From assembly GCA_963707025.1 (NCBI GenBank), contig CAVPOM010000018.1, forward strand, positions 160,001 to 224,000: DNA of 64,000 nt, written 5' to 3'. The notes under the pieces are model-generated. The model had not been told where the DNA came from. It did not search any database and saw nothing but the letters and a program-made list of their open reading frames with translations. Positions 1 to 64,000 of the stretch are shown piece by piece (position 1 is the first letter of the stretch; each line of letters starts with the position of its first letter). The DNA comes from an uncultured Verrucomicrobiae bacterium. Its GTDB lineage: Bacteria; Verrucomicrobiota; Verrucomicrobiia; Limisphaerales; Palsa-1400. Position numbers and translations under genes: made by a program.

Positions 1-1
1 A

Positions 2-67
2 ACCCTGGCCGATCCGGCGCAGGTGGAAGAAGAAATCCGGGCCTTGTTCAGCGCCTTTGCCGGGTAA
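2..67 (+). CDS. 3' end of a gene entering from the left, probably an ECF-type RNA polymerase sigma factor (partial)
   Basis: Frame reads TLADPAQVEEEIRALFSAFAG*, resembling the C-terminal helix of Verrucomicrobia/Planctomycetes ECF sigma factors; only 21 codons visible. Confidence 0.55.
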   Translation, partial: TLADPAQVEEEIRALFSAFAG

Positions 68-91
68 GCCCTCCGCCCTTCCTTGTTTCCC

Positions 92-175
92 AATCCTAAT
101 CTTAATCCTAATCTTAATCTTAATCTCCTTCCTCGTGCAGCCGGGGAGAGATTAAGATTACGATTCAGATGAGGA
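92..175. repeat. (TAATCY)n hexamer-repeat palindrome, copy 1
   Basis: AATCCT/AATCTT tandem units at 92-126 and a degenerate inverted arm AGATTAAGATTACGATTCAGAT at 149-170. Confidence 0.85.
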
Positions 176-210
176 CCTCCTTTGCCCAAAAAAGTGAACC
201 CCTCACGCCC

Positions 211-394
211 AGGGGCGTATCTTGACACTGCTACCGGCGTCAGGCGCAAGAACGCGCCAGGAGTGCGCCCGTCCTCGGGCGCAGCAGCGTGGGAAACACG
301 GCGCGGCGGTGATTTTCCTGAGCACCCACACAATCCCTGGCTTGCTGCGGCCGGGGACGGCCGCACTCCGCCGGCCGCAGTGTCAAGATGCGCC
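211..394. mobile_element. MITE-like element (18-bp TIR) enclosing a REP pair, flanked by an 8-9 bp direct repeat
   Basis: GGCGTATCTTGACACTGC (214-231) vs GCAGTGTCAAGATGCGCC (377-394), 17/18 inverted; TCACGCCC at 203-210 and 395-402; inner inverted pair 260-286 / 343-369. Confidence 0.7.
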
Positions 395-422
395 TCACGC
401 CCGGGATGCCGCCACAAGCATT

Positions 423-450
423 TTGACAGGGGCGCGAAATTGGATATATT
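423..450 (+). promoter_or_regulatory. sigma70-type promoter
   Basis: TTGACA-16 nt-TATATT, ending 19 nt before the ATG at 470. Confidence 0.6.
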
Positions 451-469
451 CTCTAAACAAAGCGCGTCC

Positions 470-2314
470 ATGAAATCGCTCCATCGCTGCGGCATTGGGT
501 TGTTGGCGTTCCAGATGGGCCTGGCCTCGCTCTGCGCCCGGCAGATTCTGCTGCAGCCGCAGGGGCGCGGCGCCACCATCGTCAACAACATCTCCAACCT
601 GCGCGTCGGCCGGCAATCCGCCGACGGCACCGAATTGGAGCTGACCATGGAGGTGACCTACGATGGCTTGCGCGGCCCGACGGTGCGCATTGTCCCGATT
701 ATCTCCGACCGAAAGAAAGCGGAGGTCTCGCATTGGTTCGGGGCGGAAACCAAGGTGGTCGGCCAAGGCAAAGGCACCATCTCGCTCAAAGTAAAGTTTT
801 TCAACGACGAACCGGGTGTCCCGCCCGAGCTGACCACCGACCGCATCCGCCTCATCATGCTCAGCGACAGCGGCAACAGCGTGGTGAGCGAGAGCCCTGT
901 CCTCAAAACCATCAAATGGGGAAACCCGAACATCAAACCGGTCCCGTTGGAGCGCTCCGCCCCCGTAGCCGCGGATGAGGCCAAGGCCGCGCAACTTGCG
1001 GCCCAGAACAAGCAGGCGGCCCAACGCGCCCAGGCCGAAGCCGAAAAGCGGGCCAAGGATTTGGAGCGATTGCAGGCCCAAGCCGAGCAAAAAGCGCGCG
1101 ACGCCGCCCAACTCAAGGAACAAGCCGAGCGCTTGCGGGTGGACGCGGAAAACAGGCGGATCGCCGAGGAAAAGCGCCAGGCTGAAATCCAGCGCCAAGC
1201 CGATGAAAAAGCCAAAGCGGAGGATGCGCAACGCCAGGCCGAAATCAAGCGTCAAGCCGAGGAACAGGCCAAAGCGGAGGATGCGCAGCGCCAGGCCGAC
1301 ATCCAGCGTCTGGCAGAGGAAAAGGCCAAAGCGGATCTGGAGGAAAAGCGCCTCGCTGATGTAAAAGCCAAGGCGGATGCGGACTTGGCCCGTGCGCAGG
1401 AGGAGGCGGCGGCGCAGGCCAGGGAAGCCGAGCGATTGAAGGTGGAAGTCGCCGCCGAAAAAGCGGCTGAAGCAAAACATCTGGCCGAGGAAAGAACCAG
1501 GGCCGAGGCCGCCGCCAGAATCGCCGGCATCACCCCCTCCACCTCCTCCCGGAGCGCGGCCTTCGTCCTCTCCAAAACGGCCCGGACCAAGGTCAGCAAT
1601 GTGGATGTCGTCAACCGCAGCCTGGATCGCAGCGAAATGACCATCGAGGTCAAATACGACTACAAAGCCGAGGACGGCCTGGGCCTGATGGGGGTTGACG
1701 TTGCCAGCGCCGACGACGCGGCCGCCAGCACTTACTTCACCAGCCCCGCCGCGACCGTTGGCAAAAGCAGCCGCTCATTCCTCCTGTTCCCCGTCAAGTT
1801 CAATCCCTCCTCCGAAGCCATCCCCAAAAGCGGGTCCTTCGGCACCAACAAAGTCTGGGTTTATCTGGCGGGGCCGAACGGTGAAAAGACTTACATCTCC
1901 AGCGCGACCATGCTGCTGGTATGGCATCCTCCGCGAGCTGCCGCCGCCGCCGCGCCCGCCGCCGCCGCCCCCGCCGTCTCCGGGAGCACGGCCCGGATTG
2001 GAGATGTCACACAGAACAACGCCTTCAGCGGTTCGGCGGTGGTTCATTACAACCTGGGCGTTGACTCCGGCCGAATCCATGCCCGCCTTTACGATTCCGC
2101 CAACCCGGAGAGCGCCGGCTGGTTCGATTCCGAGGATGTCCCCATCAAATCCGGCCCGGGCATCAGTTTGGTCAATTTCAGGGTTCGGGCGCTCTCGCCA
2201 GGCCCTGCCATCTTCAGCGCCGACACCATTGAAATCACCCTCCTGGATGAGCAGAACAAAGTGCTGGCCACCGTCCAGACCAAATCCGACCTGAGCTGGG
2301 CCAAGCCCAAATGA
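470..2314 (+). CDS. Secreted protein with three homologous beta-rich (Ig-like) domains and a TolA-like charged coiled coil
   Basis: Signal peptide MKSLHRCGIGLLAFQMGLASLCA; A/E/K/Q-rich stalk with 19-aa repeats; three ~115-aa domains each ending in a conserved Trp; start set at ATG 470 because the upstream extension is repeat DNA. Confidence 0.75.
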   Translation: MKSLHRCGIGLLAFQMGLASLCARQILLQPQGRGATIVNNISNLRVGRQSADGTELELTMEVTYDGLRGPTVRIVPIISDRKKAEVSHWFGAETKVVGQGKGTISLKVKFFNDEPGVPPELTTDRIRLIMLSDSGNSVVSESPVLKTIKWGNPNIKPVPLERSAPVAADEAKAAQLAAQNKQAAQRAQAEAEKRAKDLERLQAQAEQKARDAAQLKEQAERLRVDAENRRIAEEKRQAEIQRQADEKAKAEDAQRQAEIKRQAEEQAKAEDAQRQADIQRLAEEKAKADLEEKRLADVKAKADADLARAQEEAAAQAREAERLKVEVAAEKAAEAKHLAEERTRAEAAARIAGITPSTSSRSAAFVLSKTARTKVSNVDVVNRSLDRSEMTIEVKYDYKAEDGLGLMGVDVASADDAAASTYFTSPAATVGKSSRSFLLFPVKFNPSSEAIPKSGSFGTNKVWVYLAGPNGEKTYISSATMLLVWHPPRAAAAAAPAAAAPAVSGSTARIGDVTQNNAFSGSAVVHYNLGVDSGRIHARLYDSANPESAGWFDSEDVPIKSGPGISLVNFRVRALSPGPAIFSADTIEITLLDEQNKVLATVQTKSDLSWAKPK

Positions 2315-2323
2315 GGCCGGCGG

Positions 2324-3355
2324 TCAGGGCCGGGTGCGGACCCGCGTTTTGACGGCGCGATTGCCGGCGCTCATGCGGCGAAAAAGTTCCGGCAAGTCCG
2401 CCAGCGCACACTCGCCCGTCACAAAGTCCCGCGCCGAAACCACCCCCGTCTCAATCAGCTCCAGGGCGCGCCGCATGGCTCTGGGCGTGTGGTGAAAACT
2501 GGACAGCACGGTCAGACTGGAATAATGGAGCAATTCGGTGTCCAGCGTCACCTTGGTCCCCGCCGGGCAGCCGCCGAAGAGATTGACCTTGCCGCCTTTG
2601 CGCGCCAGCCGCAGGGCCGCTTCCCAGGTCTCCGGTTTGCCCACCGCTTCGATCACCAGGTCGAAGCCGCCGCCGCCGCACGCGCTTTTCACTGCCGCCG
2701 CCAGGTCGTGCCGCCCCGTCATGTCAACAATTGCCGCCCCCAGTTTGGCCGCCGCCGCCAGCCGCTCCGCTCCCCGTCCGGCCAGGGTGACGGCGCATTG
2801 CCCGTGCCGGGCCAGCGCGGCGAACATCAACCCAATCGGCCCGCCCCCGATCACCAGCGCCCGCTGGCCGGGGCGCGGCTGCAACTCCTCCCAGCCCAGC
2901 GCCACGCAGGCCAGCGGCTCGGTCAGCGCGGCGTCGGCGAAGGCGGTCCCCGGCTTGAGCCGCAGGAGATTTTTCCGGACGATGCGCGCCGGGATGACCA
3001 CCGATTCGGCGTAAGCGCCATTGAGGAAAAGCAAATCGTCGCAAAGATTTTCCCGCCCGTCCTGGCAAGGGCGGCAGTGGCCGCACGGCGCGGAATTGCC
3101 CGCCGCCACCGCCTCGCCCGCCCGCCAGTCCGTCACCCCCGGGCCCAGTTCGGCAATGCGCCCGGCCAGCTCGTGTCCAAAGACCGCCGGCGGGGAGATC
3201 ATTTTCGCATGATAACCGCGTTTGAAAACCTTCAAGTCCGTCCCGCAAGTCAGGGCCGCCTCGATGGCCACGCGCACCTCGCCCGCCTGGAGGGGTTGCG
3301 CCGGGAGATCCGCCACCCGCAAATCTTCCCGGCCGTGCAGCACCACGGCTTTCAT
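2324..3355 (-). CDS. Zinc-dependent alcohol/sugar-alcohol dehydrogenase (MDR family)
   Basis: CGTD and GHE catalytic Zn motifs, CxxCxxC-x7-C structural Zn, GGGPIG Rossmann motif. Confidence 0.92.
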   Translation of the reverse strand: MKAVVLHGREDLRVADLPAQPLQAGEVRVAIEAALTCGTDLKVFKRGYHAKMISPPAVFGHELAGRIAELGPGVTDWRAGEAVAAGNSAPCGHCRPCQDGRENLCDDLLFLNGAYAESVVIPARIVRKNLLRLKPGTAFADAALTEPLACVALGWEELQPRPGQRALVIGGGPIGLMFAALARHGQCAVTLAGRGAERLAAAAKLGAAIVDMTGRHDLAAAVKSACGGGGFDLVIEAVGKPETWEAALRLARKGGKVNLFGGCPAGTKVTLDTELLHYSSLTVLSSFHHTPRAMRRALELIETGVVSARDFVTGECALADLPELFRRMSAGNRAVKTRVRTRP

Positions 3356-3407
3356 GCGCGCACCCCCGGGCGGAGCGGCGGCGGGAGCCGGGGTGAAAGA
3401 GAGTCAA

Positions 3408-4376
3408 TCATAATTTGTCGCCCGCCGTTTTCGCCACGATCTCCCGCAGGCCGGTGGCCGGGCGAAATCCGGTGCAGGCCGCCAGCTTGTCCAAAACCGG
3501 TTTGCGCCGGAGCATGTCCTCAAACCCCGGCGCGTAGGCCTGCGCGTAGGGCACCAGCTCGATGGGCGAGGCCGACCGCATAATCCCGATCACCAGCTCG
3601 GCCAGGCCCCGGATGCTGATCTCCTCCGAGCTGCCGACGTTGCAGACCTGGCCGCGCGCGGCGGGGCAGTTTTGCAGCCGCACCAGCGCCTCAACGGTGT
3701 CAAGCACATAGCAAAAACAGCGCGTCTGCCGCCCGTCCCCATAGACCCGCAGCGGCTCCCCCCGCCGCGCCGCCTCCACAAAGCGGGGCAGCACCATGCC
3801 GTATCGTCCGGTCTGGCGCGGCCCGACGGTGTTGAACAGCCGGGCGATGACCACCGGCGTTTGCCGTTCCCGGGCGTGGGCCAGCGCCAGGAATTCATCC
3901 ATCAATTTGGAACAGGCGTAACCCCACCGGCTCAGATGGGGCGGCCCGATCAGCAGATCGTCCTCCTCCGCGAAGGCCGCCCGCTGGCTCTTGCCATAGA
4001 CCTCCGAGGTGGACGCCAGCAAAAAGGGGGTGCCGTGCGCGCTGGCCGCGTCCAGCATCGCCTGCGTCTCGCGCAAATTGGTTTCGATGGTGGCCAGCCC
4101 GGAATTCATGACCAGCTCCACCCCGACCGCCGCCGCCAGATGATAAACGGACTCCGCCACCGCCGCGATGGCGCCCAGATCGGGGCAATGGGAGATTTTG
4201 GACACGATGACATTGAGCCTGGGGTGCGCCTTGACCGCCTGCAAATTCTCCAGCCGGCCGGTCGAACAATCATCAATCACTGTTACCGCTTTGCCGTCCG
4301 CCAGCAGCCGTTCGACCAGATGCGACCCGATAAACCCCGCGCCGCCCGTCACCAAAATGTGATTGCTGCCAGTCAT
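3408..4376 (-). CDS. NAD-dependent nucleotide-sugar epimerase/dehydratase (extended SDR)
   Basis: TGGAGFIGSHL, STSEVYG, YxxxK (YACSK), RLFNTVGPRQ. Confidence 0.92.
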   Translation of the reverse strand: MTGSNHILVTGGAGFIGSHLVERLLADGKAVTVIDDCSTGRLENLQAVKAHPRLNVIVSKISHCPDLGAIAAVAESVYHLAAAVGVELVMNSGLATIETNLRETQAMLDAASAHGTPFLLASTSEVYGKSQRAAFAEEDDLLIGPPHLSRWGYACSKLMDEFLALAHARERQTPVVIARLFNTVGPRQTGRYGMVLPRFVEAARRGEPLRVYGDGRQTRCFCYVLDTVEALVRLQNCPAARGQVCNVGSSEEISIRGLAELVIGIMRSASPIELVPYAQAYAPGFEDMLRRKPVLDKLAACTGFRPATGLREIVAKTAGDKL

Positions 4377-4599
4377 GGAGTTCTATTCTGCGGGAGAACC
4401 TCCCCGACACAAGCCCGAACGGGCCACGCCGAAGGAACAGGAGATGGACACGATTTTTCCGCGGAGGTCTGTCGAGCCGCGGCAAGGGCGCCTGGAAACG
4501 AAGACTGACCGGCGAGGACGCCGGTCAGCACACGCGAGGGCGCGTATGCTCCCCCCGCCGTTCCGGCGGCGCGAAGTTGGCATTGAAGTTGGGACGGGG

Positions 4600-6339
4600 A
4601 TGGGTAAATTGGCGGGCGTGAATGGTGAAAGCCCGCTGTTGCTGTTGCTGCGCGTCAATCTGCTCCACTCCTGGCGGCGGCTGAAATCCGTTCACAAAAC
4701 CTCCGGGGTCATGGCGCTGGCGGTGGGATCGTTCGTCGTGGGCTACCAGGCGCTGGCCTTTCTGCTGTTCTCGCGCGGATTCAAATTTGTCAACAATTTT
4801 TCGGCGCTGGGGGCGCTGTTGCTGGAGCGGCTGTTTTTTTTGCTGTTCGCCTTTCTGCTGGTGATGCTGCTGTTCAGCAATCTGGTCATCGGCTACGGCA
4901 ATTTCTTCCGCAACCGGGAGACGCAGTATCTGTTCAGCCTGCCCATCCCGGCCCGGGTGGTCTTTCAATGGAAATTCATCGAGACCACCGTGCTGGCTTC
5001 GTGGGCCTTTCTGTTTCTGATCGCGCCGCTGCTGGCGGCATACGGGCTGACGCGGGGCGTGCCGTGGTATTATTACGTGATGACGGGTGTGTCCCTGGGT
5101 TTGTTCATCGTGCTGCCGGGTGTGGCGGGGGCGTGGGTGGCGCTGGTGTTGGCGCGTTATCTGGACCGGCGCGCCTTTCAAGTGCTGGCCCTGCTGGCGC
5201 TGCTGGTGTTGCTGCCGCTGCTGGCCGTCTGGTTCCGTCCGCAAGCGCTGCCGGACAATCCGGTGGATACGCGGGTCCTGTCCAATCTGGACAAGCTGCT
5301 GACGCGGACGCGTTTTGCGGAATGGCCCTGGCTGCCGAGTTTCTGGCTGTCCACCAGCATGTTACAGTGGGCGGAAGGGGCGCTGGCGTCGGCCGGATTC
5401 TTTTTGCTGGTGCTGCTGAGCCATGTTTTGTTTTTTGGCTGCATCTCCTTTACTTGCGCCGGGAAGCTTTTCTATGAGTCGTTCTCCATGGTGCAAAGCC
5501 GGGAGAGCATCTTCCTGCGCTGGGGCTGGTTCCAAAAATGGCGGGAGCGCAACCGCCGGTTCGACTATGGCATCGGGGCGGCGGAAAGAGCGTTCCGTTT
5601 TTTATTCCATCCGCCGTGCGACGCGCTGGCCTTGCTGGTCAAGGATGCGCGCATGTTCTGGCGGGACACGGCGCAATGGGGCCAGACGCTGGTGCTGCTG
5701 GGATTGCTGGGCGTTTACGTGATCAACCTGCGCCATTTTTCCGAGCAATTGACCAATCCGTTTTGGGTGCATCTGGTGTGTTATTTGAACCTGGGGGCGT
5801 GCGCGCTGAATCTGGCGACGCTGACCACGCGGTTTGTTTATCCCCAGTTTTCCATGGAAGGCAGACGGCTCTGGATTGTCGGCCTGGCGCCGCTGGGCCT
5901 GGTGCAGGTGTTGCGGATCAAATTCTGGCTGGCCAGCCGGGCCGCCCTTGTGGTCAGCCTGGGTCTGATTGTCCTTTCCTGCCGCATGTTGCGCATTCCT
6001 TTTGACCGCACGGTTTATCTGGGCCTGATCATAGGGACGATGACGCTGACCCTGACCGCGCTGGCCACGGGATTGGGGGCGCTGTTTCCCAATTTTCGCG
6101 AGGAAAATCCGGCGAAAATCGTCAGCGGTTTCGGCGGCACGCTTTGTTTGCTGGCCAGTTTTCTTTACATTGTCGGCTCGGTCGCGCTGCTGGCCATGGG
6201 TTCGCCGTGGGGCTGGCACGGGGAAACTTCGGTCGGCTGGATTCTGGCGGGCTGGGCGGGCTTCGCCGCGCTGTCCGTGGCGGTGGGCTGGATGCCGTTT
6301 CGCCTGGGGCTGCAGCGTGTGGAAGAATTTGAGCTTTAG
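4600..6339 (+). CDS. Putative ABC transporter permease (multi-pass, ABC-2 type)
   Basis: About 14 hydrophobic segments; motifs ETQYLFSLPI, LVKDARMFWRD, RFVYPQFSMEG; start uncertain (4600 or GTG 4618). Confidence 0.75.
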   Translation: MGKLAGVNGESPLLLLLRVNLLHSWRRLKSVHKTSGVMALAVGSFVVGYQALAFLLFSRGFKFVNNFSALGALLLERLFFLLFAFLLVMLLFSNLVIGYGNFFRNRETQYLFSLPIPARVVFQWKFIETTVLASWAFLFLIAPLLAAYGLTRGVPWYYYVMTGVSLGLFIVLPGVAGAWVALVLARYLDRRAFQVLALLALLVLLPLLAVWFRPQALPDNPVDTRVLSNLDKLLTRTRFAEWPWLPSFWLSTSMLQWAEGALASAGFFLLVLLSHVLFFGCISFTCAGKLFYESFSMVQSRESIFLRWGWFQKWRERNRRFDYGIGAAERAFRFLFHPPCDALALLVKDARMFWRDTAQWGQTLVLLGLLGVYVINLRHFSEQLTNPFWVHLVCYLNLGACALNLATLTTRFVYPQFSMEGRRLWIVGLAPLGLVQVLRIKFWLASRAALVVSLGLIVLSCRMLRIPFDRTVYLGLIIGTMTLTLTALATGLGALFPNFREENPAKIVSGFGGTLCLLASFLYIVGSVALLAMGSPWGWHGETSVGWILAGWAGFAALSVAVGWMPFRLGLQRVEEFEL

Positions 6340-7076
6340 CGCCGGCTTTCCATCGCCGCTGCCAGCGCGGTGAACAACGCCGCATTGTCCATGCACCGGG
6401 TCAGGGTCATGTCTTTATGGAGCAGGCCAAATCCCTCGTTGAAGTACCCCCGGCCATTGAGGACGCAGGCGTCGGTCTGGTTTTCCTTCATTTGCAACGC
6501 CCCAAGGGTCCACTCACGGACGGCGGGCTTGTTCTGCCGTTCCAACTCATATTTCCAGCCCACCAAAAACGCCTTTGGGAACCAACCGCGCAATTCCGGA
6601 ATGATTTTCGGGGTCGGTTTCAATTCCGCCAGCAGATCTTTGGCGGGCGCCGGTTTTATCGGGGAATTTTTAGCCAGGGCGGCGTATTGCTTTTCCAGAG
6701 GAACATCGTCTTCTCCGCGCGTGGGAATTTTCGCAGATTTGATCTCGCGCAATTCCCCTGTTGGCGCGCGTTCCCAGATTTTGCCGAAGGTGAAATCGCT
6801 CACGGCCGCCGCGTGAAAGACCGCGCCCACGTCCGGCGAGGCCAGGGCGGCCAGGCGCCGGCGCAAATCCTCCGTGGTGGTGAAGGTCTGCTGGCGCTGC
6901 GCTTGGACGGCCGGCGGGCAGGTGGAATAATAGCCGGCCAGCAACTCGATCTGGTGTCCGAGGCCGGCCAGGTAATCGGCCAGGCCGGTGCCGAGGGCGC
7001 CGGTGGAGAAATTGGTCAGTCTCCGCACCTCGTCCAGTTCTTCATAGGTCGGCCCGGCTGTGACAATGCATTTCAT
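6336..7076 (-). CDS. coaB: Stand-alone phosphopantothenate-cysteine ligase (CoaB/DFP domain)
   Basis: IVTAGPTYEELDEVRRLTNFSTG, FHAAAVSDF, LKPTPKII, VGWKYE. Confidence 0.8.
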   Translation of the reverse strand: MKCIVTAGPTYEELDEVRRLTNFSTGALGTGLADYLAGLGHQIELLAGYYSTCPPAVQAQRQQTFTTTEDLRRRLAALASPDVGAVFHAAAVSDFTFGKIWERAPTGELREIKSAKIPTRGEDDVPLEKQYAALAKNSPIKPAPAKDLLAELKPTPKIIPELRGWFPKAFLVGWKYELERQNKPAVREWTLGALQMKENQTDACVLNGRGYFNEGFGLLHKDMTLTRCMDNAALFTALAAAMESRR

Positions 7077-7084
7077 GACTTTAA

Positions 7085-7129
7085 TTGCAGCGTCGGCGCG
7101 GCGCGCCGATTTCGAGCCACAGGCTCGAC
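7085..7129. repeat. REP-like double hairpin (GTAG-type family; relatives at 14678, 27436, 37531)
   Basis: TCGGCGC-GGC-GCGCCGA-type hairpin followed by TCGAGCC-AC-AGGCTCGA hairpin. Confidence 0.65.
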
Positions 7130-7193
7130 ACGACAAACAAGGAGACTAGCAAACTTCTTTGCTCTTTGAACTGCAAACTTTAGACTGGCGGGG

Positions 7194-9092
7194 ATGAGTG
7201 ACATTGTTGGCATTGATTTGGGCACGACCAATTCGTTGATCGCCGGGGTGGATGCGGGCATCCCTTATGTCATCGCCGATGCGGAGGGACAGCGGCTGAC
7301 GCCTTCGGTGGTCCATTTTCCAGGAGGCGGCGCCGCGCCGCTGGTGGGCCGTCCGGCCGCGCGCCTGCGCGTGGCGCATCCGGCGCAAACGGTTTATTCC
7401 ATCAAACGTTTCATGGGGCGGCGCGGGGCGGAAATCCCGCGCGAAGAAATGCTCGTCACCTATGCGGTGCGCGGCGAAGGCGCCGGGCCGGTGACGGTGG
7501 AAATGGCAGGGCGGCGTTATACGCCCGAGGAAATTTCGGCGGAGATTTTGAAGAAGTTGAAAGCCGGCGCCGAAGCCGCCCTGGGCAAAACGATCAGCCG
7601 CGCCGTCATCACCGTGCCCGCCTATTTCAACGACGCGCAGCGCAACGCCACCAAACAAGCCGGCGAGCTGGCCGGTTTTGCCGTCGAACGCGTTCTCAAC
7701 GAGCCGACCGCGGCCGCCCTGGCCTACGGCTTGGGCAACCTGGCCGGGCCCGGCAAAATCGCGGTGTATGATTTGGGCGGCGGGACCTTTGATCTGTCCA
7801 TTTTGGAGATCAACGGCGGCGTTTTTCAGGTGCTGTCCACCAACGGCAACACGCGCCTGGGCGGCGATGATTTGGACAAGCGGCTGCTGGATTTCATCGT
7901 GGAAAAAATCAAGGCGGCTGGCGGCCCGGACGCCAGCGGCGATCTGCCCATGCTCTCCCGCATCCGCGAGACGGCCGAGGCGGTCAAAATCAGCCTGTCC
8001 ACCGCGGAATCCGCCGAGATCGCGCTGCCCTTTCTCACGGCGGATTTTCATTTTCATCGCACCCTGGCGCGGACGGAACTGGAAGACCTGACCGGCGACA
8101 TCATCGGGCGCACGCGCGAGCATTGCCTGCGCTCGCTGTCCGACGCCAAGCTCCGGCCCGCGGACCTGGACCAGGTCATCCTGGTGGGCGGCCAGACGCG
8201 CATGCCGCTGGTCCGCCGGATGGTGGCGGAAATTTTTGGCTGCGCCGAATTCGAGGAAAGCCGCGGGGATCTGCGCCTGGGGGCGGATTACCACCGCTCC
8301 GCCGGGCCGCGGCTGAACACCTCGCAGAATCCCGATGAGGCGGTGGCGCTGGGCGCGGCCATCCAGGCGGGCATTTTGGGCGGGGGCTTCAAGAATATGC
8401 TGCTGCTGGACGTGACCCCGCTGTCGCTGGGCCTGGAAACTTTCGGCGGCCTGATGAACGTCATCATTCCGCGCAACTCGACCATCCCGGTCAAAGCCGG
8501 GGAGCTGTTCACCACCGCGGTGGATTATCAGGCCAGCATGCTAATTCACGTCCTGCAGGGCGAGCGGGAACGGGCCCGAGACAATTGGAGCCTGGGCCGG
8601 TTTGATCTGGAATTCGAGCGCGCGGCCAAGGGGGTCGCACGCGTCGGGGTGCAATTTGAAATTGACGCCAGCGGCCTGCTCCATGTCCTGGCGCGCGACA
8701 CCAAAACGGGCCGGCAGAAGATGGTCGAGATGAAATCCGCCGTGGATGTCGCCGACGCCCAGGTGCAAAAAATGGTGGAGGAATCCGTGGCCCACGCCTG
8801 GGACGACCTGCAGGCGCGGCAATGGATCGAAGCCAAACTGCGCGCCGACGAAACCCTGGCCGCCACCCGCAAGGCTTTGGTGGAATGCGCCGGGGAAATT
8901 GAGGCGGATTACAAAAGCAAAGTGGAAGCCGCCGTGAAAGCCGTGGAAGATCAACTGGCAGTGGAACCAGGCGAACCGGCCGCCCTCAAATCCGCTTTGG
9001 CCTCGCTGGACGAAGTGACCAAGCCGCTGGCCGATTTGCTGATGGACAAAGCGCTGGACGCCATGCTGCGGCAGCGCGGGGTGATTAAATGA
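7194..9092 (+). CDS. Hsp70-family chaperone (HscA/DnaK-like paralog)
   Basis: GIDLGTTNS, TVPAYFND, NEPTAAALAYG, DLGGGTFD, LVGGQTRMP, NPDEAVALGAA. Confidence 0.93.
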   Translation: MSDIVGIDLGTTNSLIAGVDAGIPYVIADAEGQRLTPSVVHFPGGGAAPLVGRPAARLRVAHPAQTVYSIKRFMGRRGAEIPREEMLVTYAVRGEGAGPVTVEMAGRRYTPEEISAEILKKLKAGAEAALGKTISRAVITVPAYFNDAQRNATKQAGELAGFAVERVLNEPTAAALAYGLGNLAGPGKIAVYDLGGGTFDLSILEINGGVFQVLSTNGNTRLGGDDLDKRLLDFIVEKIKAAGGPDASGDLPMLSRIRETAEAVKISLSTAESAEIALPFLTADFHFHRTLARTELEDLTGDIIGRTREHCLRSLSDAKLRPADLDQVILVGGQTRMPLVRRMVAEIFGCAEFEESRGDLRLGADYHRSAGPRLNTSQNPDEAVALGAAIQAGILGGGFKNMLLLDVTPLSLGLETFGGLMNVIIPRNSTIPVKAGELFTTAVDYQASMLIHVLQGERERARDNWSLGRFDLEFERAAKGVARVGVQFEIDASGLLHVLARDTKTGRQKMVEMKSAVDVADAQVQKMVEESVAHAWDDLQARQWIEAKLRADETLAATRKALVECAGEIEADYKSKVEAAVKAVEDQLAVEPGEPAALKSALASLDEVTKPLADLLMDKALDAMLRQRGVIK

Positions 9093-9165
9093 TTGTCGGG
9101 CAGATTACAAAACTGTCATGTTTCGGTCATTGTTTGTTCCGGCCCGCCGGCCAGAATGTTTGCCT

Positions 9166-10276
9166 ATGAAACACCAAAATTATTTTTCAGGCGTCTTGAT
9201 GGCGGGCGGACTGGGATGGCTGGCCGTCGGCCTTGCGGCCCAAACCGCCTCGGCGGCGGAGCCTGTACAAAATCCTCAGCATCACCCAGACCATGGGCAC
9301 GGGCGGGATTGATTATGTGTATGCGGACAACGACGGCCGCCGCCTCTATGTTCCGCGCGGCAGCCAGATCCTGGCCTTTGACCTGGACACAGGCACGCTG
9401 GTCGGCTCCAACAGCGTCACCGGCCAGGCCGGCCACGGCGTGGCGGTTGATCCCAAATCCCACCATGGTTTCAGCAGCAGCGGTCCGGTCCGCATGTTCG
9501 ACACCAAGACCCTGGAGTTGATCAAGAACGTCGAGGTGCAAGGCCGGCCGGACGGCATTCTCTTTGAACCGGTGTCGGAACGGGTCTTTATCCTCAGCCA
9601 CAGCGCGCCCAACGCCACGCTGATTGACCCCAAGGACGGGTCGGTGACCGGCACGATTGATCTGGGCGGCGGGCCGGAGCAGGCGGCCAGCGATGAAAAG
9701 GGCACGCTTTATGTTGACTTGGAGGACCAAAACAACATCGCCGTGGTTGACTTGAAAACTCTCAAGGTGACGGCGCACTACCCGCTTGGGGACAAGGGCG
9801 GCGGGCCGGGCGGCCTGGGTCTGGATGCCAAAAATCACATCCTTTTCGCCATGTGCCACCAACCCCCAAACTGTGTCATTCTCAGCGCCAAGGACGGAAC
9901 CATTATCACCAACCTGCCAATTGGGACCGGGACGGACGGCGGCGGGTTCAATCCCAAGACGATGGAAGCGTTTAGTTCGCAGGGCGACGGCACGTTGACC
10001 ATCATCAAGGAGAACAGCCCGACCAGCTTTGAGGTGGAACAAACGGTGAAGACCAAGCCGCGCGCCAAGTGTTGCACGCTCGACACCAAAAACAATCACA
10101 TCATTTTGACCGCCATCGAGCCGGCGCCGGCGGGCAGGCCCGGGGTGGCGGCGACTCCTGCGACTCCTCCGCCAGGCGGGGACCAGGCGGGTGGCGACCG
10201 GCGCGGCGGACGGGGCGGACGGGGCGGACGCGGCGGCGGTCCGGGCCTGCTGGACATTATCATCGTAGGCCGGTAA
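9166..10276 (+). pseudogene. YncE-like secreted beta-propeller protein, frameshifted right after the signal peptide (pseudogene or sequencing error)
   Basis: Signal peptide MKHQNYFSG...ASAAEP (from 9166) is in a different frame from the mature part YKILSITQTMGTGGIDYV...; removing one base near 9263 joins them. Confidence 0.75.
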
Positions 10277-10285
10277 GCGCTGGAT

Positions 10286-11146
10286 TTACCAGTAAAAAGC
10301 CGGACTGCCCGAGCCGGCGCGCGGGATCATTTGACGGAAAGGCGCCCATTCGACATGGCCGTCAATCATGGCCTGATTGCCCCCGGAGGGGATTTTGGAA
10401 CTGAGCAGATGCGAGGTGGTGAGGGGCTTGTTGACCGGATCGTCCGGATCCAGAGAATGCGGAAGACCGGTCCATTGATAACCGTCCTTCAAGGTCATGC
10501 TGATGGAGAGGTTTTGGCCCAGGGTGATGGTGGAGCAGGCCAGGAGCACCCGGCTGGCGACCCGGATCGGGAGAACCATGGAAGGAGCGGAAATCGGCGC
10601 CACCGTGGCCGCGGTCAGCTTGGTATTGATGTTGGTGCTAAAGTACCATGCACCGGCGTCATCGAAAAGTGTGGCGCCACTAAAGGTCTGGGTATAACCA
10701 ATAATGCGATTGCCTTCCCCGCCGTCTTCCCCCGCAAAATTGTTCCACAGGGTTAAAAAATCAGCGTCTGTATATAAATGCTCTGTGCCTGGGTCATACC
10801 AGACCTTGTATGGAGCGCCGCTGACTTCCATGTAGCTGCCAACTTCCTGCCTCATGTCCCACGGCTGGTAGGTAGTATTGCCGGGCAGGGTGGGCAGGAA
10901 ATCCTTGTTCTCATTGGCGTACATGGTCAGAGCCACCACCTGTTGCCGGGTGTTGCTTTTGCTCTGGGTGCGAACGGCCTGGTCCTTGGCCCTGGCCAGG
11001 GCGGGCAGAAGCAACCCCGCCAGGATCGCGATGATGGCGATGACCACGAGCAATTCAATCAAGGTAAAGGCACGGGCGGGCGGGCGGGCGCCATTTCCAG
11101 CCCCTGAAATGGGAAAATCTCCGCGCGATAATGGTTTGTCCCTCAT
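10286..11146 (-). CDS. Prepilin-type N-terminal cleavage/methylation domain protein with an H-X9-DG-like C-terminal motif
   Basis: [30 protein letters not shown]-terminal SH...[13 protein letters not shown]. Confidence 0.9.
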
Positions 11147-11278
11147 AAAAAATGGCGCTCTCCCGGCCGGCGCTCAAAACCGTTCAAATCCACGACCAGG
11201 GGTTGTGTGACCAGACCACTCTATCCCTTTCCCAAATACATACAACTTTTTTTCGCGCATTTTTGAGGCGGTTTTTCC

Positions 11279-11308
11279 TTGCCGATTTCGTATATTCATA
11301 GTAGATAC
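11279..11308 (+). promoter_or_regulatory. Probable mazEF promoter/operator
   Basis: TTGCCG followed by the imperfect palindrome GTATATTCATAGTAGATAC directly upstream of the antitoxin. Confidence 0.5.
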
Positions 11309-11314
11309 ATGGGA

Positions 11315-11557
11315 ATGAAAACTGCTGTGCAAAGATGGGGCAACAGCCTGGCAGTCCGCATTCCGCGCGCGTTCGCCCAGGAAACCCGATTGGGCAGCGG
11401 CACTGAAGTGGATCTGCGGTTGAAAGCGGGGACGCTGGTAATCAGCCGCGCTCGAAAGCGCCGCTACAGCTTGAGCGGTCTGCTGGCCCGGGTGCGGAAG
11501 ACGAATCTGCATTCAGAAACCGGGTGGGGCGGGCCGATGGGGAGAGAGGTCTGGTGA
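11315..11557 (+). CDS. mazE: AbrB/MazE-family antitoxin
   Basis: MKTAVQRWGNSLAVRIP...YSLSGLL...WGGPMGREVW. Confidence 0.92.
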   Translation: MKTAVQRWGNSLAVRIPRAFAQETRLGSGTEVDLRLKAGTLVISRARKRRYSLSGLLARVRKTNLHSETGWGGPMGREVW

Positions 11558-11919
11558 AAGCCGGATACGTTCCAAAACGCGGCGATTTGATCTGGCTGGA
11601 TTTCACTCCGCAGGCCGGTCAGGAGCAGGCAGGACGCCGGCCCGCGGCGGTTATTTCCAGCGGCCAATACAACAGGAAGGTTGGGTTGCTTTTGGCCTGC
11701 ACGGTCACAAACCAAAGGAAACAATATCCGTTTGAAGTTTTACTGCCGGAGGGTTTGCCGATCACCGGCGTGATTCTGGCCGATCAAGTGCGGAGTCTTG
11801 ATTGGAAGAGCCGCCGGGCGGTCTTTATCGGCTGTTTGGATGAAGAGGTTCTGGCGGAAATCCTGGGGAAGCTGGCGGTATTGATGGACGATGAAAAAGC
11901 CGGCCCGGATCCGCCTTGA
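11554..11919 (+). CDS. mazF: MazF/PemK-family endoribonuclease toxin
   Basis: YVPKRGDLIWLDFTPQAGQEQAGRRPA, YPFEV, ILADQVRSLDW; GTG start overlaps the mazE stop (GTGA). Confidence 0.93.
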   Translation: MKAGYVPKRGDLIWLDFTPQAGQEQAGRRPAAVISSGQYNRKVGLLLACTVTNQRKQYPFEVLLPEGLPITGVILADQVRSLDWKSRRAVFIGCLDEEVLAEILGKLAVLMDDEKAGPDPP

Positions 11920-11969
11920 AGCACGCAACCAACCGATATTTTGCCTTCGCCTGCCAAACTTCCGCCCCC

Positions 11970-12371
11970 ATGGCAAACCCGGCGCTCACAAAACGCAAAG
12001 TCTCCGGCGGCCTGCTGGTCTTTATCGGCTACATGCTCTCGCCGCTTTCCTGGTGGAACGACCTCTTCGTTAATTGGCCGCTGGCGCTGGCCGCCGCCTG
12101 GGTCGTCAGTTGGTTCTGCAAACCCGCCTTCACCGCCAGTCTGATCGCGGGTTACTGGCTGACCAACCTCCTGGGCTTTTTCCTCATGCAAAAGGGCGGC
12201 GCGAAAATCATCAGCGGGGAGGACCGGCCTTATTCCCGGAAGAGTTTGCTGAGGGACCTGGCGATCTCTGTTCTTTACACCCTTTTGATCCTGGCGCTGG
12301 TAAAAGCAGGGTTCATCGGGCCGATTCAGGATACCGTCCACAAGATTCAGAAGTACGTTCACCTGTCGTGA
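11970..12371 (+). CDS. Conserved-looking small membrane protein
   Basis: Hydrophobic ORF with GYMLSPLSWWNDLFVNWPLA motif; stop overlaps the next start. Confidence 0.7.
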   Translation: MANPALTKRKVSGGLLVFIGYMLSPLSWWNDLFVNWPLALAAAWVVSWFCKPAFTASLIAGYWLTNLLGFFLMQKGGAKIISGEDRPYSRKSLLRDLAISVLYTLLILALVKAGFIGPIQDTVHKIQKYVHLS

Positions 12372-14599
12372 CCCCTTCCCCGCCAACGGCCTCTCCGCCT
12401 TGCCGCCCTCAGGCCCTGTGGATTTGCCTCCTTTTGGCGGCCATCACCCTCGCCGTCTATTGGCCGGTGACCGGCTACGAATTCGTCGGTTACGACGATC
12501 CCGACTTCATCACTGCCAATCCCACGGTGCAAGCCGGCCTGACCGTGCCCGGCCTGCACTACGCCCTGGGCGCCGAGGTCGCCCGCAACTGGCATCCGCT
12601 CACCATTCTCAGCCACATGCTCGATTGCCAGTTCTTCAAGCTCAACGCCGGGCGGCATCATTTGACCAGCCTCCTCCTGCACACCGCCAACACCCTGCTG
12701 CTCTTCCTGGTGCTCAAGCGCATGACCGGCGCGCTCTGGCGCAGCGCCCTGGTCGCCGCCCTGTTCGCCTGGCATCCCCTCCATGTCGAATCGGTCGCCT
12801 GGGTGGCGGAACGGAAGGACGTTCTCAGCGCGCTGTTCTGGTGGCTCACTCTCTGGGCCTGGCTCGCTTACACCGATGCCTGCAAAAATCCCGGTTCAAA
12901 GTCAAAACTATTTTATTCCCTGGCGGTTTTTCTTTTCGTCCTGGCGGCCATGTCCAAGCCCATGGTGGTGACGCTGCCCTGCGTTCTCCTGCTCCTGGAT
13001 TTCTGGCCGTTGGGCCGGTTCCAGCTCCGCGCCCCGCCGCCGTCCCCCCGGTCGGGCCGGGCCAAATCCCGCCCGGCGCCGCCGCTTGTCCAACCCGCCG
13101 TCGGCCGCCTCCCGTCCTGGCGCCTGCTGCTGGAAAAAATCCCCTTTTTCGCCATCAGCGCGGCGTTGTGCTGCAAGACGTTCCTCGTGCAGAAGGGCGG
13201 CGGGGCGATGTTGGACACGGCCAATCTCCCCCTCCTCTCCCGCCTTGGCAACGCCTTCATTTCCTACCTCCGCTATCCCGCAAAAATGTTTTGGCCCGCG
13301 AATCTTTCCGCCCTGTATATTAGGATCGGCGACTGGCCGGCCTGGGAGGTGGGCGGCGCGGTGCTGCTGCTGGCCGGGCTGACCGCCTGGATGGTGGGGC
13401 AGGCGCGGCGGCGGCCCTGGCTGGCCATGGGCTGGTTTTGGTACGCGGGCATGCTGGTGCCCGTCATCGGTTTGGTGCAGGTCGGCATGCAAACCATGGC
13501 CGACCGCTACACCTATCTTCCCCTGGTCGGCCTGTTCATCATCCTGGCCTGGGGCGGCGCCGATCTGGCCGCCCGGTTTCGCCCGCCCAAATATGTCCCC
13601 GTCCTCCTCGCCGCCCTCTCCCTGGCCGCCTGCCTGGTTCTCACCGCCCGTCAGATCCCCTGCTGGCAGGACAGCGAAACGCTCTTCAAGAAAATGATTG
13701 CCGTCACCAATAAAAACTTCATGGCCCATTTCAATTTGGGGAACTACTACTCGCGCCACGACCAAGCCGCTCTGGCCGTGGCCCATTACCGCGAGGCCCT
13801 GGCCGCCGAGCCCAACTACGCCGAAGCCCACAACAACCTGGCCGGGGTGCTCCTGGAGCAAAAGCTGTATGACGAAGCCATCCAGCATTACCAGGACGCC
13901 GCCCGCCTCAAGCCCTCCGCCACCGCCTGGTTTAACCTCGCGAACGCCTTGGCCGACACCGCCCGCGCCCGCCACGACACCAGCCTCTTCGCCCAATCCG
14001 TCCAGGCCTTCCAGCAATCGCTGCAACTGGAGTCGGATTCCTACGCGACCCGCAACAATTTCGGCATGGTCTGGCAGGACCAGAACCGGAACGACCTGGC
14101 CATCCCCGAATTTGAAGCCGCCGTGCGCGTAAAACCGGATTTCGAACTCGGCCATTTCAACGTGGCCAATTCCCTGTCGCGGGCGGGCCGCCTGGACGAA
14201 GCCATCACCCAGTACCAGGCCGCCGCCCGCCTCAACCCCGGCCGCGCCGAAACTTTCAACGGCCTGGGCGTTTGTTACGCCAGGCAGGGAAAAATGGAGG
14301 AAGCCGCCCGCCAATTCAGGCGCGTCACCGAGTTGAACCCCGGGGACTCCGGCGTTTGGGAAAACCTGGGCAACGCTTTGGGATCGCAAAACAAACTCGA
14401 CGAAGCCATCCCCTGCTATCTCAAGGCCCTGCAAATTGATCCCCGCAATTACGAGGCCGAATTCAACCTCGGCCTGTCCCTCCTTCATCAAAACCGCCGC
14501 GAGGAAGCCAGGACCCATTTCCAAGCCGCCCTGCGCATCCAGCCCGACTACCCGGCGGCCCGTCAGGCCCTGTCCGAACTCGACCGCCCCGCTCAATAA
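12368..14599 (+). CDS. TMTC-like GT-C membrane glycosyltransferase with C-terminal TPR array
   Basis: YDDPDFITANP, WHPLT, HPLHVESVAWVAERKDVLS, ADRYTYLP, then many TPR units (AHNNLA, AWFNLA, ETFNGLG). Confidence 0.85.
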   Translation: MTPSPPTASPPCRPQALWICLLLAAITLAVYWPVTGYEFVGYDDPDFITANPTVQAGLTVPGLHYALGAEVARNWHPLTILSHMLDCQFFKLNAGRHHLTSLLLHTANTLLLFLVLKRMTGALWRSALVAALFAWHPLHVESVAWVAERKDVLSALFWWLTLWAWLAYTDACKNPGSKSKLFYSLAVFLFVLAAMSKPMVVTLPCVLLLLDFWPLGRFQLRAPPPSPRSGRAKSRPAPPLVQPAVGRLPSWRLLLEKIPFFAISAALCCKTFLVQKGGGAMLDTANLPLLSRLGNAFISYLRYPAKMFWPANLSALYIRIGDWPAWEVGGAVLLLAGLTAWMVGQARRRPWLAMGWFWYAGMLVPVIGLVQVGMQTMADRYTYLPLVGLFIILAWGGADLAARFRPPKYVPVLLAALSLAACLVLTARQIPCWQDSETLFKKMIAVTNKNFMAHFNLGNYYSRHDQAALAVAHYREALAAEPNYAEAHNNLAGVLLEQKLYDEAIQHYQDAARLKPSATAWFNLANALADTARARHDTSLFAQSVQAFQQSLQLESDSYATRNNFGMVWQDQNRNDLAIPEFEAAVRVKPDFELGHFNVANSLSRAGRLDEAITQYQAAARLNPGRAETFNGLGVCYARQGKMEEAARQFRRVTELNPGDSGVWENLGNALGSQNKLDEAIPCYLKALQIDPRNYEAEFNLGLSLLHQNRREEARTHFQAALRIQPDYPAARQALSELDRPAQ

Positions 14600-14614
14600 A
14601 CCCGCTTCCACGAT

Positions 14615-14814
14615 TGTAGCGGCGGTCTGTGACCGCCGCCCATCGAGGGAAACCGCGGCCGCGTCCCAATTTGATGTTGTAGTGTCGGCGCCCTGTCCGC
14701 CGTCGCCTCGGCAAAGGGGGATGTGCGCCGATGTCGAGGTACAGGCTCGGCGCGGCAACAAATCAGGCCACTGCCGAAACCGCAGCATGGCAGCGGTCAC
14801 AGACCGCCGCTACA
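14615..14814. repeat. REPIN-like inverted REP pair with nested inner repeats
   Basis: TGTAGCGGCGGTCTGTGACCGCCGC (14615-14639) and GCAGCGGTCACAGACCGCCGCTACA (14790-14814); lies between convergent genes. Confidence 0.8.
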
Positions 14815-14851
14815 GGAGTTTTGTGCGGATCTCACTTTGTCCAACCCGGTT

Positions 14852-15661
14852 TCACCGCGCCGGCGCGCGAGGCGCCATCGTCTTGTCCAGATACGCCGCC
14901 AGGGAAGAGACCTGCATTTCCGACAGCGGCCCTCCCTCCGCGCCGGAGAATCCCGGCATGACGGTATGCGGTTTGCCGCGGGCAATGATCGTCCTCCAGT
15001 AAGCCAAATCGGTGGGCGGTTTCAACCCGTGCAGGTCGGGCACAAAACTGGCCCGTTGCGGCGAGTCATGGCAGATGCCGCACGCCGCCGCATACAACTC
15101 CTTTCCCAGCAGCCCACGCGCCTTGTCCACATGGCAGGTCGCGCAATCCCCCTTGAAAATCGCCCTGGCATCCGCCGCCGCCTTGCCCATCGCCGCCTTG
15201 CGCTCCGCCGGTGTCAGCGGCGCGCCGGCCGGGCGCAATGGCGGGGGCATCGCCACCTTCAGCGTCAGGACGCGCTCCCCCACGGAAGTAAAAACCGTCA
15301 GCGTCTTGGTCACCGTTCCCTCCTCCTGGTCGGCCAGATCCACCCGGGCCGTGACGGGGCCGCTCGCCCCGGGAAGCAGAATCCACGGATTGGCCGGCAG
15401 GGTGGCAACGGTGCAATGACAGGAAGCATAAACCGCCTGGACGACGATGGTATTGGTCCAGACATTGGTGGCCTGAAACGTGAACAACGCCTCCGCCTCC
15501 TCCGCGCTGGCGTGGTATTCCTTTGTCTCCGAGTCAAACACCAGCGTCGGCCCGGCCGGGAGCCCCTCCGGCTTCGGCCTCTCCTGCGCCGGCAGTCCAC
15601 CGGCCGCGGCCAGGCCGCCCAGCCAAACCGCCGCCGCCCGGCGCCAATTCATCTTCGACAT
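14852..15661 (-). CDS. Secreted DUF1573-like Ig domain fused to a diheme cytochrome c
   Basis: Signal peptide; ASCHCT motif; CATCH and CGICH heme-binding motifs; MPGF candidate axial Met. Confidence 0.8.
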   Translation of the reverse strand: MSKMNWRRAAAVWLGGLAAAGGLPAQERPKPEGLPAGPTLVFDSETKEYHASAEEAEALFTFQATNVWTNTIVVQAVYASCHCTVATLPANPWILLPGASGPVTARVDLADQEEGTVTKTLTVFTSVGERVLTLKVAMPPPLRPAGAPLTPAERKAAMGKAAADARAIFKGDCATCHVDKARGLLGKELYAAACGICHDSPQRASFVPDLHGLKPPTDLAYWRTIIARGKPHTVMPGFSGAEGGPLSEMQVSSLAAYLDKTMAPRAPAR

Positions 15662-15714
15662 GGCCCAAGCCTAGCAAAATCGCGCCCCGTGACAAAGCCC
15701 TCATTGCCGTCCGT

Positions 15715-15822
15715 GGCGCATCTCAAGTCTTGGACGGTTCCCAGGCAGGGGCGCCGTCCCGATTCAGAATCGGGATCAAGGCCGGCGCAGCGCCGCAACC
15801 CTGCCAAAAACTCGGATGCGCC
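15715..15822. repeat. GGCGCATC-ended shell enclosing a REP and a TCCCGA..TCGGGA micro-palindrome
   Basis: GGCGCATC at 15715 and GATGCGCC at 15815-15822; interior closely similar to 28029-28111. Confidence 0.65.
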
Positions 15823-15911
15823 CTCCACGGCATGGGATGGGGTTGATTTTTTCGCGCGAGGCCACTCCGGGATGGCGCAGGAAGGGAGGTTCCTCTATTG
15901 ATGTTTGGAAG

Positions 15912-17288
15912 TTGAGCCTGAAAACCGAACAATTGAAAAGCGCCGGCGCTGCGGCGGAAACATTCCCCGAGGGGGTGCGGCAGGTCCTGTGGTTTGTGCT
16001 CTTCAACGCGCTCTCCTATCAGATCATCCTCAATACGCCGATGATTTTGTATGCCAAAAGCATCGGGGCCAGCGCCACGGTGCTGGGCATTATCTCCGGG
16101 ATGACGCCGTTGCTGGTCATCTTTCAAATCCCCATGGCCAAACACGTCGGCCGGATCGGCTGCAAACGCCTCTTTTTCTCCGGGTGGTGGATGCGCACGA
16201 TCTTTGTGGTGGGGATGGCGCTGGTGCCGTTGGCCGGAGGGTTCCTCCCTCCGGCCGGCCGCCTGGCGCTGCTGTTGGCCAATCTGTTCGCCTTCAATCT
16301 CATTCGCGGGATTTGCACTTGCGGCTGGCTGCCGTGGATTTCGGCGCTGATTCCGGCGGCCCTGCGCGGGCGTTATTTGGTGCGGGACGCGTCCTGCCAG
16401 AATCTGGGCGGGGTGGCGGTTTTTGTGCTGGCGGCATTGGTCTTGAGCGGGCATTCGGAAGCGTGGCGGTTCGCGGTGCTCTTCGGGTTGAGCGCCGTCA
16501 TGGCCTGGGCCAGCCTGAAGTTTTTGCGGGGTGTTCCCGAAGTGGAAGCTCCGGCCGAAGGGCGCCCTTCGGCCCGGCCGGTGCCGTGGGGGGAGATCAT
16601 TGCCTACCGGCCCTTCCAAAAATTAGTATGGATGGCGGCGGGCTGGTCGCTGGCTTACGGCGGGCTGACTGCTTTTGTGGTGGCGTTCTTGAAAACGGAG
16701 TGCGGCATGTCGGAAAGTGAAATCATGCTGGTCACGTCGGTTTCCTTTTTGGGCGGCCTGACCAGCCTGGTGTTCCTGGGCTCGCGCCTGGACCGGTTGG
16801 GGAGCAAACCGGTTTTGACGTTCTCGATGGCGTCGTGGCTGCTCATCGTCGGCGGCTGGATTGTCATCGCGGGGCGGGTGATGGCCCCTTTGATTTGGGC
16901 GGTGCTGCTCCTGCAATTTGTCATGGGCCTGGCTTCGTCGCTGGTCGCCATGTCCACCACCCGGCTGGCCCTGACGGTCGTGCCGCCGATGGGGCGCGAT
17001 CATTTTTTCACCTTCTATTCCGTGGCGGCAAATTTGACGCTGGGATTGGCCCCGGTTTTTTGGGGCGCCGGGATTGACGCGCTGCGCACCGTTCATGGGG
17101 CCTGGCTGGGAATAGAGTGGAACCGCTTCAGTATTTTTTTCACGGCGGTGTGCGCGGTTTTCCTGTGGACGCTGGTGCTGTGCCGCCGCTTGGAGGAGCC
17201 GCAGGCGGTGACGATGGAGGAATTATGGCGGGACATCGTCCAGCAATCGCCCTTGCGGTTCTGGTTCCGGTTCTGGCCGAGGGGGTAA
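15912..17288 (+). CDS. MFS transporter
   Basis: About 12 TM segments; motif-A-like GSRLDRLGSKP; start uncertain (TTG 15912). Confidence 0.85.
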   Translation: MSLKTEQLKSAGAAAETFPEGVRQVLWFVLFNALSYQIILNTPMILYAKSIGASATVLGIISGMTPLLVIFQIPMAKHVGRIGCKRLFFSGWWMRTIFVVGMALVPLAGGFLPPAGRLALLLANLFAFNLIRGICTCGWLPWISALIPAALRGRYLVRDASCQNLGGVAVFVLAALVLSGHSEAWRFAVLFGLSAVMAWASLKFLRGVPEVEAPAEGRPSARPVPWGEIIAYRPFQKLVWMAAGWSLAYGGLTAFVVAFLKTECGMSESEIMLVTSVSFLGGLTSLVFLGSRLDRLGSKPVLTFSMASWLLIVGGWIVIAGRVMAPLIWAVLLLQFVMGLASSLVAMSTTRLALTVVPPMGRDHFFTFYSVAANLTLGLAPVFWGAGIDALRTVHGAWLGIEWNRFSIFFTAVCAVFLWTLVLCRRLEEPQAVTMEELWRDIVQQSPLRFWFRFWPRG

Positions 17289-17319
17289 GCCCATGGCGGA
17301 GGGTGAATGGCGGGTTGGC

Positions 17320-18703
17320 TCAGGCGCCCAGTTCGGTTTCGAGCAACCGGGTAATCCGCTGGTTCCAGCGTTGCAGCAGCGGGGCTTTTGGCCCTTCCAG
17401 CAGCAGGCGCACTTTTGGCTCGGTGCCGGAGTAGCGCAGCAAAATCCGGCCGCCGTGGGATTGCAGTTCGGCTTCCGCCCGGCGCAGCAGGGAGGGCAGG
17501 CCGTCCACCTGTTCGAGCGGTTTTTTTTCGCGCACCACAATGTTGGTCAACAATTGCGGGAAGCGCGTCCAGCAGGCCGCCAATTGGGAGAGGGATTTGC
17601 CGCTGGCTTTCATGACGCGCAGGATTTGCAGCGCGGCGATCAAGCCGTCGCCCGTGGTGCTGTAATCGGCAAAGATGATGTGGCCGCTTTGTTCTCCACC
17701 CACGTTGTAATGGTGCCGGAGCATGGCGGCCAGGACATGTTGATCGCCCACCTGGGTGCGCAGCAGCTTGCCGCCGGCCCGCTCAATGACCGCCTGGAGG
17801 CCGGCGTTGCTCATGACGGTGGCGACGACGGTTTTGCCGCGCAAAGTTCCCTGGGCCAGGCATTCCAGACCGATGATGGCCAGCACGTCATCGCCGTCAA
17901 TCAACCGGCCCCGCTCATCGCACAAGATGACGCGGTCGGCGTCGCCGTCGTGGGCCAGGCCGAGGTGGGCCTTGTGTTGGAGGACCCGCTGGCAAAGGTG
18001 TTCCGGGTGCATGGAGCCGCAATCCTGGTTGATGTTGGTCCCGTCGGGTTTGTCGCAATAGACAATGACTTGGGCGCCCAGCTCGCGCAGCACGCAGGGG
18101 GTGGATTTGTAGGCGGCGCCGTGGGCGCAATCCACCACCAGGCGCATGCCCTCCAGGGTCAAATGACGCGGGAAGGAACTTTTGGCGTATTCGATGTAAC
18201 GGCCCAGGGCGTCGTCAATGCGCACGGCCTTGCCGATGGCGTCGGCGGTGGGACGAATGGTGTTGATCTCGCCGCTGAAGACCAGTTTCTCGATGCGCTC
18301 CTCGATGACGTCATCCAGCTTGTAGCCGTCGGCGCGGAAGAATTTGATGCCGTTGTCGGCGTAGGGGTTGTGGGAGGCGGTGATGACAATGCCGGCATCG
18401 GCCCGCAAACTGCGGGTGACGTAAGCGACCCCCGGCGTGGGCAACGGGCCGATGAGCAGCACATCCACGCCCATGGAAAGGACGCCGGAGGAAATGGCGT
18501 TCTCCAGCATGTAGCCGGAAAGAACGGGTGTCCTTGCCGATGAGGATTTTGTGTTTGCCCCGGCCGCGGGCCTGCGTTTCCAGGTTCTTGAAAACGTGGG
18601 CGGCGGCCCGGCCCAGCTTGAGGGCGGTTTCAACGGTGACCGGTTCGATGTTGGCGGTGCCGCGGACCCCGTCGGTTCCAAAAATCTTGGTGGGTTGGCT
18701 CAC
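17320..18703 (-). CDS. glmM: Phosphoglucosamine mutase, with a 1-nt insertion near 18523
   Basis: [10 protein letters not shown]...IGKDTR in one frame and LSGYMLE...ITASHNP, HDGDADR, GGEQSGH, RYSGTEP in another; deleting one base restores GKDTRLSGY. Confidence 0.9.
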
Positions 18704-18716
18704 GGGGGTTGGCCTT

Positions 18717-19133
18717 TCAAGGGAGGGTGGCTTGGACGCTGACGGTGTGGGGTTTGAATTCCAGGACATAGATATTAGTGGGAACGCCCGGATGCAAATC
18801 CTCCTGGGTGGCGGTCGGGGAATGATAATCGGTCAGGTCCACATACACCTTGATTTCCCTGCCTTCCGGCCCGCGCAGTGTTTTGGCCTCGCCCATCACG
18901 GTGACCAGCACGTTGCTCGGAGTGAGGGTGAAGGCGCGGGCATCCCCCTCCTCTTGCAGGATGGAGATGGGCACCGCCAGGACTTGCCGGATGAAATGCT
19001 GGCTGGCCGACGGCTCGCTCAGGGTGAGGTCATGGTCCATGCTGAAATGGACCGCCATCCAAATGATCGTGCCCGAGGCGATGGAAAAAATCTTGAGCCA
19101 GAAATTATGGAAAATGAGGTGGCGCAGGGACAT
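18717..19133 (-). CDS. cdaR: CdaR/YbbR-like single-domain membrane-anchored protein
   Basis: [12 protein letters not shown] anchor, [17 protein letters not shown]; lies between cdaA and glmM. Confidence 0.7.
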
Positions 19134-19135
19134 GG

Positions 19136-19984
19136 CTATTTGTTCTCCACCTTGGCGGGGGCCAGACCGGCCTTGGCCGGTTCGGAGGCGCGGGGTTGCA
19201 GCCACTTCAAAATCCGATGGGGCTTGCCGGGCTGGAGGAGCACGGAGGACAGGAAAGCTCTCAACTGTTCCCCGGTCACGCCCCGCACCAACTGCCCCTT
19301 GTAGGCGTGGGAAATGGAGCCGGTTTCCTCCGACACCACCACCACAACCGCGTCGGTTTGTTCGGACAGCCCGATGGCGGCGCGGTGGCGGGTGCCCAGG
19401 GAGGCGGCCAAATCCTGCCGCTGGCTCAAGGGGAAGATGCAGGCGGCATAGGCAATGCGGTCGCCCTTGATGATGACGCCGCCGTCGTGAATGGCGTTGT
19501 TGGGAAAAAAGATCGTTTCCAGCATCTCCGGGGTGGCTTCGCAATCCACCAGCAGCCCCGACTCGGTGGCTTCCTGCAATTGGATGGATTGCTCGATGGC
19601 GATGAGCGCGCCGATGCGCACGTCGGCCAGGCGCTCGACGGTCTGGATGATGACTTCGATGTTCTCGCGCTGTTCGCGCGTGGCGTTGAAGAGCGGATGG
19701 GTGCCCAGTTCGGCCAGAATGCGGCGCAGTTCCGGCTGGAAAATAATCAGGACGGCGACGGCGGCAAAGGCGACGAAGGAGCGCAGGAGCCAGTTCAACA
19801 CCTCCAGTTGCAACACCTGGGCCAGCAGGGTCAAACTCAGCAGGAGCAGGACAAAGCCGTAAACGACCGGCGCCCCGCGCGTGCCGCGCACAAAGTTGAG
19901 GCTGAAATAAATGGCCACCGAAAGAATGGCAATTTCCAGCACGGGCCGCCAGCCGTCATTTATGTCGTGGAGAATGCTATGCAT
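19136..19984 (-). CDS. cdaA: Diadenylate cyclase CdaA (DAC domain, 3 TM)
   Basis: IIFQPELRRIL, IGALIAIE, IHDGG, GTRHRAAIGLSE, VSEETG. Confidence 0.95.
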   Translation of the reverse strand: MHSILHDINDGWRPVLEIAILSVAIYFSLNFVRGTRGAPVVYGFVLLLLSLTLLAQVLQLEVLNWLLRSFVAFAAVAVLIIFQPELRRILAELGTHPLFNATREQRENIEVIIQTVERLADVRIGALIAIEQSIQLQEATESGLLVDCEATPEMLETIFFPNNAIHDGGVIIKGDRIAYAACIFPLSQRQDLAASLGTRHRAAIGLSEQTDAVVVVVSEETGSISHAYKGQLVRGVTGEQLRAFLSSVLLQPGKPHRILKWLQPRASEPAKAGLAPAKVENK

Positions 19985-20822
19985 CAATTTGCCCTTCCAT
20001 CAGGCAACGGGTCAACTCCACCGCCTGCCGGGTCGCGGCCACGTCATGCGTGCGGATGATCCCCACGCCCTGCTGCGCCGCCCAGCAGGCGCAGGCCAGG
20101 GAGGCCGGCAGCCGCTCCGGCGGGGCGGCCCCGGACATCTGGCCCAGGAACGATTTGCGGGAGGCTCCCAGCAAGAGCGGGCGCTGCCATTTTGTAAAAG
20201 CGCCCAGGTGGGCCAGCAATTGCAAATTATCCTCCCGCCGCTTGCCAAAACCAATCCCCACATCCAGCGCCACCTGCTCGGCCGGCAGGCCGCACCCGGC
20301 CAGCCGGGCCAGGCGTCCGCCAAAAAACTCGTTCACCTCCGCCACCACATTCTTGTAAACAGGATTAAGCTGCATGGTCTCCGGCGTGCCTTGCATGTGC
20401 GTCAGCACATAGCCGGCACCGCTTTGGGCGGCGACGCGCCACATCTCCTCGTCGTCGCGGTTGGCGGCGATGTCATTGACCAGGCTGGCGCCGGCGCGCA
20501 ACGCCGCCCGCGCCACCGCCGGTTTGATCGTATCAATGGAGATGGCAATGGCAAGCTTGCCCGCCAATTGTTCGATCACCGGAATGACCCGCCGCAACTC
20601 CTCCCCTTCCGGCACCGGCCTGGCTCCGGGCCGGGTGGATTCTCCGCCAATGTCAATGAAGTCGGCTCCTTCGCCGGCCAGTTGCAGCGCGCGGGCCACG
20701 GCCCGGTCGGTGGAAAAATACTCCCCGCCGTCGGAAAACGAATCCGGGGTCACATTCACCACACCCATGAGCAGGGCGCGGCCGGGAAAGGCATATTCAA
20801 ATTGGCGGGCGCGCAACAGCAT
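19977..20822 (-). CDS. folP: Dihydropteroate synthase
   Basis: MGVVNVTPDSFSDGG, DIGGESTRPG, GIGFGK, GASRKSF, IRTHDV. Confidence 0.96.
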   Translation of the reverse strand: MLLRARQFEYAFPGRALLMGVVNVTPDSFSDGGEYFSTDRAVARALQLAGEGADFIDIGGESTRPGARPVPEGEELRRVIPVIEQLAGKLAIAISIDTIKPAVARAALRAGASLVNDIAANRDDEEMWRVAAQSGAGYVLTHMQGTPETMQLNPVYKNVVAEVNEFFGGRLARLAGCGLPAEQVALDVGIGFGKRREDNLQLLAHLGAFTKWQRPLLLGASRKSFLGQMSGAAPPERLPASLACACWAAQQGVGIIRTHDVAATRQAVELTRCLMEGQIDA

Positions 20823-21024
20823 TTATCCGGCGCTGCCAACTCGCGCAGGCCGGCATAAACTATGAACCTCCCCGGCGGGCGCTGTCAACGCCCGCGAGAA
20901 AATTACCGGAAAAAAAGCCGCCGGTCATGCGCCAGGGACGCCGGGGAAAGGTGGGGTCCCGGCCAGCCGGGACTGCCCGCCGTCGGGCCTTGGGAGAGGA
21001 ACCGACGTCGCACCACCTTCGTGC

Positions 21025-21058
21025 GGCGGGTCCCGATAATTCGGGACCCGCCCTGCCA
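21025..21058. repeat. REP-like hairpin with GGTCCCGATAATTCGGGACC core (reverse copy at about 59801-59835)
   Basis: About 34 nt shared with one mismatch between the two loci. Confidence 0.7.
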
Positions 21059-21091
21059 CCCGTGACTGGCGCATTACGGCGGCGCGCGGGG

Positions 21092-21721
<630 letters not shown>

Positions 21722-21874
21722 AGTTTTTGCGTGTTAATGTTTAGAGTTCAAATTTCGTTGCCGCATGGGCAATTTCACTGTCAACGACCCTTTAAAAATA
21801 GCAGACCTCCGCCCGAACACAAGCGCGGCGTTTTCGCTCGCGGCCGGAAGCATTTCACTCTGTTGGGCAACCGC

Positions 21875-21964
21875 CTCCTAATCTTAATCTTAATCCTAAT
21901 CTTAATCTCCTTCGGGCAACCGGTTCATGCGGATTAAGATTAGGATTAAGATTAGGATTAGGAG
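21875..21964. repeat. (TAATCY)n hexamer-repeat palindrome, copy 2
   Basis: 33-nt arms 21875-21907 and 21932-21964, 32/33 inverted match. Confidence 0.9.
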
Positions 21965-22060
21965 ACAGAAAGCGCCACCTAAAAAAGTGAAATGCGCCCG
22001 GCCGGCCCGGCCCGGCCACCAGCCGGTCTTGGCCATTACAAAAAAAACCGCATTTTTCCC

Positions 22061-22094
22061 TTGCACTGTTACCCGGTTAGTATTACCGTGGTAA
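22061..22094 (+). promoter_or_regulatory. Promoter and probable BlaI operator
   Basis: TTGCAC at 22061 and palindrome TTACC-GT-GGTAA (22083-22094) just upstream of the repressor ATG. Confidence 0.55.
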
Positions 22095-22099
22095 CTGTT

Positions 22100-22486
22100 A
22101 TGACCAATCCAAGGATCCATCGCCTCGGCGATCTGCAACTCAAAATCATGAAGGCGCTTTGGGACCGCCCCGAAGCCACCGTCTCCCAAGTCCACCAAAC
22201 CGTTTCGCCCGACGGCGGCCTGGCCCACTCCACCATCGCCACCATGCTGCGCAAGATGGAGGGGCGCGGGCTGGTCAAACACCGCCTGCTGGACCGCAAG
22301 TTCCTCTACCGCGCCCTGGTGCGGGAGGAGGTGGTGGCGCGCAAGATGTCCGAGCATTTCATCGAGGGCCTTTTCGAGGGCAGCCTGGCCGACATGGTGG
22401 CCCACCTGCTCCAAACCCGGGACATCAGCCGCCAGGAGTTGGAACGGCTGGAAAAACTCATCGCGGAGCAAAAAAGGAAATTATGA
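22100..22486 (+). CDS. BlaI/MecI/CopY-family transcriptional repressor
   Basis: LGDLQLKIMKALW, LAHSTIATMLRKMEGRGLV, LFEGSLADMVAHL. Confidence 0.92.
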   Translation: MTNPRIHRLGDLQLKIMKALWDRPEATVSQVHQTVSPDGGLAHSTIATMLRKMEGRGLVKHRLLDRKFLYRALVREEVVARKMSEHFIEGLFEGSLADMVAHLLQTRDISRQELERLEKLIAEQKRKL

Positions 22487-25400
22487 TGACGCCGGATTTG
22501 CCTTTTTGGACGCGGCTGCTGGCCCACATCGCGGTGGAGGCGGCTTGCGTGGTGGGGATTGCTTTGCTCCTGGACAGGCTCATTCGCCCGGCGTTTTGGC
22601 GGCGCGCCTTGTGGCAAAGCGCGGCCGTCTGCCTCTTGCTCTTGACCGCCTCCGATCTGAGCGGTTTTGGCCGCGGCCTGGCCTCTTTTGTCTTCGGCCA
22701 CGCGCGCCCGGAACAAAAATTCGCCGTCTGGACCAGCCCCGTGGAAGCCGCGCCAATGCCGCTGCCACCGCCGCCGCGCTCCTTCGCGCCCGCTCCGGCC
22801 GCCGTTACCCTGCCCGTGGTCAAACCTGAAATCGCCCGGCCTGTTTGGTGGCCCGGCCTGCTCTGGCTCGGGGGCGGATTGGCCGTTCTGGGCCGTGTGG
22901 CTGCGGCGCAGATTCTTTTCATTTCGCTTCGCCGCCGCCGGCCCCATCTGGCCCGCGGCGATTTGAACAACCGCGTCGCCGCCATCCTGCAACGGCTGGC
23001 GGTGCGCCGTAAAATCCGCCTGCTCCAGTCTCCGGGCCTGACCGGCCCGATTGCCTTTGGCATACTGCGGCCCAGCGTCGGTCTGCCGGTGGATTTCGCC
23101 GCCAAATTCAGCCGCGCCGAGCAAGACGCCATGCTGGCGCATGAGCTGGCCCATCTGGCGGCGCGCGATCCGCTCTGGTATTTGCTGGCGGACGTGAGCA
23201 GCGCGGCGTTGTGGTGGCATCCGCAGGCCTGGTGGGCGCGCCGACGGCTCCATCGCGCCAGCGAACTGGCCGCCGACGAAGCCGCCGCGATTTTCCCCGA
23301 CGGCCCCGGCGCGCTGGCCCGGTGCCTGGTGAGCTTGGGGAAGCAAATGACCGGGTTTCCCGCCGCGAGCCGGATGGGCGTGGAAGGCGGCGGTTTCCGT
23401 TCCAATCTGGCCGAGCGTGTGCAACGTCTGCTTCGCCTGGCGGACACGGCGCGGCAACCGTCTTATGGCTGGCGCGCCCATGCCGCGAGATTCGGTGTCA
23501 TCATCGCCATTTCCGCCGCCGCCGTTGGGCTGTCCGGCTGTCTGCAAAACCGCGATGCCGTAAAGCAACCGACCTTGCAGGCGAACTTGAGCCAGGCCTG
23601 GGACGCCTCGCCCGCCGCGACCGTCTGGCATTCCGCGCTGCCGGCTGGAAAACCCGAACCTCCCGCGCCAAAAGCGATTACCGCCCTGCCGGTCAAATTT
23701 GAGTTGGGGGTCGTTGCAGCCGGCCAGCCGGGCAGTCCGCCGGTTCCCAACGCTGAGGCCAACGCCAGTCAACTGGGCGCTGGGTATGAGATTACCTTCA
23801 ACTCGCATCCGCGAGTTCGGAACGCCGCCGCTAACACCGATCAGACTGGCACTAGCAATGGCCGCGAGGCCATCGTGCGCAAGCTGCAAAACATCAAATT
23901 GGGCGAAGTGCCGGACGGTTTTGAACAAGGATTACCGCTGAGTGAAGTGCTGAACATCCTGACCAGGCTCGCCATCTCAAAGGACATTGACCACACCGGC
24001 GTCAATTTCCTGTTCAATCCGCGCGTCGGCGGCAACGCGGCAGGGGAACTCGTTGACCCCGGCACCATCACCATAAAAATCACTCCGCCCCTCAGAAACG
24101 TGAACTTGCTGCAAATGTTGGACGCGATCCGCCATACGGCCGACCAGCCTATTGACTTTTCGGTGGCCGATTACGCCGTGTGGTTTTTCGTCAAACCGCC
24201 GGCGAACGCCGCGCTGGAAAGCAGGCTTCAGCCCTTGCTTAATCCCGGTCCCGGCACAAGCCAGGAACGCCAGGCTGTCATGAGCAGACTGCAAGACCTC
24301 ACCATGAAGGAACAGCCGTCCGGTTTTGAACAAGGCCTGCCGTTGAGTGAAGTGCTGAACATCTTGAACAAGCTCTCCATCTCAAAGGACGCTGACCACA
24401 GCGGCGTCAATTTCCTGTTCAATCCGCGCGCCGGCGCCAACGCGGCCGGGGAGCTGGTTGACCCCGGCACCATCACCATAAAAATCACTCCGCCCCTCAA
24501 AAACGTGACCCTGTTGCAACTGTTGGACGCAATTCGCCAAATGGCTGACCAGCCCCTTGACTTTTCGGTGACAGATTACGCCGTGTGGTTTTTCGTCAAA
24601 CCACCGGAGGCCGCGCCGCCGGAAATCAGGACTCAGCCCGTCCCTCTTCCCAGTCCCGCAGCGAAGCAGGGCAATCTCGCGCCGCAGGTAGCGCCCGAAC
24701 CTGCGCTTCCTCCCAATGCGTTGAAGGCGATGCAAACTCCCACCAATGGAGCGGCCACCACGGAGGTCTTCTTGCTCCGATACGCTGATGCCAAGGCCGT
24801 CGCCTCTGCATTGAAGGATGTTTTCAACGCTCCAGACTCCAGACGCGGCGGCGGCGTTGCGGCTGCCGGCGGACGCCCCGGGCGCGCCGCGGCTCGCCTC
24901 AATGCGGTCGCGGATGACAGGAACAACGCCGTCTTGGTCAGCGCCCCTGGAGACTGGATGCCTGGCATCTCCAACATCCTGCTCAAGCTGGATATTCCGC
25001 AAGAAGACACCGTCCAGATCAAACTTTTTAAACTCCGTAGTGCCGATTGCACCGACGTGGCCAACCACCTGCTCGCCCTTTTCCCCGAACCAAAACTCCA
25101 GGCCAACCAGCCGAACCGAAACGGAGGCCGGGGCGCTACTCTCAAGGAGCAAGCCGCCGTCAACGCCGTGCCTGATCCGCGCACCCACTCAGTCCTGGTC
25201 ACCGCTTCAAAAGATACCATGGTCCAAATCACGAGAATCATTGACGAGATGGACAACGAACCGGCCCGGTCTGGGAAGTCATCTTCGCCGGCCGTGAAAG
25301 GTCAAGAGCCGCCTGAGCCAGCTTCGCTGGAAACGCGGATGTTTCATGTCAGCCCCGATATTTTCGTCCGGGGATTGGAAAAAATGTCTCCGCAAATCCC

Positions 25401-26409
25401 TGCCGGACAAAGCAATGCACCCGAAGGAGCCAGAATCGCCGACAGCGGAATCGGCGGCGGCGGGTTGGCTGGCGGAACTGGAGGCATCGGAGGAGGTATT
25501 GGCGCCGGGCTTGGAGGCCCTCCTTTTAGCACCCTCACCAACGCAACGGCTGGTCGCGGCGGAGTTGTAGTTCCGCTTGGAGGCCCTCCTTTTAGCACCC
25601 TCACCAACGCTACAAAGGATAACCTTATGGTGAGCCGCTATTTTACGAGCCTGGGCATTAACCTGACCAATAATGGGGCGTTCGTTTTTTTCAACAACCG
25701 CACTGGCGACATCCTGGTCCGAACCACGGCGCACGATTTGGATGCGGTGGAACGGGTCATCCAACTGCTCAACAAAACCCCGCCCCAAGTCCAGATTGAC
25801 GTCAAGTTCGCCAGCATGCCAGTGGGAGGTTACAAAAGCTTGGGCCAGGACTGGCCGACGACAAACGCCACCCTGCTTACAAACAGCCCCACCATCCTCG
25901 ATTCGTTGAATGACCGGCAGTTCCGCAGCGTCATCAACGCCATTGAACGAAAAAACGGAGCGGATATACTCAGCGCGCCCCGAGTGACAACGGAGAGCGG
26001 GCGAGCGGCGCATATCGCCATCCCAGACATCTTTGCGCCTGGCGACACCAACTATTTCCCGGAGACCGGTCCGACCGTGGACGTTCTTCCCACAGTTTCC
26101 GCGGACGGCTTCTCCATCCAAATGCTAATCATCCCCAGCTCCACGGAATTCGTCGGATATGATAACCCGGTGACGGCGCATTTGCCCGTGCCTCATTACC
26201 GTCTGAGACAGACGGTGATCACGACAAATGTTTTCGATGGCAATACGCTTGTCCTGCGCCCTCTCCCGGCGGAGAACGCCACCAACCAAAACCCGGTGTT
26301 CCTGATCTTCATTACGCCAACGCTCATTGACCCCGCCGGCAACCGCCTCCACACGGCCGAGGAGATGCCCATGGCCCGGCCACAGCCAGTCCCCAACCCT
26401 CCAAAATAG
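22483..26409 (+). CDS. BlaR1/M56 metallopeptidase fused to duplicated N-domains, NolW-like domains and a degenerate secretin domain
   Basis: GPIAFGILRP, LAHELAH, WWHP, ELAADE (M56); FLLRYADA/AVADDRNNAVLV and VPDPRTHSVLV (N3-like); PQVQIDVKF, ILSAPRVTT, GPTVDVLPTV, IFITPTLIDPAG (secretin); ATGA overlap with the repressor. Confidence 0.85.
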   Translation: MMTPDLPFWTRLLAHIAVEAACVVGIALLLDRLIRPAFWRRALWQSAAVCLLLLTASDLSGFGRGLASFVFGHARPEQKFAVWTSPVEAAPMPLPPPPRSFAPAPAAVTLPVVKPEIARPVWWPGLLWLGGGLAVLGRVAAAQILFISLRRRRPHLARGDLNNRVAAILQRLAVRRKIRLLQSPGLTGPIAFGILRPSVGLPVDFAAKFSRAEQDAMLAHELAHLAARDPLWYLLADVSSAALWWHPQAWWARRRLHRASELAADEAAAIFPDGPGALARCLVSLGKQMTGFPAASRMGVEGGGFRSNLAERVQRLLRLADTARQPSYGWRAHAARFGVIIAISAAAVGLSGCLQNRDAVKQPTLQANLSQAWDASPAATVWHSALPAGKPEPPAPKAITALPVKFELGVVAAGQPGSPPVPNAEANASQLGAGYEITFNSHPRVRNAAANTDQTGTSNGREAIVRKLQNIKLGEVPDGFEQGLPLSEVLNILTRLAISKDIDHTGVNFLFNPRVGGNAAGELVDPGTITIKITPPLRNVNLLQMLDAIRHTADQPIDFSVADYAVWFFVKPPANAALESRLQPLLNPGPGTSQERQAVMSRLQDLTMKEQPSGFEQGLPLSEVLNILNKLSISKDADHSGVNFLFNPRAGANAAGELVDPGTITIKITPPLKNVTLLQLLDAIRQMADQPLDFSVTDYAVWFFVKPPEAAPPEIRTQPVPLPSPAAKQGNLAPQVAPEPALPPNALKAMQTPTNGAATTEVFLLRYADAKAVASALKDVFNAPDSRRGGGVAAAGGRPGRAAARLNAVADDRNNAVLVSAPGDWMPGISNILLKLDIPQEDTVQIKLFKLRSADCTDVANHLLALFPEPKLQANQPNRNGGRGATLKEQAAVNAVPDPRTHSVLVTASKDTMVQITRIIDEMDNEPARSGKSSSPAVKGQEPPEPASLETRMFHVSPDIFVRGLEKMSPQIPAGQSNAPEGARIADSGIGGGGLAGGTGGIGGGIGAGLGGPPFSTLTNATAGRGGVVVPLGGPPFSTLTNATKDNLMVSRYFTSLGINLTNNGAFVFFNNRTGDILVRTTAHDLDAVERVIQLLNKTPPQVQIDVKFASMPVGGYKSLGQDWPTTNATLLTNSPTILDSLNDRQFRSVINAIERKNGADILSAPRVTTESGRAAHIAIPDIFAPGDTNYFPETGPTVDVLPTVSADGFSIQMLIIPSSTEFVGYDNPVTAHLPVPHYRLRQTVITTNVFDGNTLVLRPLPAENATNQNPVFLIFITPTLIDPAGNRLHTAEEMPMARPQPVPNPPK

Positions 26410-26418
26410 GGCCGTGGC

Positions 26419-27426
26419 TAGAGCGTTTCCATAAATGATATAGCTTGACTGGGGCGAGAGGGCTGGCAGGCTTGAGCCATGCGAGCGATACCCGTGTCTG
26501 CGCGCGAGCGCATCCTGCAACTCTATGAACAAGGCAAAAGCACCCGCGAGATCGCGGACTTTTTCGGCTTTTGCGTGGCGGCGGTGCGCCGGGTCCGACA
26601 GCAGTTCCAAGAGCGCGGCACGCTCCAGCCGCAAACCCATTTGTGCGGGCGCAAAACGCTGCTGAACGCCGGACGCCAGGCTCGCCTGCAAAAGCTGGTG
26701 GCGGCCCAGCCCGACGCGACGTTGGCCGAGTTGGGGGCGCGTCTGGACCGCCCTTTCGGGACCTCCACTGTGGATTTGTGGCTGCGCAAACTGGGGTTGA
26801 GCTATAAAAAAAACGCTCTGCGCCGCCGAGCAGAACCGTCCGGACGTGGCCGAAAAGCGGGCCCATTGGCATGAGCGTCTGGCAAGTGACCCACCTGCCC
26901 GACTGGTCTTCGTGGATGAAAGCGGGGCCAACACCAAGATGACCCGTTTTTGCGGGCGGTCACCCGTGGGCCGAAGACTGGCGGCCCACGTCCCGCAGGG
27001 ACATTATCAGACCACCACCCTGGTCTGCGCCATTCGTCTGGCCGGGCCTGCGGCCCCCTGCCTCTTTGAGGGGGCCATGGACGGGGAAATGTTTTTGGCC
27101 TGGATCCAGCAGGGGCTGGTGGTGGAGTTGCGCAAGGGTGACTTGGTCATCATGGACAACTTGGCCACGCATAAGGTGACCGGAGTCCGCCAAGCCATCG
27201 AAGAGGCCGGGGCAACGCTGCTGTATCTGCCGCCCTATTCGCCAGACTTTAATCCCATCGAAAATATGTGGAGCAAGGTCAAACAAATTATGCGAGGTCT
27301 CGCGCCGCGAACCGCCAAGGAACTGCTCCAAGCGGCGAAGATTGCCTTTGAAGCCATCTCCACCGCCGATTGCCGGGGCTTCTTTTTAAACGCCCGCTAC
27401 GCTACATGATTTATGGAAATGCTCTA
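26419..27426 (+). mobile_element. IS630-family insertion sequence (complete, coordinates include flanking TA)
   Basis: TAGAGCGTTTCCATAAAT / ATTTATGGAAATGCTCTA, 17/18 inverted, TA at both ends. Confidence 0.92.
26479..27409 (+). CDS. IS630 transposase, split at an A8 run (26806-26813) into HTH and DDE frames
   Basis: OrfA HTH ending SYKK; OrfB KKTLCAAEQNRPDV...FVDESG, IMDNLATHK, YLPPYSPDFNPIE. Confidence 0.92.
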
Positions 27427-27485
27427 ATCCAATTGTTGTAGTGTCGGCGCTGCGCGCCGATTTCCGCAATTTCCGTATTTTCCCT

Positions 27486-27514
27486 TTGACAAAGCCGCCC
27501 TTAAAGCCTAATCT
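27486..27514 (+). promoter_or_regulatory. sigma70-type promoter
   Basis: TTGACA-17 nt-TAATCT. Confidence 0.55.
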
Positions 27515-27521
27515 TCCCTAC

Positions 27522-27770
27522 GTGAAAAGGGCGGTCAATATGGAGTCGGTGAGCTTCAGTCCCGCGTTTGGATCGGGGACGATTCCATACATAACCAATT
27601 CACTGTACTTTGAGGTTCCCGGCGCATTTCCTGTCCTCCGCAGCTTTCAGCGAAGGAAGATGAGCCTTTTTGCGGCAAATAAACTCAAGTGCCTTTCCAT
27701 GAACCATTTACACGCCAAAATGAGTTTTCCGGGTCAAACCAAGTCAAACCTGGTCAAGGTAGTTTTTTGA
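27522..27770 (+). CDS. Possible leaderless small hypothetical protein (82 aa)
   Basis: GTG at the expected transcription start of the promoter above; atypical codon usage, no recognised motif. Confidence 0.25.
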   Translation: MKRAVNMESVSFSPAFGSGTIPYITNSLYFEVPGAFPVLRSFQRRKMSLFAANKLKCLSMNHLHAKMSFPGQTKSNLVKVVF

Positions 27771-27834
27771 ACCTCCGTGCCCATCTTTCCATCGCTCCAA
27801 TACATAACCATTTCACTTATGTATTAGCCAAAGA

Positions 27835-27993
27835 GAACCACAGATGAACGCGGATGAGCACCGGTTCAGCGGCACAGAACAGCGGGTTTCTCCGGACGCT
27901 TTCCGGCCACAGGTCGCTGGTGCCAGCTTCACACAGAAAAAAGCACATTATCGCCCCGCCCCATCCGTGTCTATCCGTGTCCATCGGTGGTTC
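27835..27993. repeat. Palindromic element with ~10-nt periodic arms
   Basis: GAACCACAGATGAACGCGGATGAGCAC... and ...ATCCGTGTCTATCCGTGTCCATCGGTGGTTC. Confidence 0.75.
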
Positions 27994-28028
27994 CTATTGC
28001 ATTTTTCCGGCTCAGTCTTTAGCCAATC

Positions 28029-28111
28029 CCCAGGTAGGGACGCCGTCCCGATTCGGAATCGGGATCCGGGTCGGCGCAGCGCGCCGACCCTCCCAAAAAT
28101 CCAGATGCGCC
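28029..28111. repeat. GTAG-type REP element with micro-palindrome insert (sister of 15741-15822)
   Basis: GGTAGGGACGCCGTCCCGATTCGGAATCGGGAT...GTCGGCGCAGCGCGCCGACCCTCCCAAAAATCCAGATGCGCC. Confidence 0.7.
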
Positions 28112-28198
28112 AACTCAAGACTCTCCCAATTTGGGATTGCGTAACTTGGCCGTCTGGATAAACTGGCCGAACCCAAAAGCCATGAGGACTATCAATTT

Positions 28199-29566
28199 AT
28201 GAACGATGCCATCAATCGCCGCCTGTTTTTGAAGAAGGCCGGAACCGCGGGCCTCGGCCTCAGCGTGGCCGGTTATTTCGCCTCGTCGTCCGACAGTTGG
28301 GCGCAGACGCCCCCCGCCACGGGACGCACCCTCGGGCCGAACGACAAAATCACCGCCGCGGTCATCGGCACCAACGGCCGGGGCCTGGCCCATGTGGATT
28401 GCCTCCTCGCCCTGAAAGGTGTGGAAATCTCCCATATTTGCGACGTGGACGACCGCGCCATCGCCAAGGGCATCAAGGCCGCCGCCAAAGGGCAGCAGAC
28501 CGCGCCGAAAGGCGCCAAGGATTTTCGGAAGCTGCTGGAAGACAAAACCATTGACGCTGTCACCATCGCCACTCCCGACCACTGGCACGCGCCCATGGCC
28601 ATCCTGGCGCTGCAGGCCGGCAAGCATGTCTATGTGGAAAAGCCGTGCAGCCACAACCCGCGCGAGGGGGAATGGCTGGTCGAGGCGGCGGCGAAAAGCA
28701 AGGGCCTCTGCCAGATGGGCAGCCAGCGCCGCTCCTTTCCCAACACCCAGGCCGCCGTCAAGGCCATTCGCGAGGGGATGATCGGCAAGGCCTACATGGG
28801 CCGTTGCTGGTATGTCAACGACCGCAAATCCATCGGCCACGGCAAGCCGGTGGCGGTGCCGGAGTGGCTCGACTATGAATTGTGGCAGGGTCCCGCCTTG
28901 CGCCGCCCTTACATGAGCAACCTCATTCACTACAACTGGCACTGGTTTTGGAATTACGGCACCGGTGAGGCCCTTAACAACGGCACCCACGAAGTGGATG
29001 TCTGCCGCTGGGCCTTGGGCCTGGATTTTCCCGCCCGCGTCACCTCAAACGGCGGCCGTTATGCTTTTCAGGACGACTGGGAAACGCCCGACACCCAGGT
29101 CATCAGTTGGGATTTCGCGGCGGGCAAAACCATGACGTGGGAAGGCCACAGTTGCAACAACCACCCCATTGAAGGGCTGGAACGCGGCGTCATCATCTAC
29201 GGCACCGGCGGCTGGGCATTGCTCGAAGGCGACAATTGCAAAATTGTGGACAACTCCCGCAAGACGCTTCTCCAGCTCAAAAGCGGCGTGGTGGCCGATC
29301 CCACCAACACCATCAGCGCCACCGGCGCCGACATGGACACCCTCCATTTCAAAAACTTTGTGGACGCCATCCGCCTGGGCACGCCGCTGACCGCCCCGGT
29401 CAGCGAAGGCCACAAGAGCGTGGCCATGCTGCAACTGGGCAACATCGCCTGGCGCACCGGCCGCGCCCTCGATCTGGACAGCAGCAACGGCCACATCAAG
29501 AACGATGCCGAAGCCGCGAAATTGTGGGGGCGCGACTACGCGCCCGGTTGGGAGCCGAAGGTTTGA
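28199..29566 (+). CDS. Tat-exported Gfo/Idh/MocA oxidoreductase
   Basis: NRRLFLK Tat motif; IGTNGRG, ATPDHWH, YVEKP. Confidence 0.92.
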   Translation: MNDAINRRLFLKKAGTAGLGLSVAGYFASSSDSWAQTPPATGRTLGPNDKITAAVIGTNGRGLAHVDCLLALKGVEISHICDVDDRAIAKGIKAAAKGQQTAPKGAKDFRKLLEDKTIDAVTIATPDHWHAPMAILALQAGKHVYVEKPCSHNPREGEWLVEAAAKSKGLCQMGSQRRSFPNTQAAVKAIREGMIGKAYMGRCWYVNDRKSIGHGKPVAVPEWLDYELWQGPALRRPYMSNLIHYNWHWFWNYGTGEALNNGTHEVDVCRWALGLDFPARVTSNGGRYAFQDDWETPDTQVISWDFAAGKTMTWEGHSCNNHPIEGLERGVIIYGTGGWALLEGDNCKIVDNSRKTLLQLKSGVVADPTNTISATGADMDTLHFKNFVDAIRLGTPLTAPVSEGHKSVAMLQLGNIAWRTGRALDLDSSNGHIKNDAEAAKLWGRDYAPGWEPKV

Positions 29567-29585
29567 CCCCCATTCCGCCCCCTCA

Positions 29586-29622
29586 TAATCTTAATCCTAA
29601 TCTTAATCTTAATCTTAATCTC
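29586..29622. repeat. (TAATCY)6 hexamer repeat, single arm
   Basis: TAATCTTAATCCTAATCTTAATCTTAATCTTAATCT. Confidence 0.85.
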
Positions 29623-29665
29623 TTCCGAACCCAATATTTGACACCCAGCCAACTCAAACCCTGCC

Positions 29666-30538
29666 ATGAAAAAATTACCCGCCCTCGCCTGCCTTGCCCT
29701 GCTCGCCAGCCTCTCCCCGGTGCGCGCCGCCGCCGCCGCTGCGCCCACGGACGCCGAGAAGCTGGGCTGGACCCTGGCGCTGCACTCCTATTCCTTCAGG
29801 CTGTTCACCATCTTTGACGCGATAGACAAGACCGCCGCGCTGGGGATCAAACACATGAGCATTTCGGGAAGCGTCCTGCTCTCCGGCACCAATCCGGTCA
29901 CCACGGTCAACGTGGCGGACAAGGACATGGAGGCGATCAAGGCCAAAATGCTGTCCGCCGGGATCAGTTGGCCGTTCGTCAACATTGGCGTGGTGCAACT
30001 GCCGGCCAACGAGGCGCAAAGCCGCAAGGTCTTCGAGTTTGCGCGCAAGTGGGAAATACCCATCCTCGTGGCCGAGCCGAATCCCAATGCGCTGGATGTG
30101 GTGGAAAAGCTGTGCAAGGAATACAACATCAAAGTCGCCATCCACGAGCATAAAAAACCCAATCAATACTGGGACCCGCAGTTCGTCCTCAACGCCATCA
30201 AAGGCCGCGGGCCGCTCATGGGCGCCTGCGCCGATGTGGGCCATTGGGTTCGGTCCGGATTGGACCCGGTGGAATGCCTGAAGAAGCTCGACGGGCATGT
30301 CCTGGCCGTTCATTTCAAGGACCTGGCGGAGAAGGACCCCAACACCCACGATGTCCCCTGGGGCACCGGCGTCTGCAATTCCAAGGGCCTGCTGGAAGAA
30401 CTCAAGCGCCAGCAATTCCACGGCGCCATCTGCGTGGAATACGAATATCACTGGACAACCTCCAGCCCGGAGATCGCCCAGTCCGTCAAATTCTTCAACG
30501 CCACCTGCGCCCAACTGGCCGCGCCGCTGACCAAATGA
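29666..30538 (+). CDS. Secreted sugar phosphate isomerase/epimerase (xylose-isomerase-like TIM barrel)
   Basis: Signal peptide; VAEP, AIHEH, CADVGHW, HFKD, VPWGTG, VEYE. Confidence 0.88.
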   Translation: MKKLPALACLALLASLSPVRAAAAAAPTDAEKLGWTLALHSYSFRLFTIFDAIDKTAALGIKHMSISGSVLLSGTNPVTTVNVADKDMEAIKAKMLSAGISWPFVNIGVVQLPANEAQSRKVFEFARKWEIPILVAEPNPNALDVVEKLCKEYNIKVAIHEHKKPNQYWDPQFVLNAIKGRGPLMGACADVGHWVRSGLDPVECLKKLDGHVLAVHFKDLAEKDPNTHDVPWGTGVCNSKGLLEELKRQQFHGAICVEYEYHWTTSSPEIAQSVKFFNATCAQLAAPLTK

Positions 30539-31902
30539 AACAGACCTGTTCCCGCCGCCGCTTTCTCAAAGTTTCCGCGCTGGCCGCCGGCGCGGCCGCC
30601 TGGCCCGGCCCGTCCCTCTTGCGGGCGCAGCCCGCGCCCAAACTCAACATCGCCATGATCGGCGTGGGCGGGCAGGGACTTTCCCGGCTCAAGGAAGCCC
30701 TGCAATGCGGCGCCAACATCGTGGCCCTGTGCGACGTGGACGATAAAATGATCGCCGCCGCGCGCCAGGCCACCGCCGCCACCCTGGGCAATCCCAATTC
30801 CTACGTTGACTTCCGCAAAATGCTGGAATCCGAAAAAAGTCTTGACGGAGTGATTATCGCGACGCCGGATCACTGGCACGCGCCCGTCTGCCGGGCGGCC
30901 TTTGCCGCCGGCAAGCACATTTTTTGCGAAAAGCCGCTCGCCCACGCCATTTCCGAAGTGCGCGATTTGCGCGAGCGGGCCGGCCGCTCCAAGGTGGTCA
31001 CGCAGATGGGCAACCAGGGCAGCGCCACCGAAACCATGCGCCGCGGCATTGAACTGATTCAAGGCGGCGCCATCGGGCAGGTCCGCACCGTCCATGTCTG
31101 GGTGGCGAAAAGCGGCTCCTTCAAGCCCGGCCAGGCGGCCCCGACCGGTGAGGACCCCGTGCCCGACGGGCTGCATTGGGACAATTGGATTGGCCCGGCC
31201 TCCTTCCATCCCTACAAAAAAACCATCTATCATCCCAAGGCCTGGCGGGCCTGGTACGATTTTGGCGGCGGCTCAATGGCGGACTGGGGTTGCCACGGCT
31301 TAAACCTTCCCTTCCGCGCCTTGAACCTCGGTTACCCCGCCGAAATCGAAACCGACATGCAGGGCGAAATCTCCGCCTGCTATCCCAAGGACGTGCGCAT
31401 CCACTTCGACTTCGCCGCGCGCGGCGCCTTGCCGGCGGCGACTGTTTGGTGGTATGACGGCGGGCGGCTGCCGCCGACGGACGCGATGCCAAAGGCGATG
31501 ACCGATTTCCTCGGAGAAATGCCGAATGCCGGCGTGTTAATTCTTGGTGACAAAGGATATACCTTTGGCGACCCGCACGCCGGAGCGCGCTTCATCCAGT
31601 TGAACGATGAAAAGGATGTGTCGCCCATCACCAATCATCCCGCCACCCGCGGCATTGCCAAGTCCCTGCCGCGCGTGCGGGGGCACATGCAGGAATGGCT
31701 GGCCGCCTGCCGGACCGGCGACAAAGCAACCCCCTACTCCAATTTTGAACTGGCCGGGCAACTGACCGAAACCGTTCTCTCCGGCGTCGTCGCCCTTCGT
31801 GCCGGCAAAAAGCTGCAATGGGACGGTCCGGGCATGCGGGCCGTCAACGATCCCGAAGCCGCCCAATTCATCCAAGCCAAATACCGCGCCGGCTGGATAT
31901 AA
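30535..31902 (+). CDS. Tat-exported Gfo/Idh/MocA oxidoreductase
   Basis: SRRRFLK; IGVGGQG, ATPDHWH, FCEKP, DWGCH; ATGA overlap with upstream gene. Confidence 0.92.
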   Translation: MKQTCSRRRFLKVSALAAGAAAWPGPSLLRAQPAPKLNIAMIGVGGQGLSRLKEALQCGANIVALCDVDDKMIAAARQATAATLGNPNSYVDFRKMLESEKSLDGVIIATPDHWHAPVCRAAFAAGKHIFCEKPLAHAISEVRDLRERAGRSKVVTQMGNQGSATETMRRGIELIQGGAIGQVRTVHVWVAKSGSFKPGQAAPTGEDPVPDGLHWDNWIGPASFHPYKKTIYHPKAWRAWYDFGGGSMADWGCHGLNLPFRALNLGYPAEIETDMQGEISACYPKDVRIHFDFAARGALPAATVWWYDGGRLPPTDAMPKAMTDFLGEMPNAGVLILGDKGYTFGDPHAGARFIQLNDEKDVSPITNHPATRGIAKSLPRVRGHMQEWLAACRTGDKATPYSNFELAGQLTETVLSGVVALRAGKKLQWDGPGMRAVNDPEAAQFIQAKYRAGWI

Positions 31903-31916
31903 GATTAGTTGTTACC

Positions 31917-32378
31917 GTGAGACATTTTGTCCTCTTTCCGAACGAGGGACGTGTGGTGGCGGGTGAGATACCATTCACATCGGACGTATCGGACGAAATA
32001 CCGAAACGTGTCGTTTATAATGGTAAAACCTACTCTATGCTTGGACAAATAGACTTTTTTGATCATCTGGTTGACCGTCAAGAGCGCGTTGTTGGCTTCC
32101 ATTTTATGTGTGTCCGAGATAAGGCGGCCGAACTTGCCTTGCAGTGGCTTGTCGAACACACCGTCAACACCTATCGCGACGAGATCGCATTTCAGATTTG
32201 TTTGTCCGAAAAGACCGAGGAATTAACCAGCGATTGTTGTCAGGCATTTTTCGGTCTCGTGTTCGGCGCACAGCCTGCACGGGAGCCGATAATCGTGTTA
32301 CCAGACTGTATCGCTTGGGCGCATGAGACTCTTGGCTTTGATCTTCAGCGCGAAAACGTGCCAGTGGGCTGCTGGTGA
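31917..32378 (+). CDS. Hypothetical protein, AT-richer than its neighbours
   Basis: 153-codon ORF filling the gap between two genes; no recognised motif. Confidence 0.55.
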   Translation: MRHFVLFPNEGRVVAGEIPFTSDVSDEIPKRVVYNGKTYSMLGQIDFFDHLVDRQERVVGFHFMCVRDKAAELALQWLVEHTVNTYRDEIAFQICLSEKTEELTSDCCQAFFGLVFGAQPAREPIIVLPDCIAWAHETLGFDLQRENVPVGCW

Positions 32379-32397
32379 TTGTGCGTAGCGAGGCAAA

Positions 32398-32425
32398 TTG
32401 ACAGCGTGCTTTTCCGGGTTAAATT
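32398..32425 (+). promoter_or_regulatory. sigma70-type promoter
   Basis: TTGACA-16 nt-TAAATT upstream of ATG 32441. Confidence 0.5.
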
Positions 32426-32440
32426 TGCCGCAGTCTATCC

Positions 32441-35400
32441 ATGAAAGCTTGCTCGCTGCCCTGGCCAATTGGGCTCTGCCTCCTTGTCGCCGTGTTTTGG
32501 CTGGGCGGCACGACGTTTCCCGCGCTGGCCAATTGGCCCGGCGGCACCGACGGCACCGGCCCCAGCGTCGTGCTGCTCGATAATGGCAACGGCACCGTCA
32601 CCATGTCCAACGGCATCGTCTCCATCCTTTGCACCACGAATGGGGCGACCATCAACCAGATCAACTACACTTACAACAACGGCGGCGGCCCCACCACCAC
32701 CCAGTTGCTCAACGGCGGCCATAATGGCGGCCAGTTGTATTGGGAACTGGGCGGCTTCGGTTCCGGCAGCTTTGTCTATTCGCCCGTGGCCAGCGGCGGC
32801 GACTACGCCGAAATGGACCTCCTCACCACCTCCGCCAACAACGGCGCCGTGGACATTCATTTCTCCATGCTCCGGGGCTCGCCCGGCTTTTACGTCACCG
32901 CCATTTGGAGCCACCGCAGCGTGGACGCCGCCATGAGCATGGGCGAAACGCGGGATAACATCTATGCGGGCAGCATGTTCAACTGGATGTGCGTGGACTC
33001 CCGGCGCAACCAATTAATGGAGGTGTCCGGCGGCTCCGCCATCGGCGTGTACGGCGCTCCGGTGGAGGTTTCAATTTGGACCAACGGACTCTACGCCGGG
33101 CGCTACGAGGACAAATACAAATACAGCGCCGACTTCGGCGCGCAACGGGTCTGGGGTTGGGCCAGCGTCAACGCCTCCACCGGCAGCGGCGGGCTTAATG
33201 TCGGCCTGTGGAATGTCCTGGCCAGCACCGAATATTATAATGGCGGCCCCATGAAGCGGGAGCTGATGTCCCACATCGGCACCACCATCCTCAACATGAC
33301 CCATGGCGGCCATTACGGCGGCGGCCAGGATGGCAACTGGGCTGCCTGGGAAGTTTGGACCCAGGTTTACGGGCCATGGTTTATTTATTGCAACCACGTG
33401 ACCAACACGCTCACCAATCCCGCCCAGGCCGCCGCCGCCCTCTACGCCGACGCCCAGGCGCAGGCCGGCGCCGAGGCCGCCGCCTGGCCCTACAGTTGGC
33501 TCACCAACGCCAATTATGCCCCGGCCTCCAGCCGCAGCGCTGTCTCCGGCCAAATCGTCATCAACGACACCTATAACACCAATGCCTCCGCCGCCGGCCT
33601 TTGGGTGGGCCTCATCCAGCAACCTTCCACCACCGACGGAATCTATGACTTTCAGGATTGGTGCAAGTGCTGCCAGTTCTGGGTCAAGAGCGGTCCCGAC
33701 GGCGTTTTCACTGTCTCCAACGTCATTGCCGGCGCCAACTACACCCTCTATGCCTTCGGCCCCGGCGCGGCCGGGATGTTCATGTCGCAAAATCAAATCG
33801 GCGGCAATCCGGACCTGACCTTCAACCTCCCGGCCGCTCCTTTCAGCGTCACCGTCACCGGCGGCGCCACCAACAATTTGGGCGCGGTCACCTGGACCCC
33901 CACCCGCGTCGGCCCCACCGTCTTTGAAATCGGCTATCCGAACCGGACCGCCGAGTACAAGTTTCGCCACAGCGATGATTGGTGGGTGGGCGACATCGGC
34001 CCCAGTTCCAACGCGCCCAGCCCCATCTGGAGCAAATACTTTGAGTACCCCTTCGACTTTCCCAACGGACCCAGCTACGCGGTGGGCCAAAGCCGGTGGT
34101 CCACCGACTGGAACTTCTGCCAGCCCGCCGTGTTCAACTCCTCGGGCGGCGCCAGCAGCTCCAGTTCCACCATTGCCTTCAATCTGGCCTCGGCGCCCGC
34201 CGGCGGCGCCAGCGCCTCGTTTTACATGGCCACCGCTTCCGATTTCACCGGGCCAATTGTCGTCAGCGTCAATGGTCATAATCTGGGCAGCACCAGCGGT
34301 GTGACTTCCACTCCCAACGCGAATGGCTCCGGTGGTTACAGCCCGGCTTTCTCCGGCGGCAACGACGAAAGCGACACCACCATTCGCGAGGGGATTCACG
34401 GTTGCTATTCAGACGAGCGCATCACTTTTCCCGCGACCTTGCTCACCTCCGGCCCGAACACCATCACCATCAAAATGAATGGCGGCGGCGCCGAAGACCA
34501 CATCATGTATGATTACATCCGCCTGGAACTGTCTGGCTACGTGCCGCCGCCGCCTGCCGCCGTCACCGCCTGGCCCGGCAACAACTGCAACTTGCTCAGT
34601 TGGCCGGTCACGCCCGGCGCCACCAGCTACAACATTCTGCGCTCCACCACTTCCGGAAGTGGTTATGCCGGCATTGCCACAGACGTGCCCGGCCCGGTCT
34701 GCGGCAGCGGCTCCAACAACGCCACTTACCTCGACACCAACGCACTCGACGGCACGGCTTACTATTACATTGTCCAATCCGTCAACCCCGTCGGCGCGAG
34801 CGCCGGCTCCCCTGCGAGCGCCGCCGCCACACCCTCGGCCGCCATCACCACCTCTGCCCCGGCCGCGCCCACCGGTCTGGCTGTCACGGTGGCCCACACC
34901 AACGTCACCCTCACCTGGAGTCCCTCCTCCGGCGCGAATTACTACTCGGTCTGGCGCTCCACCCTGGCGGACACCGGAGGCGGCGCCTCCAACATCCTCA
35001 GCACCAATATTCTTGACAACACCATCAGTACCGCCGCCTACAGCGACACCCGGCTGACCGACGGCGCCTACTACAGCTACTCCGTCACCGCCGCCAATGC
35101 CGCCGGCGCCAGCCCCAATTCCGCCTGGATCAACGCTACACCCCGGCCGGCGCCGCCGGCCGGCGCTCCGGCCAATTTCACCGTGACCACGGCCACCACC
35201 TCCTCCAACCAGCAAGCGACCTTGAGTTGGTCGGCCGTGAGCGGGGCGGTGGGTTACATCATCGAGCGATCCGCCGGCTCCGCCGGCCCATTTGCCTTCG
35301 CCAGCAACTTCGTCGTGAGCCTGACCGAAACTAGTTACACCGACGCCGCCCTGCCCCTGGGCACGGCTTATTACTACGTCGTCATCGCCGTCAACGCGGG

Positions 35401-37483
35401 CGGCGTTTCGCCCAATTCCACCATTATGGGCACCGCCCTCATCCCGCCCGCTCCCGCCAGCCTGAACGCGATCCCCGGCAACGCCCAAGTCACCTTGCTC
35501 TGGCCCGCCGCGCCCGGCGCCGCCAGCTACGTCATCAAGCGCGGCACCAGCTCCGGCAATGAAACCGCCACCGTCGCCTCGGGCGTCGCCGGCGCCAGCT
35601 ACACCAACACCGGCCTCAACAACGGCACGACTTACTATTACGTCGTCGCCGCGACCGCCAGCGGCGGCACCGGCCCGCCTTCCCCCGAAGCCAGCGCGAC
35701 CCCAAGCGCCACCATTTCAACTTCGACCTGGATTTGGACCGGCGCGGCCAGCACCGCCTGGGACACGACCACGGCCAACTGGATAAATGGCGGCAGCGTG
35801 GCGGTGTATGCCGACGGTGACCCTGTCGCTTTCGATGACTCGGCCGCGACCACCACCGTGGCCATCACCGGCGCGGTTTACCCCGCCTCCGTCACCTTCT
35901 CCAACGCCACCGCCGCCTACACCTTGAGCGCGGGCGGGGCGGGCATCTCCGGCCCGTCGGGCATTGTCAAGACCAATTCAGGCGTGGTCACCGTCACCAG
36001 CGCCAACGCTTGCACCGGGGGCACGGTGATCCATGGCGGCATGATTACCCTTTCCGGCGCCAACGGCAGCGCCGCTTTCACCGCCGCCCTCGGTTCCGGC
36101 CCCGTCACCCTCAACATTGGAGGCGAACTCCAACTGGCCCCGCCGGGCGGCAGCGCGGGAAAAACTTCCAGCACCTTCAGCAACAACTTTGTGCTCAACG
36201 GCGGCACCCTCTATGGCAACGACGGCCAGGAACATCTCACCGGCTCCATCGCCGTCAACGCCGCCTCCTCCCTCCTGCGGCAGTGGGACAACTCCACCGC
36301 CGATCAAACCAAGGCCCTGCTGTGCGACGGCCTGCTTTCCGGCGCCGCCGCCCTGAACCTGTCCGGCACCGGCGGCTACACCAGTCAGGGCGCCAGAATC
36401 TGGATTGACAACCCCGCCAATACCTACAGCGGAACCATCACCGTCAACGCCGGCACCGCCCTGGGCGGATTCGCCCTGGCCCTGGGCGCGAACAACGCCC
36501 TGCAATTCGCCACCGTCAACCTGCAAGGCGTCCGCCCCGCCGCCAGCACCGACGCCACCCTCCTCTACGGCGTGGAATTTCTGGCCGGCCAGGACGCCCC
36601 GGTCCTCGGGGGGTTGCAAGGCAGCGGCAACATCGCCCTGGCCGATCTGGGCGGCGCATCCGTGGTATTGACAGTTGGCGGCAATAACACCTCCGGCGCC
36701 TTCTCCGGCATCTTGAGCGGCGCGGGCGGCCTGGCCAAGACGGGGGCCGGAACGCTGGCCCTGTCCGGCGCGAACACCTTCACCGGCGCAACCACCGTCC
36801 TGGCGGGCCAACTGCTGGTCAACGGATCGCTGGCTGCCGGCAGCGCCGTGACCGTCGCCGGCGGCGGCGTTCTCGGCGGCACGGGAACCGTCAACGGCCC
36901 AGTGACGATCCAGAGCGGCGGGGTCTTCTCTCCCGGCGGCTCTCTCGGCCAAATGAATTTCGGCAGCTCCGTCACCCTCTCCGCGGGCAGCACCAACCTT
37001 TTTCAAATCAGCCCGTCTCCCCTGGCCAACAATGCCGCCGTCATTGCCGGCGCGTTGACCAACGGCGGCGTCCTCATCGTCAGCAACAGTAGCGCCGCCG
37101 CTCCCGCCGCGAACCAAACCTTTTCACTCTTCAACGCCGCGAGCCACGACGGCGATTTCGCCGCGGTTATCCTGCCTCCCCTGCCGTTCGGCCTGGGCTG
37201 GAACACCAATCAACTCAACAGCGCCGGCGTCATCTCCGTCATCATCATCACCCGTCCCCTGATCGCGCCGCCCGTCCTTTCCTCTGGCGGCCTGGTTTTC
37301 GCTGGAACCGGCGGCGTCGGCTCCGCCCGTTACTATCTCATTTCCTCGACCGACCTCGTCACCCCGTTGAGCAACTGGAGCATCGTGGCCACCAACGTCT
37401 TCGACACCGGCGGCAACTTCATCTTGACCAATCCGCCCAACCCCGCCCAGCCTTTGCAATTCTTCCAACTGGAACTGCCCTGA
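32441..37483 (+). CDS. Rhamnogalacturonan lyase (PL4-like) with fibronectin III repeats, autotransporter-associated beta-strand repeats and a C-terminal sorting-like domain
   Basis: YEDKYKYS, EYYNGGPMK, THGGHYG, IMYDYIRLE; four FN3-like units (GATSYNILRS, YYYVV); GGLAKTGAGTLALSGANTFTGATTV; ends QFFQLELP. Confidence 0.85.
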   Translation: MKACSLPWPIGLCLLVAVFWLGGTTFPALANWPGGTDGTGPSVVLLDNGNGTVTMSNGIVSILCTTNGATINQINYTYNNGGGPTTTQLLNGGHNGGQLYWELGGFGSGSFVYSPVASGGDYAEMDLLTTSANNGAVDIHFSMLRGSPGFYVTAIWSHRSVDAAMSMGETRDNIYAGSMFNWMCVDSRRNQLMEVSGGSAIGVYGAPVEVSIWTNGLYAGRYEDKYKYSADFGAQRVWGWASVNASTGSGGLNVGLWNVLASTEYYNGGPMKRELMSHIGTTILNMTHGGHYGGGQDGNWAAWEVWTQVYGPWFIYCNHVTNTLTNPAQAAAALYADAQAQAGAEAAAWPYSWLTNANYAPASSRSAVSGQIVINDTYNTNASAAGLWVGLIQQPSTTDGIYDFQDWCKCCQFWVKSGPDGVFTVSNVIAGANYTLYAFGPGAAGMFMSQNQIGGNPDLTFNLPAAPFSVTVTGGATNNLGAVTWTPTRVGPTVFEIGYPNRTAEYKFRHSDDWWVGDIGPSSNAPSPIWSKYFEYPFDFPNGPSYAVGQSRWSTDWNFCQPAVFNSSGGASSSSSTIAFNLASAPAGGASASFYMATASDFTGPIVVSVNGHNLGSTSGVTSTPNANGSGGYSPAFSGGNDESDTTIREGIHGCYSDERITFPATLLTSGPNTITIKMNGGGAEDHIMYDYIRLELSGYVPPPPAAVTAWPGNNCNLLSWPVTPGATSYNILRSTTSGSGYAGIATDVPGPVCGSGSNNATYLDTNALDGTAYYYIVQSVNPVGASAGSPASAAATPSAAITTSAPAAPTGLAVTVAHTNVTLTWSPSSGANYYSVWRSTLADTGGGASNILSTNILDNTISTAAYSDTRLTDGAYYSYSVTAANAAGASPNSAWINATPRPAPPAGAPANFTVTTATTSSNQQATLSWSAVSGAVGYIIERSAGSAGPFAFASNFVVSLTETSYTDAALPLGTAYYYVVIAVNAGGVSPNSTIMGTALIPPAPASLNAIPGNAQVTLLWPAAPGAASYVIKRGTSSGNETATVASGVAGASYTNTGLNNGTTYYYVVAATASGGTGPPSPEASATPSATISTSTWIWTGAASTAWDTTTANWINGGSVAVYADGDPVAFDDSAATTTVAITGAVYPASVTFSNATAAYTLSAGGAGISGPSGIVKTNSGVVTVTSANACTGGTVIHGGMITLSGANGSAAFTAALGSGPVTLNIGGELQLAPPGGSAGKTSSTFSNNFVLNGGTLYGNDGQEHLTGSIAVNAASSLLRQWDNSTADQTKALLCDGLLSGAAALNLSGTGGYTSQGARIWIDNPANTYSGTITVNAGTALGGFALALGANNALQFATVNLQGVRPAASTDATLLYGVEFLAGQDAPVLGGLQGSGNIALADLGGASVVLTVGGNNTSGAFSGILSGAGGLAKTGAGTLALSGANTFTGATTVLAGQLLVNGSLAAGSAVTVAGGGVLGGTGTVNGPVTIQSGGVFSPGGSLGQMNFGSSVTLSAGSTNLFQISPSPLANNAAVIAGALTNGGVLIVSNSSAAAPAANQTFSLFNAASHDGDFAAVILPPLPFGLGWNTNQLNSAGVISVIIITRPLIAPPVLSSGGLVFAGTGGVGSARYYLISSTDLVTPLSNWSIVATNVFDTGGNFILTNPPNPAQPLQFFQLELP

Positions 37484-37530
37484 TTGGCCCGGCCATCAAG
37501 CATGGGTTGGAGGCCGTTTTTTTCCATGAG

Positions 37531-37575
37531 CTCGAGCCTGTGGCTCGACTTCGGCGCACAGCGCCAACACTACAA
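37531..37575. repeat. GTAG-type REP double hairpin (reverse orientation)
   Basis: Reverse complement TTGTAGTGTTGGCGCTGTGCGCCGAAGTCGAGCCACAGGCTCGAG matches the copies at 7085 and 14678. Confidence 0.7.
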
Positions 37576-37669
37576 CAATGAAACCAAGCCGCTGCCGGCT
37601 CATGCGCCGGTTTGACATTTGCGTCCGGCATCTCATCATGGGAGCGGTTGACCTGGTATTCCCGTTGGA

Positions 37670-38800
37670 ATGACTGCTCCTGAAAAATTGTTGTGTGAAC
37701 TGATCGCGCTGCCCAGCGTGAACCCGGCGTTTTTGCCCGCCCGCGATCCCTGCGCCGGCGAAGGCCGGGTCGCTGAGTTTTTGGCGGCCACCGCCGCCCA
37801 GGCCGGATTGGATGTCCATTTTCAAAACGTCCAACCCGGCCGCTCCAATTTGCTGGCCACTCTTCGGCCCTCGGGCCGGCCCCGCCACCGCCTCCTCCTG
37901 GCCCCGCACCTGGACACCGTGCCGGCAATGGCCGGGGAACAATATGTGCCGCGGCTGGCAGGCGCGCGCATTTACGGCCGGGGCGCCTGCGACACCAAAG
38001 GCTCGGTCGCCGCCATGCTCACCGCCTTGTGCCAACTGGCCAAACAAGGCCCGCGCCCGGCGGAAACGGAAATTGTTTTCGCCGGCCTGGTGGATGAAGA
38101 ACACGCGCAGAGCGGCGCGCGCGCCCTGGCCGCCGGCGGCGGCACAGCGGATTTGGCCGTCGTGGGCGAGCCGACCCGGCTGCGCATTGTCACCGCCCAC
38201 AAAGGCAGTCTCTGGCTGGGCCTGGCCACCCGGGGCAAATCGGCCCACGGCGCCCGCCCCGAACTGGGGCGCAACGCCGTCCATGAAATGGCGCAAGTGG
38301 TCTGCCTGCTGGAAACCCATTATGCGCGGCGCCTGCGCCGCCGGCGCCATCCGCTGCTGGGCCACGCCACCGTCAACGTCGGAGTCATCGCGGGCGGCAC
38401 GCAGCCCAACATTGTGCCCGCGGCCTGCCGCATCAGCGTGGATCGCCGCACCTTGCCGGGGGAAACGGAAAAAGGCGTGCGGGCGGAAATGATGGCCTTG
38501 TTTCGCAGCCGGAACCTGCGCGTCACCATTGCGGACCAAAAGCAGGCGGCCTGCCTGCCCATGGAAACGGATTGCCGGCTGCCGCTGGTGCGCCAGTTCT
38601 TTCGCCTGGCGGGCCAGAAAAAAGCGGCGGGGGTGGATTATTTCTGCGACGCTTCCGTGCTGGCGCGGGCCGGGATTGCCAGCGTGGTGTTCGGGCCGGG
38701 GGACATCGCGCAGGCCCACACGGCGGAGGAGTGGATTGCGCGAAAGTCACTGGAGGCGGCGACGGCGCTGCTGGCCGGTTTTTTGCGGTCGCTGCCGTAA
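37670..38800 (+). CDS. M20-family metallopeptidase (ArgE/DapE-like)
   Basis: PHLDTVP, GRGACDTKGS, DEE, VGEPT, AHTAEE. Confidence 0.9.
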   Translation: MTAPEKLLCELIALPSVNPAFLPARDPCAGEGRVAEFLAATAAQAGLDVHFQNVQPGRSNLLATLRPSGRPRHRLLLAPHLDTVPAMAGEQYVPRLAGARIYGRGACDTKGSVAAMLTALCQLAKQGPRPAETEIVFAGLVDEEHAQSGARALAAGGGTADLAVVGEPTRLRIVTAHKGSLWLGLATRGKSAHGARPELGRNAVHEMAQVVCLLETHYARRLRRRRHPLLGHATVNVGVIAGGTQPNIVPAACRISVDRRTLPGETEKGVRAEMMALFRSRNLRVTIADQKQAACLPMETDCRLPLVRQFFRLAGQKKAAGVDYFCDASVLARAGIASVVFGPGDIAQAHTAEEWIARKSLEAATALLAGFLRSLP

Positions 38801-38805
38801 AACTG

Positions 38806-40242
38806 ATGAGTTCCGAAAGCAAATCCTCTTTTTTCCGCCAAAGCGGCTGGATGGTGGTGTCCACCTTTCTGGGCGGCATCTTCATGGTCAGCGTCCAGAT
38901 GGCGGCCCAAAACAGCCGGGTGATGGAAACCGCCGATTCCAACACCTTCATTGCCCTGCTCGGCCTTTTAATCATTTTTGGCGGGGTGCCCTCCGCCGCC
39001 CTGCAAACCATTTTTGCCCAGCAGGCGGCCGCGGCCGTGAGCGATGAAAAGACGCGGGAGTTGACGGCGACTTTGCGCGCCCTTCTCCGGACTATATTTT
39101 GGTTCTGGTTTGTCATCGCCGGCTTGATCATGATTTTCGCCGGATCCGCGGCTTCGGCCTTGGGGGTCAATGATCCGGCGGCGTTGCGCATCGTCATGCT
39201 AGCCGTGCTGGCGGTGATCTGCCTGCCCACCTTCAAAGGGGTGTTGCAGGGCCTGCACCGCTTCGCTCCGCTGGGCTGGCTGCAGATCATGGAAGGCGTC
39301 CTCCGCCTGGCCATATTTTTTCTCTTCGTGATGTGGCTCAAGTGGCGGGCCGCGGGAGCTGCTTGGGCGGTCTGCATTGCCGCCTATCTCACGCTGGCCC
39401 TGGCCATCTGGCGGACCCGCGATGTCTGGCGCGCCAAAACCTCCGCCTCCTTTTCCTGGAAGCCCTGGCTGATCCGGGGCGCGCCCCTGACCCTGGCCAT
39501 GGGCACCTATGTTTGCATGTCCAGCCTGGATCGTGTCTTCACCAAGAGCCTCTTTTTTGATCCGTTCCCAGTCAAGTTGTACTATAACGCCATGCTGATC
39601 GGCTATGCCCTCGGCCAGTTCATCTCCCCAATCAGCTTGGTGATGTTTCCCACCATTGTCCGGAACCTGGCCCTGTCCAAAAAGACCGACGCCTTGCTCC
39701 TGACCCTGGCCGCGACCAGCATTTTTGGATGTCTGGCCGCGGTGGGATGCACTTTGTTTCCGCGACTGCCTCTGGCCGTTCTCCATTTCCGGCTGGAGGC
39801 CGCTCCCTTGGTCCCCTGGTTTGCGTGGTCGCTCCTGCCCCTCACCCTGGCCTATGTCCTCATGCTGAATTTGATGGCGCGGGGACGCTATTACGCCGCG
39901 CAGTGGCTCATTTTGGTTCCCGTGTTTTACGCTCTGGCGCTCCTGCTGCTCTCGCCGCTGATGGTGAAGATGGCCGACCTCACCGCCCTGGCGCGGGGAA
40001 TGACCGATCCCAAGGAATTGCTCCAGATGCAGATTATGGCGGACCTCCCTGCCATGACGCGGGTGATCCAAACTCTGGGCTGTTCCAACCTGGCCTTGTT
40101 CGGCGTGGCGGCCTGGTTCACCTGGCGCAAGCCGGCTGAACGCAGTTTCGGATCCGGGTTCGGCGGGGGCGCGTGGAGTTTCCGATACAGCCAGTTTTCC
40201 ACCGGGGCGAAAAGTTTCCGCAGCGGATTGAGCCGCGAATAA
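38806..40242 (+). CDS. Polysaccharide flippase-like (Wzx/MOP) membrane protein
   Basis: FFRQSGWM N-terminus, GVLQGLHRF, about 12-13 TM; 3' end overlaps the convergent gene. Confidence 0.7.
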   Translation: MSSESKSSFFRQSGWMVVSTFLGGIFMVSVQMAAQNSRVMETADSNTFIALLGLLIIFGGVPSAALQTIFAQQAAAAVSDEKTRELTATLRALLRTIFWFWFVIAGLIMIFAGSAASALGVNDPAALRIVMLAVLAVICLPTFKGVLQGLHRFAPLGWLQIMEGVLRLAIFFLFVMWLKWRAAGAAWAVCIAAYLTLALAIWRTRDVWRAKTSASFSWKPWLIRGAPLTLAMGTYVCMSSLDRVFTKSLFFDPFPVKLYYNAMLIGYALGQFISPISLVMFPTIVRNLALSKKTDALLLTLAATSIFGCLAAVGCTLFPRLPLAVLHFRLEAAPLVPWFAWSLLPLTLAYVLMLNLMARGRYYAAQWLILVPVFYALALLLLSPLMVKMADLTALARGMTDPKELLQMQIMADLPAMTRVIQTLGCSNLALFGVAAWFTWRKPAERSFGSGFGGGAWSFRYSQFSTGAKSFRSGLSRE

Positions 40243-40955
40243 ATCCAGCGCAGGCGGATGACCGACAGCAGCATGGTCAGCGAAGTCCGGCCCAGCGCCA
40301 CCTTGGAGCCCACCTTGTCGGTCCACTCCGTCGGCACTTCCAAAACGCGCCAACCCTCCCGCTTGAGCAAGTAAAGAAGATTGATGTCAAAGGCCATGTC
40401 GGCAATGCAGAGGAAGGGATGGATTTTTTCCACGGCGGCGCGCCGCATCACTTTGGCGCCGCATTGGGTGTCCCGGATGTTCATGCCGAAAAAAAACTGC
40501 ACGATGCCGTGAAAAACCCGGCTGGCAAATCGCCGCCGCCCCGCCTGCATCTGGTGCAGCACCGCCCCCGGCAGCCAGCGCGAGCCAATCACGCAATCCG
40601 CCTCGGGCATGTGCCGGATCAGGTCCAGAAACGCCGACGGGGCCGTGGCCCCGTCGGCATCCACGTAGCCGATCAAATCGGCGCGCGGCGCCAGGCGCAG
40701 CCCCTCGATCAGTGCCCCGCCCTTGCCAATGGGCGCGGGAAATTCCAGGGCGCTGACTTCGGGAAATTCCGCCGCCACCCGCTGCACCACGTCCGGGGTA
40801 TTGTCCCGGCAACCGTTGAGCACCACCACCAGTTGGAACTTGCCCTGGTAATTCCGCCGGAAAAACTCGGCGTAGCTGCGCAACACCGGTTCGATCCGAT
40901 CCTCCTCGTTGTAAGCAGGTATCAGCAACAACACACTGGGATGGACCTCGGCCAC
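39927..40955 (-). CDS. GT2 glycosyltransferase (polyprenol-phosphate glycosyltransferase-like)
   Basis: IPAYNEE, GKGGAL, YVDADG, IGSR, DTQCGAK. Confidence 0.9.
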   Translation of the reverse strand: MAEVHPSVLLLIPAYNEEDRIEPVLRSYAEFFRRNYQGKFQLVVVLNGCRDNTPDVVQRVAAEFPEVSALEFPAPIGKGGALIEGLRLAPRADLIGYVDADGATAPSAFLDLIRHMPEADCVIGSRWLPGAVLHQMQAGRRRFASRVFHGIVQFFFGMNIRDTQCGAKVMRRAAVEKIHPFLCIADMAFDINLLYLLKREGWRVLEVPTEWTDKVGSKVALGRTSLTMLLSVIRLRWIYSRLNPLRKLFAPVENWLYRKLHAPPPNPDPKLRSAGLRQVNQAATPNKARLEQPRVWITRVMAGRSAIICIWSNSLGSVIPRARAVRSAIFTISGESSRSARA

Positions 40956-41014
40956 AGGCGGAGTGTTTACCCAAACCGTCCCGCCATGTCGAGGGGAGAG
41001 TTGGAAGGGATCTG

Positions 41015-41092
41015 TCCTAATCTTAATCCTAATCTTAATCTTAATCTCTGAGGACTGATGACGGAGATTAGGATTAAGATTATGATTAAGAT
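41015..41092. repeat. (TAATCY)n hexamer-repeat palindrome, copy 4
   Basis: Arms about 41015-41048 and 41064-41092, between divergent genes. Confidence 0.85.
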
Positions 41093-41147
41093 GGAAACCC
41101 CGCCCTTTGCCGCTTGCCAGCAGCGGGTGGACGTTTAACCTTCCCCC

Positions 41148-41939
41148 GTGAACCTTCTTTTCATTGGCGACATCGTGGGTGAACCGGGGCGGCGCGCCGT
41201 CAAACAGCTTTTGCCCAAATTACGCGCGGATCTCCGGCTGGACATGGTGGTGGCCAATGGCGAAAACGCCGCCGGCGGCGCGGGCATCACCGTCAACACG
41301 GCCAACGAAATTTTCGGCGCCGGGGTGGACATCATGACCACCGGCGACCATCTTTGGGACCAAAAGGAAGCGGCCATTCTGCTGCAAACCGAACCGCGTT
41401 TTTTGCGCCCGCTCAATTATCCGCCCGGCGTCATGGGCCAGGGCAGCACGATCTGGCATTCGGAAAAACTCCCCCCGGTCGCCGTGCTCAACTTGCAGGG
41501 CCGCACCTTCATGCCCCCGCTGGACAATCCCTTTCTCTGCGGCAAGACCGAGGCGGAACATCTGCGCAAAATCACCAGGATTATTTTCGTGGACATGCAC
41601 GCCGAGGCGACCTCGGAAAAAATCGCCCTGGCCCGCATGCTCGACGGGCGCGTCAGCGCCGTGGTCGGAACCCACACCCATGTGCAAACCGCCGACGAAC
41701 AGATCTTTCCCGGCGGCACCGCCTATCTGAGCGACGCCGGTTTCACAGGCCCGCACGACAGCGTCCTGGGCCGCGAAATCGAGCCGGTCATCGAACGGTT
41801 CCGCGCCAACACCCCGCAAAAGTTCGACGTGGCCAAAGGCCGCATTCTTTTGCAAGGCGCCTTGATTGAAATTGACGCGGCCACCGGCCGGGCCTTGGGC
41901 ATCCGCCGCATTTCCGAGCCGCTCCCTGAAGATGCCTAA
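41148..41939 (+). CDS. ymdB: YmdB/TIGR00282-family metallophosphoesterase
   Basis: FIGDIVGEPGR, ANGEN, DMHAEATSEK, GTHTHVQTAD. Confidence 0.92.
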   Translation: MNLLFIGDIVGEPGRRAVKQLLPKLRADLRLDMVVANGENAAGGAGITVNTANEIFGAGVDIMTTGDHLWDQKEAAILLQTEPRFLRPLNYPPGVMGQGSTIWHSEKLPPVAVLNLQGRTFMPPLDNPFLCGKTEAEHLRKITRIIFVDMHAEATSEKIALARMLDGRVSAVVGTHTHVQTADEQIFPGGTAYLSDAGFTGPHDSVLGREIEPVIERFRANTPQKFDVAKGRILLQGALIEIDAATGRALGIRRISEPLPEDA

Positions 41940-43332
41940 GCAAACCTCACAATGGGATTTTGGCGGGGAACTTTTTCCGCCCGAGGCGACGCGGCGCGTT
42001 TTCTCCGTGAGCGAGTTGACGGCCGGCATCCGCCGCGCGCTGGAAAAACAAGTCGGCCAGATTTGGGTCATGGGCGAAATCACCAATTTCCGCCAGCAAA
42101 TGTCCGGCCACATTTATTTCACCCTCAAAGACGCCGGCGCGCAGTTGAGCTGCGTTCTTTTTCGCGGCGACGCGGTGGCCAATCGGGGCGCGCTGGCCGA
42201 CGGGCGCAAGGTGATTCTCAAGGGCGACATCACCGTCTATGAGCCGCGCGGACAATACCAATTGCAGGTGCTGGCCGTGGAACTGCAAGGCGTCGGCGCG
42301 CTCCAGGCCGCCTTTGAAAAATTGAAGGAGAAGCTCGGCGCGGAAGGGCTTTTTGCCCCGGAACGAAAGCGTCCCCTGCCGCGCTTTCCGCAACGCATCG
42401 GCCTGGTCACCTCCCCCACCGGCGCGGCCCTGCGCGATGTTTGCCATGTGATGCAACGCCGCAATCCGACGGTGCAGATCATTTTGGCCCCATGCGCCGT
42501 GCAGGGCGCGGGCGCGGCGGAAGAAATCGCGTCGGCCATCGGCCTGCTCAACGAGTGGTCGCAAAAATCCCCCGGCGCGGTGGACTTGATTCTGGTCACG
42601 CGCGGCGGCGGCAGCCTGGAAGATCTTTGGGCCTTCAACGAGGAAGCGGTGGCCCGCGCCATTTTCCATTCCGCCCTGCCGGTGGTGTCGGCGGTCGGCC
42701 ACGAAATTGATTTCACCATCAGCGATTTCGTGGCCGACTTGCGCGCCGCCACGCCGAGCGCGGCGGCGGAGATTTTGACCGAGGGCGTTTTTGCGGGCGC
42801 GCGCTGGGTGGCGCAAGTTCCGGCGCAACTGGGCGAAAAGGTGAGACGCCGCCTGCTGGGCGAGCGCCGCCACTTTGAGCAATTGACCCGCCGCCTGCAA
42901 ACCGTCCATCCGCGCCGCCAATTGGATCAGCGCCGCCAGCAAGCGGACGAATTGCAACTGGCCGTATCGCGCGGCGCGCGGCGTCAACTGCAAAAACTGC
43001 GCCAGGCCTGGCAAACCCGGCGCGAGCGGCTGGCCCGCGTCCGTCCCAGCCGGATGCTGGCCCTCCGCCGTGAGTCGCTTGACCGCCAGCAACACCGCCT
43101 GCGCGAGGAGACGCGCCGGTGTCTGCAAAATTTGCGCCAGCGCGCCGCGTCGCTCACCGCCCGCCTGCGGTTGCTCGGCCCGGAGCAGGTGCTGGCCCGC
43201 GGCTACTCCATCACCCTGGACGCCGCCAGCGGCCGCGTCCTCCGCGCCGCCGCCGAAACCGCTCCCGGCCAAAAGTTGGCCACGCGTTTGAAAAAGGGCG
43301 TAGTGAACAGCACCGTGACTGGACAATCTTAG
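41932..43332 (+). CDS. xseA: Exodeoxyribonuclease VII large subunit
   Basis: SGHIYFTLKD, VTSPTGAALRD, RGGGSLEDLWAFNEE, SAVGHEID, LARGYS. Confidence 0.96.
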   Translation: MPKQTSQWDFGGELFPPEATRRVFSVSELTAGIRRALEKQVGQIWVMGEITNFRQQMSGHIYFTLKDAGAQLSCVLFRGDAVANRGALADGRKVILKGDITVYEPRGQYQLQVLAVELQGVGALQAAFEKLKEKLGAEGLFAPERKRPLPRFPQRIGLVTSPTGAALRDVCHVMQRRNPTVQIILAPCAVQGAGAAEEIASAIGLLNEWSQKSPGAVDLILVTRGGGSLEDLWAFNEEAVARAIFHSALPVVSAVGHEIDFTISDFVADLRAATPSAAAEILTEGVFAGARWVAQVPAQLGEKVRRRLLGERRHFEQLTRRLQTVHPRRQLDQRRQQADELQLAVSRGARRQLQKLRQAWQTRRERLARVRPSRMLALRRESLDRQQHRLREETRRCLQNLRQRAASLTARLRLLGPEQVLARGYSITLDAASGRVLRAAAETAPGQKLATRLKKGVVNSTVTGQS

Positions 43333-43354
43333 AGCTTATCCGTAACCGAGTTGC

Positions 43355-43424
43355 TGTAGCGGCGGTCTATGAGCGCCGCAATGAAAAACCGCGAAAGATG
43401 CGGCGGTCATGGAGCGCCGCCACA
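43355..43424. repeat. REPIN-like inverted REP pair (same family as 14615-14814)
   Basis: TGTAGCGGCGGTCTATGAGCGCCGC ... GCGGCGGTCATGGAGCGCCGCCACA between convergent genes. Confidence 0.7.
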
Positions 43425-43443
43425 ATCGCCAGATAATCAAAAC

Positions 43444-43815
43444 TCACTCCGTACCGGCCACTATTGTTGTAGTGGCCACAAACCGATGGCCGATTTGGTC
43501 CACCATCACGCCAAAACCTTCCAAAGTTCTCACGCCGAGCAAAGTCATGTCGCCGGGTTCCGCAAAGACCACTTCATCGTTGGTTTCGTAGCCCTCGGCG
43601 CTCAGGATGGCGTAGCCAACTTCCCGCTCGACCTTCTGCTGCGTGGCCATGGCAATTATCCGCTTCCGGCGCGGCGTGATGCCGGCCCCTTTCAAAACCT
43701 CTCCTGGAAGCCAGGTGAGTTCTGAGCCGCTGTCCACCACAGCCTCCAACGGCTTGGTGGCCAGTTCCTCGCGCTTGGGATTGCGGGCGATGACATTGAC
43801 TTTGAACATGCTCAT
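43444..43815 (-). CDS. Clan AA (retropepsin-like) aspartic protease
   Basis: AVVDSGSE catalytic motif and LLGVRTLEGFG; 123 aa. Confidence 0.82.
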   Translation of the reverse strand: MSMFKVNVIARNPKREELATKPLEAVVDSGSELTWLPGEVLKGAGITPRRKRIIAMATQQKVEREVGYAILSAEGYETNDEVVFAEPGDMTLLGVRTLEGFGVMVDQIGHRFVATTTIVAGTE

Positions 43816-43952
43816 GGTTGTAAGACTATCCCATTTGCCCTTCCTGGCAAGCCGGGAAGACCATCCCGCCGATCAGCCGAAAGTTGGTTTTTGCGGTGGC
43901 GACGAAATAATTAAAACTGTTTTTCCGGGGAAATTCGTGCTTTGTTGAGGGC

Positions 43953-44573
43953 ATGACGTTGCCGTCACGATTTGGAAAATCGCCCCGCGCCGCCCCCGGT
44001 TTTTCCCTGGTCGAACTCCTCTGCGTGCTGGTCATCCTCATTATCCTGGCCACCATGTTGGACAGCCGTTTGGCCGGCTCCCGCCGCCGCACTGCCCAGG
44101 AATTGTGCCGCAAGAATCTACAGACCATTTATCTCGCCATGACCCTCTACGCCGAGGACAATCATGGCACCTTTCCCTTCCTGAAAGAGGCCGCCGTTTC
44201 AGCGGGGCCCCTCAGCCTGCTCGTGCCCCGCGGCACCACCGAAACCGCCATCTTCATCTGCCCGGGCAGCCGCGACAAGGCGCTGCCCGAAGGCGAACCC
44301 TTCGCCCAGCGCCGCATCAGTTACGCCTATTACATGGGCCGCTCCACCAACCGCAGCGCCAACGTCATGCTGTCGGACTGGCAGGTCAACAACCTGCCCA
44401 AAAGCAAAGGCCAGCCGCTCTTCTCCCCCGACGGCAAAAAGCCGGCCAACAACCACGACAAGGACGGCGGCAATCTTCTTCTTGGCAGCGGCGAGGCCAT
44501 CAGTTCCGGCACCAATGCGCCGCAGGACCTGCCCGTTCCGCCCGGCATCACCCTCTTGAATCCCCTGCCATGA
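43953..44573 (+). CDS. Prepilin-type N-terminal cleavage/methylation domain protein
   Basis: GFSLVELLCVLVILIILATML, FICPG, C-terminal NHDKDGGNLLLGSG. Confidence 0.85.
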   Translation: MTLPSRFGKSPRAAPGFSLVELLCVLVILIILATMLDSRLAGSRRRTAQELCRKNLQTIYLAMTLYAEDNHGTFPFLKEAAVSAGPLSLLVPRGTTETAIFICPGSRDKALPEGEPFAQRRISYAYYMGRSTNRSANVMLSDWQVNNLPKSKGQPLFSPDGKKPANNHDKDGGNLLLGSGEAISSGTNAPQDLPVPPGITLLNPLP

Positions 44574-46471
44574 ACGTTAAGATACAATGCTCTTGCGGGA
44601 CCCGTTACTCATTCGAGGTTGAGCCGCTGGACGGCCGCATGCCCTGGACGGTGCAGTGCCCGGCCTGCCACGCCGACGGCACCGGGGCCGCCAACCAGAT
44701 CATCTCCGCTTCCGCGCCGCCAGCGCCGGCCCCGCGCCTGCGCCTCCACGAGACACCTTCCGAAAACCTGCCGCCCGCCGCACCGCGCTCGGAACCGCCT
44801 GCCGCGCCAAAACTCGATCTCGCCGCGTTCAAAGCCCAAAAGCGCCATGCCGAAGAACACGCCTATCGCAAAGGCGCGCGGCTCATGGCCGGCCTGGCCG
44901 CCCTCCTGGCCGCCGGCTTGGGCGGGTGGGCCTGGTATTCCTTCGCCGGCTCCAAACCGCATCTGGCCACCACGCTCAAACTGCCCGGCGACGCGCCCGC
45001 TCAGATCCAGTTCCTCGGACCCGGCAAGATTCTCATTGCCACCGCCAATGAAGCCAGCGTGCGCGATCTCTCCCTGGAGAAAGTCCTTTGGTCCGCCAAG
45101 CTGTCCGACGCCGCCTCCCCCATGGGCGCGCCGCCGGTTTTTGCCGACCATGACAAACTCTGGATTTGCCTGGGAGATCAGGTCAAATGTTTGGACGCAG
45201 CGACCGGGATAATTCAACAAACCATTCCCATCACCGGTCAGTTCGTCAGTTTCACCCCGGCCGGCCCCAGCCTCCTCGTGGTCTCCGCCCCGGATGAGAC
45301 ACGGCGCATCGCCCTCCACATCGAGCTGGCCACCGGCGCGGTTTCCAGCCAGGAAATCACCGTCCCGCGCAAGGAAAAGCAGACCCTGCCCAACGATCTT
45401 CCGCCCAACGTCCTGCCCACCGCCGCCGTCTTGACGGCCCAAATTCTGGAGGAGCAAAAATTCAACAAACCGCTCGACGCCATGAGCAGCGAGTTTTTTG
45501 CGGCGGGAAAAAATCTTGTCGAACTGCGCGTCAAATTGCTCGAAGCCAAAGTCACCTACGTCCCTAGCATCAAGCCCCCCGGCGCGCCGCATCTCAACGG
45601 GCAAACCACCGCCGGGTCCAGCCCCGGCGTGATTGGCGAGGAAATTTTCAACGACCTCAAGCGCAGCCAGACCGGCGGGGTGCGTCCGGTGGATGAGAGC
45701 CGTTATGAAGTGCGCCTGCGCCGCTGGATCGAAGCGGAGCCGGTGGAATGGAAGGGCGAAGCCACCGGCGCGCCCTCCTTCTTTCCCCTCGCCAGCGTGG
45801 ACCTGTTGGTGGCGGGCCAGAGTCTGGCCGTTTTCGACAAGGAAAATCACAAGTTGTTTGACAGCCAGCTTAGTTACCCGGTGAGCGAGCGCTTCACCAC
45901 CGGCGACCTGGCCGGACACCTCATGCCCGCCGCCGATCGCGCCAACACACTTTACTTTTTTGACCAGGGCGTCCTCACCGCCTTTTCCCTCCCGGACGGC
46001 CAGGTGCGCTGGCGTCTGACCAGCTTTGGCATCAGCGCCATCCAATTCGACGACCAGGGCATGCTCTACGTGGATTCCACCGCCGCCGGCCCGGACGACA
46101 TCAAGTATGCCAACACCATCAGCTTTGAAAAAATCCCTTCCGTCCTGCTCAAGGTGGATGCGGCCTCCGGCAAAATCCTGTGGAAAGCCGAGCAACGCGG
46201 CGAACGCACCATAGTCTCCGGCAAGTTCCTTTACTGCGAGAGCGTGCAGCAAGGTGGCGCTGGCCTCGCCGCCGCCTTGAGCGACGCCCTCAACCAGCCG
46301 CCCGGCGAAGGCCCCGTCTATTTTCATCTTTACAGAATGGACCCCGCCACCGGCGAGGCCCTCTGGAGCCTTTACCGCGAGCAACGCCCCCGGAATTTGG
46401 TCATTGAGGGCAACCGCATCCTCCTCCGTTTCGGCAACGACCTCGAGTTGTTCAAATTCCTGGCCTTTTAG
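44570..46471 (+). CDS. Membrane-anchored PQQ-like beta-propeller protein with an N-terminal Zn-ribbon
   Basis: CxC...CxxC (CSCG, CPAC), one TM, repeated DxxTGxxxW blades; ATGA overlap. Confidence 0.7.
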   Translation: MNVKIQCSCGTRYSFEVEPLDGRMPWTVQCPACHADGTGAANQIISASAPPAPAPRLRLHETPSENLPPAAPRSEPPAAPKLDLAAFKAQKRHAEEHAYRKGARLMAGLAALLAAGLGGWAWYSFAGSKPHLATTLKLPGDAPAQIQFLGPGKILIATANEASVRDLSLEKVLWSAKLSDAASPMGAPPVFADHDKLWICLGDQVKCLDAATGIIQQTIPITGQFVSFTPAGPSLLVVSAPDETRRIALHIELATGAVSSQEITVPRKEKQTLPNDLPPNVLPTAAVLTAQILEEQKFNKPLDAMSSEFFAAGKNLVELRVKLLEAKVTYVPSIKPPGAPHLNGQTTAGSSPGVIGEEIFNDLKRSQTGGVRPVDESRYEVRLRRWIEAEPVEWKGEATGAPSFFPLASVDLLVAGQSLAVFDKENHKLFDSQLSYPVSERFTTGDLAGHLMPAADRANTLYFFDQGVLTAFSLPDGQVRWRLTSFGISAIQFDDQGMLYVDSTAAGPDDIKYANTISFEKIPSVLLKVDAASGKILWKAEQRGERTIVSGKFLYCESVQQGGAGLAAALSDALNQPPGEGPVYFHLYRMDPATGEALWSLYREQRPRNLVIEGNRILLRFGNDLELFKFLAF

Positions 46472-46580
46472 AGCGGTTTCACAAATACCGAGGCCGCGCC
46501 GGCGCGACCTCTCCCCGGAAGCGGGGATGAACCGGGCCGGGCGCCCCAGGCGCAAGGCTGCCTCCGGGTCGCGCAGGCAA

Positions 46581-49500
46581 TCACGGGCGGAGCTGGATGA
46601 GGAGGTCTTTGCTGGCGACGGTTTCGCCGACTTGGGCGAAGAGGGCCTGGACGGCGCCGTCGGAGCTGGCGTAGAGGGTGCTTTGCATTTTCATGGCTTC
46701 CAAGGTGAGGAGTTTGTCGCCTTTTTTCACCTTGCTGCCCACGCTGACGGCCAGGGCGGTGAGGAGGCCGGGAATGGGCGCGCCGATTTGCCAGGGGTCG
46801 GACGGGTCGGCCTTGGGACGGGTCCTGGCCTTGACCTGGGCGGTCTTGTCAAGTATGGAGGCCTCGCGGGTCATGCCGTTGAGTTCGAAGGTGACGATGC
46901 GGCGGCCATCCTTGTCCACCGCGCCCAGGTGGATGAGCTTGATGAAAAGGGTCTTGCCCGCCTCGATGTCCACGGAGATTTCCTCGCCGGGCTTGAGCCC
47001 GTAGAAAAAGGCGCTGGTGGGGAGGACGGCCAGGTCGCTGTAGTCGCGCTCGAATTTGGCGTATTCGGCGAAGACTTCGGGGTACATGAGATGGCTGTAG
47101 AGATCGTCCGGGGTGGCGTCGCGCTTGAGTTTGAGGGTGAGTTGGTCCTGGATTTTTTTGAGGTGGAGCGGCTTGAGCCTGGCGCCGGGACGGCCGCGAA
47201 TGGGTTGGCGGCGGCCGAGGACGACTTTTTGCAGGCGGCGGGGCCAGCCGCCCAGGGGCTGGCCGAGTTGGCCGCCGAGCATGTCAATAACAGAGGCGGG
47301 GAAGGGGACGCTGCCGGGCTCAAGATTGAGAAGGTCGGCGGGATTGATGCCCCGGCTGATGAGGAACATGGCCAGGTCGCCCACGACTTTGCTGCTGGGG
47401 GTGACTTTAACGATGTCGCCCAGAAGCTGGTTGACCTGGGCGTAGGTGCGGGCGATTTCGGGCCAGCGCTGGGCCAGGCCCATGCTGGCGGCTTGTTCTT
47501 TGAGGTTGGTGTATTGGCCGCCGGGCATTTCGTGGTCATAGACTTCGGCGCTGCCGCTGCGCGGGGCGGTGTCGAAGGGGGCGTAAGCCAGGCAAACTTT
47601 TTCCCAGTAATCGGAGAATTCGTTGAGGGCGGCCAGGTCCAGGCCGGTGTCGCGGGGGGTGTGGCGCAAGGCGGCGACCAGGGAGTTGAGGTTGGGCTGG
47701 CTGGTGGAACCGCTCATGGCGGCAATGGCCAGATCCACCACGTCCGCGCCCGCCTCGGCGGCTTTGAGGACGGAAGCGGCATTGACGCCGCTGGTGTCGT
47801 GAGTGTGGAAATGCAGGGGCAGGGCGATTTCCTCCTTGAGCGCCTTGACCAGGGTGTAGGCGGCATAGGGGCGGCACAAACCGGCCATGTCCTTGATGGC
47901 GAGGAAATGAGCGCCCATTTTTTCCAGTTGCCGGGCCAGCTTGACGTAGTATTTGAGGGAGTATTTGGCGCGGCGGGGATCATGGATGTCGCCGGTGTAG
48001 CAGATGGCGGCTTCGCAGATGGCGTGGGTTTGCCGGACCGCCTCGATGGCGACTTGGAGATTGGGGGTGTAGTTGAGGGAATCGAAGATGCGGAAGATAT
48101 CAATGCCGGAAGCCGCGGCATGTTTGACAAAGCCGGCGACGACGTTGTCGGGATAATTGGAATAGCCGACGGCGTTGGCGCCACGGAGCAGCATCTGGAA
48201 ACAGATGTTGGGGATTTTTTGGCGCAAGAGGCGGAGGCGGTCCCACGGGTCTTCGCGGAGGAAGCGCATGGCGGTGTCGAAGGTGGCGCCGCCCCACATT
48301 TCCAGGCTGAAGAGTTGCGGGGTGCGCCGGGCCAGGGCGTCGGCGATGGCGAGCATGTCGTAGGTGCGCAAGCGGGTGGCGAGGAGGGATTGGTGGGCGT
48401 CGCGGAAAGTGGTGTCGGTGACGAGGAGTCTTTTTTGGGCGAGGGTCCAGCGGGCGAAGCGGCGCGGCCCCAGTTGCAGGAGCAGTTGGCGGGTGCCGGG
48501 CGGGGGTGCTTGTTTGCGGTCGTGGGGCGGCGGAGTGACCGCAGGCAAGGGGGCCTGGAGGGACTGTCCCTTGGCCTGGGGGTTGCCGTTGACAATGACA
48601 TCGCCGAGGAAGGCGAGGAGTTTGGTGGCGCGGTCGCGGCGGGAGGCGAAGGCAAAGAGGCCGGGCGAGGTGTCAATCAGGTTGGTGGTGGCGCGACCGG
48701 AGCGGAATTCGGGGTGGGCGATGACGTTTTCGAGGAAGGGAATGTTAGTCTTGACGCCGCGGATGCGAAATTCGCGCAGGGCGCGGTCCATGCGCACCAA
48801 GGCGAGGTCGAAATCGCGCCCGAAGGCGGTGATCTTGACGAGGAGGGAATCGTAAAAGGGGGTGATGACCGCGCCGGCATAGCCCATGCCGCCGTCCAGG
48901 CGCACGCCATAGCCGCCGGTGGAGCGGTAGGTGAGGATCTTGCCGTAGTCAGGGGTGAATTTATTTTCCGGATCCTCGGTGGTGACGCGGCATTGCACGG
49001 CATAGCCGTGGCGGGGAATGTCGCGGCCGGGCGGCAGGTTGATTTCGGGGCTGTGGAGGGAGAGGCCCTGGGCGACGAGGATTTGCGAACGAACCAGGTC
49101 CACCCCGGTGACAACTTCGGTGACGGTGTGCTCGACCTGGATGCGTGGGTTGACTTCGATGAAGAACCATTGGCGGCGGTCGAGGTCATAGAGGAATTCG
49201 ACGGTGCCGGCATTGTCATACTGGACCGCGCGGCCCAGGCGGACGGCGGCCTGGCACAAGTCGCGCCGGACGGAATCGTCCAGGGCGAAGGCGGGGGCGA
49301 TTTCGATGACTTTCTGGTGGCGGCGCTGGACCGAACAATCCCGTTCGTGGAGGTGGACGACGTTGCCGTAGTGGTCGCCGAGAATCTGCACCTCGATGTG
49401 TTTGGCGCGGGGGATGTATTTTTCCAGGAAGACGGCGGGGTTGCCGAAGGCGCGGCCGGCTTCGTCGCGGGCTTCATCGAGGAGGCGGGCGAGGTCGGCG

Positions 49501-50102
49501 GGTTTATGCGCCACTCTCATGCCGCGGCCGCCGCCGCCGAAGGCCGCCTTAATGATGAGTGGAAAGCCGATTTGGCGGGCAATCCGGAGCGCCTGGGCGC
49601 GGCCGGCCACGGCCTGCTCCGTGCCGGGGAGGATGGGAACGTTGAGTTTTTGGGCGAGGGCGCGGGCGGCGGTTTTGTCGCCCATCATGGCCAGGATGTC
49701 CGGGCGCGGGCCGACGAATTGGATGCCGGCCTGGGCGCAAGCGCGGGCGAAGCCGGCGTTTTCGGCGAGGAATCCGTAGCCGGGATGGATGAGGTCCACT
49801 TGCCTTTCCTTGGCCAGGGCGACGATGCCCGGGATGTCGAGGTAAGCGCCGACGGGCCCTTGGTTTTCTCCGATGAGATAGGCTTCATCGGCCTTGAAGC
49901 GGTGGATGCTAAGGCGGTCTTCCTGGGCGTAAATGGCGACGGTGCGCAAACCCAATTCGGTGGCGGCGCGAAAAACGCGGATGGAAATTTCGCTGCGATT
50001 GGCCACAAGCAATTTTTTGAAGGAACGGCGCGGCGGGGGCGCGCCGGCCCCGGCGGCGGGAGCGTCGGACGGTTCTGCGGCATGGAGCGGATGGCTCATC
50101 AT
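46581..50102 (-). CDS. pyc: Pyruvate carboxylase
   Basis: KKLLVANRSEI, HPGYGFLAEN, ERDCSVQRRHQK, RDAHQS, AIKDMAG, HTHDTSG, EAMKM biotin site. Confidence 0.97.
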   Translation of the reverse strand: MMSHPLHAAEPSDAPAAGAGAPPPRRSFKKLLVANRSEISIRVFRAATELGLRTVAIYAQEDRLSIHRFKADEAYLIGENQGPVGAYLDIPGIVALAKERQVDLIHPGYGFLAENAGFARACAQAGIQFVGPRPDILAMMGDKTAARALAQKLNVPILPGTEQAVAGRAQALRIARQIGFPLIIKAAFGGGGRGMRVAHKPADLARLLDEARDEAGRAFGNPAVFLEKYIPRAKHIEVQILGDHYGNVVHLHERDCSVQRRHQKVIEIAPAFALDDSVRRDLCQAAVRLGRAVQYDNAGTVEFLYDLDRRQWFFIEVNPRIQVEHTVTEVVTGVDLVRSQILVAQGLSLHSPEINLPPGRDIPRHGYAVQCRVTTEDPENKFTPDYGKILTYRSTGGYGVRLDGGMGYAGAVITPFYDSLLVKITAFGRDFDLALVRMDRALREFRIRGVKTNIPFLENVIAHPEFRSGRATTNLIDTSPGLFAFASRRDRATKLLAFLGDVIVNGNPQAKGQSLQAPLPAVTPPPHDRKQAPPPGTRQLLLQLGPRRFARWTLAQKRLLVTDTTFRDAHQSLLATRLRTYDMLAIADALARRTPQLFSLEMWGGATFDTAMRFLREDPWDRLRLLRQKIPNICFQMLLRGANAVGYSNYPDNVVAGFVKHAAASGIDIFRIFDSLNYTPNLQVAIEAVRQTHAICEAAICYTGDIHDPRRAKYSLKYYVKLARQLEKMGAHFLAIKDMAGLCRPYAAYTLVKALKEEIALPLHFHTHDTSGVNAASVLKAAEAGADVVDLAIAAMSGSTSQPNLNSLVAALRHTPRDTGLDLAALNEFSDYWEKVCLAYAPFDTAPRSGSAEVYDHEMPGGQYTNLKEQAASMGLAQRWPEIARTYAQVNQLLGDIVKVTPSSKVVGDLAMFLISRGINPADLLNLEPGSVPFPASVIDMLGGQLGQPLGGWPRRLQKVVLGRRQPIRGRPGARLKPLHLKKIQDQLTLKLKRDATPDDLYSHLMYPEVFAEYAKFERDYSDLAVLPTSAFFYGLKPGEEISVDIEAGKTLFIKLIHLGAVDKDGRRIVTFELNGMTREASILDKTAQVKARTRPKADPSDPWQIGAPIPGLLTALAVSVGSKVKKGDKLLTLEAMKMQSTLYASSDGAVQALFAQVGETVASKDLLIQLRP

Positions 50103-50207
50103 TGGGGCGACGGTATAGCGGGCGGCGGCGCGGGTGGAAAGAGCAAAGTGGAAGGGCGGGGCGGTTTTGGGTTGAAAAGGAGGAGGGGGTTGTAGTTTGA
50201 TTCTGTG

Positions 50208-51779
50208 ATGAAATACCGCCTTGCCAAACTTTGGCTGATTCCCTGTTTCGCCGCCGCCGTTTTTTCGGCGGACGGGCAGGACCATGGGGCGATGGTCAAT
50301 GCCCTGCTGCAACTCAAGGCCGATCAACCCGGGTCGGTGATCAACCGCCACCAGTACGGACAGTTTGCCGAACATCTTGGGCACGGCATTTATGGCGGAT
50401 TGTGGGTGGGGGAGAATTCGACCATCCCCAACACGCGCGGCATCCGCAGTGACGTGGTGGCGGCGCTGAAGAAGATGGGCATCCCGGTGCTGCGCTGGCC
50501 GGGGGGCTGTTTCGCCGACGAATATCATTGGCGGGACGGCATCGGCCCGCGGGAGAAGCGGCCCAAAATGATCAACACCACCTGGGGCGGGGTGGTGGAG
50601 GTCAACGCCTTCGGCACCCACGAGTTCATGGATTTGTGCGGGCAATTGGGCTGCGACGCTTATGTCTGCGGCAATGTGGGCAGCGGCACGCCGCAGGAAA
50701 TGATGGAGTGGGTGGAATACATGACCTCGGACACCGACTCGACCATCGCCAATCAGCGCCGGCAAAACGGGCGGGAGAAGGCGTGGAAGCTGGCCTATTT
50801 CGGCGTGGGCAACGAGAACTGGGGCTGCGGCGGGAACATGCGGCCGGAGTATTACGCGGACCTTTTCCGGCGCTACAACACGTTTGTCAAAAATTACGGG
50901 GCCAACAAACCCTACCGCATCGCCAGCGGCGCGGATGGGGGCGACTTGAACTGGACGACGGTGCTGATGAACCAGGCCGGCTCGCAGATGGACGGCCTCT
51001 CGGTGCATAATTACACCCTGCCCTCGGGCAGTTGGACCGGCCCCAAAGGGTCCGCGACCGACTTTGGCGAGGAGGCCTGGATCACCCAGTTATCCAGGAC
51101 GCTGGGGATGGACGGAATTCTTTCCCGGCACTCGGCCATTATGGACCGCACCGACCCGAAGAAACGGGTCGGGCTGATCGTGGATGAATGGGGGTCCTGG
51201 TATGATGTGGAGCCGGGCACCAACCCGGGCTTTCTTTACCAGCAAAACACCCTGCGCGACGCGCTGCTGGCGGCGCTCAATTTCAACATTTTTCACAGGC
51301 ACGCCGACCGCGTGCCCATGGCCAACATCGCGCAGATGGTCAACGTCCTCCAGTCCATGGTATTGACAGACGGCCCGAAGATGACGGTCACGCCCACCTA
51401 CTGGGTTTTTGAAATGTACAAAGTCCACCAGGACGCGACTTATCTGCCCGTGGCGGTGGTGACGCCCGATTACAAGTTTGGCGACCGGACCATCCCGATG
51501 GTGGACGCGACGGCCTCGCGCGACGCCGCGGGCAAGACGCATCTTTCGCTGGTGAATGTGGACCCGCACGCCGCCGTCATGGTCTCGTGCGAATTGCGCG
51601 GCCTGGCGGCCAAATCGGTGTCCGGCCGCATCCTGACGGCGCCGGAAATAAATTCTCACAACACTTTCGATGCGCCCAACGCCGTCGCGCCGCAGCCTTT
51701 CATTGGCGCGTCCCTGGCGGAGGGCAGGCTTTCGGTGAAACTGCCCGCCAAGTCGGTGGTGGTGCTGGAATTGCTTTAA
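50208..51779 (+). CDS. Alpha-L-arabinofuranosidase (GH51)
   Basis: [50 protein letters not shown]. Confidence 0.94.
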
Positions 51780-51883
51780 GTTGCCGATACGAATTTGACC
51801 CGGTGCGACACCGGCGCGGCAAAGGCGTTTTCGGACCGGCGGGCGGCATATTCCCGCAGCAACTCCATGTCATCGTTCATCAT
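51776..51883 (-). pseudogene. 5' remnant of an ECF sigma factor gene
   Basis: [35 protein letters not shown] resembles the start of verrucomicrobial ECF sigma factors (D.ELL.EYA...SE.AF..LV.RH). Confidence 0.65.
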
Positions 51884-52001
51884 CACCCTATAAATGCACG
51901 CCGAAGCGGAAATGAGACAATTTTCGTCAACCTTCTCCGGGCGTTAAATAATCGCCCCCGGACTGGCAGGAAGAAACAGAAAAAAGGAATTCAAAGAAAT
52001 G

Positions 52002-52080
52002 GCCGCGAAAAGGCGCAAAAAGCGCAAAAAAACTGAATTCTTTTTCCCCCGGTTTTGCGATTTCTGTGCTTTTTTGCGGC
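52002..52080. repeat. Palindromic element with (GCGCAAAAA)-like periodic arms
   Basis: GCCGCGAAAAGGCGCAAAAAGCGCAAAA ... TTTTGCGATTTCTGTGCTTTTTTGCGGC. Confidence 0.75.
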
Positions 52081-52106
52081 TGTTCAATTAGCCCTGGAGA
52101 CCACTG

Positions 52107-52218
52107 AATTACCAATGACAAGTACTCGATGGCAAATTCTCAATTATAGGACGGGCGCAATACCTTATTGGGTTCTCAGGATTGAAAATTGCCAATTGAA
52201 AATTTGTCATTGGTAATT
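52107..52218. repeat. AT-rich palindromic element with heptamer-periodic arms
   Basis: Perfect 15-bp inverted ends AATTACCAATGACAA / TTGTCATTGGTAATT, pairing continues imperfectly inward. Confidence 0.8.
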
Positions 52219-53348
52219 TATTGACCACAGACCCGGTGGTAAAGGGCCTGGTAGCGCGGGACGATGATGGCGGCGGAAAATAAATCGCGCGCGCGGCTTT
52301 GCGCGGCGAGGCCCAGTTGGCGGCGGCGGGCCGGGTCGCGAATCAATTCTTCCACCGAGGCGGCCATCGCCGCGACGTCGCCAAAGGGGACCAGAATTCC
52401 GCTGACGTTGTGCTCGACCACTTCCGGGATGCCGCCGACGCGGCTGGAGACGCTCGGACAGGCAAAACACATCGCTTCCAAAATGCTGAGGCAAAAGGTT
52501 TCCAGCTCCGAGGTGAAGAGTCCCAGGTCGGCGGCTTGGAGGTAGTCCTCAATGTCGCTGACTTTTTCGCGCACGATCACCCGATCCTGCAAAGCCATCC
52601 GCCGCACTTGTCCCTGGAAAGGGGCAAAGCTGTCTCCGGCCAAAATGAGCAGCTTGAAGGCATCGCGCGGGCGAATGCGCGCGGCGGCCTCCAGCAAGAG
52701 ATCAATGCGCTTGGGCGCGCGCAGGTTGGAGGAATGGAACAGCAACACTTCGCCGCCCAGGCCCAGTTCACGCCGCACCTCGTCGCGCGAACGCCGGGCG
52801 GGGCGCGGCTCAAAAAAATTATGTATGACATCAATGGGCTGCGTCACCCCCAGCACCTCCTGCGTCTCCCGCCGCAGGTAGGCGGACACGGTGGTGATGG
52901 CGTCCGAGCAGGCCAGGGCATGGCGGATGGCCGGGGCATAACCGGGATCGCGCCCCAGCAAGGTGGTGTCCGTGCCGTGCAGGGTGGTCACCAGGCGCGG
53001 CTGTTGCCGGGGCGGCAGCATGTCGCGCGCCAGGATGGCGGCGGTGGCGTGAGGCACGGCGTAATGGACATGGAGCACGTCCAGTTGGTGGTCGCGGCTG
53101 ACCTCGGCCATTTTTACCGAGAGCGGCAAGGTGTAGTCGGGGTATTTGAACAGCCCGTAATCGTTGATCACCACGGGATGGAAAAACAGGCGCGGCGCCT
53201 CCGCCGGGAGGCGGAAGGGGCGTTCGTAGCCGATGAAATGCACTTCCTCGCCGCGCCGGGCCAGTTGCTCGCCCAGCGCCGAGGCCAGAATTCCGCTCCC
53301 GCCGACCGAGGGATAACAGGTGATGCCGATTTTCAGGGGGCGGGCCAC
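52218..53348 (-). CDS. bshA: N-acetyl-alpha-D-glucosaminyl L-malate synthase (GT4)
   Basis: LKIGITCYPSVGGSG, LHVHYAVPHA, TTLHGTD, SNLRAPKR, ETFCLSILEAM; GTG start next to the bshB stop. Confidence 0.9.
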   Translation of the reverse strand: MARPLKIGITCYPSVGGSGILASALGEQLARRGEEVHFIGYERPFRLPAEAPRLFFHPVVINDYGLFKYPDYTLPLSVKMAEVSRDHQLDVLHVHYAVPHATAAILARDMLPPRQQPRLVTTLHGTDTTLLGRDPGYAPAIRHALACSDAITTVSAYLRRETQEVLGVTQPIDVIHNFFEPRPARRSRDEVRRELGLGGEVLLFHSSNLRAPKRIDLLLEAAARIRPRDAFKLLILAGDSFAPFQGQVRRMALQDRVIVREKVSDIEDYLQAADLGLFTSELETFCLSILEAMCFACPSVSSRVGGIPEVVEHNVSGILVPFGDVAAMAASVEELIRDPARRRQLGLAAQSRARDLFSAAIIVPRYQALYHRVCGQ

Positions 53349-53349
53349 G

Positions 53350-54087
53350 TCAAAAGCGCCGGGCGCCGCGGCTGAGTTGCGCAAGCGAGCCGGCGACCAC
53401 GGGATCACTGGGAAACAAGGCAATGGCATGGCCAACCCCGGCCCGCAATCCCTGAAACCGCGCGCGGGCCAGTTGGAGTTCCACGTAGGGCCGGGCGCGA
53501 AGTTGGGAAGCGTGCGCGGCCATCGCCGCCGTCCAAGCCGCGATAATTTCCGGGGCGGAAACGTCCATCAGCACGGGCGTGATATCGGGAGGCTCCGCTT
53601 CGGGAGTGACGGCGTAGAAGAAAAGCTGGTCAACGGCGTGGGGCGTCTGGCGCCGCAATTCCTTCAAGCCCCCGTAGCGGGCCAGCCGCGCGGCGTCGCG
53701 CACCAGGCGTCCGAGCCGCGCGTGATCGGGGTGCTGGTTTTCCACCACGCTGGGCGCGAGCACGATGGCGGGCCGGGCGCGCCGGATCAGGGCCGCAAGC
53801 TGGATGGCGTGGGCGGCGCGCATTTCCAGGCGCGCATCGCCGTCCAGCGTGATGAATTGAAGAGTGGCGCCGAGGAGGGCGGCGGCTCTTTTCGCCTCGG
53901 CCGCGCGTTGCGCGGGCGTGCCGCAGGTGCCGGCTTCGCCGCGGGAACAGATGACAAAATGCGCGGGCCGGCCGGCGCGGGTCTCGCAGGCGACGACGGC
54001 TCCGCAGGCAAATTCGATGTCGTCGGGATGCGCGCCAAAGGCCAGGAGCGGCGCGGGTTCAGGAGGGGATTTCAGTGTAGGCTTCAT
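53350..54087 (-). CDS. bshB1: PIG-L family deacetylase, BshB1-like
   Basis: LAFGAHPDDIE, SRGEAGT, HPDH; adjacent to bshA. Confidence 0.8.
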   Translation of the reverse strand: MKPTLKSPPEPAPLLAFGAHPDDIEFACGAVVACETRAGRPAHFVICSRGEAGTCGTPAQRAAEAKRAAALLGATLQFITLDGDARLEMRAAHAIQLAALIRRARPAIVLAPSVVENQHPDHARLGRLVRDAARLARYGGLKELRRQTPHAVDQLFFYAVTPEAEPPDITPVLMDVSAPEIIAAWTAAMAAHASQLRARPYVELQLARARFQGLRAGVGHAIALFPSDPVVAGSLAQLSRGARRF

Positions 54088-54835
54088 CGGAGCGGTCAAT
54101 GGGATCGCGTTTGACAAAAGTTATTTCCGGCGCATCGGCGGGGCAAAGATACGCCTGTTCGCCCAGGCCGGCAATGTAATGCGTGCAGTGGATGACCGAT
54201 TGCATCCAGCGCAGCCGGGAGTCGCGCGCCGGGCTGATCTGTTCCTTGCCGAAATCGGTCCGGGGCAGGGTAATGAAGGAATTCCCGCCCTGGTGCAGGG
54301 TCAGGGCGCCGTTGACGCAGCGGGCGCGCACCAGTTCGCCCGCGTAGGGCACGTCCACAAAGAATTCCGCCACGTCGCAGGCGGCGCGCCGGAAGGCCGG
54401 ATCGCCCGAGCGCGCCACGCGCACGCCCGCCAGCAGGCCCATGAGCCGGTACATCTCCAGGCAAAAATCGGCGGGGTTGGCGGCGTCCGTATTCGCGAAG
54501 GCCTCCACCCAGCGCGGGTCCACGAAGGGCGGCAGTTGCAGGGCGGTCCGGTCGCGCCAGCCGGCGGCGATGCGCTTGGCGAAAAGAGGCGAAAACTTGC
54601 GCTGCCACTTGTTTTCGCAGGCGAAATTGAGGCGCAAGGCTTCGCCGGTTTTGCGATGGCGCAGGATGGTGGCGGTCTCGCGCGGGTCGTGGTCGCTGTC
54701 GTGATAAAAGAAAACGATCTCCCCGCCCATTTCCGCCTGGAGCCGCCGGGCGGTCTGGATTTTGGCAAAAAGGAAGCGGCGCGGAAAGAATCCGCAGGGC
54801 TGCTGGCCAAAACAAATAATGGGCGATGTCGTCAT
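54059..54835 (-). CDS. Short (258 aa) BshC-like putative cysteine-adding enzyme
   Basis: GQQ...K, DHDxxE, SP...R...Q and YIAGLGEQAY match BshC motifs in the right order; operonic with bshB and bshA. Confidence 0.7.
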   Translation of the reverse strand: MTTSPIICFGQQPCGFFPRRFLFAKIQTARRLQAEMGGEIVFFYHDSDHDPRETATILRHRKTGEALRLNFACENKWQRKFSPLFAKRIAAGWRDRTALQLPPFVDPRWVEAFANTDAANPADFCLEMYRLMGLLAGVRVARSGDPAFRRAACDVAEFFVDVPYAGELVRARCVNGALTLHQGGNSFITLPRTDFGKEQISPARDSRLRWMQSVIHCTHYIAGLGEQAYLCPADAPEITFVKRDPIDRSDEAYTEIPS

Positions 54836-56550
54836 GGAGCGGGGCGCGCCTCTTCCTTTTTAGCATGCACGGCCTGAATCGCCAGACTGAACAGGACGCA
54901 GGCGGCGCAGCCGATGAGGTTGTACCAGAGATAACTGATTTCTTGAGGGGTATTCTTGAGATGGAAATAGAAGTATAACACCAGCCCTTCCGCCAGCACC
55001 GCCCCCCAAAAAACGGCCGTCCCATGCACCCATTTGACGAAAAAGGCGACGAGAAACAATCCCAGGACCACGCCGTAAAAGACGGAACCGACGATGTTGA
55101 CGGCCTGGATCAGGTTCTCCGCCAGGTGGGCATAGAGGGCGAAGCCCAGGGCCACCAATCCCCACATGGCCGTGAACCATCTTGAGGCCTTGACGTAATG
55201 CGCGTCGCCCGCCTCGCGTTTGAGGAGGTGCCGGTAAAAATCCACCGAGGTCGTCGAGCCCAGCGCGCTCAATTCCGCCGCCTTGGAGGACAGGGCCGCG
55301 GCAAAAAAGGCCGCGACCAGCAAACCAATCACGCCATGCGGCAGATGGGCCAGGATGAAAGTGATGAACACGTAGTCGCCATCGTTGGTTTGGGCGTGGA
55401 CATCGGCCTGGCGCAGCGCGGCCCGGGCTTCGGCGCGGATGGCTTCGCTTTGGTCGTGCGCGGCCAGGGCCTGGGCGCGGGCGGCGGTGGCGGCGGAGAG
55501 GTCGTGGCGGTGACGGGCCTCGAGCCAGGCGCGGAGGGATTGCTCCTTTTGCAAATAAACGGCCGCAAATTTTTGCTCGACAGCGTGAAATTTTGCGCCG
55601 TCATGCGCGGCCGCGGCCTGCCAGGAGGATTGGTTGAAAAAAACGGGCGGCGGCTCGAATTGGTAGAAGACAAACATGAGGACCCCCAGCCACAGGATGA
55701 GGAACTGCATGGGGATTTTGCAAACGGCGTTAAACATCAGGCCCAGCTTGCATTCCCGGGTGGAGGCTCCTGAGATATAACGCTGCACCTGGGATTGGTC
55801 GGTCCCGAAGTAAGAGAGCATGAGGCACATTCCCCCGAACATGCCGGACCAGAAGGTGTAGCGGCGGTGCAGATCGGGTGAAAAATCAACGGCGTTCATT
55901 TTATGGAACGTCCCCGCCAGGGACAACGTGTCGGTGCAGGTGAGCTGGGCGGGCAGCCGCGCCAGCAGAATGACCAAGGCCGTCACCATGCCGCCGAAGA
56001 TGACCATAATCTGGTATTTCTGCGTCACGCTGACCGCTTCATTGCCGCCGATGACGGTGTAAAGGATGACGAGCAGTCCGCTGAAGATGATGGTCAGGCC
56101 CAGGGGCCAGCCGAAGACGGTGGAAAGCACGATGGCCGGGGCGTAAATGGTGATGCCGGCGCCCAAGCCGCGTTGCAGGAGAAACAGCCCCGCGCCGAGC
56201 AGGCGGGTTTTGGCATCGAAGCGCCGGCCGAGAAACTCGTAGGCGGTGTAAACGTTCAAGCGGCGGAACATGGGGAGGAAAAACGCCGCCACGACGATCA
56301 AGGCCAGGGGCATGGCAAAATAATTCTGCACAAAAGTCAGGCCGTCCTCATAGCCCTGCCCCGGCACGGAGAGGAAGGTGATGGCGCTGGCCTGGGTGGC
56401 CATGACGGAAAGCCCGATGGTGACCCAGCCGGTGGTGCCGCTGCCTTTGAGGTAGCCGCTCAAGCCGCGCTGGCCGCGCGTCCGCCAGACACCGTAGGCG
56501 GCGATCCCGAGCATCGTGACGAACAGAACCAGGTAATCCAGCGGGTTCAT
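54832..56550 (-). CDS. Sodium:solute symporter (SSS family)
   Basis: GLSVMATQASAITFLSVPG, AYEFLGRRFD, YFGTDQSQVQRY, FAAALSS. Confidence 0.93.
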   Translation of the reverse strand: MNPLDYLVLFVTMLGIAAYGVWRTRGQRGLSGYLKGSGTTGWVTIGLSVMATQASAITFLSVPGQGYEDGLTFVQNYFAMPLALIVVAAFFLPMFRRLNVYTAYEFLGRRFDAKTRLLGAGLFLLQRGLGAGITIYAPAIVLSTVFGWPLGLTIIFSGLLVILYTVIGGNEAVSVTQKYQIMVIFGGMVTALVILLARLPAQLTCTDTLSLAGTFHKMNAVDFSPDLHRRYTFWSGMFGGMCLMLSYFGTDQSQVQRYISGASTRECKLGLMFNAVCKIPMQFLILWLGVLMFVFYQFEPPPVFFNQSSWQAAAAHDGAKFHAVEQKFAAVYLQKEQSLRAWLEARHRHDLSAATAARAQALAAHDQSEAIRAEARAALRQADVHAQTNDGDYVFITFILAHLPHGVIGLLVAAFFAAALSSKAAELSALGSTTSVDFYRHLLKREAGDAHYVKASRWFTAMWGLVALGFALYAHLAENLIQAVNIVGSVFYGVVLGLFLVAFFVKWVHGTAVFWGAVLAEGLVLYFYFHLKNTPQEISYLWYNLIGCAACVLFSLAIQAVHAKKEEARPAP

Positions 56551-56717
56551 GAGTAAACCCGGGTCAACACCGCCAGGAAAACCACCCAGGCGGCAAAGGC
56601 GGCCACCACAAAAAAGTAAACCGCCCGCCAGGTGCGGAAGCCGGGCAGGCCGGTGCCCTTTTCGTCAATACTAGATTCAGGCGCGCCCGGCGGGGCTGGA
56701 GTTCCCGGCGACTTCAT
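56547..56717 (-). CDS. 56-aa single-TM protein upstream of the SSS transporter (absent from ORF track)
   Basis: MKSPGTPAPPGAPESSIDEKGTGLPGFRTWRAVYFFVVAAFAAWVVFLAVLTRVYS*; ATGA overlaps at both ends. Confidence 0.8.
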   Translation of the reverse strand: MKSPGTPAPPGAPESSIDEKGTGLPGFRTWRAVYFFVVAAFAAWVVFLAVLTRVYS

Positions 56718-59239
56718 TTTCCAAGCGAGACCAGATTGGCAAACAGCCGGTAGGCTCCCGGCACGCCGTCGGGCAATTGCCGGAACCAGGAGAGAGCGGT
56801 ATAGGTGAAATAACCCCTGCCGTATTGCGCCACGAGCAGGCTGCCCTTGAGCGGCGCCTCGCCAGGGTCATGGCAGGCGAGCAACGGGGTGAAATGCTCA
56901 TCCCACTGGCTGGCAAAGTAAGCGCCGCGCTCCTGCACCCAGCCGTCGAAATCCGCCGGGACAATTTTGTTGGGCGTGTTGAAAACCGGATGATCGGGCG
57001 CCAGCAGCGTCATCTCGGCCGTCTCGTCCGTCACCCGTTCCCCGGAGACGGCAAGGCTGTAAGGGGCAAGCTGCATCACGCTCGGCCCTCTCTGGCTCGG
57101 ACGGTTGTAAAGAACAATGACATTGCCGCCGTTGGTCGCGAAATCGAACAACCCGGTCAAATGCGGCGCGAGGTCGGTGCGGACGTTGAAGGCGCGAATG
57201 CCCGCCACCACCGCATCCAGACCCTGTAGTTTCTCCGGCGTCAAATCCGCGCCGGTCAGCGGTGTCACCGCGCAGCCCATCCGCGCCAGCGCCTCGGCCA
57301 CCTCGTCGCCCGCGCCGGGAATGTAACCGACTTTGCGGGCGCGCATGGCCATTTCGAGGCTCAAGGCTTTGAGACGCGCGGGCGGCTGGAGCAACTGGGG
57401 CGGGATATGCTCGTAGTGTTCTTTAAGCTCCACCCGGCCAGTGTGCCAGGTCGCGCCACCCACATTCGCAACCGCCAGAAACTCCCCCGTGCCGGTCTGG
57501 GTCGGCGCGGTGATGGTGAAGGTAAAGCGCGCGCTCCCGCCTGAATTGCCCAGGGAAAAAGGTTGGGCTGCCGGCGTCACCTTCCAACCCGCCGGCGCCT
57601 CCAGTCGCAGCGTGCCCCTGGCATGGTCCCGCGCCGCCGTGACTTCCACCTCCGCGTCCCGCGCCGCGCCCGGCGGAAAAAGTCCTACATCGTCCACAAA
57701 TTTCAGCGACACCGGCGGGATGACCCGCAATGGAAGATGGCTCTCTCTTTGCACCGGCTCGTCGGTCACGGAGAATTCTTCGCCGTTCACCGCAAAGACC
57801 TGTTCAATGGGAAAAACGGGGGGGTTCTCCGGCCGGCCGATCAGCGAAACGTCGTCCACCCGGAAACGCCCGGCGGTGCCCTCTTCGCGCAACCAGTAAG
57901 GCTGGGTAATCGGCGTGTTGGTTGGGAGGACGCTGTTCAACTCGTGCATAATGAACCCGCCGGACTCCAAATTCTTCGGCCCAGGTCCGATTATTTCCTT
58001 GGTCCTGCCAGGATAGCGCACTCCGAGCCAGCGCACCGGCACGTCGCTGCGCAGGGTCACCTTAGTGCGCTGTGGCAGCGTTTCGCCCGGCACCACTTCG
58101 GCCTGCGCGATAGTCGTTTCCACCTCAAGCCCAAGGCACTCCTGCAAAATGTGATCCAATTGATGGCGCTTTTCATCCAGCACGATGTCCGCAGGCAGGC
58201 CGGCCAGAAGGTGATGGATTTTAATCAGGGCGGGCACGCTCGCCGCCGGGTGCGCCGGGTCGAAGTGCGCGATCACTTCATCGGTCATCGCCCCGATCTC
58301 CTTGCCGCCCGGGACGCGGCCCCAGGTTGTGTCCACCCCGTCAAATATATCGTTGGTCGCCGGTTCCCCGGCCAGGAAGGTAAAACCGGCGCTGCCCGCG
58401 CCCCCGCGCCCGCCCCTGCCGAAATTGCCAAGGCCCTGCGTTTTGTGCATGGAACGGCTGCGGCCGGCGATGACCCCGAATTCCGCGGGCACCTCCATCG
58501 TCAGCGAGCGTCCGCGGTTTTGGAGAAGCCGTTTGGGCTGCCAGGGTTTTAATTCGCCCAGTTGTTCGGGAAAAGCCTTGGGGTCGCCCGCCAGTTTGAA
58601 GGCTTCGCCCGCCAGTATGGCTGAGGCGGTGTGATGCCCGTGCTGGCCGCCGCCGCCATTGGTGGAAAAGTTGGCGACGACCACGTCCGGCCGGAAGGTG
58701 CGCATGACCCGCACAACGTCGGACAACACTTCTTGCTCGCCCCAGAATTTGAACGTCTCCCGGTAATCCTTGGAAAACCCAAAATCCTTGGCCCGGGTAA
58801 AAAACTGCTGGCCGCCGTCAATGCGCCGCGCCGCCAGCAATTCCTGGGTGCGGATCACGCCCAGCTCGTCCCCGATCTCCGGTCCGAGCACGTTCTGCCC
58901 GCCGTCGCCGCGCGTGACCGAGAGATAAGCGGTGCGACAATAGCGGCCCCTGGCCAGAAAGGCGATCAGGGTCGAGTCTTCGTCGTCCGGATGCGCCGCA
59001 ACCAAGAGCAGGCTTCCCATCTGGCGAAAACTGCGCAGTTCCTGGAGAATGTCCGGAGAAGGATCCGCGCCAGCCAGGGTGAGGAACGGCAAAAGGATGA
59101 AGGCAAAAGGAAGAAGTCCGCCCAGAAAAAGAGGCCCGCGGCGGCGGGCCTGTAAGGCGCGCGCCGCCCCGCGGAACCGGGGCGCAGGGCTTGGGCAGAG
59201 GAGAGGCAACGGCATCATCACGGCATCAGGTGCATTCAC
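56714..59239 (-). CDS. Large exported PIG-L family deacetylase with Ig-like and class I glutamine amidotransferase-like C-terminal domains
   Basis: Hydrophobic N-terminal segment; AAHPDDED, TRGDGGQN, DFGFSK, HGHH; GWVQERG, FRQLPDGVPGAYRLFANL; start uncertain. Confidence 0.85.
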   Translation of the reverse strand: MNAPDAVMMPLPLLCPSPAPRFRGAARALQARRRGPLFLGGLLPFAFILLPFLTLAGADPSPDILQELRSFRQMGSLLLVAAHPDDEDSTLIAFLARGRYCRTAYLSVTRGDGGQNVLGPEIGDELGVIRTQELLAARRIDGGQQFFTRAKDFGFSKDYRETFKFWGEQEVLSDVVRVMRTFRPDVVVANFSTNGGGGQHGHHTASAILAGEAFKLAGDPKAFPEQLGELKPWQPKRLLQNRGRSLTMEVPAEFGVIAGRSRSMHKTQGLGNFGRGGRGGAGSAGFTFLAGEPATNDIFDGVDTTWGRVPGGKEIGAMTDEVIAHFDPAHPAASVPALIKIHHLLAGLPADIVLDEKRHQLDHILQECLGLEVETTIAQAEVVPGETLPQRTKVTLRSDVPVRWLGVRYPGRTKEIIGPGPKNLESGGFIMHELNSVLPTNTPITQPYWLREEGTAGRFRVDDVSLIGRPENPPVFPIEQVFAVNGEEFSVTDEPVQRESHLPLRVIPPVSLKFVDDVGLFPPGAARDAEVEVTAARDHARGTLRLEAPAGWKVTPAAQPFSLGNSGGSARFTFTITAPTQTGTGEFLAVANVGGATWHTGRVELKEHYEHIPPQLLQPPARLKALSLEMAMRARKVGYIPGAGDEVAEALARMGCAVTPLTGADLTPEKLQGLDAVVAGIRAFNVRTDLAPHLTGLFDFATNGGNVIVLYNRPSQRGPSVMQLAPYSLAVSGERVTDETAEMTLLAPDHPVFNTPNKIVPADFDGWVQERGAYFASQWDEHFTPLLACHDPGEAPLKGSLLVAQYGRGYFTYTALSWFRQLPDGVPGAYRLFANLVSLGK

Positions 59240-59260
59240 TTTCCTGGGTATCTGCGCTTC

Positions 59261-59283
59261 ATCTTAATCACAATCTTAATCTT
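59261..59283. repeat. Degenerate (TAATCY)n single arm
   Basis: ATCTTAATCACAATCTTAATCTT. Confidence 0.6.
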
Positions 59284-59394
59284 CTTCGTGCCATTGGCAA
59301 TCAATTTCAAAAGCGAGAACGGACACTGGCACGCTGACCCTGGCAGGGCAAGATCTGCCGTTTGACTTTTTCCGGGAGAGTCGGATGTTATGCC

Positions 59395-59745
59395 ATGAAA
59401 ACTAAACTATTGAGATTGGTTTTGTTGGCCTCCTTGGCGGGGCTGTTCGCGGCGGGATGCACTGTGTATGTCAGGCCGCCGGCGGCCCAAGTGGCTGTCA
59501 GTGCGCCAGGCGAGGTGGTGGTGGAGGGAGCTCCGCCGCCCGCCCCTCCCTACGTGGATGTGGTGACGCTCAGTCCAGGCCCGGATTTCATCTGGATTGG
59601 CGGAGCTTGGTTCTGGGGAGGCGGTCGTTGGCAGTGGGAACGAGGTCACTGGGCCCGTCCGCCGCATCGCGGCGCGGTTTGGGTGGCTCACCATTACGAG
59701 TATCGCAACGGACGGCATGTATTTGTCCGGGGTGGATGGAGATAA
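59395..59745 (+). CDS. YXWGXW-repeat lipoprotein
   Basis: Lipobox-like FAAGC; WIGGAWFW, WERGHW, WVAHHY, VRGGW. Confidence 0.85.
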   Translation: MKTKLLRLVLLASLAGLFAAGCTVYVRPPAAQVAVSAPGEVVVEGAPPPAPPYVDVVTLSPGPDFIWIGGAWFWGGGRWQWERGHWARPPHRGAVWVAHHYEYRNGRHVFVRGGWR

Positions 59746-59765
59746 CCGGGTTCAAAAACGCCAAG

Positions 59766-59901
59766 CAGAGCGGTTTTACAAATACTGTAGCCGCAGCACG
59801 CGGCAGGGCCGGTCCCGAATTATCGGGACCCGCCGTGGCGCGCACGGAGTGTACGTCCTGCCATCCTCATTCAGGGCTGCACAATTTCTAAAACCGCCCT
59901 G
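59766..59901. mobile_element. 136-bp MITE-like element with IS630-like TIRs enclosing a REP
   Basis: CAGAGCGGTTTTACAAAT / ATTTCTAAAACCGCCCTG, 16/18 inverted. Confidence 0.65.
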
Positions 59902-59924
59902 TTGCGAAGTTTGCCGGCCATGCA

Positions 59925-60842
59925 TCAGTGCAGGCCGGCGATCACTTCCTGGTTCATCTTGAAGTAGGGAGTGCCCGGCCCCTCCACCTGAATGGCGAGT
60001 TGGCTGGATTGGTTGGCGGCGGCGACGGCGCCATCGCGGTCGCCTTCTTTGGCCAGGATTTTCGCCTTGAGATGGAGCAATTGATAGGAGATGGGCGGAT
60101 GGGTCGCCAGCCCCATGTTGACCCACAGCAAGGCCTGAGTCAGGTCCTTGGTGTGGTCGAAGTAAAAGGTCGCGGCCCGGAGGTAGGTTTCGGGCTGCTT
60201 TTTGGCCGGGGAATCCATGGAGGCCTGAATGCGGACCAGGAGATCGCTGACGATGCTGACTTCCACTTTCACCGGAACGCGCACCCGGTCCCAAATCAAA
60301 TTGATGGTGGCCGAATCGTCCTGGAGATCGTTGACATCAATGGTAAAAGTCTCGACGGGCGGATCAATCTTGACCGGCGTCACTTTGAAGCGCGCGACAT
60401 CCTTCCTGGGGTCATAACCGTCTTTGCCCCAAAGTCCGGCATCTTTGTTCAGGATGACGGTCCAGGCCTTTTCGTCCGGGATGGTGTAGAGGCCGTATTC
60501 GCCTGCGGGAACTTCCTGGCCGTCGGCCCCGCCTAATTTTACCGGAGTGCTGAACGAGATCTTGGTGGAGGCGTTGTCGCCGGTACGCCAGAGATCGTTG
60601 TAGGGAACGATGCCGGCGAAAACGGCATGATGCCTCCTGCTGGGCCGGGAATAAACGATTTTAATCTCGGTCAATCCGACGCGTTGAATATTGGTGCAAG
60701 CCGGGCTGGCCTGGGGAAGCTCTGGAAACCGGATGGGGGGAGTGGCGGGCTGCATGGCCGCCGGGGTCTGCGCCGGCACGCCCCCGGCCAGAGCCAGCCC
60801 GGAGACGAAGAGGAGCGCGCAGGGCAATTTTGCGGGATTCAT
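59925..60842 (-). CDS. DUF2911-domain secreted protein with helical C-terminus
   Basis: ASP, YSRP, VPYNDLWRTGDN, VPAGEYGLYTIP. Confidence 0.85.
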   Translation of the reverse strand: MNPAKLPCALLFVSGLALAGGVPAQTPAAMQPATPPIRFPELPQASPACTNIQRVGLTEIKIVYSRPSRRHHAVFAGIVPYNDLWRTGDNASTKISFSTPVKLGGADGQEVPAGEYGLYTIPDEKAWTVILNKDAGLWGKDGYDPRKDVARFKVTPVKIDPPVETFTIDVNDLQDDSATINLIWDRVRVPVKVEVSIVSDLLVRIQASMDSPAKKQPETYLRAATFYFDHTKDLTQALLWVNMGLATHPPISYQLLHLKAKILAKEGDRDGAVAAANQSSQLAIQVEGPGTPYFKMNQEVIAGLH

Positions 60843-60935
60843 GGCTCGGAGAAGAAATTGCGATTGGCCAGAGATTCGCCGCGGCCGGCAGCCGGCCGCG
60901 GCAAAGATTAAGGAGAAAACACCGCGTGCCTGGCC

Positions 60936-61475
60936 TTAAGGGGCATTGCTAAACGCAACGGAATACTGCGTCTTTTCCCACTGGATCTTGATCACGCCAC
61001 CGGAACCCTCCGCGGCCACGGAAAGGGTGAGTTGGTCCATCTGGGTATCCAACGGCGCTTTCTTCAAGTCCACCCGGGCCAAATCGTTCTTTTCATCCAC
61101 CGGAATTCCCCACTTGCCGGTGGTCTTGCTGATGGCCAGCTTGGAGGTGCCGGATTCCGATGGAACCATGTAGAGAGTATAAGTGCCGGCGGGCACCGTC
61201 GTGCCGCCCAGAACGATGCCTTTTTCGCAGACCAGGGTGGTGGCTTGATCCGCTCCCAGCCGCCAGGCCTTGTCCCACGGCACCAGAGATCCCCAGACTT
61301 TGCGCACCACATCGGTGCCGGGTTTCTTGCTGAAAGGCCGTCCGTAAGTAATCTTGACAGCGTTGCCACCGATGGTGGCGCTGACCGTATCATGAGGGCT
61401 GACTCCGCCCAGAGCGGGCAATACCGTGGCCGCGCTGAGCGCTGTGACAATAAATGCGTGTTTTAACATTTTCAT
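60936..61475 (-). CDS. DUF2911-domain secreted protein
   Basis: SP, YGRP, LVPWDKAWRLGADQAT, VPAGTYTLY. Confidence 0.85.
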   Translation of the reverse strand: MKMLKHAFIVTALSAATVLPALGGVSPHDTVSATIGGNAVKITYGRPFSKKPGTDVVRKVWGSLVPWDKAWRLGADQATTLVCEKGIVLGGTTVPAGTYTLYMVPSESGTSKLAISKTTGKWGIPVDEKNDLARVDLKKAPLDTQMDQLTLSVAAEGSGGVIKIQWEKTQYSVAFSNAP

Positions 61476-61617
61476 AGTGCGATTTCTGTTCTCCTGAGTT
61501 TATTTGAAGTTTGTGCCGCGAATAACTTTTTGTTTCATGGCGCCGTCACTTTAGAACAGCCGCGCCAAATGACAAGACGAAAATGGCGCCCAGCGCGTTA
61601 CATGAAAAAGCGGGAGG

Positions 61618-62478
61618 TCAGCCGGCCAGGCCGGACAGATAAGCGAGGATCAATCGGGGCAGATCGTCGCTGTAGCCGCCTTCCAGAACGCTGAAGGACG
61701 GAACCGCCAGCCGGCGCACGGTTTGACCCAGCCAATGAAAGTCCTCCTCTTCCAGGGTGCCCTCGGCCAGGGGATCGCCGCGATAGGCGTCGAAGCCGGC
61801 GGAAACGGCCACCAGGCCGGGCTGGTATTTTTTCAGCCGGGCCACGGCCTTTTCCAAAATGGCGCGGTACTCCGGGCGCGGGGTCCCAGGCGGGACTGGG
61901 AAATTGAAACAATTGCCGCCGCGATCGGCCTGGCCGGAGCCGGGATAGCAGGGATGCTGGTGGATGGAAAGGAAGGCGCAACCGGGTTGGTCAAGAAGAA
62001 TATCTTCCGTGCCGTTGCCGTGGTGGACATCAAAATCGAAGACGGCCACGCGCTGGCAGCCGGCGGCGCGGGCCTCCAGGGCGGCGATGGCGATGGAGTT
62101 GAGGTAGCAAAAGCCCATGGCGCGGTCCCGGGTGGCGTGGTGGCCGGGCGGACGCATCAGGCTGAAGGCCATCTCGCCCGCGCGGGCCGATTGCAGGGCT
62201 TGCAAAGCGCCGCCCACGGCGCGGCGGGCGTGGGCGGCAATTTGGGGATAAGCAGGGGTGTCGGCATCAATGTCGAATGGGATGTCCAGCCGCTGGAGGT
62301 GTTCCGGGGAGTGGGCGCGGAGGAGGGAGGCTTCCTCGACGGGAAGCGGTTCGCCCCAGGCCAGGCGGAGCGCGTCCTGGGATTTGAGGGCAGCAAGGGC
62401 GGCGAAGATGCGTCCGGGGCCTTCGGGATGGCCGGGGGCCGAGAATTCGGCGCAACGTATGTCAGTTATAATTTTCAT
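61618..62478 (-). CDS. Histone deacetylase-family amidohydrolase
   Basis: HPEGPGR, RPPGHHA, MGFC, DFDVHHGNGT, SAGFDAY, LEGGY. Confidence 0.93.
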   Translation of the reverse strand: MKIITDIRCAEFSAPGHPEGPGRIFAALAALKSQDALRLAWGEPLPVEEASLLRAHSPEHLQRLDIPFDIDADTPAYPQIAAHARRAVGGALQALQSARAGEMAFSLMRPPGHHATRDRAMGFCYLNSIAIAALEARAAGCQRVAVFDFDVHHGNGTEDILLDQPGCAFLSIHQHPCYPGSGQADRGGNCFNFPVPPGTPRPEYRAILEKAVARLKKYQPGLVAVSAGFDAYRGDPLAEGTLEEEDFHWLGQTVRRLAVPSFSVLEGGYSDDLPRLILAYLSGLAG

Positions 62479-62479
62479 G

Positions 62480-63370
62480 TTACAAAAGGCCGGCGTCTTG
62501 CAGGCGCTGGATCTCGGCGGTGTAGCCCTGGCGGAAGGTGGGATAACGGAAGGAATAGCCCAGCTCCATTTTGAGCTTGCGATTGAGAACTTTTTTGTTG
62601 GTGACGCCGCGCTTGGCGGCGGAGGCGGCGGATTCGGGGACGAAAGGGGGCATGTTCCTGCCCAGGGTCTCGGAGAGCCAGCGGAAGAAATGGATCTGCG
62701 GCACCGGCTCGTCGTCCACCAGATTGTAGATTTCCCCCGGACGGCCGCTTTGCAGGGCGGTGAGGATGGCGCCCATGACATCGTCGCGGTGGATCATGTT
62801 GAGGCAGCGTTCGCCCCGCCCCGGAATGGTCGCCTCGTTTTTCAGGTAGCGGAGGAAGTGATGGCCGCGCCCGGGGCCGTAAATGCCGGCCACGCGCAGG
62901 AGGACGGCGGGAAATTGTATTTCGCGGACGGAATCGAGCAGGAGCTTTTCGGCGGCGAGGAGGATGCGGCCGGTTGGGGTGGCCGGTTGGGCGGGGCTGG
63001 TTTCCTTGACCTGGGAGGCGTCGCTCTGGCCATAGACGCTGGTGCTGCCGGTGTGGATGAATTTTTGGGGCGGGGCCGGGGCCAGCCAGCGGAGCAGATT
63101 GCGGGTGCCTTCGAAATAGACCTCCTGATATTCCTCCGCTCCGCCCCTGGCAGAAGAAATGGTGTTGACAATCCAATCGTAGGGGAGGGGCACCCTGGCC
63201 AGATCGCCGGGCCGGGTGATGTCGGCGGTGATGGGCTGAAGGCCGGCGCTTTGCAGGCTGGCGGCGCCGGCAGCGGAACGGCGGAGGCCGGAGACGGCAT
63301 GGCCCAGGCGGAGGAGTTGGACGCCCAGAGGCAGGCCCACGTAGCCGCAGCCGATGATGAGAACGCGCAC
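62480..63370 (-). CDS. Atypical SDR / NAD-dependent epimerase (YeeZ-like)
   Basis: VLIIGCGYVG, STSVYG, LRVAGIYGPGR, RYPTFRQG; start moved to GTG 63370. Confidence 0.88.
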   Translation of the reverse strand: MRVLIIGCGYVGLPLGVQLLRLGHAVSGLRRSAAGAASLQSAGLQPITADITRPGDLARVPLPYDWIVNTISSARGGAEEYQEVYFEGTRNLLRWLAPAPPQKFIHTGSTSVYGQSDASQVKETSPAQPATPTGRILLAAEKLLLDSVREIQFPAVLLRVAGIYGPGRGHHFLRYLKNEATIPGRGERCLNMIHRDDVMGAILTALQSGRPGEIYNLVDDEPVPQIHFFRWLSETLGRNMPPFVPESAASAAKRGVTNKKVLNRKLKMELGYSFRYPTFRQGYTAEIQRLQDAGLL

Positions 63371-63380
63371 GGAAGAGTTT

Positions 63381-63413
63381 GAGATTAAGATTAAAATCAG
63401 GATCAAGATTAAG
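63381..63413. repeat. Degenerate (RGATTA)n single arm
   Basis: GAGATTAAGATTAAAATCAGGATCAAGATTAAG. Confidence 0.7.
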
Positions 63414-63436
63414 AAAGGGGCCGGAGAAGCGCGGGC

Positions 63437-64000
63437 TTATGGCAGAGCGGGGGTGTGAAGGGTTTTGGCGCAGGCGGCGGCGATAAAACCTTTGAAGAGG
63501 GGATGGGGCTGGTTGGGCTTGCTCTGGAATTCGGGGTGGAATTGGCAGGCGAGAAAGAAAGGATGGGAGGGCATCTCAATGAGCTCGACGAGCTTGTTAT
63601 CGGGGGAAGAGCCGCTGAAGACATAGCCGGCTTTTTCAAAAGCGGGGCGATAGGCATTGTTGAATTCGTAACGGTGGCGGTGGCGCTCGTTGGCCACGAA
63701 GGCGCCATAAAGGCGGCCGGCCTGGGAACCGACGGCCAACTGGCAGGGCTGGAGACCCAGGCGCATGGTGCCGCCTTTGCGGGTGATGTTTTTCTGCTCA
63801 TCCAGCAGGGCGATGACGGGATGGGGAGTTTTGGGATCAAATTCGGTGGAGTGGGCGCCGGCCAGTTTGAGGACGTGGCGGGCGAATTCGATGGTGGCAA
63901 TTTGCATGCCCAGGCAAAGGCCCAGGTAAGGCACCTTTTTTTCGCGGGCGAACTGGGCGGCCAGGATTTTGCCTTCGATGCCGCGCTCGCCAAAACCGCC
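63437..64000 (-). CDS. pyrG: CTP synthase, glutaminase domain (partial, 3' end)
   Basis: [41 protein letters not shown]. Confidence 0.96.

What the first reader, a model, noticed from the sequence alone, without database searches (positions are those of the whole stretch)
22061..26409. BlaI repressor plus a BlaR1/M56 protease fused to a degenerate secretin: candidate trans-envelope sensor
Seen: operator-like palindrome, blaI-type repressor and a translationally coupled 1308-aa protein with intact HELAH zinc motif. Where BlaR1 has its penicillin-binding sensor, this protein has two N0-like domains, NolW/N3-like domains and a secretin beta domain. The secretin resembles verrucomicrobial PilQ/GspD-type proteins (TEFVGYD, ITPTLIDPAGNR) but lacks the usual GGL...P.LG.IP..G.LF segment. 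Known: M56 proteases cleave BlaI on sensing, and secretins are outer-membrane multimers. Inference: a one-component system that monitors secretin or pilus assembly or envelope state, perhaps by joining native secretin rings, and derepresses a BlaI regulon. I know of no characterised example.
Basis: partly seen in the sequence, partly recalled or inferred. Interest (0 to 1): 0.8.

Follow-up and report, generated by a model that had tools for sequence, protein, structure and literature searches.

The report
Self-regulated protease carrying trimmed secretin decoy
A two-gene repressor and membrane-protease switch of the penicillin-sensor type carries, in place of its antibiotic sensor, trimmed copies of the cell's own pilus and secretion channel proteins, and likely uses them as a decoy subunit that detects and then mops up unassembled channel protein.

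Summary
Confirmed and real. blaI (22100-22486) overlaps a 1308-aa M56 protease with intact zinc and autocleavage motifs. Its periplasmic arm is a mosaic of this genome's own secretins: two N0/STN domains, N3 and the barrel core from the Amuc_1098-type PilQ, plus two ring domains from a split GspD. All core strands are kept; lip, gate loops and membrane-docking AHL are cut, so it probably cannot enter the outer membrane. The design is common in one verrucomicrobial order; this scan found it before on other DNA (8 notes), and I found no paper. Added here: (1) fused secretin parts are not one clade (AU p about 1e-86) but nest with their lineage's PilQ, i.e. were re-copied repeatedly; (2) the tandem 14-bp operator occurs only at its own promoter, so no wider regulon is seen; (3) sister genes carry a conserved internal ribosome-binding site, ATG and signal peptide after the last membrane helix, so the secretin piece is likely also made free; this gene has a lipobox there instead. 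Best reading (0.45): a self-amplifying secretin decoy, sensor and output in one. Binding is untested. New variant of BlaI/BlaR1.

The parts
22061..22066 (+). -35-like hexamer TTGCAC (TTGACN or TTTACA in relatives), 1 nt before the operator
   Evidence: alignment of 23 promoters; the simple sigma-70 scan found no full promoter
22068..22095 (.). Tandem operator: two adjacent 14-bp palindromic boxes, consensus AYTACY-NN-RGTART; first box degenerate, second near-perfect; 4 nt before the blaI ATG, no Shine-Dalgarno
22100..22486 (+). blaI, BlaI/MecI/CopY-family repressor, 128 aa
   Evidence: PF03965 E 1e-28; MecI 1okr E 4e-10
22483..23547 (+). M56 membrane zinc protease, aa 1-355: H220-E221-x-x-H224, D229, E261-x-x-x-D265, predicted autocleavage site G304/F305, R312, last membrane helix aa 337-355
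   Evidence: BlaR1 residues from PMC9834060 (passages)
23530..23541 (+). Lipobox-like LSGC (C353) at the end of the last membrane helix; processing is a hypothesis
   Evidence: 18 of 19 members of this clade match the motif, Cys 19 of 19, but neighbouring residues are as conserved
23575..23637 (+). Conserved juxtamembrane segment (W373 in 55 of 68), the counterpart of the internal signal peptide of sister genes; no Met or Shine-Dalgarno here
23851..24612 (+). Two tandem N0/STN domains (aa 457-575, 592-710), 83% identical in DNA, copied from the resident PilQ
24751..25257 (+). Two Secretin_N ring domains copied from the N-domain protein of the genome's split GspD (G000:C6:475436-477139), 71-84% DNA identity
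25327..25782 (+). N3 ring domain with Gly-rich insertion, from resident PilQ (78% DNA identity over 161 nt)
25783..26409 (+). Trimmed secretin beta-sandwich: all core strands, lip 14/90 aa, gate 1 12/45, gate 2 20/38, AHL 8/33; C-terminal IDPAGNR tail
26419..27426 (+). IS630-type element inserted 9 bp after the stop codon; not part of the system
   Evidence: empty sites in two runs (table 5c)

Best explanation
A self-regulated BlaI-M56 switch whose periplasmic arm is a trimmed copy of the host's own secretins, likely acting as a decoy subunit that binds unassembled or misplaced PilQ/GspD and, once triggered, makes more of itself. Steps: (1) shown: repressor, tandem operator, intact protease motifs, arm composition and origin. 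(2) By family knowledge: BlaI dimers bind the two boxes; the protease autocleaves at G304/F305 and cuts BlaI when active. (3) Inferred: the ring-forming parts (N0, N3-type domains, barrel edge strands) pair with native secretin protomers in the periplasm or at the inner membrane; lacking AHL and lip the arm would not insert or form a pore; engagement or clustering pulls on TM4 and activates the protease. (4) Inferred: since no other target of BlaI is seen, the output is the fusion itself; its arm may be released (lipobox here, SPase I-like sites or an internal start plus signal peptide in relatives) and cap or titrate secretin subunits, a quality-control loop or a brake on pilus assembly.
For: Arm is secretin-derived in 21 of 24 genes found with the M56 domain alone as query; of the other three one is frameshifted with a core behind, one IS-broken, one cut by a contig end. 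Fused domains fall into at least 5 groups among stand-alone PilQs; one clade rejected, p-AU 9.7e-87 (25 fused, 22 stand-alone rows, long branches left out), while the M56 domains form one clade (98 SH-aLRT). Between G000 and G017 dS is 0.25 in M56, 0.3 in N0, 0.78 in the core: recombined. N3 is closer to the own PilQ than to the mean of other genera in 9 of 9 pairs (4 pairs are one genus). Deletions are element-precise: none of the eight core-strand segments falls under 60% length in any of 58 fusions, whereas AHL does in 37, gate 1 in 35, lip in 34, gate 2 in 17, against 0 of 39 PilQs; different replacements in different clades. dN/dS against own PilQ 0.25-0.46. AHL and lip are the membrane-entering parts, N3 the ring foundation (passages of PMC6532946, PMC6155069). 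Operator pair only at own promoter. Internal GGAG-5/8nt-ATG plus signal peptide in 11 of 13 loci that have a Met-started signal-like segment; the Gly codon is GGA in all 11, against 11-37% background. Precedent for like-binds-like: PupR STN with PupB signalling domain (PMC7186176 passages).
Against: No binding, expression or cleavage data. Re-copying from pilQ is also what homology-driven recombination does without selection; dS to the own PilQ is about 1, so copies are old, and the own PilQ is the best or tied-best match in only 6 of 9 genomes. Constraint is weaker than on PilQ (0.08-0.26), and the GspD-derived piece is near neutral between G000 and G018 (0.82). No module is universal: 12 of 68 lack the core, 7 family genes have the core only, 17 of 58 keep the AHL. 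Relatives also carry SecDF-head, ExbD, SLBB or LysM domains, and one Pirellulales gene has the same cassette with no secretin module (L006). This gene has no internal start; its lipobox is weak evidence (W-to-C is one base; flanks equally conserved), and in BlaR1 signal-peptidase cleavage after the last helix serves turnover, not output (PMC9834060). A regulon of weak single boxes cannot be excluded; the genome is 88% complete.
Confidence: 0.45

Rival explanations
1. Bait for outside agents: the arm imitates PilQ to catch something that targets the secretin or passes through it (phage entry or pilus-blocking proteins, bacteriocins, or the pilus partners), and induction floods the periplasm with bait.
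For: Fast, mosaic evolution of the arm beside a slow M56 and BlaI (92% and 95% identity to G017, core 52%); patchy presence, 19 of 30 other family genomes; no conserved neighbours; free exported form in relatives.
Against: No dN/dS above 1. The parts lost (lip, gates) are those facing outside and the lumen; the parts kept are subunit contacts. No phage evidence was collected.
Confidence: 0.18
2. Generic passenger cassette: BlaI-M56 picks up envelope-gene pieces by recombination; the secretin pieces act only as folded spacers or as a self-oligomerising scaffold for the protease, and do not read PilQ.
For: 254 M56 architectures in InterPro, TonB_C second most common (10.64898/2026.04.08.717257, section 12); other passengers in this subfamily; relaxed constraint; interchangeable module sets; the other BlaI loci of this genome carry unrelated C-termini.
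Against: 21 of 24 unbiased hits carry secretin modules; at least 5 separate recruitments; N3 tracks own PilQ in 9 of 9; deletions remove the same functional elements each time.
Confidence: 0.22
3. One reading: the arm spans the periplasm and takes a place in the assembled outer-membrane secretin ring, passing pilus or gate movements to the protease.
For: Five N-type domains plus Pro-rich linkers make this arm long enough in principle (inference); 17 of 58 relatives keep the AHL; N0/STN fold is the signalling fold of TonB-dependent transducers.
Against: This protein lacks AHL, lip and gates, so a ring holding it would have a gap in the membrane belt; 7 relatives have only a short linker and core; no wider regulon to act on.
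Confidence: 0.12
4. Assembly artefact or decaying chimera without function.
For: No public contig spans the whole gene; some relatives are broken (G015 frameshifts, G027 IS, G009 stop); IS630 next to the stop.
Against: Same fusion in one ORF in dozens of independent assemblies; syntenic in G017; dN/dS 0.24 in M56; operator conserved in 23 loci; IS lies after the stop.
Confidence: 0.03

Closest known systems
BlaI-BlaR1 / MecI-MecR1 (Staphylococcus aureus; BlaR1 structures 8EXP-8EXT)
   Same: Repressor plus M56 membrane protease; HExxH, D+5, ExxxD, autocleavage Phe (66 of 68), conserved Arg; TAC-N4-GTA type boxes over the promoter; extracytoplasmic C-terminal arm after the last helix, with a signal-peptidase-type site.
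   Different: No penicillin-binding domain; no beta-lactamase or PBP target seen; arm is a variable mosaic of host secretin copies; far below the blaR1 equivalog cut-off (48.8 vs 400 bits).
Non-canonical BlaIR systems: C. difficile CenIR, P. aeruginosa PvmSR, mycobacterial BlaIR; M56-TonB_C fusions of Bacteroides
   Same: BlaI with an M56 lacking the beta-lactam sensor; envelope-protein domains fused to M56 (TonB_C, plug, M23); signal unknown.
   Different: None is reported with secretin domains in the passages read; CenIR has a regulon of about 12 genes; none is reported with an internal start.
Cell-surface signalling (PupB-PupR, FecA-FecR)
   Same: Inner-membrane regulator whose periplasmic STN domain has the same fold as the domain it binds on an outer-membrane protein; output by proteolysis. 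The two N0 repeats match PupR STN (Z 7.8).
   Different: No sigma/anti-sigma pair or TonB-dependent transducer; protease is in the sensor; partner would be a secretin.
Amuc_1098-family PilQ of the verrucomicrobial Amuc_1098-1101 pilus operon, and GspD secretins
   Same: Donor of N0, N3 and core: best NCBIfam hit for both the arm and the resident secretin; fold matches PilQ, GspD, InvG, pIV.
   Different: No own signal peptide, AHL, lip or full gates; tethered to a protease; evolves faster.
Phage-shock protein (Psp) response (recalled, not looked up)
   Same: Would address the same problem: secretin subunits misplaced at the inner membrane.
   Different: No homology; Psp senses membrane damage, this would sense the secretin itself.

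Membership tests
Peptidase M56 (BlaR1-like) sensor-transducer | PF05569 above cut-off | tested here: met
   88.6 bits vs 31
Peptidase M56 (BlaR1-like) sensor-transducer | HExxH, Asp five residues after the second His, ExxxD | tested here: met
   H220/E221/H224 in 68 of 68, D229 in 67 of 68; E261-D265 read
Peptidase M56 (BlaR1-like) sensor-transducer | Autocleavage loop with P1' Phe before the last helices | tested here: met
   F305 in 66 of 68; equivalence to BlaR1 F284 is by position, outside the aligned stretch
Peptidase M56 (BlaR1-like) sensor-transducer | Adjacent BlaI repressor with operator over the promoter | tested here: met
   blaI in 49 of 52 loci, the 3 misses being loci cut short or second genes of a pair; operator
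Peptidase M56 (BlaR1-like) sensor-transducer | Cleaves BlaI on a signal | not testable with these tools
   needs a cleavage assay
BlaR1/MecR1 proper (beta-lactam sensor) | C-terminal penicillin-binding domain; NF000326 cut-off | tested here: not met
   no transpeptidase hit; 48.8 vs 400 bits
BlaR1/MecR1 proper (beta-lactam sensor) | Linked beta-lactamase or PBP under the same operator | tested here: not met
   neighbours are sod, IS630, oxidoreductase; operator pair only at own promoter
Secretin (functional outer-membrane channel) | N3 plus beta-sandwich fold | tested here: met
Secretin (functional outer-membrane channel) | Amphipathic helical loop and beta-lip | tested here: not met
   8 of 33 and 14 of 90 residues left; element names assigned from recalled secretin topology and sequence order, not by superposition
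Secretin (functional outer-membrane channel) | PF00263 above cut-off | tested here: inconclusive
   23.9 vs 27.5 bits; 31.8 with neighbours summed
Secretin (functional outer-membrane channel) | Forms 12-15-mer rings | not testable with these tools
   complex prediction unavailable
Cell-surface signalling (anti-sigma/TBDT) | STN-fold domain on an inner-membrane regulator | tested here: met
   (Z 7.8-8.6, shared with secretin N0 and phage hub domains)
Cell-surface signalling (anti-sigma/TBDT) | ECF sigma, anti-sigma domain and linked TonB-dependent transducer | tested here: not met
   none in the protein or its neighbours
Lipoprotein (SPase II substrate) | Lipobox Cys after a hydrophobic helix near a free N-terminus | tested here: inconclusive
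   motif present and conserved in the clade, but internal and no more conserved than its flanks

The most novel reading that the evidence does not exclude
An inducible secretin inhibitor in which sensor and effector are one gene: the cell keeps re-copying its own pilQ into a BlaI-repressed protease, strips the membrane-entering parts, and makes the product in two forms, a tethered sensor and a free exported decoy (internal start in some lineages, lipoprotein or SPase I release in others) that caps secretin rings and shuts pilus or secretion channels under stress or phage attack.
Probability: 0.25. Interest if true: 0.82.

Novelty: new variant of a known kind. Interest (0 to 1): 0.58.

Why it matters
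About 94% of M56 'BlaR-like' proteins have no beta-lactam sensor and their signals are unknown (CenIR preprint). This family offers a readable rule: the sensor arm is a copy of a resident envelope machine, trimmed of its membrane-entering parts and refreshed as that machine evolves. It gives direct tests of how cells watch secretin assembly outside the Psp response, shows by natural deletions which secretin parts are separable (core, N3, gates, AHL), and the internal start suggests that BlaI-M56 cassettes without a regulon have their output hidden inside the protease gene.

Tried and rejected
Regulon search: exact 12-mer 3 sites vs 1.2 expected; PWM 43 sites at >=12 bits vs 31-241 in 20 controls; the best other site lies inside a response-regulator ORF, two more (C14:281892, C5:521554) are single intergenic boxes at chance level; none among the listed top 40 sites lies at the pilM or gspD operons. 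Link to the divergent sod gene: seen in G017 only, not in 3 other same-genus loci. Truncation by IS630: rejected. Internal start in this gene: none (no ATG or GGAG; two TTG codons without Shine-Dalgarno). Foldseek on the N0 model found nothing. Rfam: no match 20000-29000. Sigma-70 scan: no full promoter. Sequencing runs: no RNA holder listed; contigs cover pieces only. Phylum sample: 0 of 300 genomes with the M56 subfamily at E<=1e-25 (not found in those searched). ESM Atlas gave only generic secretin clusters. Literature: searches listed no paper on an M56-secretin fusion (listings only, except papers cited as passages); one search gave no precedent for dominant-negative secretin fragments; in PMC5646246 the dominant-negative agent is a nanobody on N0. 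Subscription journals and bioRxiv supplements (CenIR architecture table) were not seen. First tree lost rows to a bad cut and was redone; 18 rows lacking the end motif were dropped; one search used 47 of 97 rows.


Full report
OBSERVATION. The finding is in the sequence as described. A 128-aa BlaI (22100-22486; PF03965 E 1e-28) overlaps by ATGA a 1308-aa ORF (22483-26409) with Peptidase_M56, two Secretin_N and a weak Secretin hit. Source names of the closest proteins are Verrucomicrobiota. An IS630 element sits 9 bp after the stop; empty sites exist in two runs, so it does not cut the gene.

PROTEASE AND REPRESSOR. Among 68 related M56 proteins (query included), H220, E221, H224, L309 and R312 are invariant, D229 is in 67 and F305 in 66. 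In S. aureus BlaR1 autocleavage is at S283/F284, the enzyme cuts BlaI directly, and signal peptidase sheds the sensor for turnover (PMC9834060, passages); I infer G304/F305 as the equivalent. Hydropathy shows helices at aa 12-30, 129-147 and 337-355, so by analogy the rest is periplasmic. In the own genome (88% complete) the pair occurs once; single boxes are fewer than in 18 of 20 shuffled controls. So the only visible target is the operon itself. Neighbours differ between same-genus genomes: it is a two-gene cassette.

THE ARM. It is a mosaic of the genome's own secretins. Two N0 repeats, N3 and the core match the secretin at G000:C14:148267-151311 (65-78% DNA identity), which is Amuc_1098-like and lies in an operon with Amuc_1101/PilM and Amuc_1100 homologues. 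The two Secretin_N domains match the N-domain protein of a split GspD at C6 (71-84%). Models confirm the folds: secretin for aa 941-1308, N0/STN for aa 457-710 (Foldseek alone found nothing). Against 39 stand-alone PilQs, 58 fused domains keep every core-strand segment but shorten the AHL in 37, gate 1 in 35, lip in 34, gate 2 in 17 (under 60% length; 0 of 39 PilQs); 17 of 58 keep an intact AHL. The query has lost all four. AHL and lip are the parts that enter the outer membrane and N3 is the ring foundation (PMC6532946, PMC6155069, passages). Element names rest on recalled topology and sequence order.

DISTRIBUTION AND HISTORY. With the M56 domain alone as query, 19 of 30 other family genomes match; 21 of the 24 genes carry secretin modules, one more has a frameshifted core, two are cut. 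A relative as query hit 49 of 251 genomes of the order; 0 of 300 in a phylum sample. Module sets vary widely: N3 in 64, core in 56, N0 in 46, PilQ TPR in 26, GspD-type domains in 4 of 68 (biased, as the query held these parts); some add SecDF-head, ExbD, SLBB or LysM. The M56 domains form one clade, but the fused secretin domains do not: at least 5 label changes are forced by well-supported branches and monophyly is rejected (p-AU 9.7e-87; 47 of 97 rows, long branches removed; same picture with all 97). The query's genus nests with its own PilQs (100/100). dS between G000 and G017 is 0.25 (M56), 0.3 (N0) and 0.78 (core), so parts were swapped. N3 is closer to the own PilQ than to other genera in 9 of 9 pairs; other elements are mixed, and the own PilQ is best or tied in 6 of 9. 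dN/dS of core against own PilQ is 0.25-0.46, above PilQ itself (0.08-0.26); one GspD-derived comparison is 0.82. Constraint is real but relaxed, and homology-driven recombination alone could give the nesting.

A HIDDEN SECOND START IN RELATIVES. After the last helix, 9 of 68 proteins read K/Y-G-D/E/N-x-M-K followed by a signal-peptide-like stretch. In DNA, 13 of about 50 loci examined have such a Met-started segment; 11 have GGAG 5 or 8 nt before the ATG, with the Gly codon GGA in all 11, against 11-37% of Gly codons in those reading frames and about 2 of 37 other G-D/E pairs in nine of them. Most belong to one M56 branch, so this is few events, though L006 is a Pirellulales record with an unrelated passenger. 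I infer a second, exported product holding the passenger alone. In the Verrucomicrobiota cases the passenger is N0 or N0-N3 without core. The query lacks this start; its segment has lost hydrophobicity, and its clade has L-S/A/T-G-C at the helix end (18 of 19), a sister clade A-x-A/G-Q (15 of 68 by a loose pattern), and two distant loci LPGC. The lipobox is weak evidence alone.

MECHANISM. Best reading (0.45): the arm is a decoy secretin subunit. It keeps surfaces that pair with neighbours and drops those that insert, gate or face out; arm lengths down to a bare core near the inner membrane point to targets in the periplasm or inner membrane, i.e. unassembled or misplaced PilQ/GspD. Binding would activate the protease, cut BlaI and raise the decoy itself, tethered or released. 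Shown: composition, origin, trimming, operator, lack of other operator pairs, internal start signals in relatives. Inferred: binding, activation, release, capping. Rivals: generic passenger or self-scaffold (0.22), bait for phage or toxins (0.18), true trans-envelope ring member (0.12; likelier for the AHL-keeping relatives), artefact (0.03).

KNOWN CONTEXT. It is an M56/BlaI system, not BlaR1 proper and not a functional secretin. A 2026 preprint counts 254 M56 architectures, only about 6% with a beta-lactam sensor, and does not mention secretin in its main text (10.64898/2026.04.08.717257, abstract, passages and section 12). M56-TonB fusions are noted but uncharacterised (10.1101/2023.07.07.548152, passages); PvmSR lacks a sensor domain (10.64898/2026.08.03.742534, passages); PMC7593790 reviews BlaR1 (passages). 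It works most like cell-surface signalling, where a regulator's STN mirrors its partner's domain (PMC7186176, passages). Searches found no paper on the fusion. This scan noted the fusion in 8 other findings; none matched the words for an internal start.

VERDICT. Real, widespread in one order, unstudied; a new variant of BlaI/BlaR1. Interest 0.58: the architecture is no longer unique within the scan and the function is untested, but repeated re-copying from the host secretin, the self-only regulon and the hidden second start make a specific, testable model.

Noticed in passing
G000:C6:474169-477139 (L034); L102-L105: The T2SS secretin GspD is split into two adjacent genes, an N0-N1-N2-N3-type protein and a secretin-domain protein, each with a signal-peptide-like start in G000; the same two-ORF split in 4 of 4 other genomes checked, from 4 genera.
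   Followed up: partly
L006, L072-L074, L076, L078, L080, L082, L083, L085, L086: Conserved internal Shine-Dalgarno, ATG and signal peptide inside M56 genes just after the last membrane helix; may be a general feature of BlaI-M56 cassettes.
   Followed up: partly
G000:C9:324496-328313, C4:130984-132938, C6:648638-651462, C7:330041-330445: Four more BlaI genes; C9 and C4 have M56 partners with unrelated C-termini and their own paired palindromes over a TTGAC; the C4 M56 runs into foreign sequence; C6 precedes a 714-aa exported-looking protein with no M56 hit; C7 has no M56.
   Followed up: no
window 26419-27426: IS630-type element with two overlapping ORFs (frameshift type), TA ends; near-identical copies in public runs.
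   Followed up: yes
G108:C108:43442-47843 and G072:C124:11448-15001: Two M56 fusion genes in tandem.
   Followed up: no
P0010, P0052, P0099, P0102: Relatives with two trimmed secretin cores in tandem (P0010, P0052), and distant M56 proteins outside the clade, one named Symmachiella dynata, that also carry secretin pieces.
   Followed up: partly
window 25509-25613: A 39-nt direct repeat (GGPPFSTLTNAT twice) inside the Gly-rich insertion of N3.
   Followed up: no
window 17320-21721: glmM-cdaR-like-cdaA-folP cluster and a divergent Fe/Mn sod gene upstream; syntenic in G017 only.
   Followed up: partly

Follow-up and report, generated by a model that had tools for sequence, protein, structure and literature searches.

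Why are genes of the bacillithiol type lined up with a predicted exported hydrolase and a sodium symporter? The question is raised by a row of genes in the window, i.e., the whole stretch of 64,000 nucleotides analysed here. A sequence-only reading had assigned this DNA to an apparent verrucomicrobium and had taken the row for a low-molecular-weight thiol pathway with salvage by a periplasmic hydrolase and an importer, or with a variant product. The host assignment is borne out by the nearest relatives, which are Verrucomicrobiota (93% identity, same downstream neighbours). As to function, co-occurrence and homology to BshC sustain the interpretation, while the thiol product and the salvage role are what we infer. 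That the row makes bacillithiol and recycles it through periplasmic PIG-L/symporter salvage is, in our judgement, an even call.

The gene row

All six proposed reading frames are found on the minus strand. They encode a long PIG-L/LmbE metallo-amidohydrolase, predicted to be exported (56714..59239, 841 or 834 aa), a single-pass membrane peptide (56547..56717, 56 aa), a sodium:solute symporter of the SSS family (54832..56550, 572 aa), a half-size BshC, here mini-BshC (54059..54835, 258 aa), a BshB1-like cytoplasmic PIG-L deacetylase (53350..54087, 245 aa from ATG) and the GlcNAc-malate synthase BshA (52218..53348, 376 aa from GTG). All five junctions are as claimed: ATGA is shared at 56714-56717, 56547-56550 and 54832-54835, the start of bshB overlaps the gene before it by 29 nt (54059-54087), and a 1-nt gap precedes bshA (TGA-C-GTG at 53349). 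Judged from these overlaps, the row would be translationally coupled and co-transcribed.

The order PIG-L, SSS, mini-BshC, BshB, BshA recurs in 46 of the 51 related loci with enough flank, and the 56-aa peptide has a counterpart in 65/65 loci with adjacent PIG-L and SSS genes; therefore the row is not due to chance. It is a conserved operon-like unit, with the symporter present in 78/80 loci. The six genes are real, yet the unit is larger than initially proposed because two upstream DUF2911 genes had been missed, a long form with a C-terminal extension (59925..60842, minus strand, 305 aa) and a short form (60936..61475, minus strand, 179 aa). Both have signal-peptide-like N-termini and clearly exceed the PF11138 gathering score (160.6 and 125.9 bits, cut-off 27); a search of the PDB by DUF2911 sequence gave no match. 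In the window an opposite-strand WXXGXW gene separates both copies from the PIG-L gene; a DUF2911 gene is directly upstream of PIG-L in 52/52 loci with room. In some loci the upstream module is missing or displaced (L002, L077, L060). Further neighbours were rejected as members of the unit, i.e., upstream a histone-deacetylase-family gene, an epimerase, pyrG and the WXXGXW gene (0/80 loci), and downstream an arabinofuranosidase (3/80) and a pyruvate carboxylase (1/80).

BshA and the deacetylase

Profile scoring of BshA, BshB1 and BshC, named as a check in the sequence-only reading, had a divided outcome: BshA is above its curated cut-off (TIGR03999, 383.6 vs 273.7 bits), but BshB1 is below its own (TIGR04001, 128.1 vs 182.5 bits) and BshC is unmatched. 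BshA further matches the BshA structure 5D00 at E 1e-83. Its family membership is thus shown, and very probably it joins UDP-GlcNAc and L-malate.

The best PDB sequence matches of the BshB-like protein are TT1542, 2IXD and the GlcNAc-malate deacetylase 6P2T, and its AHPDD and HPDH motifs align to those of 1UAN and 2IXD. Position and motifs make it likely that this enzyme removes the acetyl group. The BshB1 score was rejected as a pathway marker since matches below cut-off are unspecific (79/301 genomes).

The bshB gene is not universal. It is missing in the operons of G309, G325 and G346, three genomes in which BshB1 finds nothing better than weak matches (E 3e-23 to 3e-12), and in 34 of the 48 metagenome loci with room, many of them near-identical. 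Operons without bshB retain PIG-L, SSS, mini-BshC and BshA (L043, G309, G325 and the 34 metagenome loci). This is consistent with periplasmic synthesis, in which GlcNAc-malate would leave the cytoplasm, lose its acetyl group to the long PIG-L and come back as GlcN-malate for use by mini-BshC, rendering bshB dispensable. We regard this as improbable: bshB is retained in 78/80 genome loci and in all 20 sampled carriers, the row holds no exporter, and the three genomes with bshB-less operons, which may be incomplete, possess other PIG-L genes.

A half-size BshC

The 258-aa protein matches no Pfam or NCBIfam model. The BshC models TIGR03998 and PF10079 match neither this protein, nor anything else in its own genome, nor any of 10 relatives. 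Searches of the PDB by sequence and profile yielded no real match (a SUMO protease came up twice by chance, with E 0.2, and was rejected), and plasmid records contained none. The designation as BshC-like, unsupported by any family model, nevertheless holds by fold and profile. An AF2 model (pLDDT 95.3) has B. subtilis BshC, 4WBD, as its best Foldseek match (E 8.3e-10). In a second fold search, with VIA, 4WBD again ranked first with Z 20.2 (rmsd 2.7, 240 residues aligned), ahead of class I LysRS at 14.5 and all others below 9. Comparison by hhalign with 114 BshC sequences gave a probability of 95.7 and E 8.5e-9, and ESM Atlas features assign the protein to BshC clusters (0.91). Going by the modelled fold, mini-BshC is almost certainly a homologue of BshC.

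HIGH and KMSKS are the signature motifs of class I aminoacyl-tRNA synthetases. Both are absent from the mini-BshC sequence, and such an identity was rejected on this ground and on the lower Z. A Rossmann-type core is common to mini-BshC, LysRS1 (1IRX, Z 14.5) and MshC (3C8Z, Z 7.6), with BshC clearly the better match.

Mini-BshC and 4WBD share the fold across 240 of 258 residues at 15% identity, yet canonical BshC has about 540 aa. The alignment covers chain range 81-518 of 4WBD; mini-BshC is devoid of about 80 N-terminal residues and of a 38-residue insertion. Missing, too, is the dimer-forming coiled coil of BshC (PF24850), the longest predicted helix having 17 residues. In four gapless blocks 15 of 25 near-invariant BshC positions are kept (8 further positions lie outside the blocks and are unpaired); common to both proteins are GQQ, K106, D-H-D..E, S328 and R334, G350, E353 and Y356, and R377. 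The other 10, which include G99-P100, Y102 and W130 (to F), are changed, and at the sequence level mini-BshC has no equivalent of the C-terminal P497/Q502-E503-R504 motif. The mini-BshC family has invariants of its own, H45, D46, S47, R20, W210, C217 and H219.

Distribution and the nature of the product

Among 301 genomes of Verrucomicrobiota BshA is present in 22, accompanied by mini-BshC in 20 and by canonical BshC in two, never by both and never by neither; all 20 carriers of mini-BshC have BshA. Co-occurrence of the PIG-L/SSS trio with bsh genes had been set as a test in the sequence-only reading, and its outcome is favourable. Of the 22 genomes with BshA, the same 21 contain the long PIG-L and DUF2911; none of the 279 BshA-less genomes has either. 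Both are retained when unlinked from the bsh genes (G180, G213), and in G247 the PIG-L/SSS/DUF2911 module stands beside a canonical BshC. These counts are not independent because the carriers are mostly kin: 16 of the 19 non-self carriers belong to one family.

Beyond this sample, 41 genomes surrounding a record that bears the title 'Cyanobacteria bacterium SZAS-4' were searched, and the same 10 hold both mini-BshC and BshA. Two published surveys list Verrucomicrobiota without the bacillithiol pathway. The search in the 2025 survey required similar length and more than 80% coverage, which a 258-aa BshC cannot meet. The pathway may thus be undercounted in 20/301 genomes of the phylum, in the SZAS-4 lineage and on one archaeal-type contig.

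Which group does mini-BshC add to GlcN-malate? Cysteine is the reasonably likely answer. The bacillithiol redox system of Firmicutes has YpdA and bacilliredoxins; here YpdA, YtxJ and BrxA/B (DUF1094; TIGR04018, TIGR04019, PF06491) are over cut-off in none of five carriers searched, i.e., our own genome (88% complete) and four others (98-100%). A scan of our own genome with bacilliredoxin motifs produced two unconvincing frames only. Together with the changed BshC positions and the separate invariants of the mini-BshC family, this keeps a variant product a live rival, though an unlikely one: another amino acid or an acyl residue would be attached, and the resulting non-redox N-acyl-GlcN-malate, e.g., a periplasmic solute or metal ligand, would be cycled by PIG-L and symporter. 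The exact replacement of mini-BshC and canonical BshC by each other beside BshA speaks against it, as does the identical module next to canonical BshC in G247. Further, glutathione synthetase was likewise not found over cut-off in the same five genomes, which is compatible with a thiol role.

The upstream module

We return to bacillithiol as the product and to the genes ahead of it. The long PIG-L has 841 aa from a GTG start; the 834 aa in the protein collection (P0392) fit an ATG seven codons later. A catalytic domain is followed by a helical linker, two beta-sandwich domains and a C-terminal alpha/beta domain. The protein exceeds the PF02585 gathering score (55.9 vs 28.2 bits) and has the conserved motifs AHPDDE and H200-G201-x-H203; across 65 sequences, the conservation of H83, D85, D86, E87, H200 and H203 is 95% or higher. 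Nearly all orthologues listed possess a hydrophobic N-terminal stretch, and hydropathy predicts export. It is distant from the named subfamilies, with 51.6 bits for Mca (TIGR03446, cut-off 277.15), 22.5 for BshB1 (TIGR04001, cut-off 182.5) and no match to TIGR04000. No solved structure spans the whole protein (model pLDDT 89.7; best query TM-score 0.25); single-domain fold matches are MshB, BC1534 and STM3548.

By fold, the catalytic domain also resembles diacetylchitobiose deacetylases. One might therefore see in the module an unrelated amino-sugar scavenger, e.g., for chitin or peptidoglycan fragments, co-transferred with the bsh genes as a cassette; the carriers are indeed mostly related, and the cassette has a patchy occurrence resembling that of mobile DNA. 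The absence of long PIG-L and DUF2911 from all 279 BshA-less genomes, and the retention of the module when unlinked or beside canonical BshC, make this very improbable.

The 56-aa peptide has a G-L/V-P-G..W-R-x-V-Y-like motif and a hydrophobic helix, with nothing significant in Pfam or NCBIfam, and is likely a partner of the symporter. The latter is above the general SSS cut-off (TIGR00813, 214.1 vs 184 bits; PF00474), yet below those of all named subfamilies listed. The ESM Atlas places most named members of the module in Bacteroidota.

Plasmid relatives and the substrate

The long PIG-L matched 32 plasmid records, 22 of them at both ends (nine from Aminobacter). These relatives share only 30-42% identity, and most are without signal peptide. 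In 22/22 records an argininosuccinate-lyase-like gene is located within 5 kb of the PIG-L gene, as compared by hand from coordinates; the plasmid lyase is over the ArgH cut-off. Such lyase loci carry sugar ABC importers and sugar kinases, and nagB or an SIS-domain gene was seen in 3 of the 14 annotated plasmid regions opened. Enzymes of this lyase class cleave O- or N-succino groups to release fumarate, according to the available sections of PMC9706529. The context of lyase and glucosamine catabolic genes separately suggests a glucosamine-malate substrate, and an N-acyl-GlcN-malate is probably what the long PIG-L cleaves. Catabolism to fumarate in this host was rejected: its own genome has no close orthologue of the plasmid-type lyase (best 27-34%).

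The symporter might instead take up the other half (cysteine or a cysteine S-conjugate), or else whole bacillithiol from neighbouring cells, with PIG-L detoxifying conjugates outside the cytoplasm. Bca, as described in the accessible part of PMC5790435, splits conjugates into a Cys-S-conjugate and GlcN-malate; no characterised protein is closely related to the symporter, and a cysteine dioxygenase gene is near one plasmid PIG-L locus. We nonetheless give this idea little chance, for lyase, kinase and nagB point to the amino-sugar half, and lyase loci that lack the long PIG-L still have a sugar-type ABC system for import. Uptake of GlcN-malate by the symporter, likely with the peptide, feeding mini-BshC, is slightly favoured.

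The proposed cycle

In the salvage reading BshA would couple UDP-GlcNAc with L-malate, the BshB-like enzyme would strip the acetyl group, and mini-BshC would attach cysteine to GlcN-malate. The long PIG-L would cleave the amide of periplasmic bacillithiol, its disulfide, S-conjugates or GlcNAc-malate, with a chemistry as for Bca and Mca, which act in the cytoplasm. GlcN-malate would then enter through the symporter, likely partnered by the 56-aa peptide, and feed mini-BshC directly, and DUF2911 may serve as a periplasmic helper for cleavage and import.

More speculatively, and with less confidence than in the salvage reading, we propose an extracytoplasmic bacillithiol cycle. In producers with a minimal BshC the thiol or a precursor would enter the periplasm, be cleaved there and come back as GlcN-malate, for lineages without bshB the sole route of deacetylation; non-producers (Alphaproteobacteria and others) would eat it with a cytoplasmic relative of the hydrolase and a mislabelled fumarate lyase. 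If true, soil and water communities would share GlcN-malate as a currency, and the stripped-down mini-BshC would reveal the BshC reaction.

Comparison with known systems

According to the available sections of a 2018 review (PMC5790435), reconstitution of the BshC reaction was still to be achieved. A natural minimal BshC shows which parts are dispensable and offers a simpler enzyme for assay; standard family searches miss it, in a phylum that both surveys list without the pathway. In the literature searched we found no description of bacillithiol salvage by an exported hydrolase and a symporter, which the present pair would constitute. Periplasmic glutathione salvage employs gamma-glutamyl transpeptidase and an importer. 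The likeness is one of analogy only, in that a thiol is cut outside the cytoplasm and the pieces are imported; there is no homology, and thiol, enzyme and transporter class all differ.

The long PIG-L shares the catalytic domain, HPDD and a second histidine motif with Bca (BshB2), Mca and MshB, and its proposed chemistry resembles that of Bca and Mca, GlcN-malate being released from a conjugate. It differs from all three in being multi-domain, about 800 aa long and predicted to be exported. As far as the accessible parts of PMC5790435 and PMC6282198 describe the BshA-BshB1/B2-BshC systems of Bacillus subtilis, Chlorobi and Bacteroidota, these and the window have in common a BshA over cut-off, a BshB1-like deacetylase and a protein of BshC fold together. 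Unlike the systems described there, the row in the window has a half-size BshC and a BshB below cut-off that is sometimes lost, and its bsh genes are joined to an exported hydrolase, a membrane peptide, a symporter and DUF2911.

The gene row and its predicted biochemistry

The gene row in the window represents a bacillithiol pathway variant that is real, widespread and undescribed. The six genes and all junctions listed in the sequence-only reading, i.e., three overlaps of ATGA, a 29-nt overlap and a 1-nt gap, are present in the sequence. The first of the six encodes a predicted exported PIG-L/LmbE protein (long PIG-L; 59239-56714, -; PF02585 at residues 78-209), followed by a 56-aa peptide (56717-56547, -), a symporter (56550-54832, -), a 258-aa protein termed mini-BshC (54835-54059, -), a BshB-like protein (54087-53350, -) and BshA (53348-52218, -). 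Profile scoring bears out the BshA call (TIGR03999, 383.6 vs a cut-off of 273.7); the BshB-like protein keeps its name below the TIGR04001 cut-off (128.1 vs 182.5). The symporter is recognised by the SSS superfamily model and by no named subfamily model, long PIG-L scores far under the Mca, MshB and BshB1 cut-offs, and neither the 258-aa protein nor the 56-aa peptide has a significant family match. TIGR03998 (BshC) has no match in the window's own genome, which is 88% complete. The G+C content of the row is 61-64%, like the remainder of the window, and its closest relatives are titled Verrucomicrobiota.

With about even confidence we propose that the row serves bacillithiol synthesis and periplasmic salvage; the reactions, the export and the transported solute are all predicted from the genes. 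BshA would generate GlcNAc-malate, the BshB-like enzyme would remove the acetyl group, and mini-BshC would attach cysteine. Thiol, conjugates or precursor reaching the periplasm would be cut by long PIG-L, and the symporter would bring GlcN-malate back. That the symporter instead takes up the intact thiol or its cysteine half appears improbable to us.

Conservation of the gene order

At least 575 loci were confirmed in the genome collection, and gene order was compared in the best 80, a set which is biased to close relatives and in which many loci are cut by contig ends. Among these 80 loci the symporter is present in 78, BshB in 78, BshA in 76 and PIG-L in 65. The full order prevails in 46/51 loci with room, DUF2911 is located upstream in 52/52 loci with room, and the peptide is encoded in 65/65 loci where no more than 600 nt separate PIG-L and the symporter. 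Because DUF2911 and the peptide are conserved across related loci, the unit comprises seven or eight genes. The locus L001 (93% identity in the 258-aa protein) even shares the downstream neighbours of the window.

In the window an opposite-strand gene is positioned between two DUF2911 genes and PIG-L. It encodes a WXXGXW-repeat protein of 127 aa with a lipoprotein-like N-terminus (59362-59745, +). It is found in 0/80 related loci; therefore, it is a local insertion, which probably splits the transcript. The flanking genes, a histone-deacetylase-family gene (61618-62253, -), a pyruvate-carboxylase-like gene, named by sequence (46581-50100, -), and a GH51 arabinofuranosidase (50205-51779, +), are not conserved with the operon.

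Variants exist. The module of DUF2911, long PIG-L and symporter is missing beside mini-BshC in L002 and L077 and is 6 kb away from it in L060. A row in which mini-bshC is directly followed by bshA is seen in L043, L100, L101 and 34 metagenome loci among L122-L173: 80 metagenome loci were examined, and among the 48 with room, 34, many of them near-identical, encode BshA but not BshB, and 13 encode the two together. In genomes G309, G325 and G346, whose completeness is not stated, bshB is absent from the row and elsewhere only weak BshB1 matches occur. Such rows speak for an obligatory periplasmic deacetylation, a reading to which we assign a low probability.

Distribution in genomes

From the phylum, 301 genomes were sampled evenly, and BshA exceeds the cut-off in 22 of them. 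Mini-BshC is present in 20 of these and canonical, full-size BshC in the other 2; both kinds together occur in 0/22, and either kind in 0/279 remaining genomes. As had been surmised, PIG-L co-occurs with the bsh genes: long PIG-L and DUF2911 are each encoded in 21 of the 22 BshA genomes, i.e., in all 20 with mini-BshC and in one with canonical BshC. PIG-L is retained in G180 and G213, but elsewhere in the genome; in G247 it shares a separate locus with the symporter and DUF2911. That the module is a hitch-hiking amino-sugar module we regard as very improbable. The samples consist of kin, 16/19 non-self carriers belonging to one family; thus, the counts demonstrate that the genes are tightly associated, but do not stand for many independent events.

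The whole row including DUF2911 is also found in a record titled 'Cyanobacteria bacterium SZAS-4' (L054:3614-11656; G301 and relatives), and among 41 genomes around this record mini-BshC and BshA are present in the same 10. This suggests an inter-phylum transfer.

In both canonical-BshC genomes a SAM methyltransferase gene, possibly an NmbA-type N-methylase, lies immediately upstream of bshC-bshB-bshA (L081:672-4007; L082:723-4510); the named relatives of these BshC proteins are titled Lentisphaeria. A divergent mini-BshC (39% identity) is located on a metagenome contig (L121:5801-6595, +), tail-to-tail with a BshB1-like gene (6468-7313, -; 155.1 bits, below the cut-off). This contig carries the archaeal-type genes Alba, GatB and Rpp14/Pop5; bshA, long PIG-L and symporter have no match within the 14.6 kb covered. 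For Asgard archaea, a review mentions homologues of both BshA and BshC (PMC7278568).

The row fills a gap that surveys of thiol distribution have stated. Verrucomicrobia were named among lineages without a documented or predicted low-molecular-weight thiol (Hiras et al., 2018, PMC6282198); in ten supplementary files of that paper the terms Verrucomicrobi, Opitut and Coraliomargarita have no match. The 2025 NmbA paper lists Verrucomicrobiota as pathway-less in a footnote of supplementary file 2 (PMC12719100); its search, according to the preprint, demanded similar length and >80% coverage. A full-text literature search, whose coverage leaves out most subscription papers and bioRxiv supplements, listed no publication on a short BshC, the module or the PIG-L/lyase locus described below.

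Long PIG-L and a plasmid-borne lyase locus

The N-terminus of long PIG-L varies in sequence, but, judged by hydropathy and by eye, nearly every orthologue listed combines a basic stretch with a hydrophobic core and small residues there. The metal-ligand residues are conserved. The structural model (pLDDT 89.7) consists of a PIG-L domain, a helical linker, two beta-sandwich domains and a C-terminal alpha/beta domain; none of the fold matches extends beyond a single domain.

Long PIG-L matches 32 plasmid records, 22 of them at both ends with 30-42% identity. These 22 represent 11 genera (nine records are from Aminobacter), 21 being Alphaproteobacteria and one a Bacillus. By hand comparison of coordinates, an argininosuccinate-lyase-like gene lies within 5 kb of the PIG-L relative in 22/22. 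In the seven annotated regions inspected, the lyase is accompanied by a ROK regulator, an ABC importer and a sugar kinase; a Loktanella region has nagB in addition, the Bacillus region a NagK-like kinase. A conserved uptake locus emerges, which combines an 'argH'-annotated lyase with a sugar ABC importer, a sugar kinase, long PIG-L and, in some cases, nagB (L083-L090, L114-L118, L120). Seven further lyase loci are devoid of long PIG-L; a sugar ABC importer is present in 6/7, and nagB, a SIS-domain gene and two other PIG-L genes in one each. The Haladaptatus locus among these seven has an unrelated context.

This context points to a possible substrate of long PIG-L. This lyase class cuts O- or N-succino groups and releases fumarate (PMC9706529). 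A hydroxyl-bound malate is an O-succino group, and GlcNAc-malate and bacillithiol are acyl-glucosamines with a fumarate-releasable group. The plasmid locus is a candidate for catabolism of bacillithiol or GlcN-malate in non-producers. A 2025 survey reports no complete bacillithiol pathway in Pseudomonadota (PMC12719100), so the plasmid hosts would be consumers. The plasmid PIG-L relatives mostly are without a signal peptide, which fits import first and cutting after. However, the plasmid lyase passes the ArgH cut-off, substrate specificity can drift at 30% identity, and an N-succinyl-type glucosamine adduct would also fit as lyase substrate. In the genome of the window the lyase is without a close orthologue, which fits salvage over catabolism.

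Mini-BshC as a minimal BshC homologue

The modelled structure identifies the 258-aa protein as a minimal homologue of BshC. Of 7487 candidates similar in length to it, 6689 are relatives; the best 120 of these are 72-91% identical, and the named ones are all 'hypothetical'. A profile search of a 50% cluster library gave 260 matches, mostly fragments, plus a few full-length proteins at 31-43%. The model, built from 129 sequences, has a pLDDT of 95.3. Foldseek ranks B. subtilis BshC first (4WBD, E 8.3e-10). VIA-align against 48,161 chains returns 4WBD with Z 20.2 (rmsd 2.7 with 240 residues aligned to chain range 81-518, identity 15%), followed by class I LysRS at 14.5 and all others below 9. 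Independently, the ESM Atlas finds BshC Rossmann-domain clusters at 0.91. Against a canonical BshC profile (built from the 114 of 120 listed sequences that reach 495 aa) hhalign yields a probability of 95.7 and E 8.5e-9, pairing residues 6-232 with 87-359.

Four gapless motif blocks, hand-anchored on shared motifs, cover 25 BshC positions conserved at ≥95%. Mini-BshC retains 15 of them, including GQQ, K106, DHD, E140, S328, R334, G350, E353, Y356 and R377; changed are G95, G99, P100, Y102, T103, P127, W130 (to F), P335, Q338 and P343. Eight more conserved positions, including the C-terminal P497 and QER, fall outside the blocks and were left unpaired. The changed near-invariant residues would suit a non-cysteine product, as would the lack of YpdA, YtxJ and BrxA/B matches over cut-off in 5/5 carriers searched. 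However, glutathione synthetase over cut-off is also absent from the same five carriers. We consider a non-cysteine product unlikely, though less so than the other rival readings. YpdA-like reductase domains below the cut-off (137 and 149 bits) reside inside ORFs of about 770 aa (G180:C1:102181-102951; G294:C1:5017041-5017820) and are possible fused disulfide reductases.

With this row, both a predicted salvage route and the unsolved BshC reaction become testable. As of a 2018 review, the BshC reaction had not been reconstituted, and BshC dimerises via a coiled coil (PMC5790435). Compared with canonical BshC, mini-BshC is without the N-terminal 80 residues, the 38-residue insertion and the coiled coil, its longest predicted helix having 17 residues. 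The earlier description as a short BshC-like protein holds by fold, profile and distribution, and fails by the family models and the coiled coil. For the latter two reasons we file the protein as a homologue, not a family member, which by its model and its occurrence resembles BshC in fold and distribution.

Follow-up and report, generated by a model that had tools for sequence, protein, structure and literature searches.

Bacillithiol synthesis is the closest described system to the one reported here. On family knowledge, BshA would make GlcNAc-malate and BshB would deacetylate its product; BshC (~520-560 aa; B. subtilis structure 4WBD, Pfam families PF10079 and PF24850) would then add cysteine. 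The accessible sections of PMC5790435 and PMC6178380 describe BshC as the sole bacillithiol step never reconstituted, with the cysteine donor unresolved, and the former adds that an activated cysteine is assumed to be needed. MshC of mycothiol synthesis (3C8Z), which has a class I synthetase fold, carries out an analogous reaction, joining cysteine onto a glucosaminyl acceptor.

According to the available text of Hiras et al. 2018 (PMC6282198), no low-molecular-weight thiol has been documented or predicted in Verrucomicrobia. As far as their accessible parts go, both this work and a 2025 survey required similarity in length between query and subject, and because of this both were blind to a form much shorter than BshC. 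A term search of the two supplements of PMC12719100 gave no Verrucomicrobiota or Opitut- entries, and the accessible parts of PMC4360819, PMC5372718, PMC7278568 and bioRxiv 10.1101/2025.07.06.663066 contain no description of a short BshC. Neither such a protein nor bacillithiol in Verrucomicrobiota is described in the full-text literature searched, from which subscription papers are mostly absent, and an earlier mention is possible.

The short bshC gene and its cassette

The window, i.e. the whole 64,000-nucleotide stretch of DNA analysed, comes from an uncultured Verrucomicrobiae bacterium and carries on its minus strand, in this order, two genes for DUF2911 proteins, a large PIG-L hydrolase gene, a symporter gene, a gene for a half-size BshC-fold protein (hereafter short BshC), bshB and bshA. 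The short BshC gene (54059..54835) is an open reading frame of 258 codons with zero internal stops, and its translation contains, exactly as quoted in the first-pass annotation, the motif blocks GQQPCGFFPRRFLFAK (residues 10-25), FFYHDSDHDPRE (42-53) and ISPARDSRLRWMQ...YIAGLGEQAY (200-229). This observation is confirmed, as is the overlap of both gene ends with the neighbours: the start ATG shares a 4-nt ATGA (54832-54835) with the stop of the symporter gene, and the 3' end overlaps bshB by 29 nt or 59 nt, depending on whether bshB starts with ATG 54087 or TTG 54117. This -4 overlap with the symporter gene recurs: the junction could be measured at 68 genome loci, and 52 of them have it. From these overlaps the first-pass annotation had concluded that the gene is not broken. 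The conclusion holds, although the overlap by itself is insufficient as proof; the gene is whole because the length of its family is fixed (see below).

The BshB1-like N-deacetylase (53350..54117, or from the alternative start at 54087; PF02585) scored 127.9 bits against TIGR04001 (BshB1), which is under the cut-off of 182.5 and still its best NCBIfam match; solved BshB-type relatives were matched with E values from 5e-19 to 5e-17. BshA, the GlcNAc-malate synthase (52218..53435; TIGR03999), has a likely start at GTG 53348, one base past the bshB stop. It scored 383.2 bits, above the equivalog cut-off of 273.7, and matched solved BshA with E 1e-83. On the other side of short bshC lie the sodium:solute symporter gene (54832..56550; PF00474, TIGR00813) and the gene for a large (~800 aa) zinc hydrolase of the PIG-L/LmbE family with a signal-peptide-like N-terminus (56714..59239), whose best NCBIfam match, the Mca conjugate amidase, is far under the cut-off. 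The two DUF2911 proteins (59925..60842 and 60936..61475) matched PF11138 with 160.6 and 125.9 bits, respectively. ARAGORN found three tRNA-Cys(GCA) genes in the G000 genome.

Structural and profile similarity to BshC

Short BshC had zero Pfam matches and just one, chance-level, match in NCBIfam; a PDB sequence search with the protein or its profiles gave zero matches, and none was found in the plasmid and phage collections. An AlphaFold2 model was compared with solved structures. The model, based on 148 sequences, had a mean pLDDT of 96.3, and its top Foldseek match was B. subtilis BshC 4WBD (E 1e-9). VIA-align was run once on the structures listed by Foldseek and once on a set of 48,161 representatives, and it also ranked 4WBD first each time (Z 20.1, rmsd 2.7 Å, 240 residues aligned); the structural comparison that the first-pass annotation had recommended thus came out in favour of its proposal. 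In the predicted structure, the closest fold is the BshC Rossmann core with its connecting peptides.

The second structural match was the catalytic domain of class I LysRS (1IRX, chain 18-295; Z 14.3-14.5 over 208-209 residues, 11% identity), with all other structures at Z 10 or less. HIGH and KMSKS are the ATP-binding signatures of class I aminoacyl-tRNA synthetases. Unlike class I LysRS, short BshC has no anticodon domain, inspection of its translation and conserved columns revealed no HIGH- or KMSKS-like strings, and its genomic context is that of bacillithiol, not of translation. Membership in the MshC or CysRS groups was considered and rejected, as the respective Z values (7.6 and 8.3-8.8) are at the level of a shared Rossmann fold and no nearer than those of other class I enzymes. 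Cyclodipeptide synthases are stand-alone cores of ~240 aa, derived from class I synthetases, that have lost the ATP motifs and use aminoacyl-tRNA. None occurred among the best 50 matches of either VIA search, and they only illustrate, by analogy, the way in which a minimal core might work.

The relationship was also visible in profiles. In hhalign, the short BshC family matched a set of 32 canonical BshC sequences with 96.4% probability in local mode (E 1.2e-9, score 74.9; query 3-233 on BshC 82-360) and 97.7% in global mode (BshC 80-385), while 30 column-shuffled controls reached 0.07-1.8% with scores of 12-24. The canonical set comprised BshC of B. velezensis, Paenibacillus, Deinococcus and the genome G070, plus 28 of the 30 loci from a genome sample described below (two partial ones were dropped); with just 4 canonical sequences the match was 36% over 38 columns, and it was decisive with 32. 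PF10079 matched 23 of the 148 family members weakly (best E 3.7e-4) and gave no match to the short BshC of the window, which thus does not reach the gathering cut-off. The nearest named ESM clusters belonged to PF10079 (0.91). These weak matches, the ESM clusters and hhalign relate short BshC to BshC independently of the model, at an identity of 15-17%. Comparison with 33 homologs of equal length gave 1517, 1302 and 3915 substitutions in codon positions 1, 2 and 3, respectively; this third-position bias and a profile match far above the shuffled controls mean that the reading frame is not a product of chance. Short BshC lies under every family cut-off and has no coiled coil, and since it fails on both counts we file it as a BshC-like variant and not as a member of the family.

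Core residues kept and parts lost

Besides the predicted fold, short BshC has in common with BshC the order of the core elements (82-377). In the 32 canonical sequences, 31 positions reach a conservation of 90% or more; short BshC keeps 15 of these, and the other 16 are changed or absent. In B. velezensis numbering, which agrees with the 4WBD chain of B. subtilis within one residue, the retained set includes twelve near-invariant core residues: G89-Q90-Q91 (G10-Q11-Q12 in short BshC), K104 (K25), D133/D135/E138 (D48/D50/E53), R334 (R207), G350/E353/Y356 (G223/E226/Y229) and R377 (R243). The corresponding elements, i.e. GQQ..K, DHD..E, R334, GxxE..Y and R377, are kept at the aligned positions in at least 146 of the 148 family members. 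The first-pass annotation was therefore right that the catalytic-core motifs are present, with one exception: canonical Q338 aligns with M211 in the profile alignment, so the Q of RWMQ (Q212) is one position off. W128 of canonical BshC is replaced by an invariant F throughout the family.

The annotated absence of the coiled coil was also correct, though incomplete, as more of the protein is missing: canonical residues 1-81, ~245-281 and everything beyond ~380 have no counterpart. The lost C-terminal part includes both the dimerising coiled coil and the QER motif, and P497, Q502, R504 and H534 have no equivalents. A profile of BshC 380-539 matched the tail of short BshC with a probability of 0.2%, and one of BshC 355-539 likewise gave nothing significant; in view of these tests we claim no counterpart of the QER motif. 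The VIA alignment range on 4WBD extends to residue 517. Q78-R79 was considered as a counterpart of Q502-R504 and rejected, the alignment (0.2%) being at noise level. Presumably, the ADP pocket of BshC is formed mostly by residues beyond 380; if so, the short form would be without it. The family has in turn ~40 invariants of its own, among them H45, D46, N70, P83, K87, Y129, R142, S143, R204, W210 and H219, and a putative metal site is possible among C8, C125, C217, H219 and H45/D46.

Family size, length and spread

Short homologs, the collection of which had also been suggested, are numerous. A homolog search that covered lengths of 141-452 residues found 6,689 clusters at E<=0.001; of the top 120, 111 contain proteins of 255-258 aa, and a Pfam domain was found in none (0/120). 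Only six longer forms appeared among 8,000 candidates, all of them singletons, though the search tool itself flags this kind of evidence as weak. Five of the six bear a symporter or glycosyltransferase domain from the adjoining gene, and we read these as read-through errors. A search of 50%-identity representatives gave 264 matches at E<=0.001, and the best 150 of these consisted of the short family and many frameshifted pieces, with no full BshC among them.

A scan of species genomes yielded at least 562 confirmed relatives. The 80 retained are titled mostly Verrucomicrobiota, with a few from Planctomycetota, Melainabacteria and others; the closest among the matches listed is 93% identical. 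Of 301 genomes sampled from the class of the window, 42 carry the gene; these include abundant soil lineages and the single-contig genomes G504, G510, G522 and G560. Queries with divergent members brought in proteins labelled Patescibacteria, Melainabacteria and Ca. Aenigmatarchaeota (P0286). At one locus (L086:5801-7313) a divergent short bshC (39% identity) lies amid archaeal-looking genes, GatA/GatB-like by ORF reading, with a small PIG-L deacetylase gene convergent to it and with bshA, the symporter gene and the large PIG-L gene absent within 6 kb.

Several irregular copies were noticed. The open frame at L049:6001-7032 has 344 aa and extends into the bshB region, probably through a lost stop or a frameshift. 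In G466 (C10:312378-313138) short bshC is split in three pieces, and in G155 (C2:1487614-1493911) the large PIG-L and bshA matches are fragmented; both cases are probably frameshifts, from assembly errors or decay.

Conservation of the cassette

The association with bshA and bshB, another feature shared with BshC, was followed in 80 genome loci and 80 metagenome loci, counting those with enough flank. In genomes, short bshC is accompanied by bshB in 73/74 loci, bshA in 66/67, the large PIG-L gene in 59/63 and the symporter gene in 67/70, one of the latter being a distant match (23%). The metagenome loci gave similar values for bshA (39/40), the symporter (45/46) and PIG-L (29/30), and bshB was found in 28/57 and missing in 29/57. 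Where 5.7 kb or more of upstream sequence is available (86 loci), DUF2911 genes occur in 77. In contrast to BshC, the short form has DUF2911, a PIG-L hydrolase of the secreted type and a symporter as regular companions. The cassette association of DUF2911 (one or two copies), a domain mentioned in one paper, is a possible lead to its function. Homologs of the large PIG-L protein carry AHPDDE...HGHH in 84 of 90 cases and a hydrophobic, signal-peptide-like N-terminal stretch in 80 of 90. No recurring neighbour beyond the six cassette genes was found among 1,885 flanking ORFs at the 160 loci.

A subgroup of cassettes without bshB, in which short bshC is followed directly by bshA, includes the loci L246 (G376:C11:54000-66500), L092, L093, L112, L116 and L140. 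The genome G376 (95% complete) has no BshB1-like gene elsewhere either; such a gene is present in 4/5 genomes of its family.

Replacement of full BshC across genomes

Two genome samples show that short BshC takes the place of BshC in the bshA-bshB cassette. The first consists of 151 genomes of the window's own phylum, 8 of which have bshA: 7 with the short form and one (G070) with a canonical BshC of 521 aa; the remaining 143 have neither form. The second consists of 121 genomes of the phylum of G155, whose locus is titled Phycisphaerales. Here bshA is present in 64 genomes, with canonical BshC in 63 and the short form in one (G155 itself), and four further genomes have canonical BshC and no bshA match. 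Taken together, 72 of the 272 genomes possess bshA, 64 with full BshC and 8 with the short form, and the two forms never occur together (0 of 272). As the sampled genomes are kin and not independent trials, such co-occurrence counts are overstated. PF10079 is also absent from five further short-form genomes (G155 among them). A sample of 61 genomes centred on G151 had no PF10079 match either and was uninformative on this point.

In the own-phylum sample the large PIG-L gene and the short form share the same 7 of 151 genomes. In the second sample the hydrolase gene was seen in only 5 of 121, all bshA-positive, and genomes with canonical BshC seldom have it (4 of the 63 with bshA).

In G070 the canonical bshC (L081:738-3838) is located between a SAM methyltransferase gene (possible NmbA) and bshB, bshA, and the genome also carries YpdA. 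In the phylum of G155, Planctomycetota by its locus title, the counts amount to 67/121 genomes for canonical bshC and 64/121 for bshA (G217-G333), versus 2 species in the accessible table of the 2025 survey.

Alternative readings

The first-pass annotation interpreted the protein as a half-size BshC, which our results support, and it offered two readings, a minimal natural BshC or an enzyme adding a different group. The rival that survives best, an unlikely one in our opinion, is of the second kind: the cassette would make a different glucosaminyl-carboxylate conjugate, carrying another aminoacyl or acyl group or made from an acceptor that is not GlcN-malate. Such a conjugate would be handled extracytoplasmically by the PIG-L hydrolase, the symporter and DUF2911 proteins. 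The tight link of the short form to this secreted-type set, which is rare beside canonical BshC, speaks for such a product, as do the loss of Q502/R504, the many family-specific invariants and the cassettes lacking bshB.

The cassette BshA points in the same direction, since it lies on a separate branch with its own invariant residues. Among full-length matches to TIGR03999 it reaches ~380-400 bits, versus 418-540 for canonical-linked BshA (one truncated match scored 352). In a quick, unrooted tree of 46 cassette sequences (sampled at random from 113) and 29 canonical-linked ones, calculated without a clade test, the former are set apart from the latter by a branch whose SH-aLRT is 100. The motif D72-x-T74-x-P76 is private to the cassette BshA (113/113) and G287C is found in 83/113. 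On the other hand, this BshA is above the equivalog cut-off, retains the GGSG, H..H, TTLHGTD and N/R/K motifs, and shares 64 conserved positions with the canonical-linked group.

YpdA, BrxA/B and YtxJ were not found in 5/5 short-form genomes (G000 and four relatives), which would fit a different product; however, YpdA is above the cut-off in just one of 5 canonical-BshC genomes tested. That GshB was not found in 5/5 short-form genomes counts for the cysteine-adding reading, since a different main thiol could then be in use. The retention of the BshC core residues and the exact replacement of BshC in both genome samples also count against a different conjugate, and it is this replacement that favours the minimal-BshC reading, with the catalytic role itself being a prediction.

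It is quite improbable that the system is a split one, in which the role of the coiled coil and C-terminal domain falls to a partner, either one from the cassette (BshA, BshB, symporter) or some unrecognised protein. The loss of the C-terminal invariants, the translational coupling of short bshC to both neighbours and the co-divergence of BshA would agree with such a division of labour. One version, a split gene with the coiled coil encoded separately, was rejected, as a PF24850 coiled-coil gene was not found in 5/5 short-form genomes searched. The lack of any additional conserved neighbour, a model that forms a complete, high-confidence single chain, and the archaeal-type contig, where short bshC stands apart from three of the cassette genes, also argue against a partner.

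Finally, short bshC might be no more than a fragment of bshC, truncated or in decay, or an error of assembly. This reading, suggested by the half-usual length and the unmatched family models, is refuted by the near-constant length over thousands of clusters, the spread over hundreds of species genomes, the codon-position bias and the scarcity of longer forms, and its probability is negligible.

Proposed reaction and significance

We suggest, with a probability of about 0.65, that short BshC adds cysteine to glucosaminyl-malate, giving bacillithiol or a close thiol variant, an activity predicted from its gene context and core residues. GlcN-malate would be bound in the Rossmann cleft, expected to be lined by G10-Q11-Q12, K25, D48-H49-D50/E53, R207, G223-x-G-E226, Y229 and R243, and cysteine would be joined to it via an amide bond without involvement of a coiled coil. 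A fold resembling class I aminoacyl-tRNA synthetases and devoid of a HIGH or KMSKS string makes an already-activated cysteine the favoured donor. Cys-tRNA(Cys) would be the first candidate, taking roughly half of the weight of the cysteine-adding reading, and the remainder is shared by ATP activation on the enzyme and another carrier. Thiol conjugates might be cleaved outside the cytoplasm, and their sugar-malate part taken up again, by the exported PIG-L hydrolase and the symporter.

A bolder version, which we regard as doubtful, is that short BshC is a monomeric, ATP-independent ligase using aminoacyl-tRNA, that it marks a separate bacillithiol branch extending from Verrucomicrobiota to Melainabacteria, Patescibacteria and DPANN archaea, and that it makes a new bacillithiol-like metabolite, which the PIG-L hydrolase, symporter and DUF2911 would cycle through the envelope. 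If the ligase is of this type, its reconstitution would reveal the long-missing donor of BshC.

The cysteine-adding reading predicts bacillithiol in Verrucomicrobiota; a compound of this type is likely in bacteria thought to lack any, which would fill the stated thiol gap of this group. A natural version of 258 aa also indicates which parts of BshC may be dropped, i.e. the coiled coil, the 80 N-terminal residues and the QER motif, and it narrows the targets of mutagenesis to the twelve shared residues. As a minimal form provided by nature, short BshC would help to elucidate the BshC reaction, and its small size makes it easy to try against candidate donors.

As for the remaining content of the window, a small ORF resembling a lipoprotein with WXXGXW repeats (59362-59745) lies on the opposite strand between the DUF2911 and large PIG-L genes. 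The flanks of the cassette (46581-51779 and 61618-63934) contain a pyruvate carboxylase-like ORF (by inspection) and genes for an alpha-L-arabinofuranosidase, a histone-deacetylase-family protein and an NAD-dependent epimerase.
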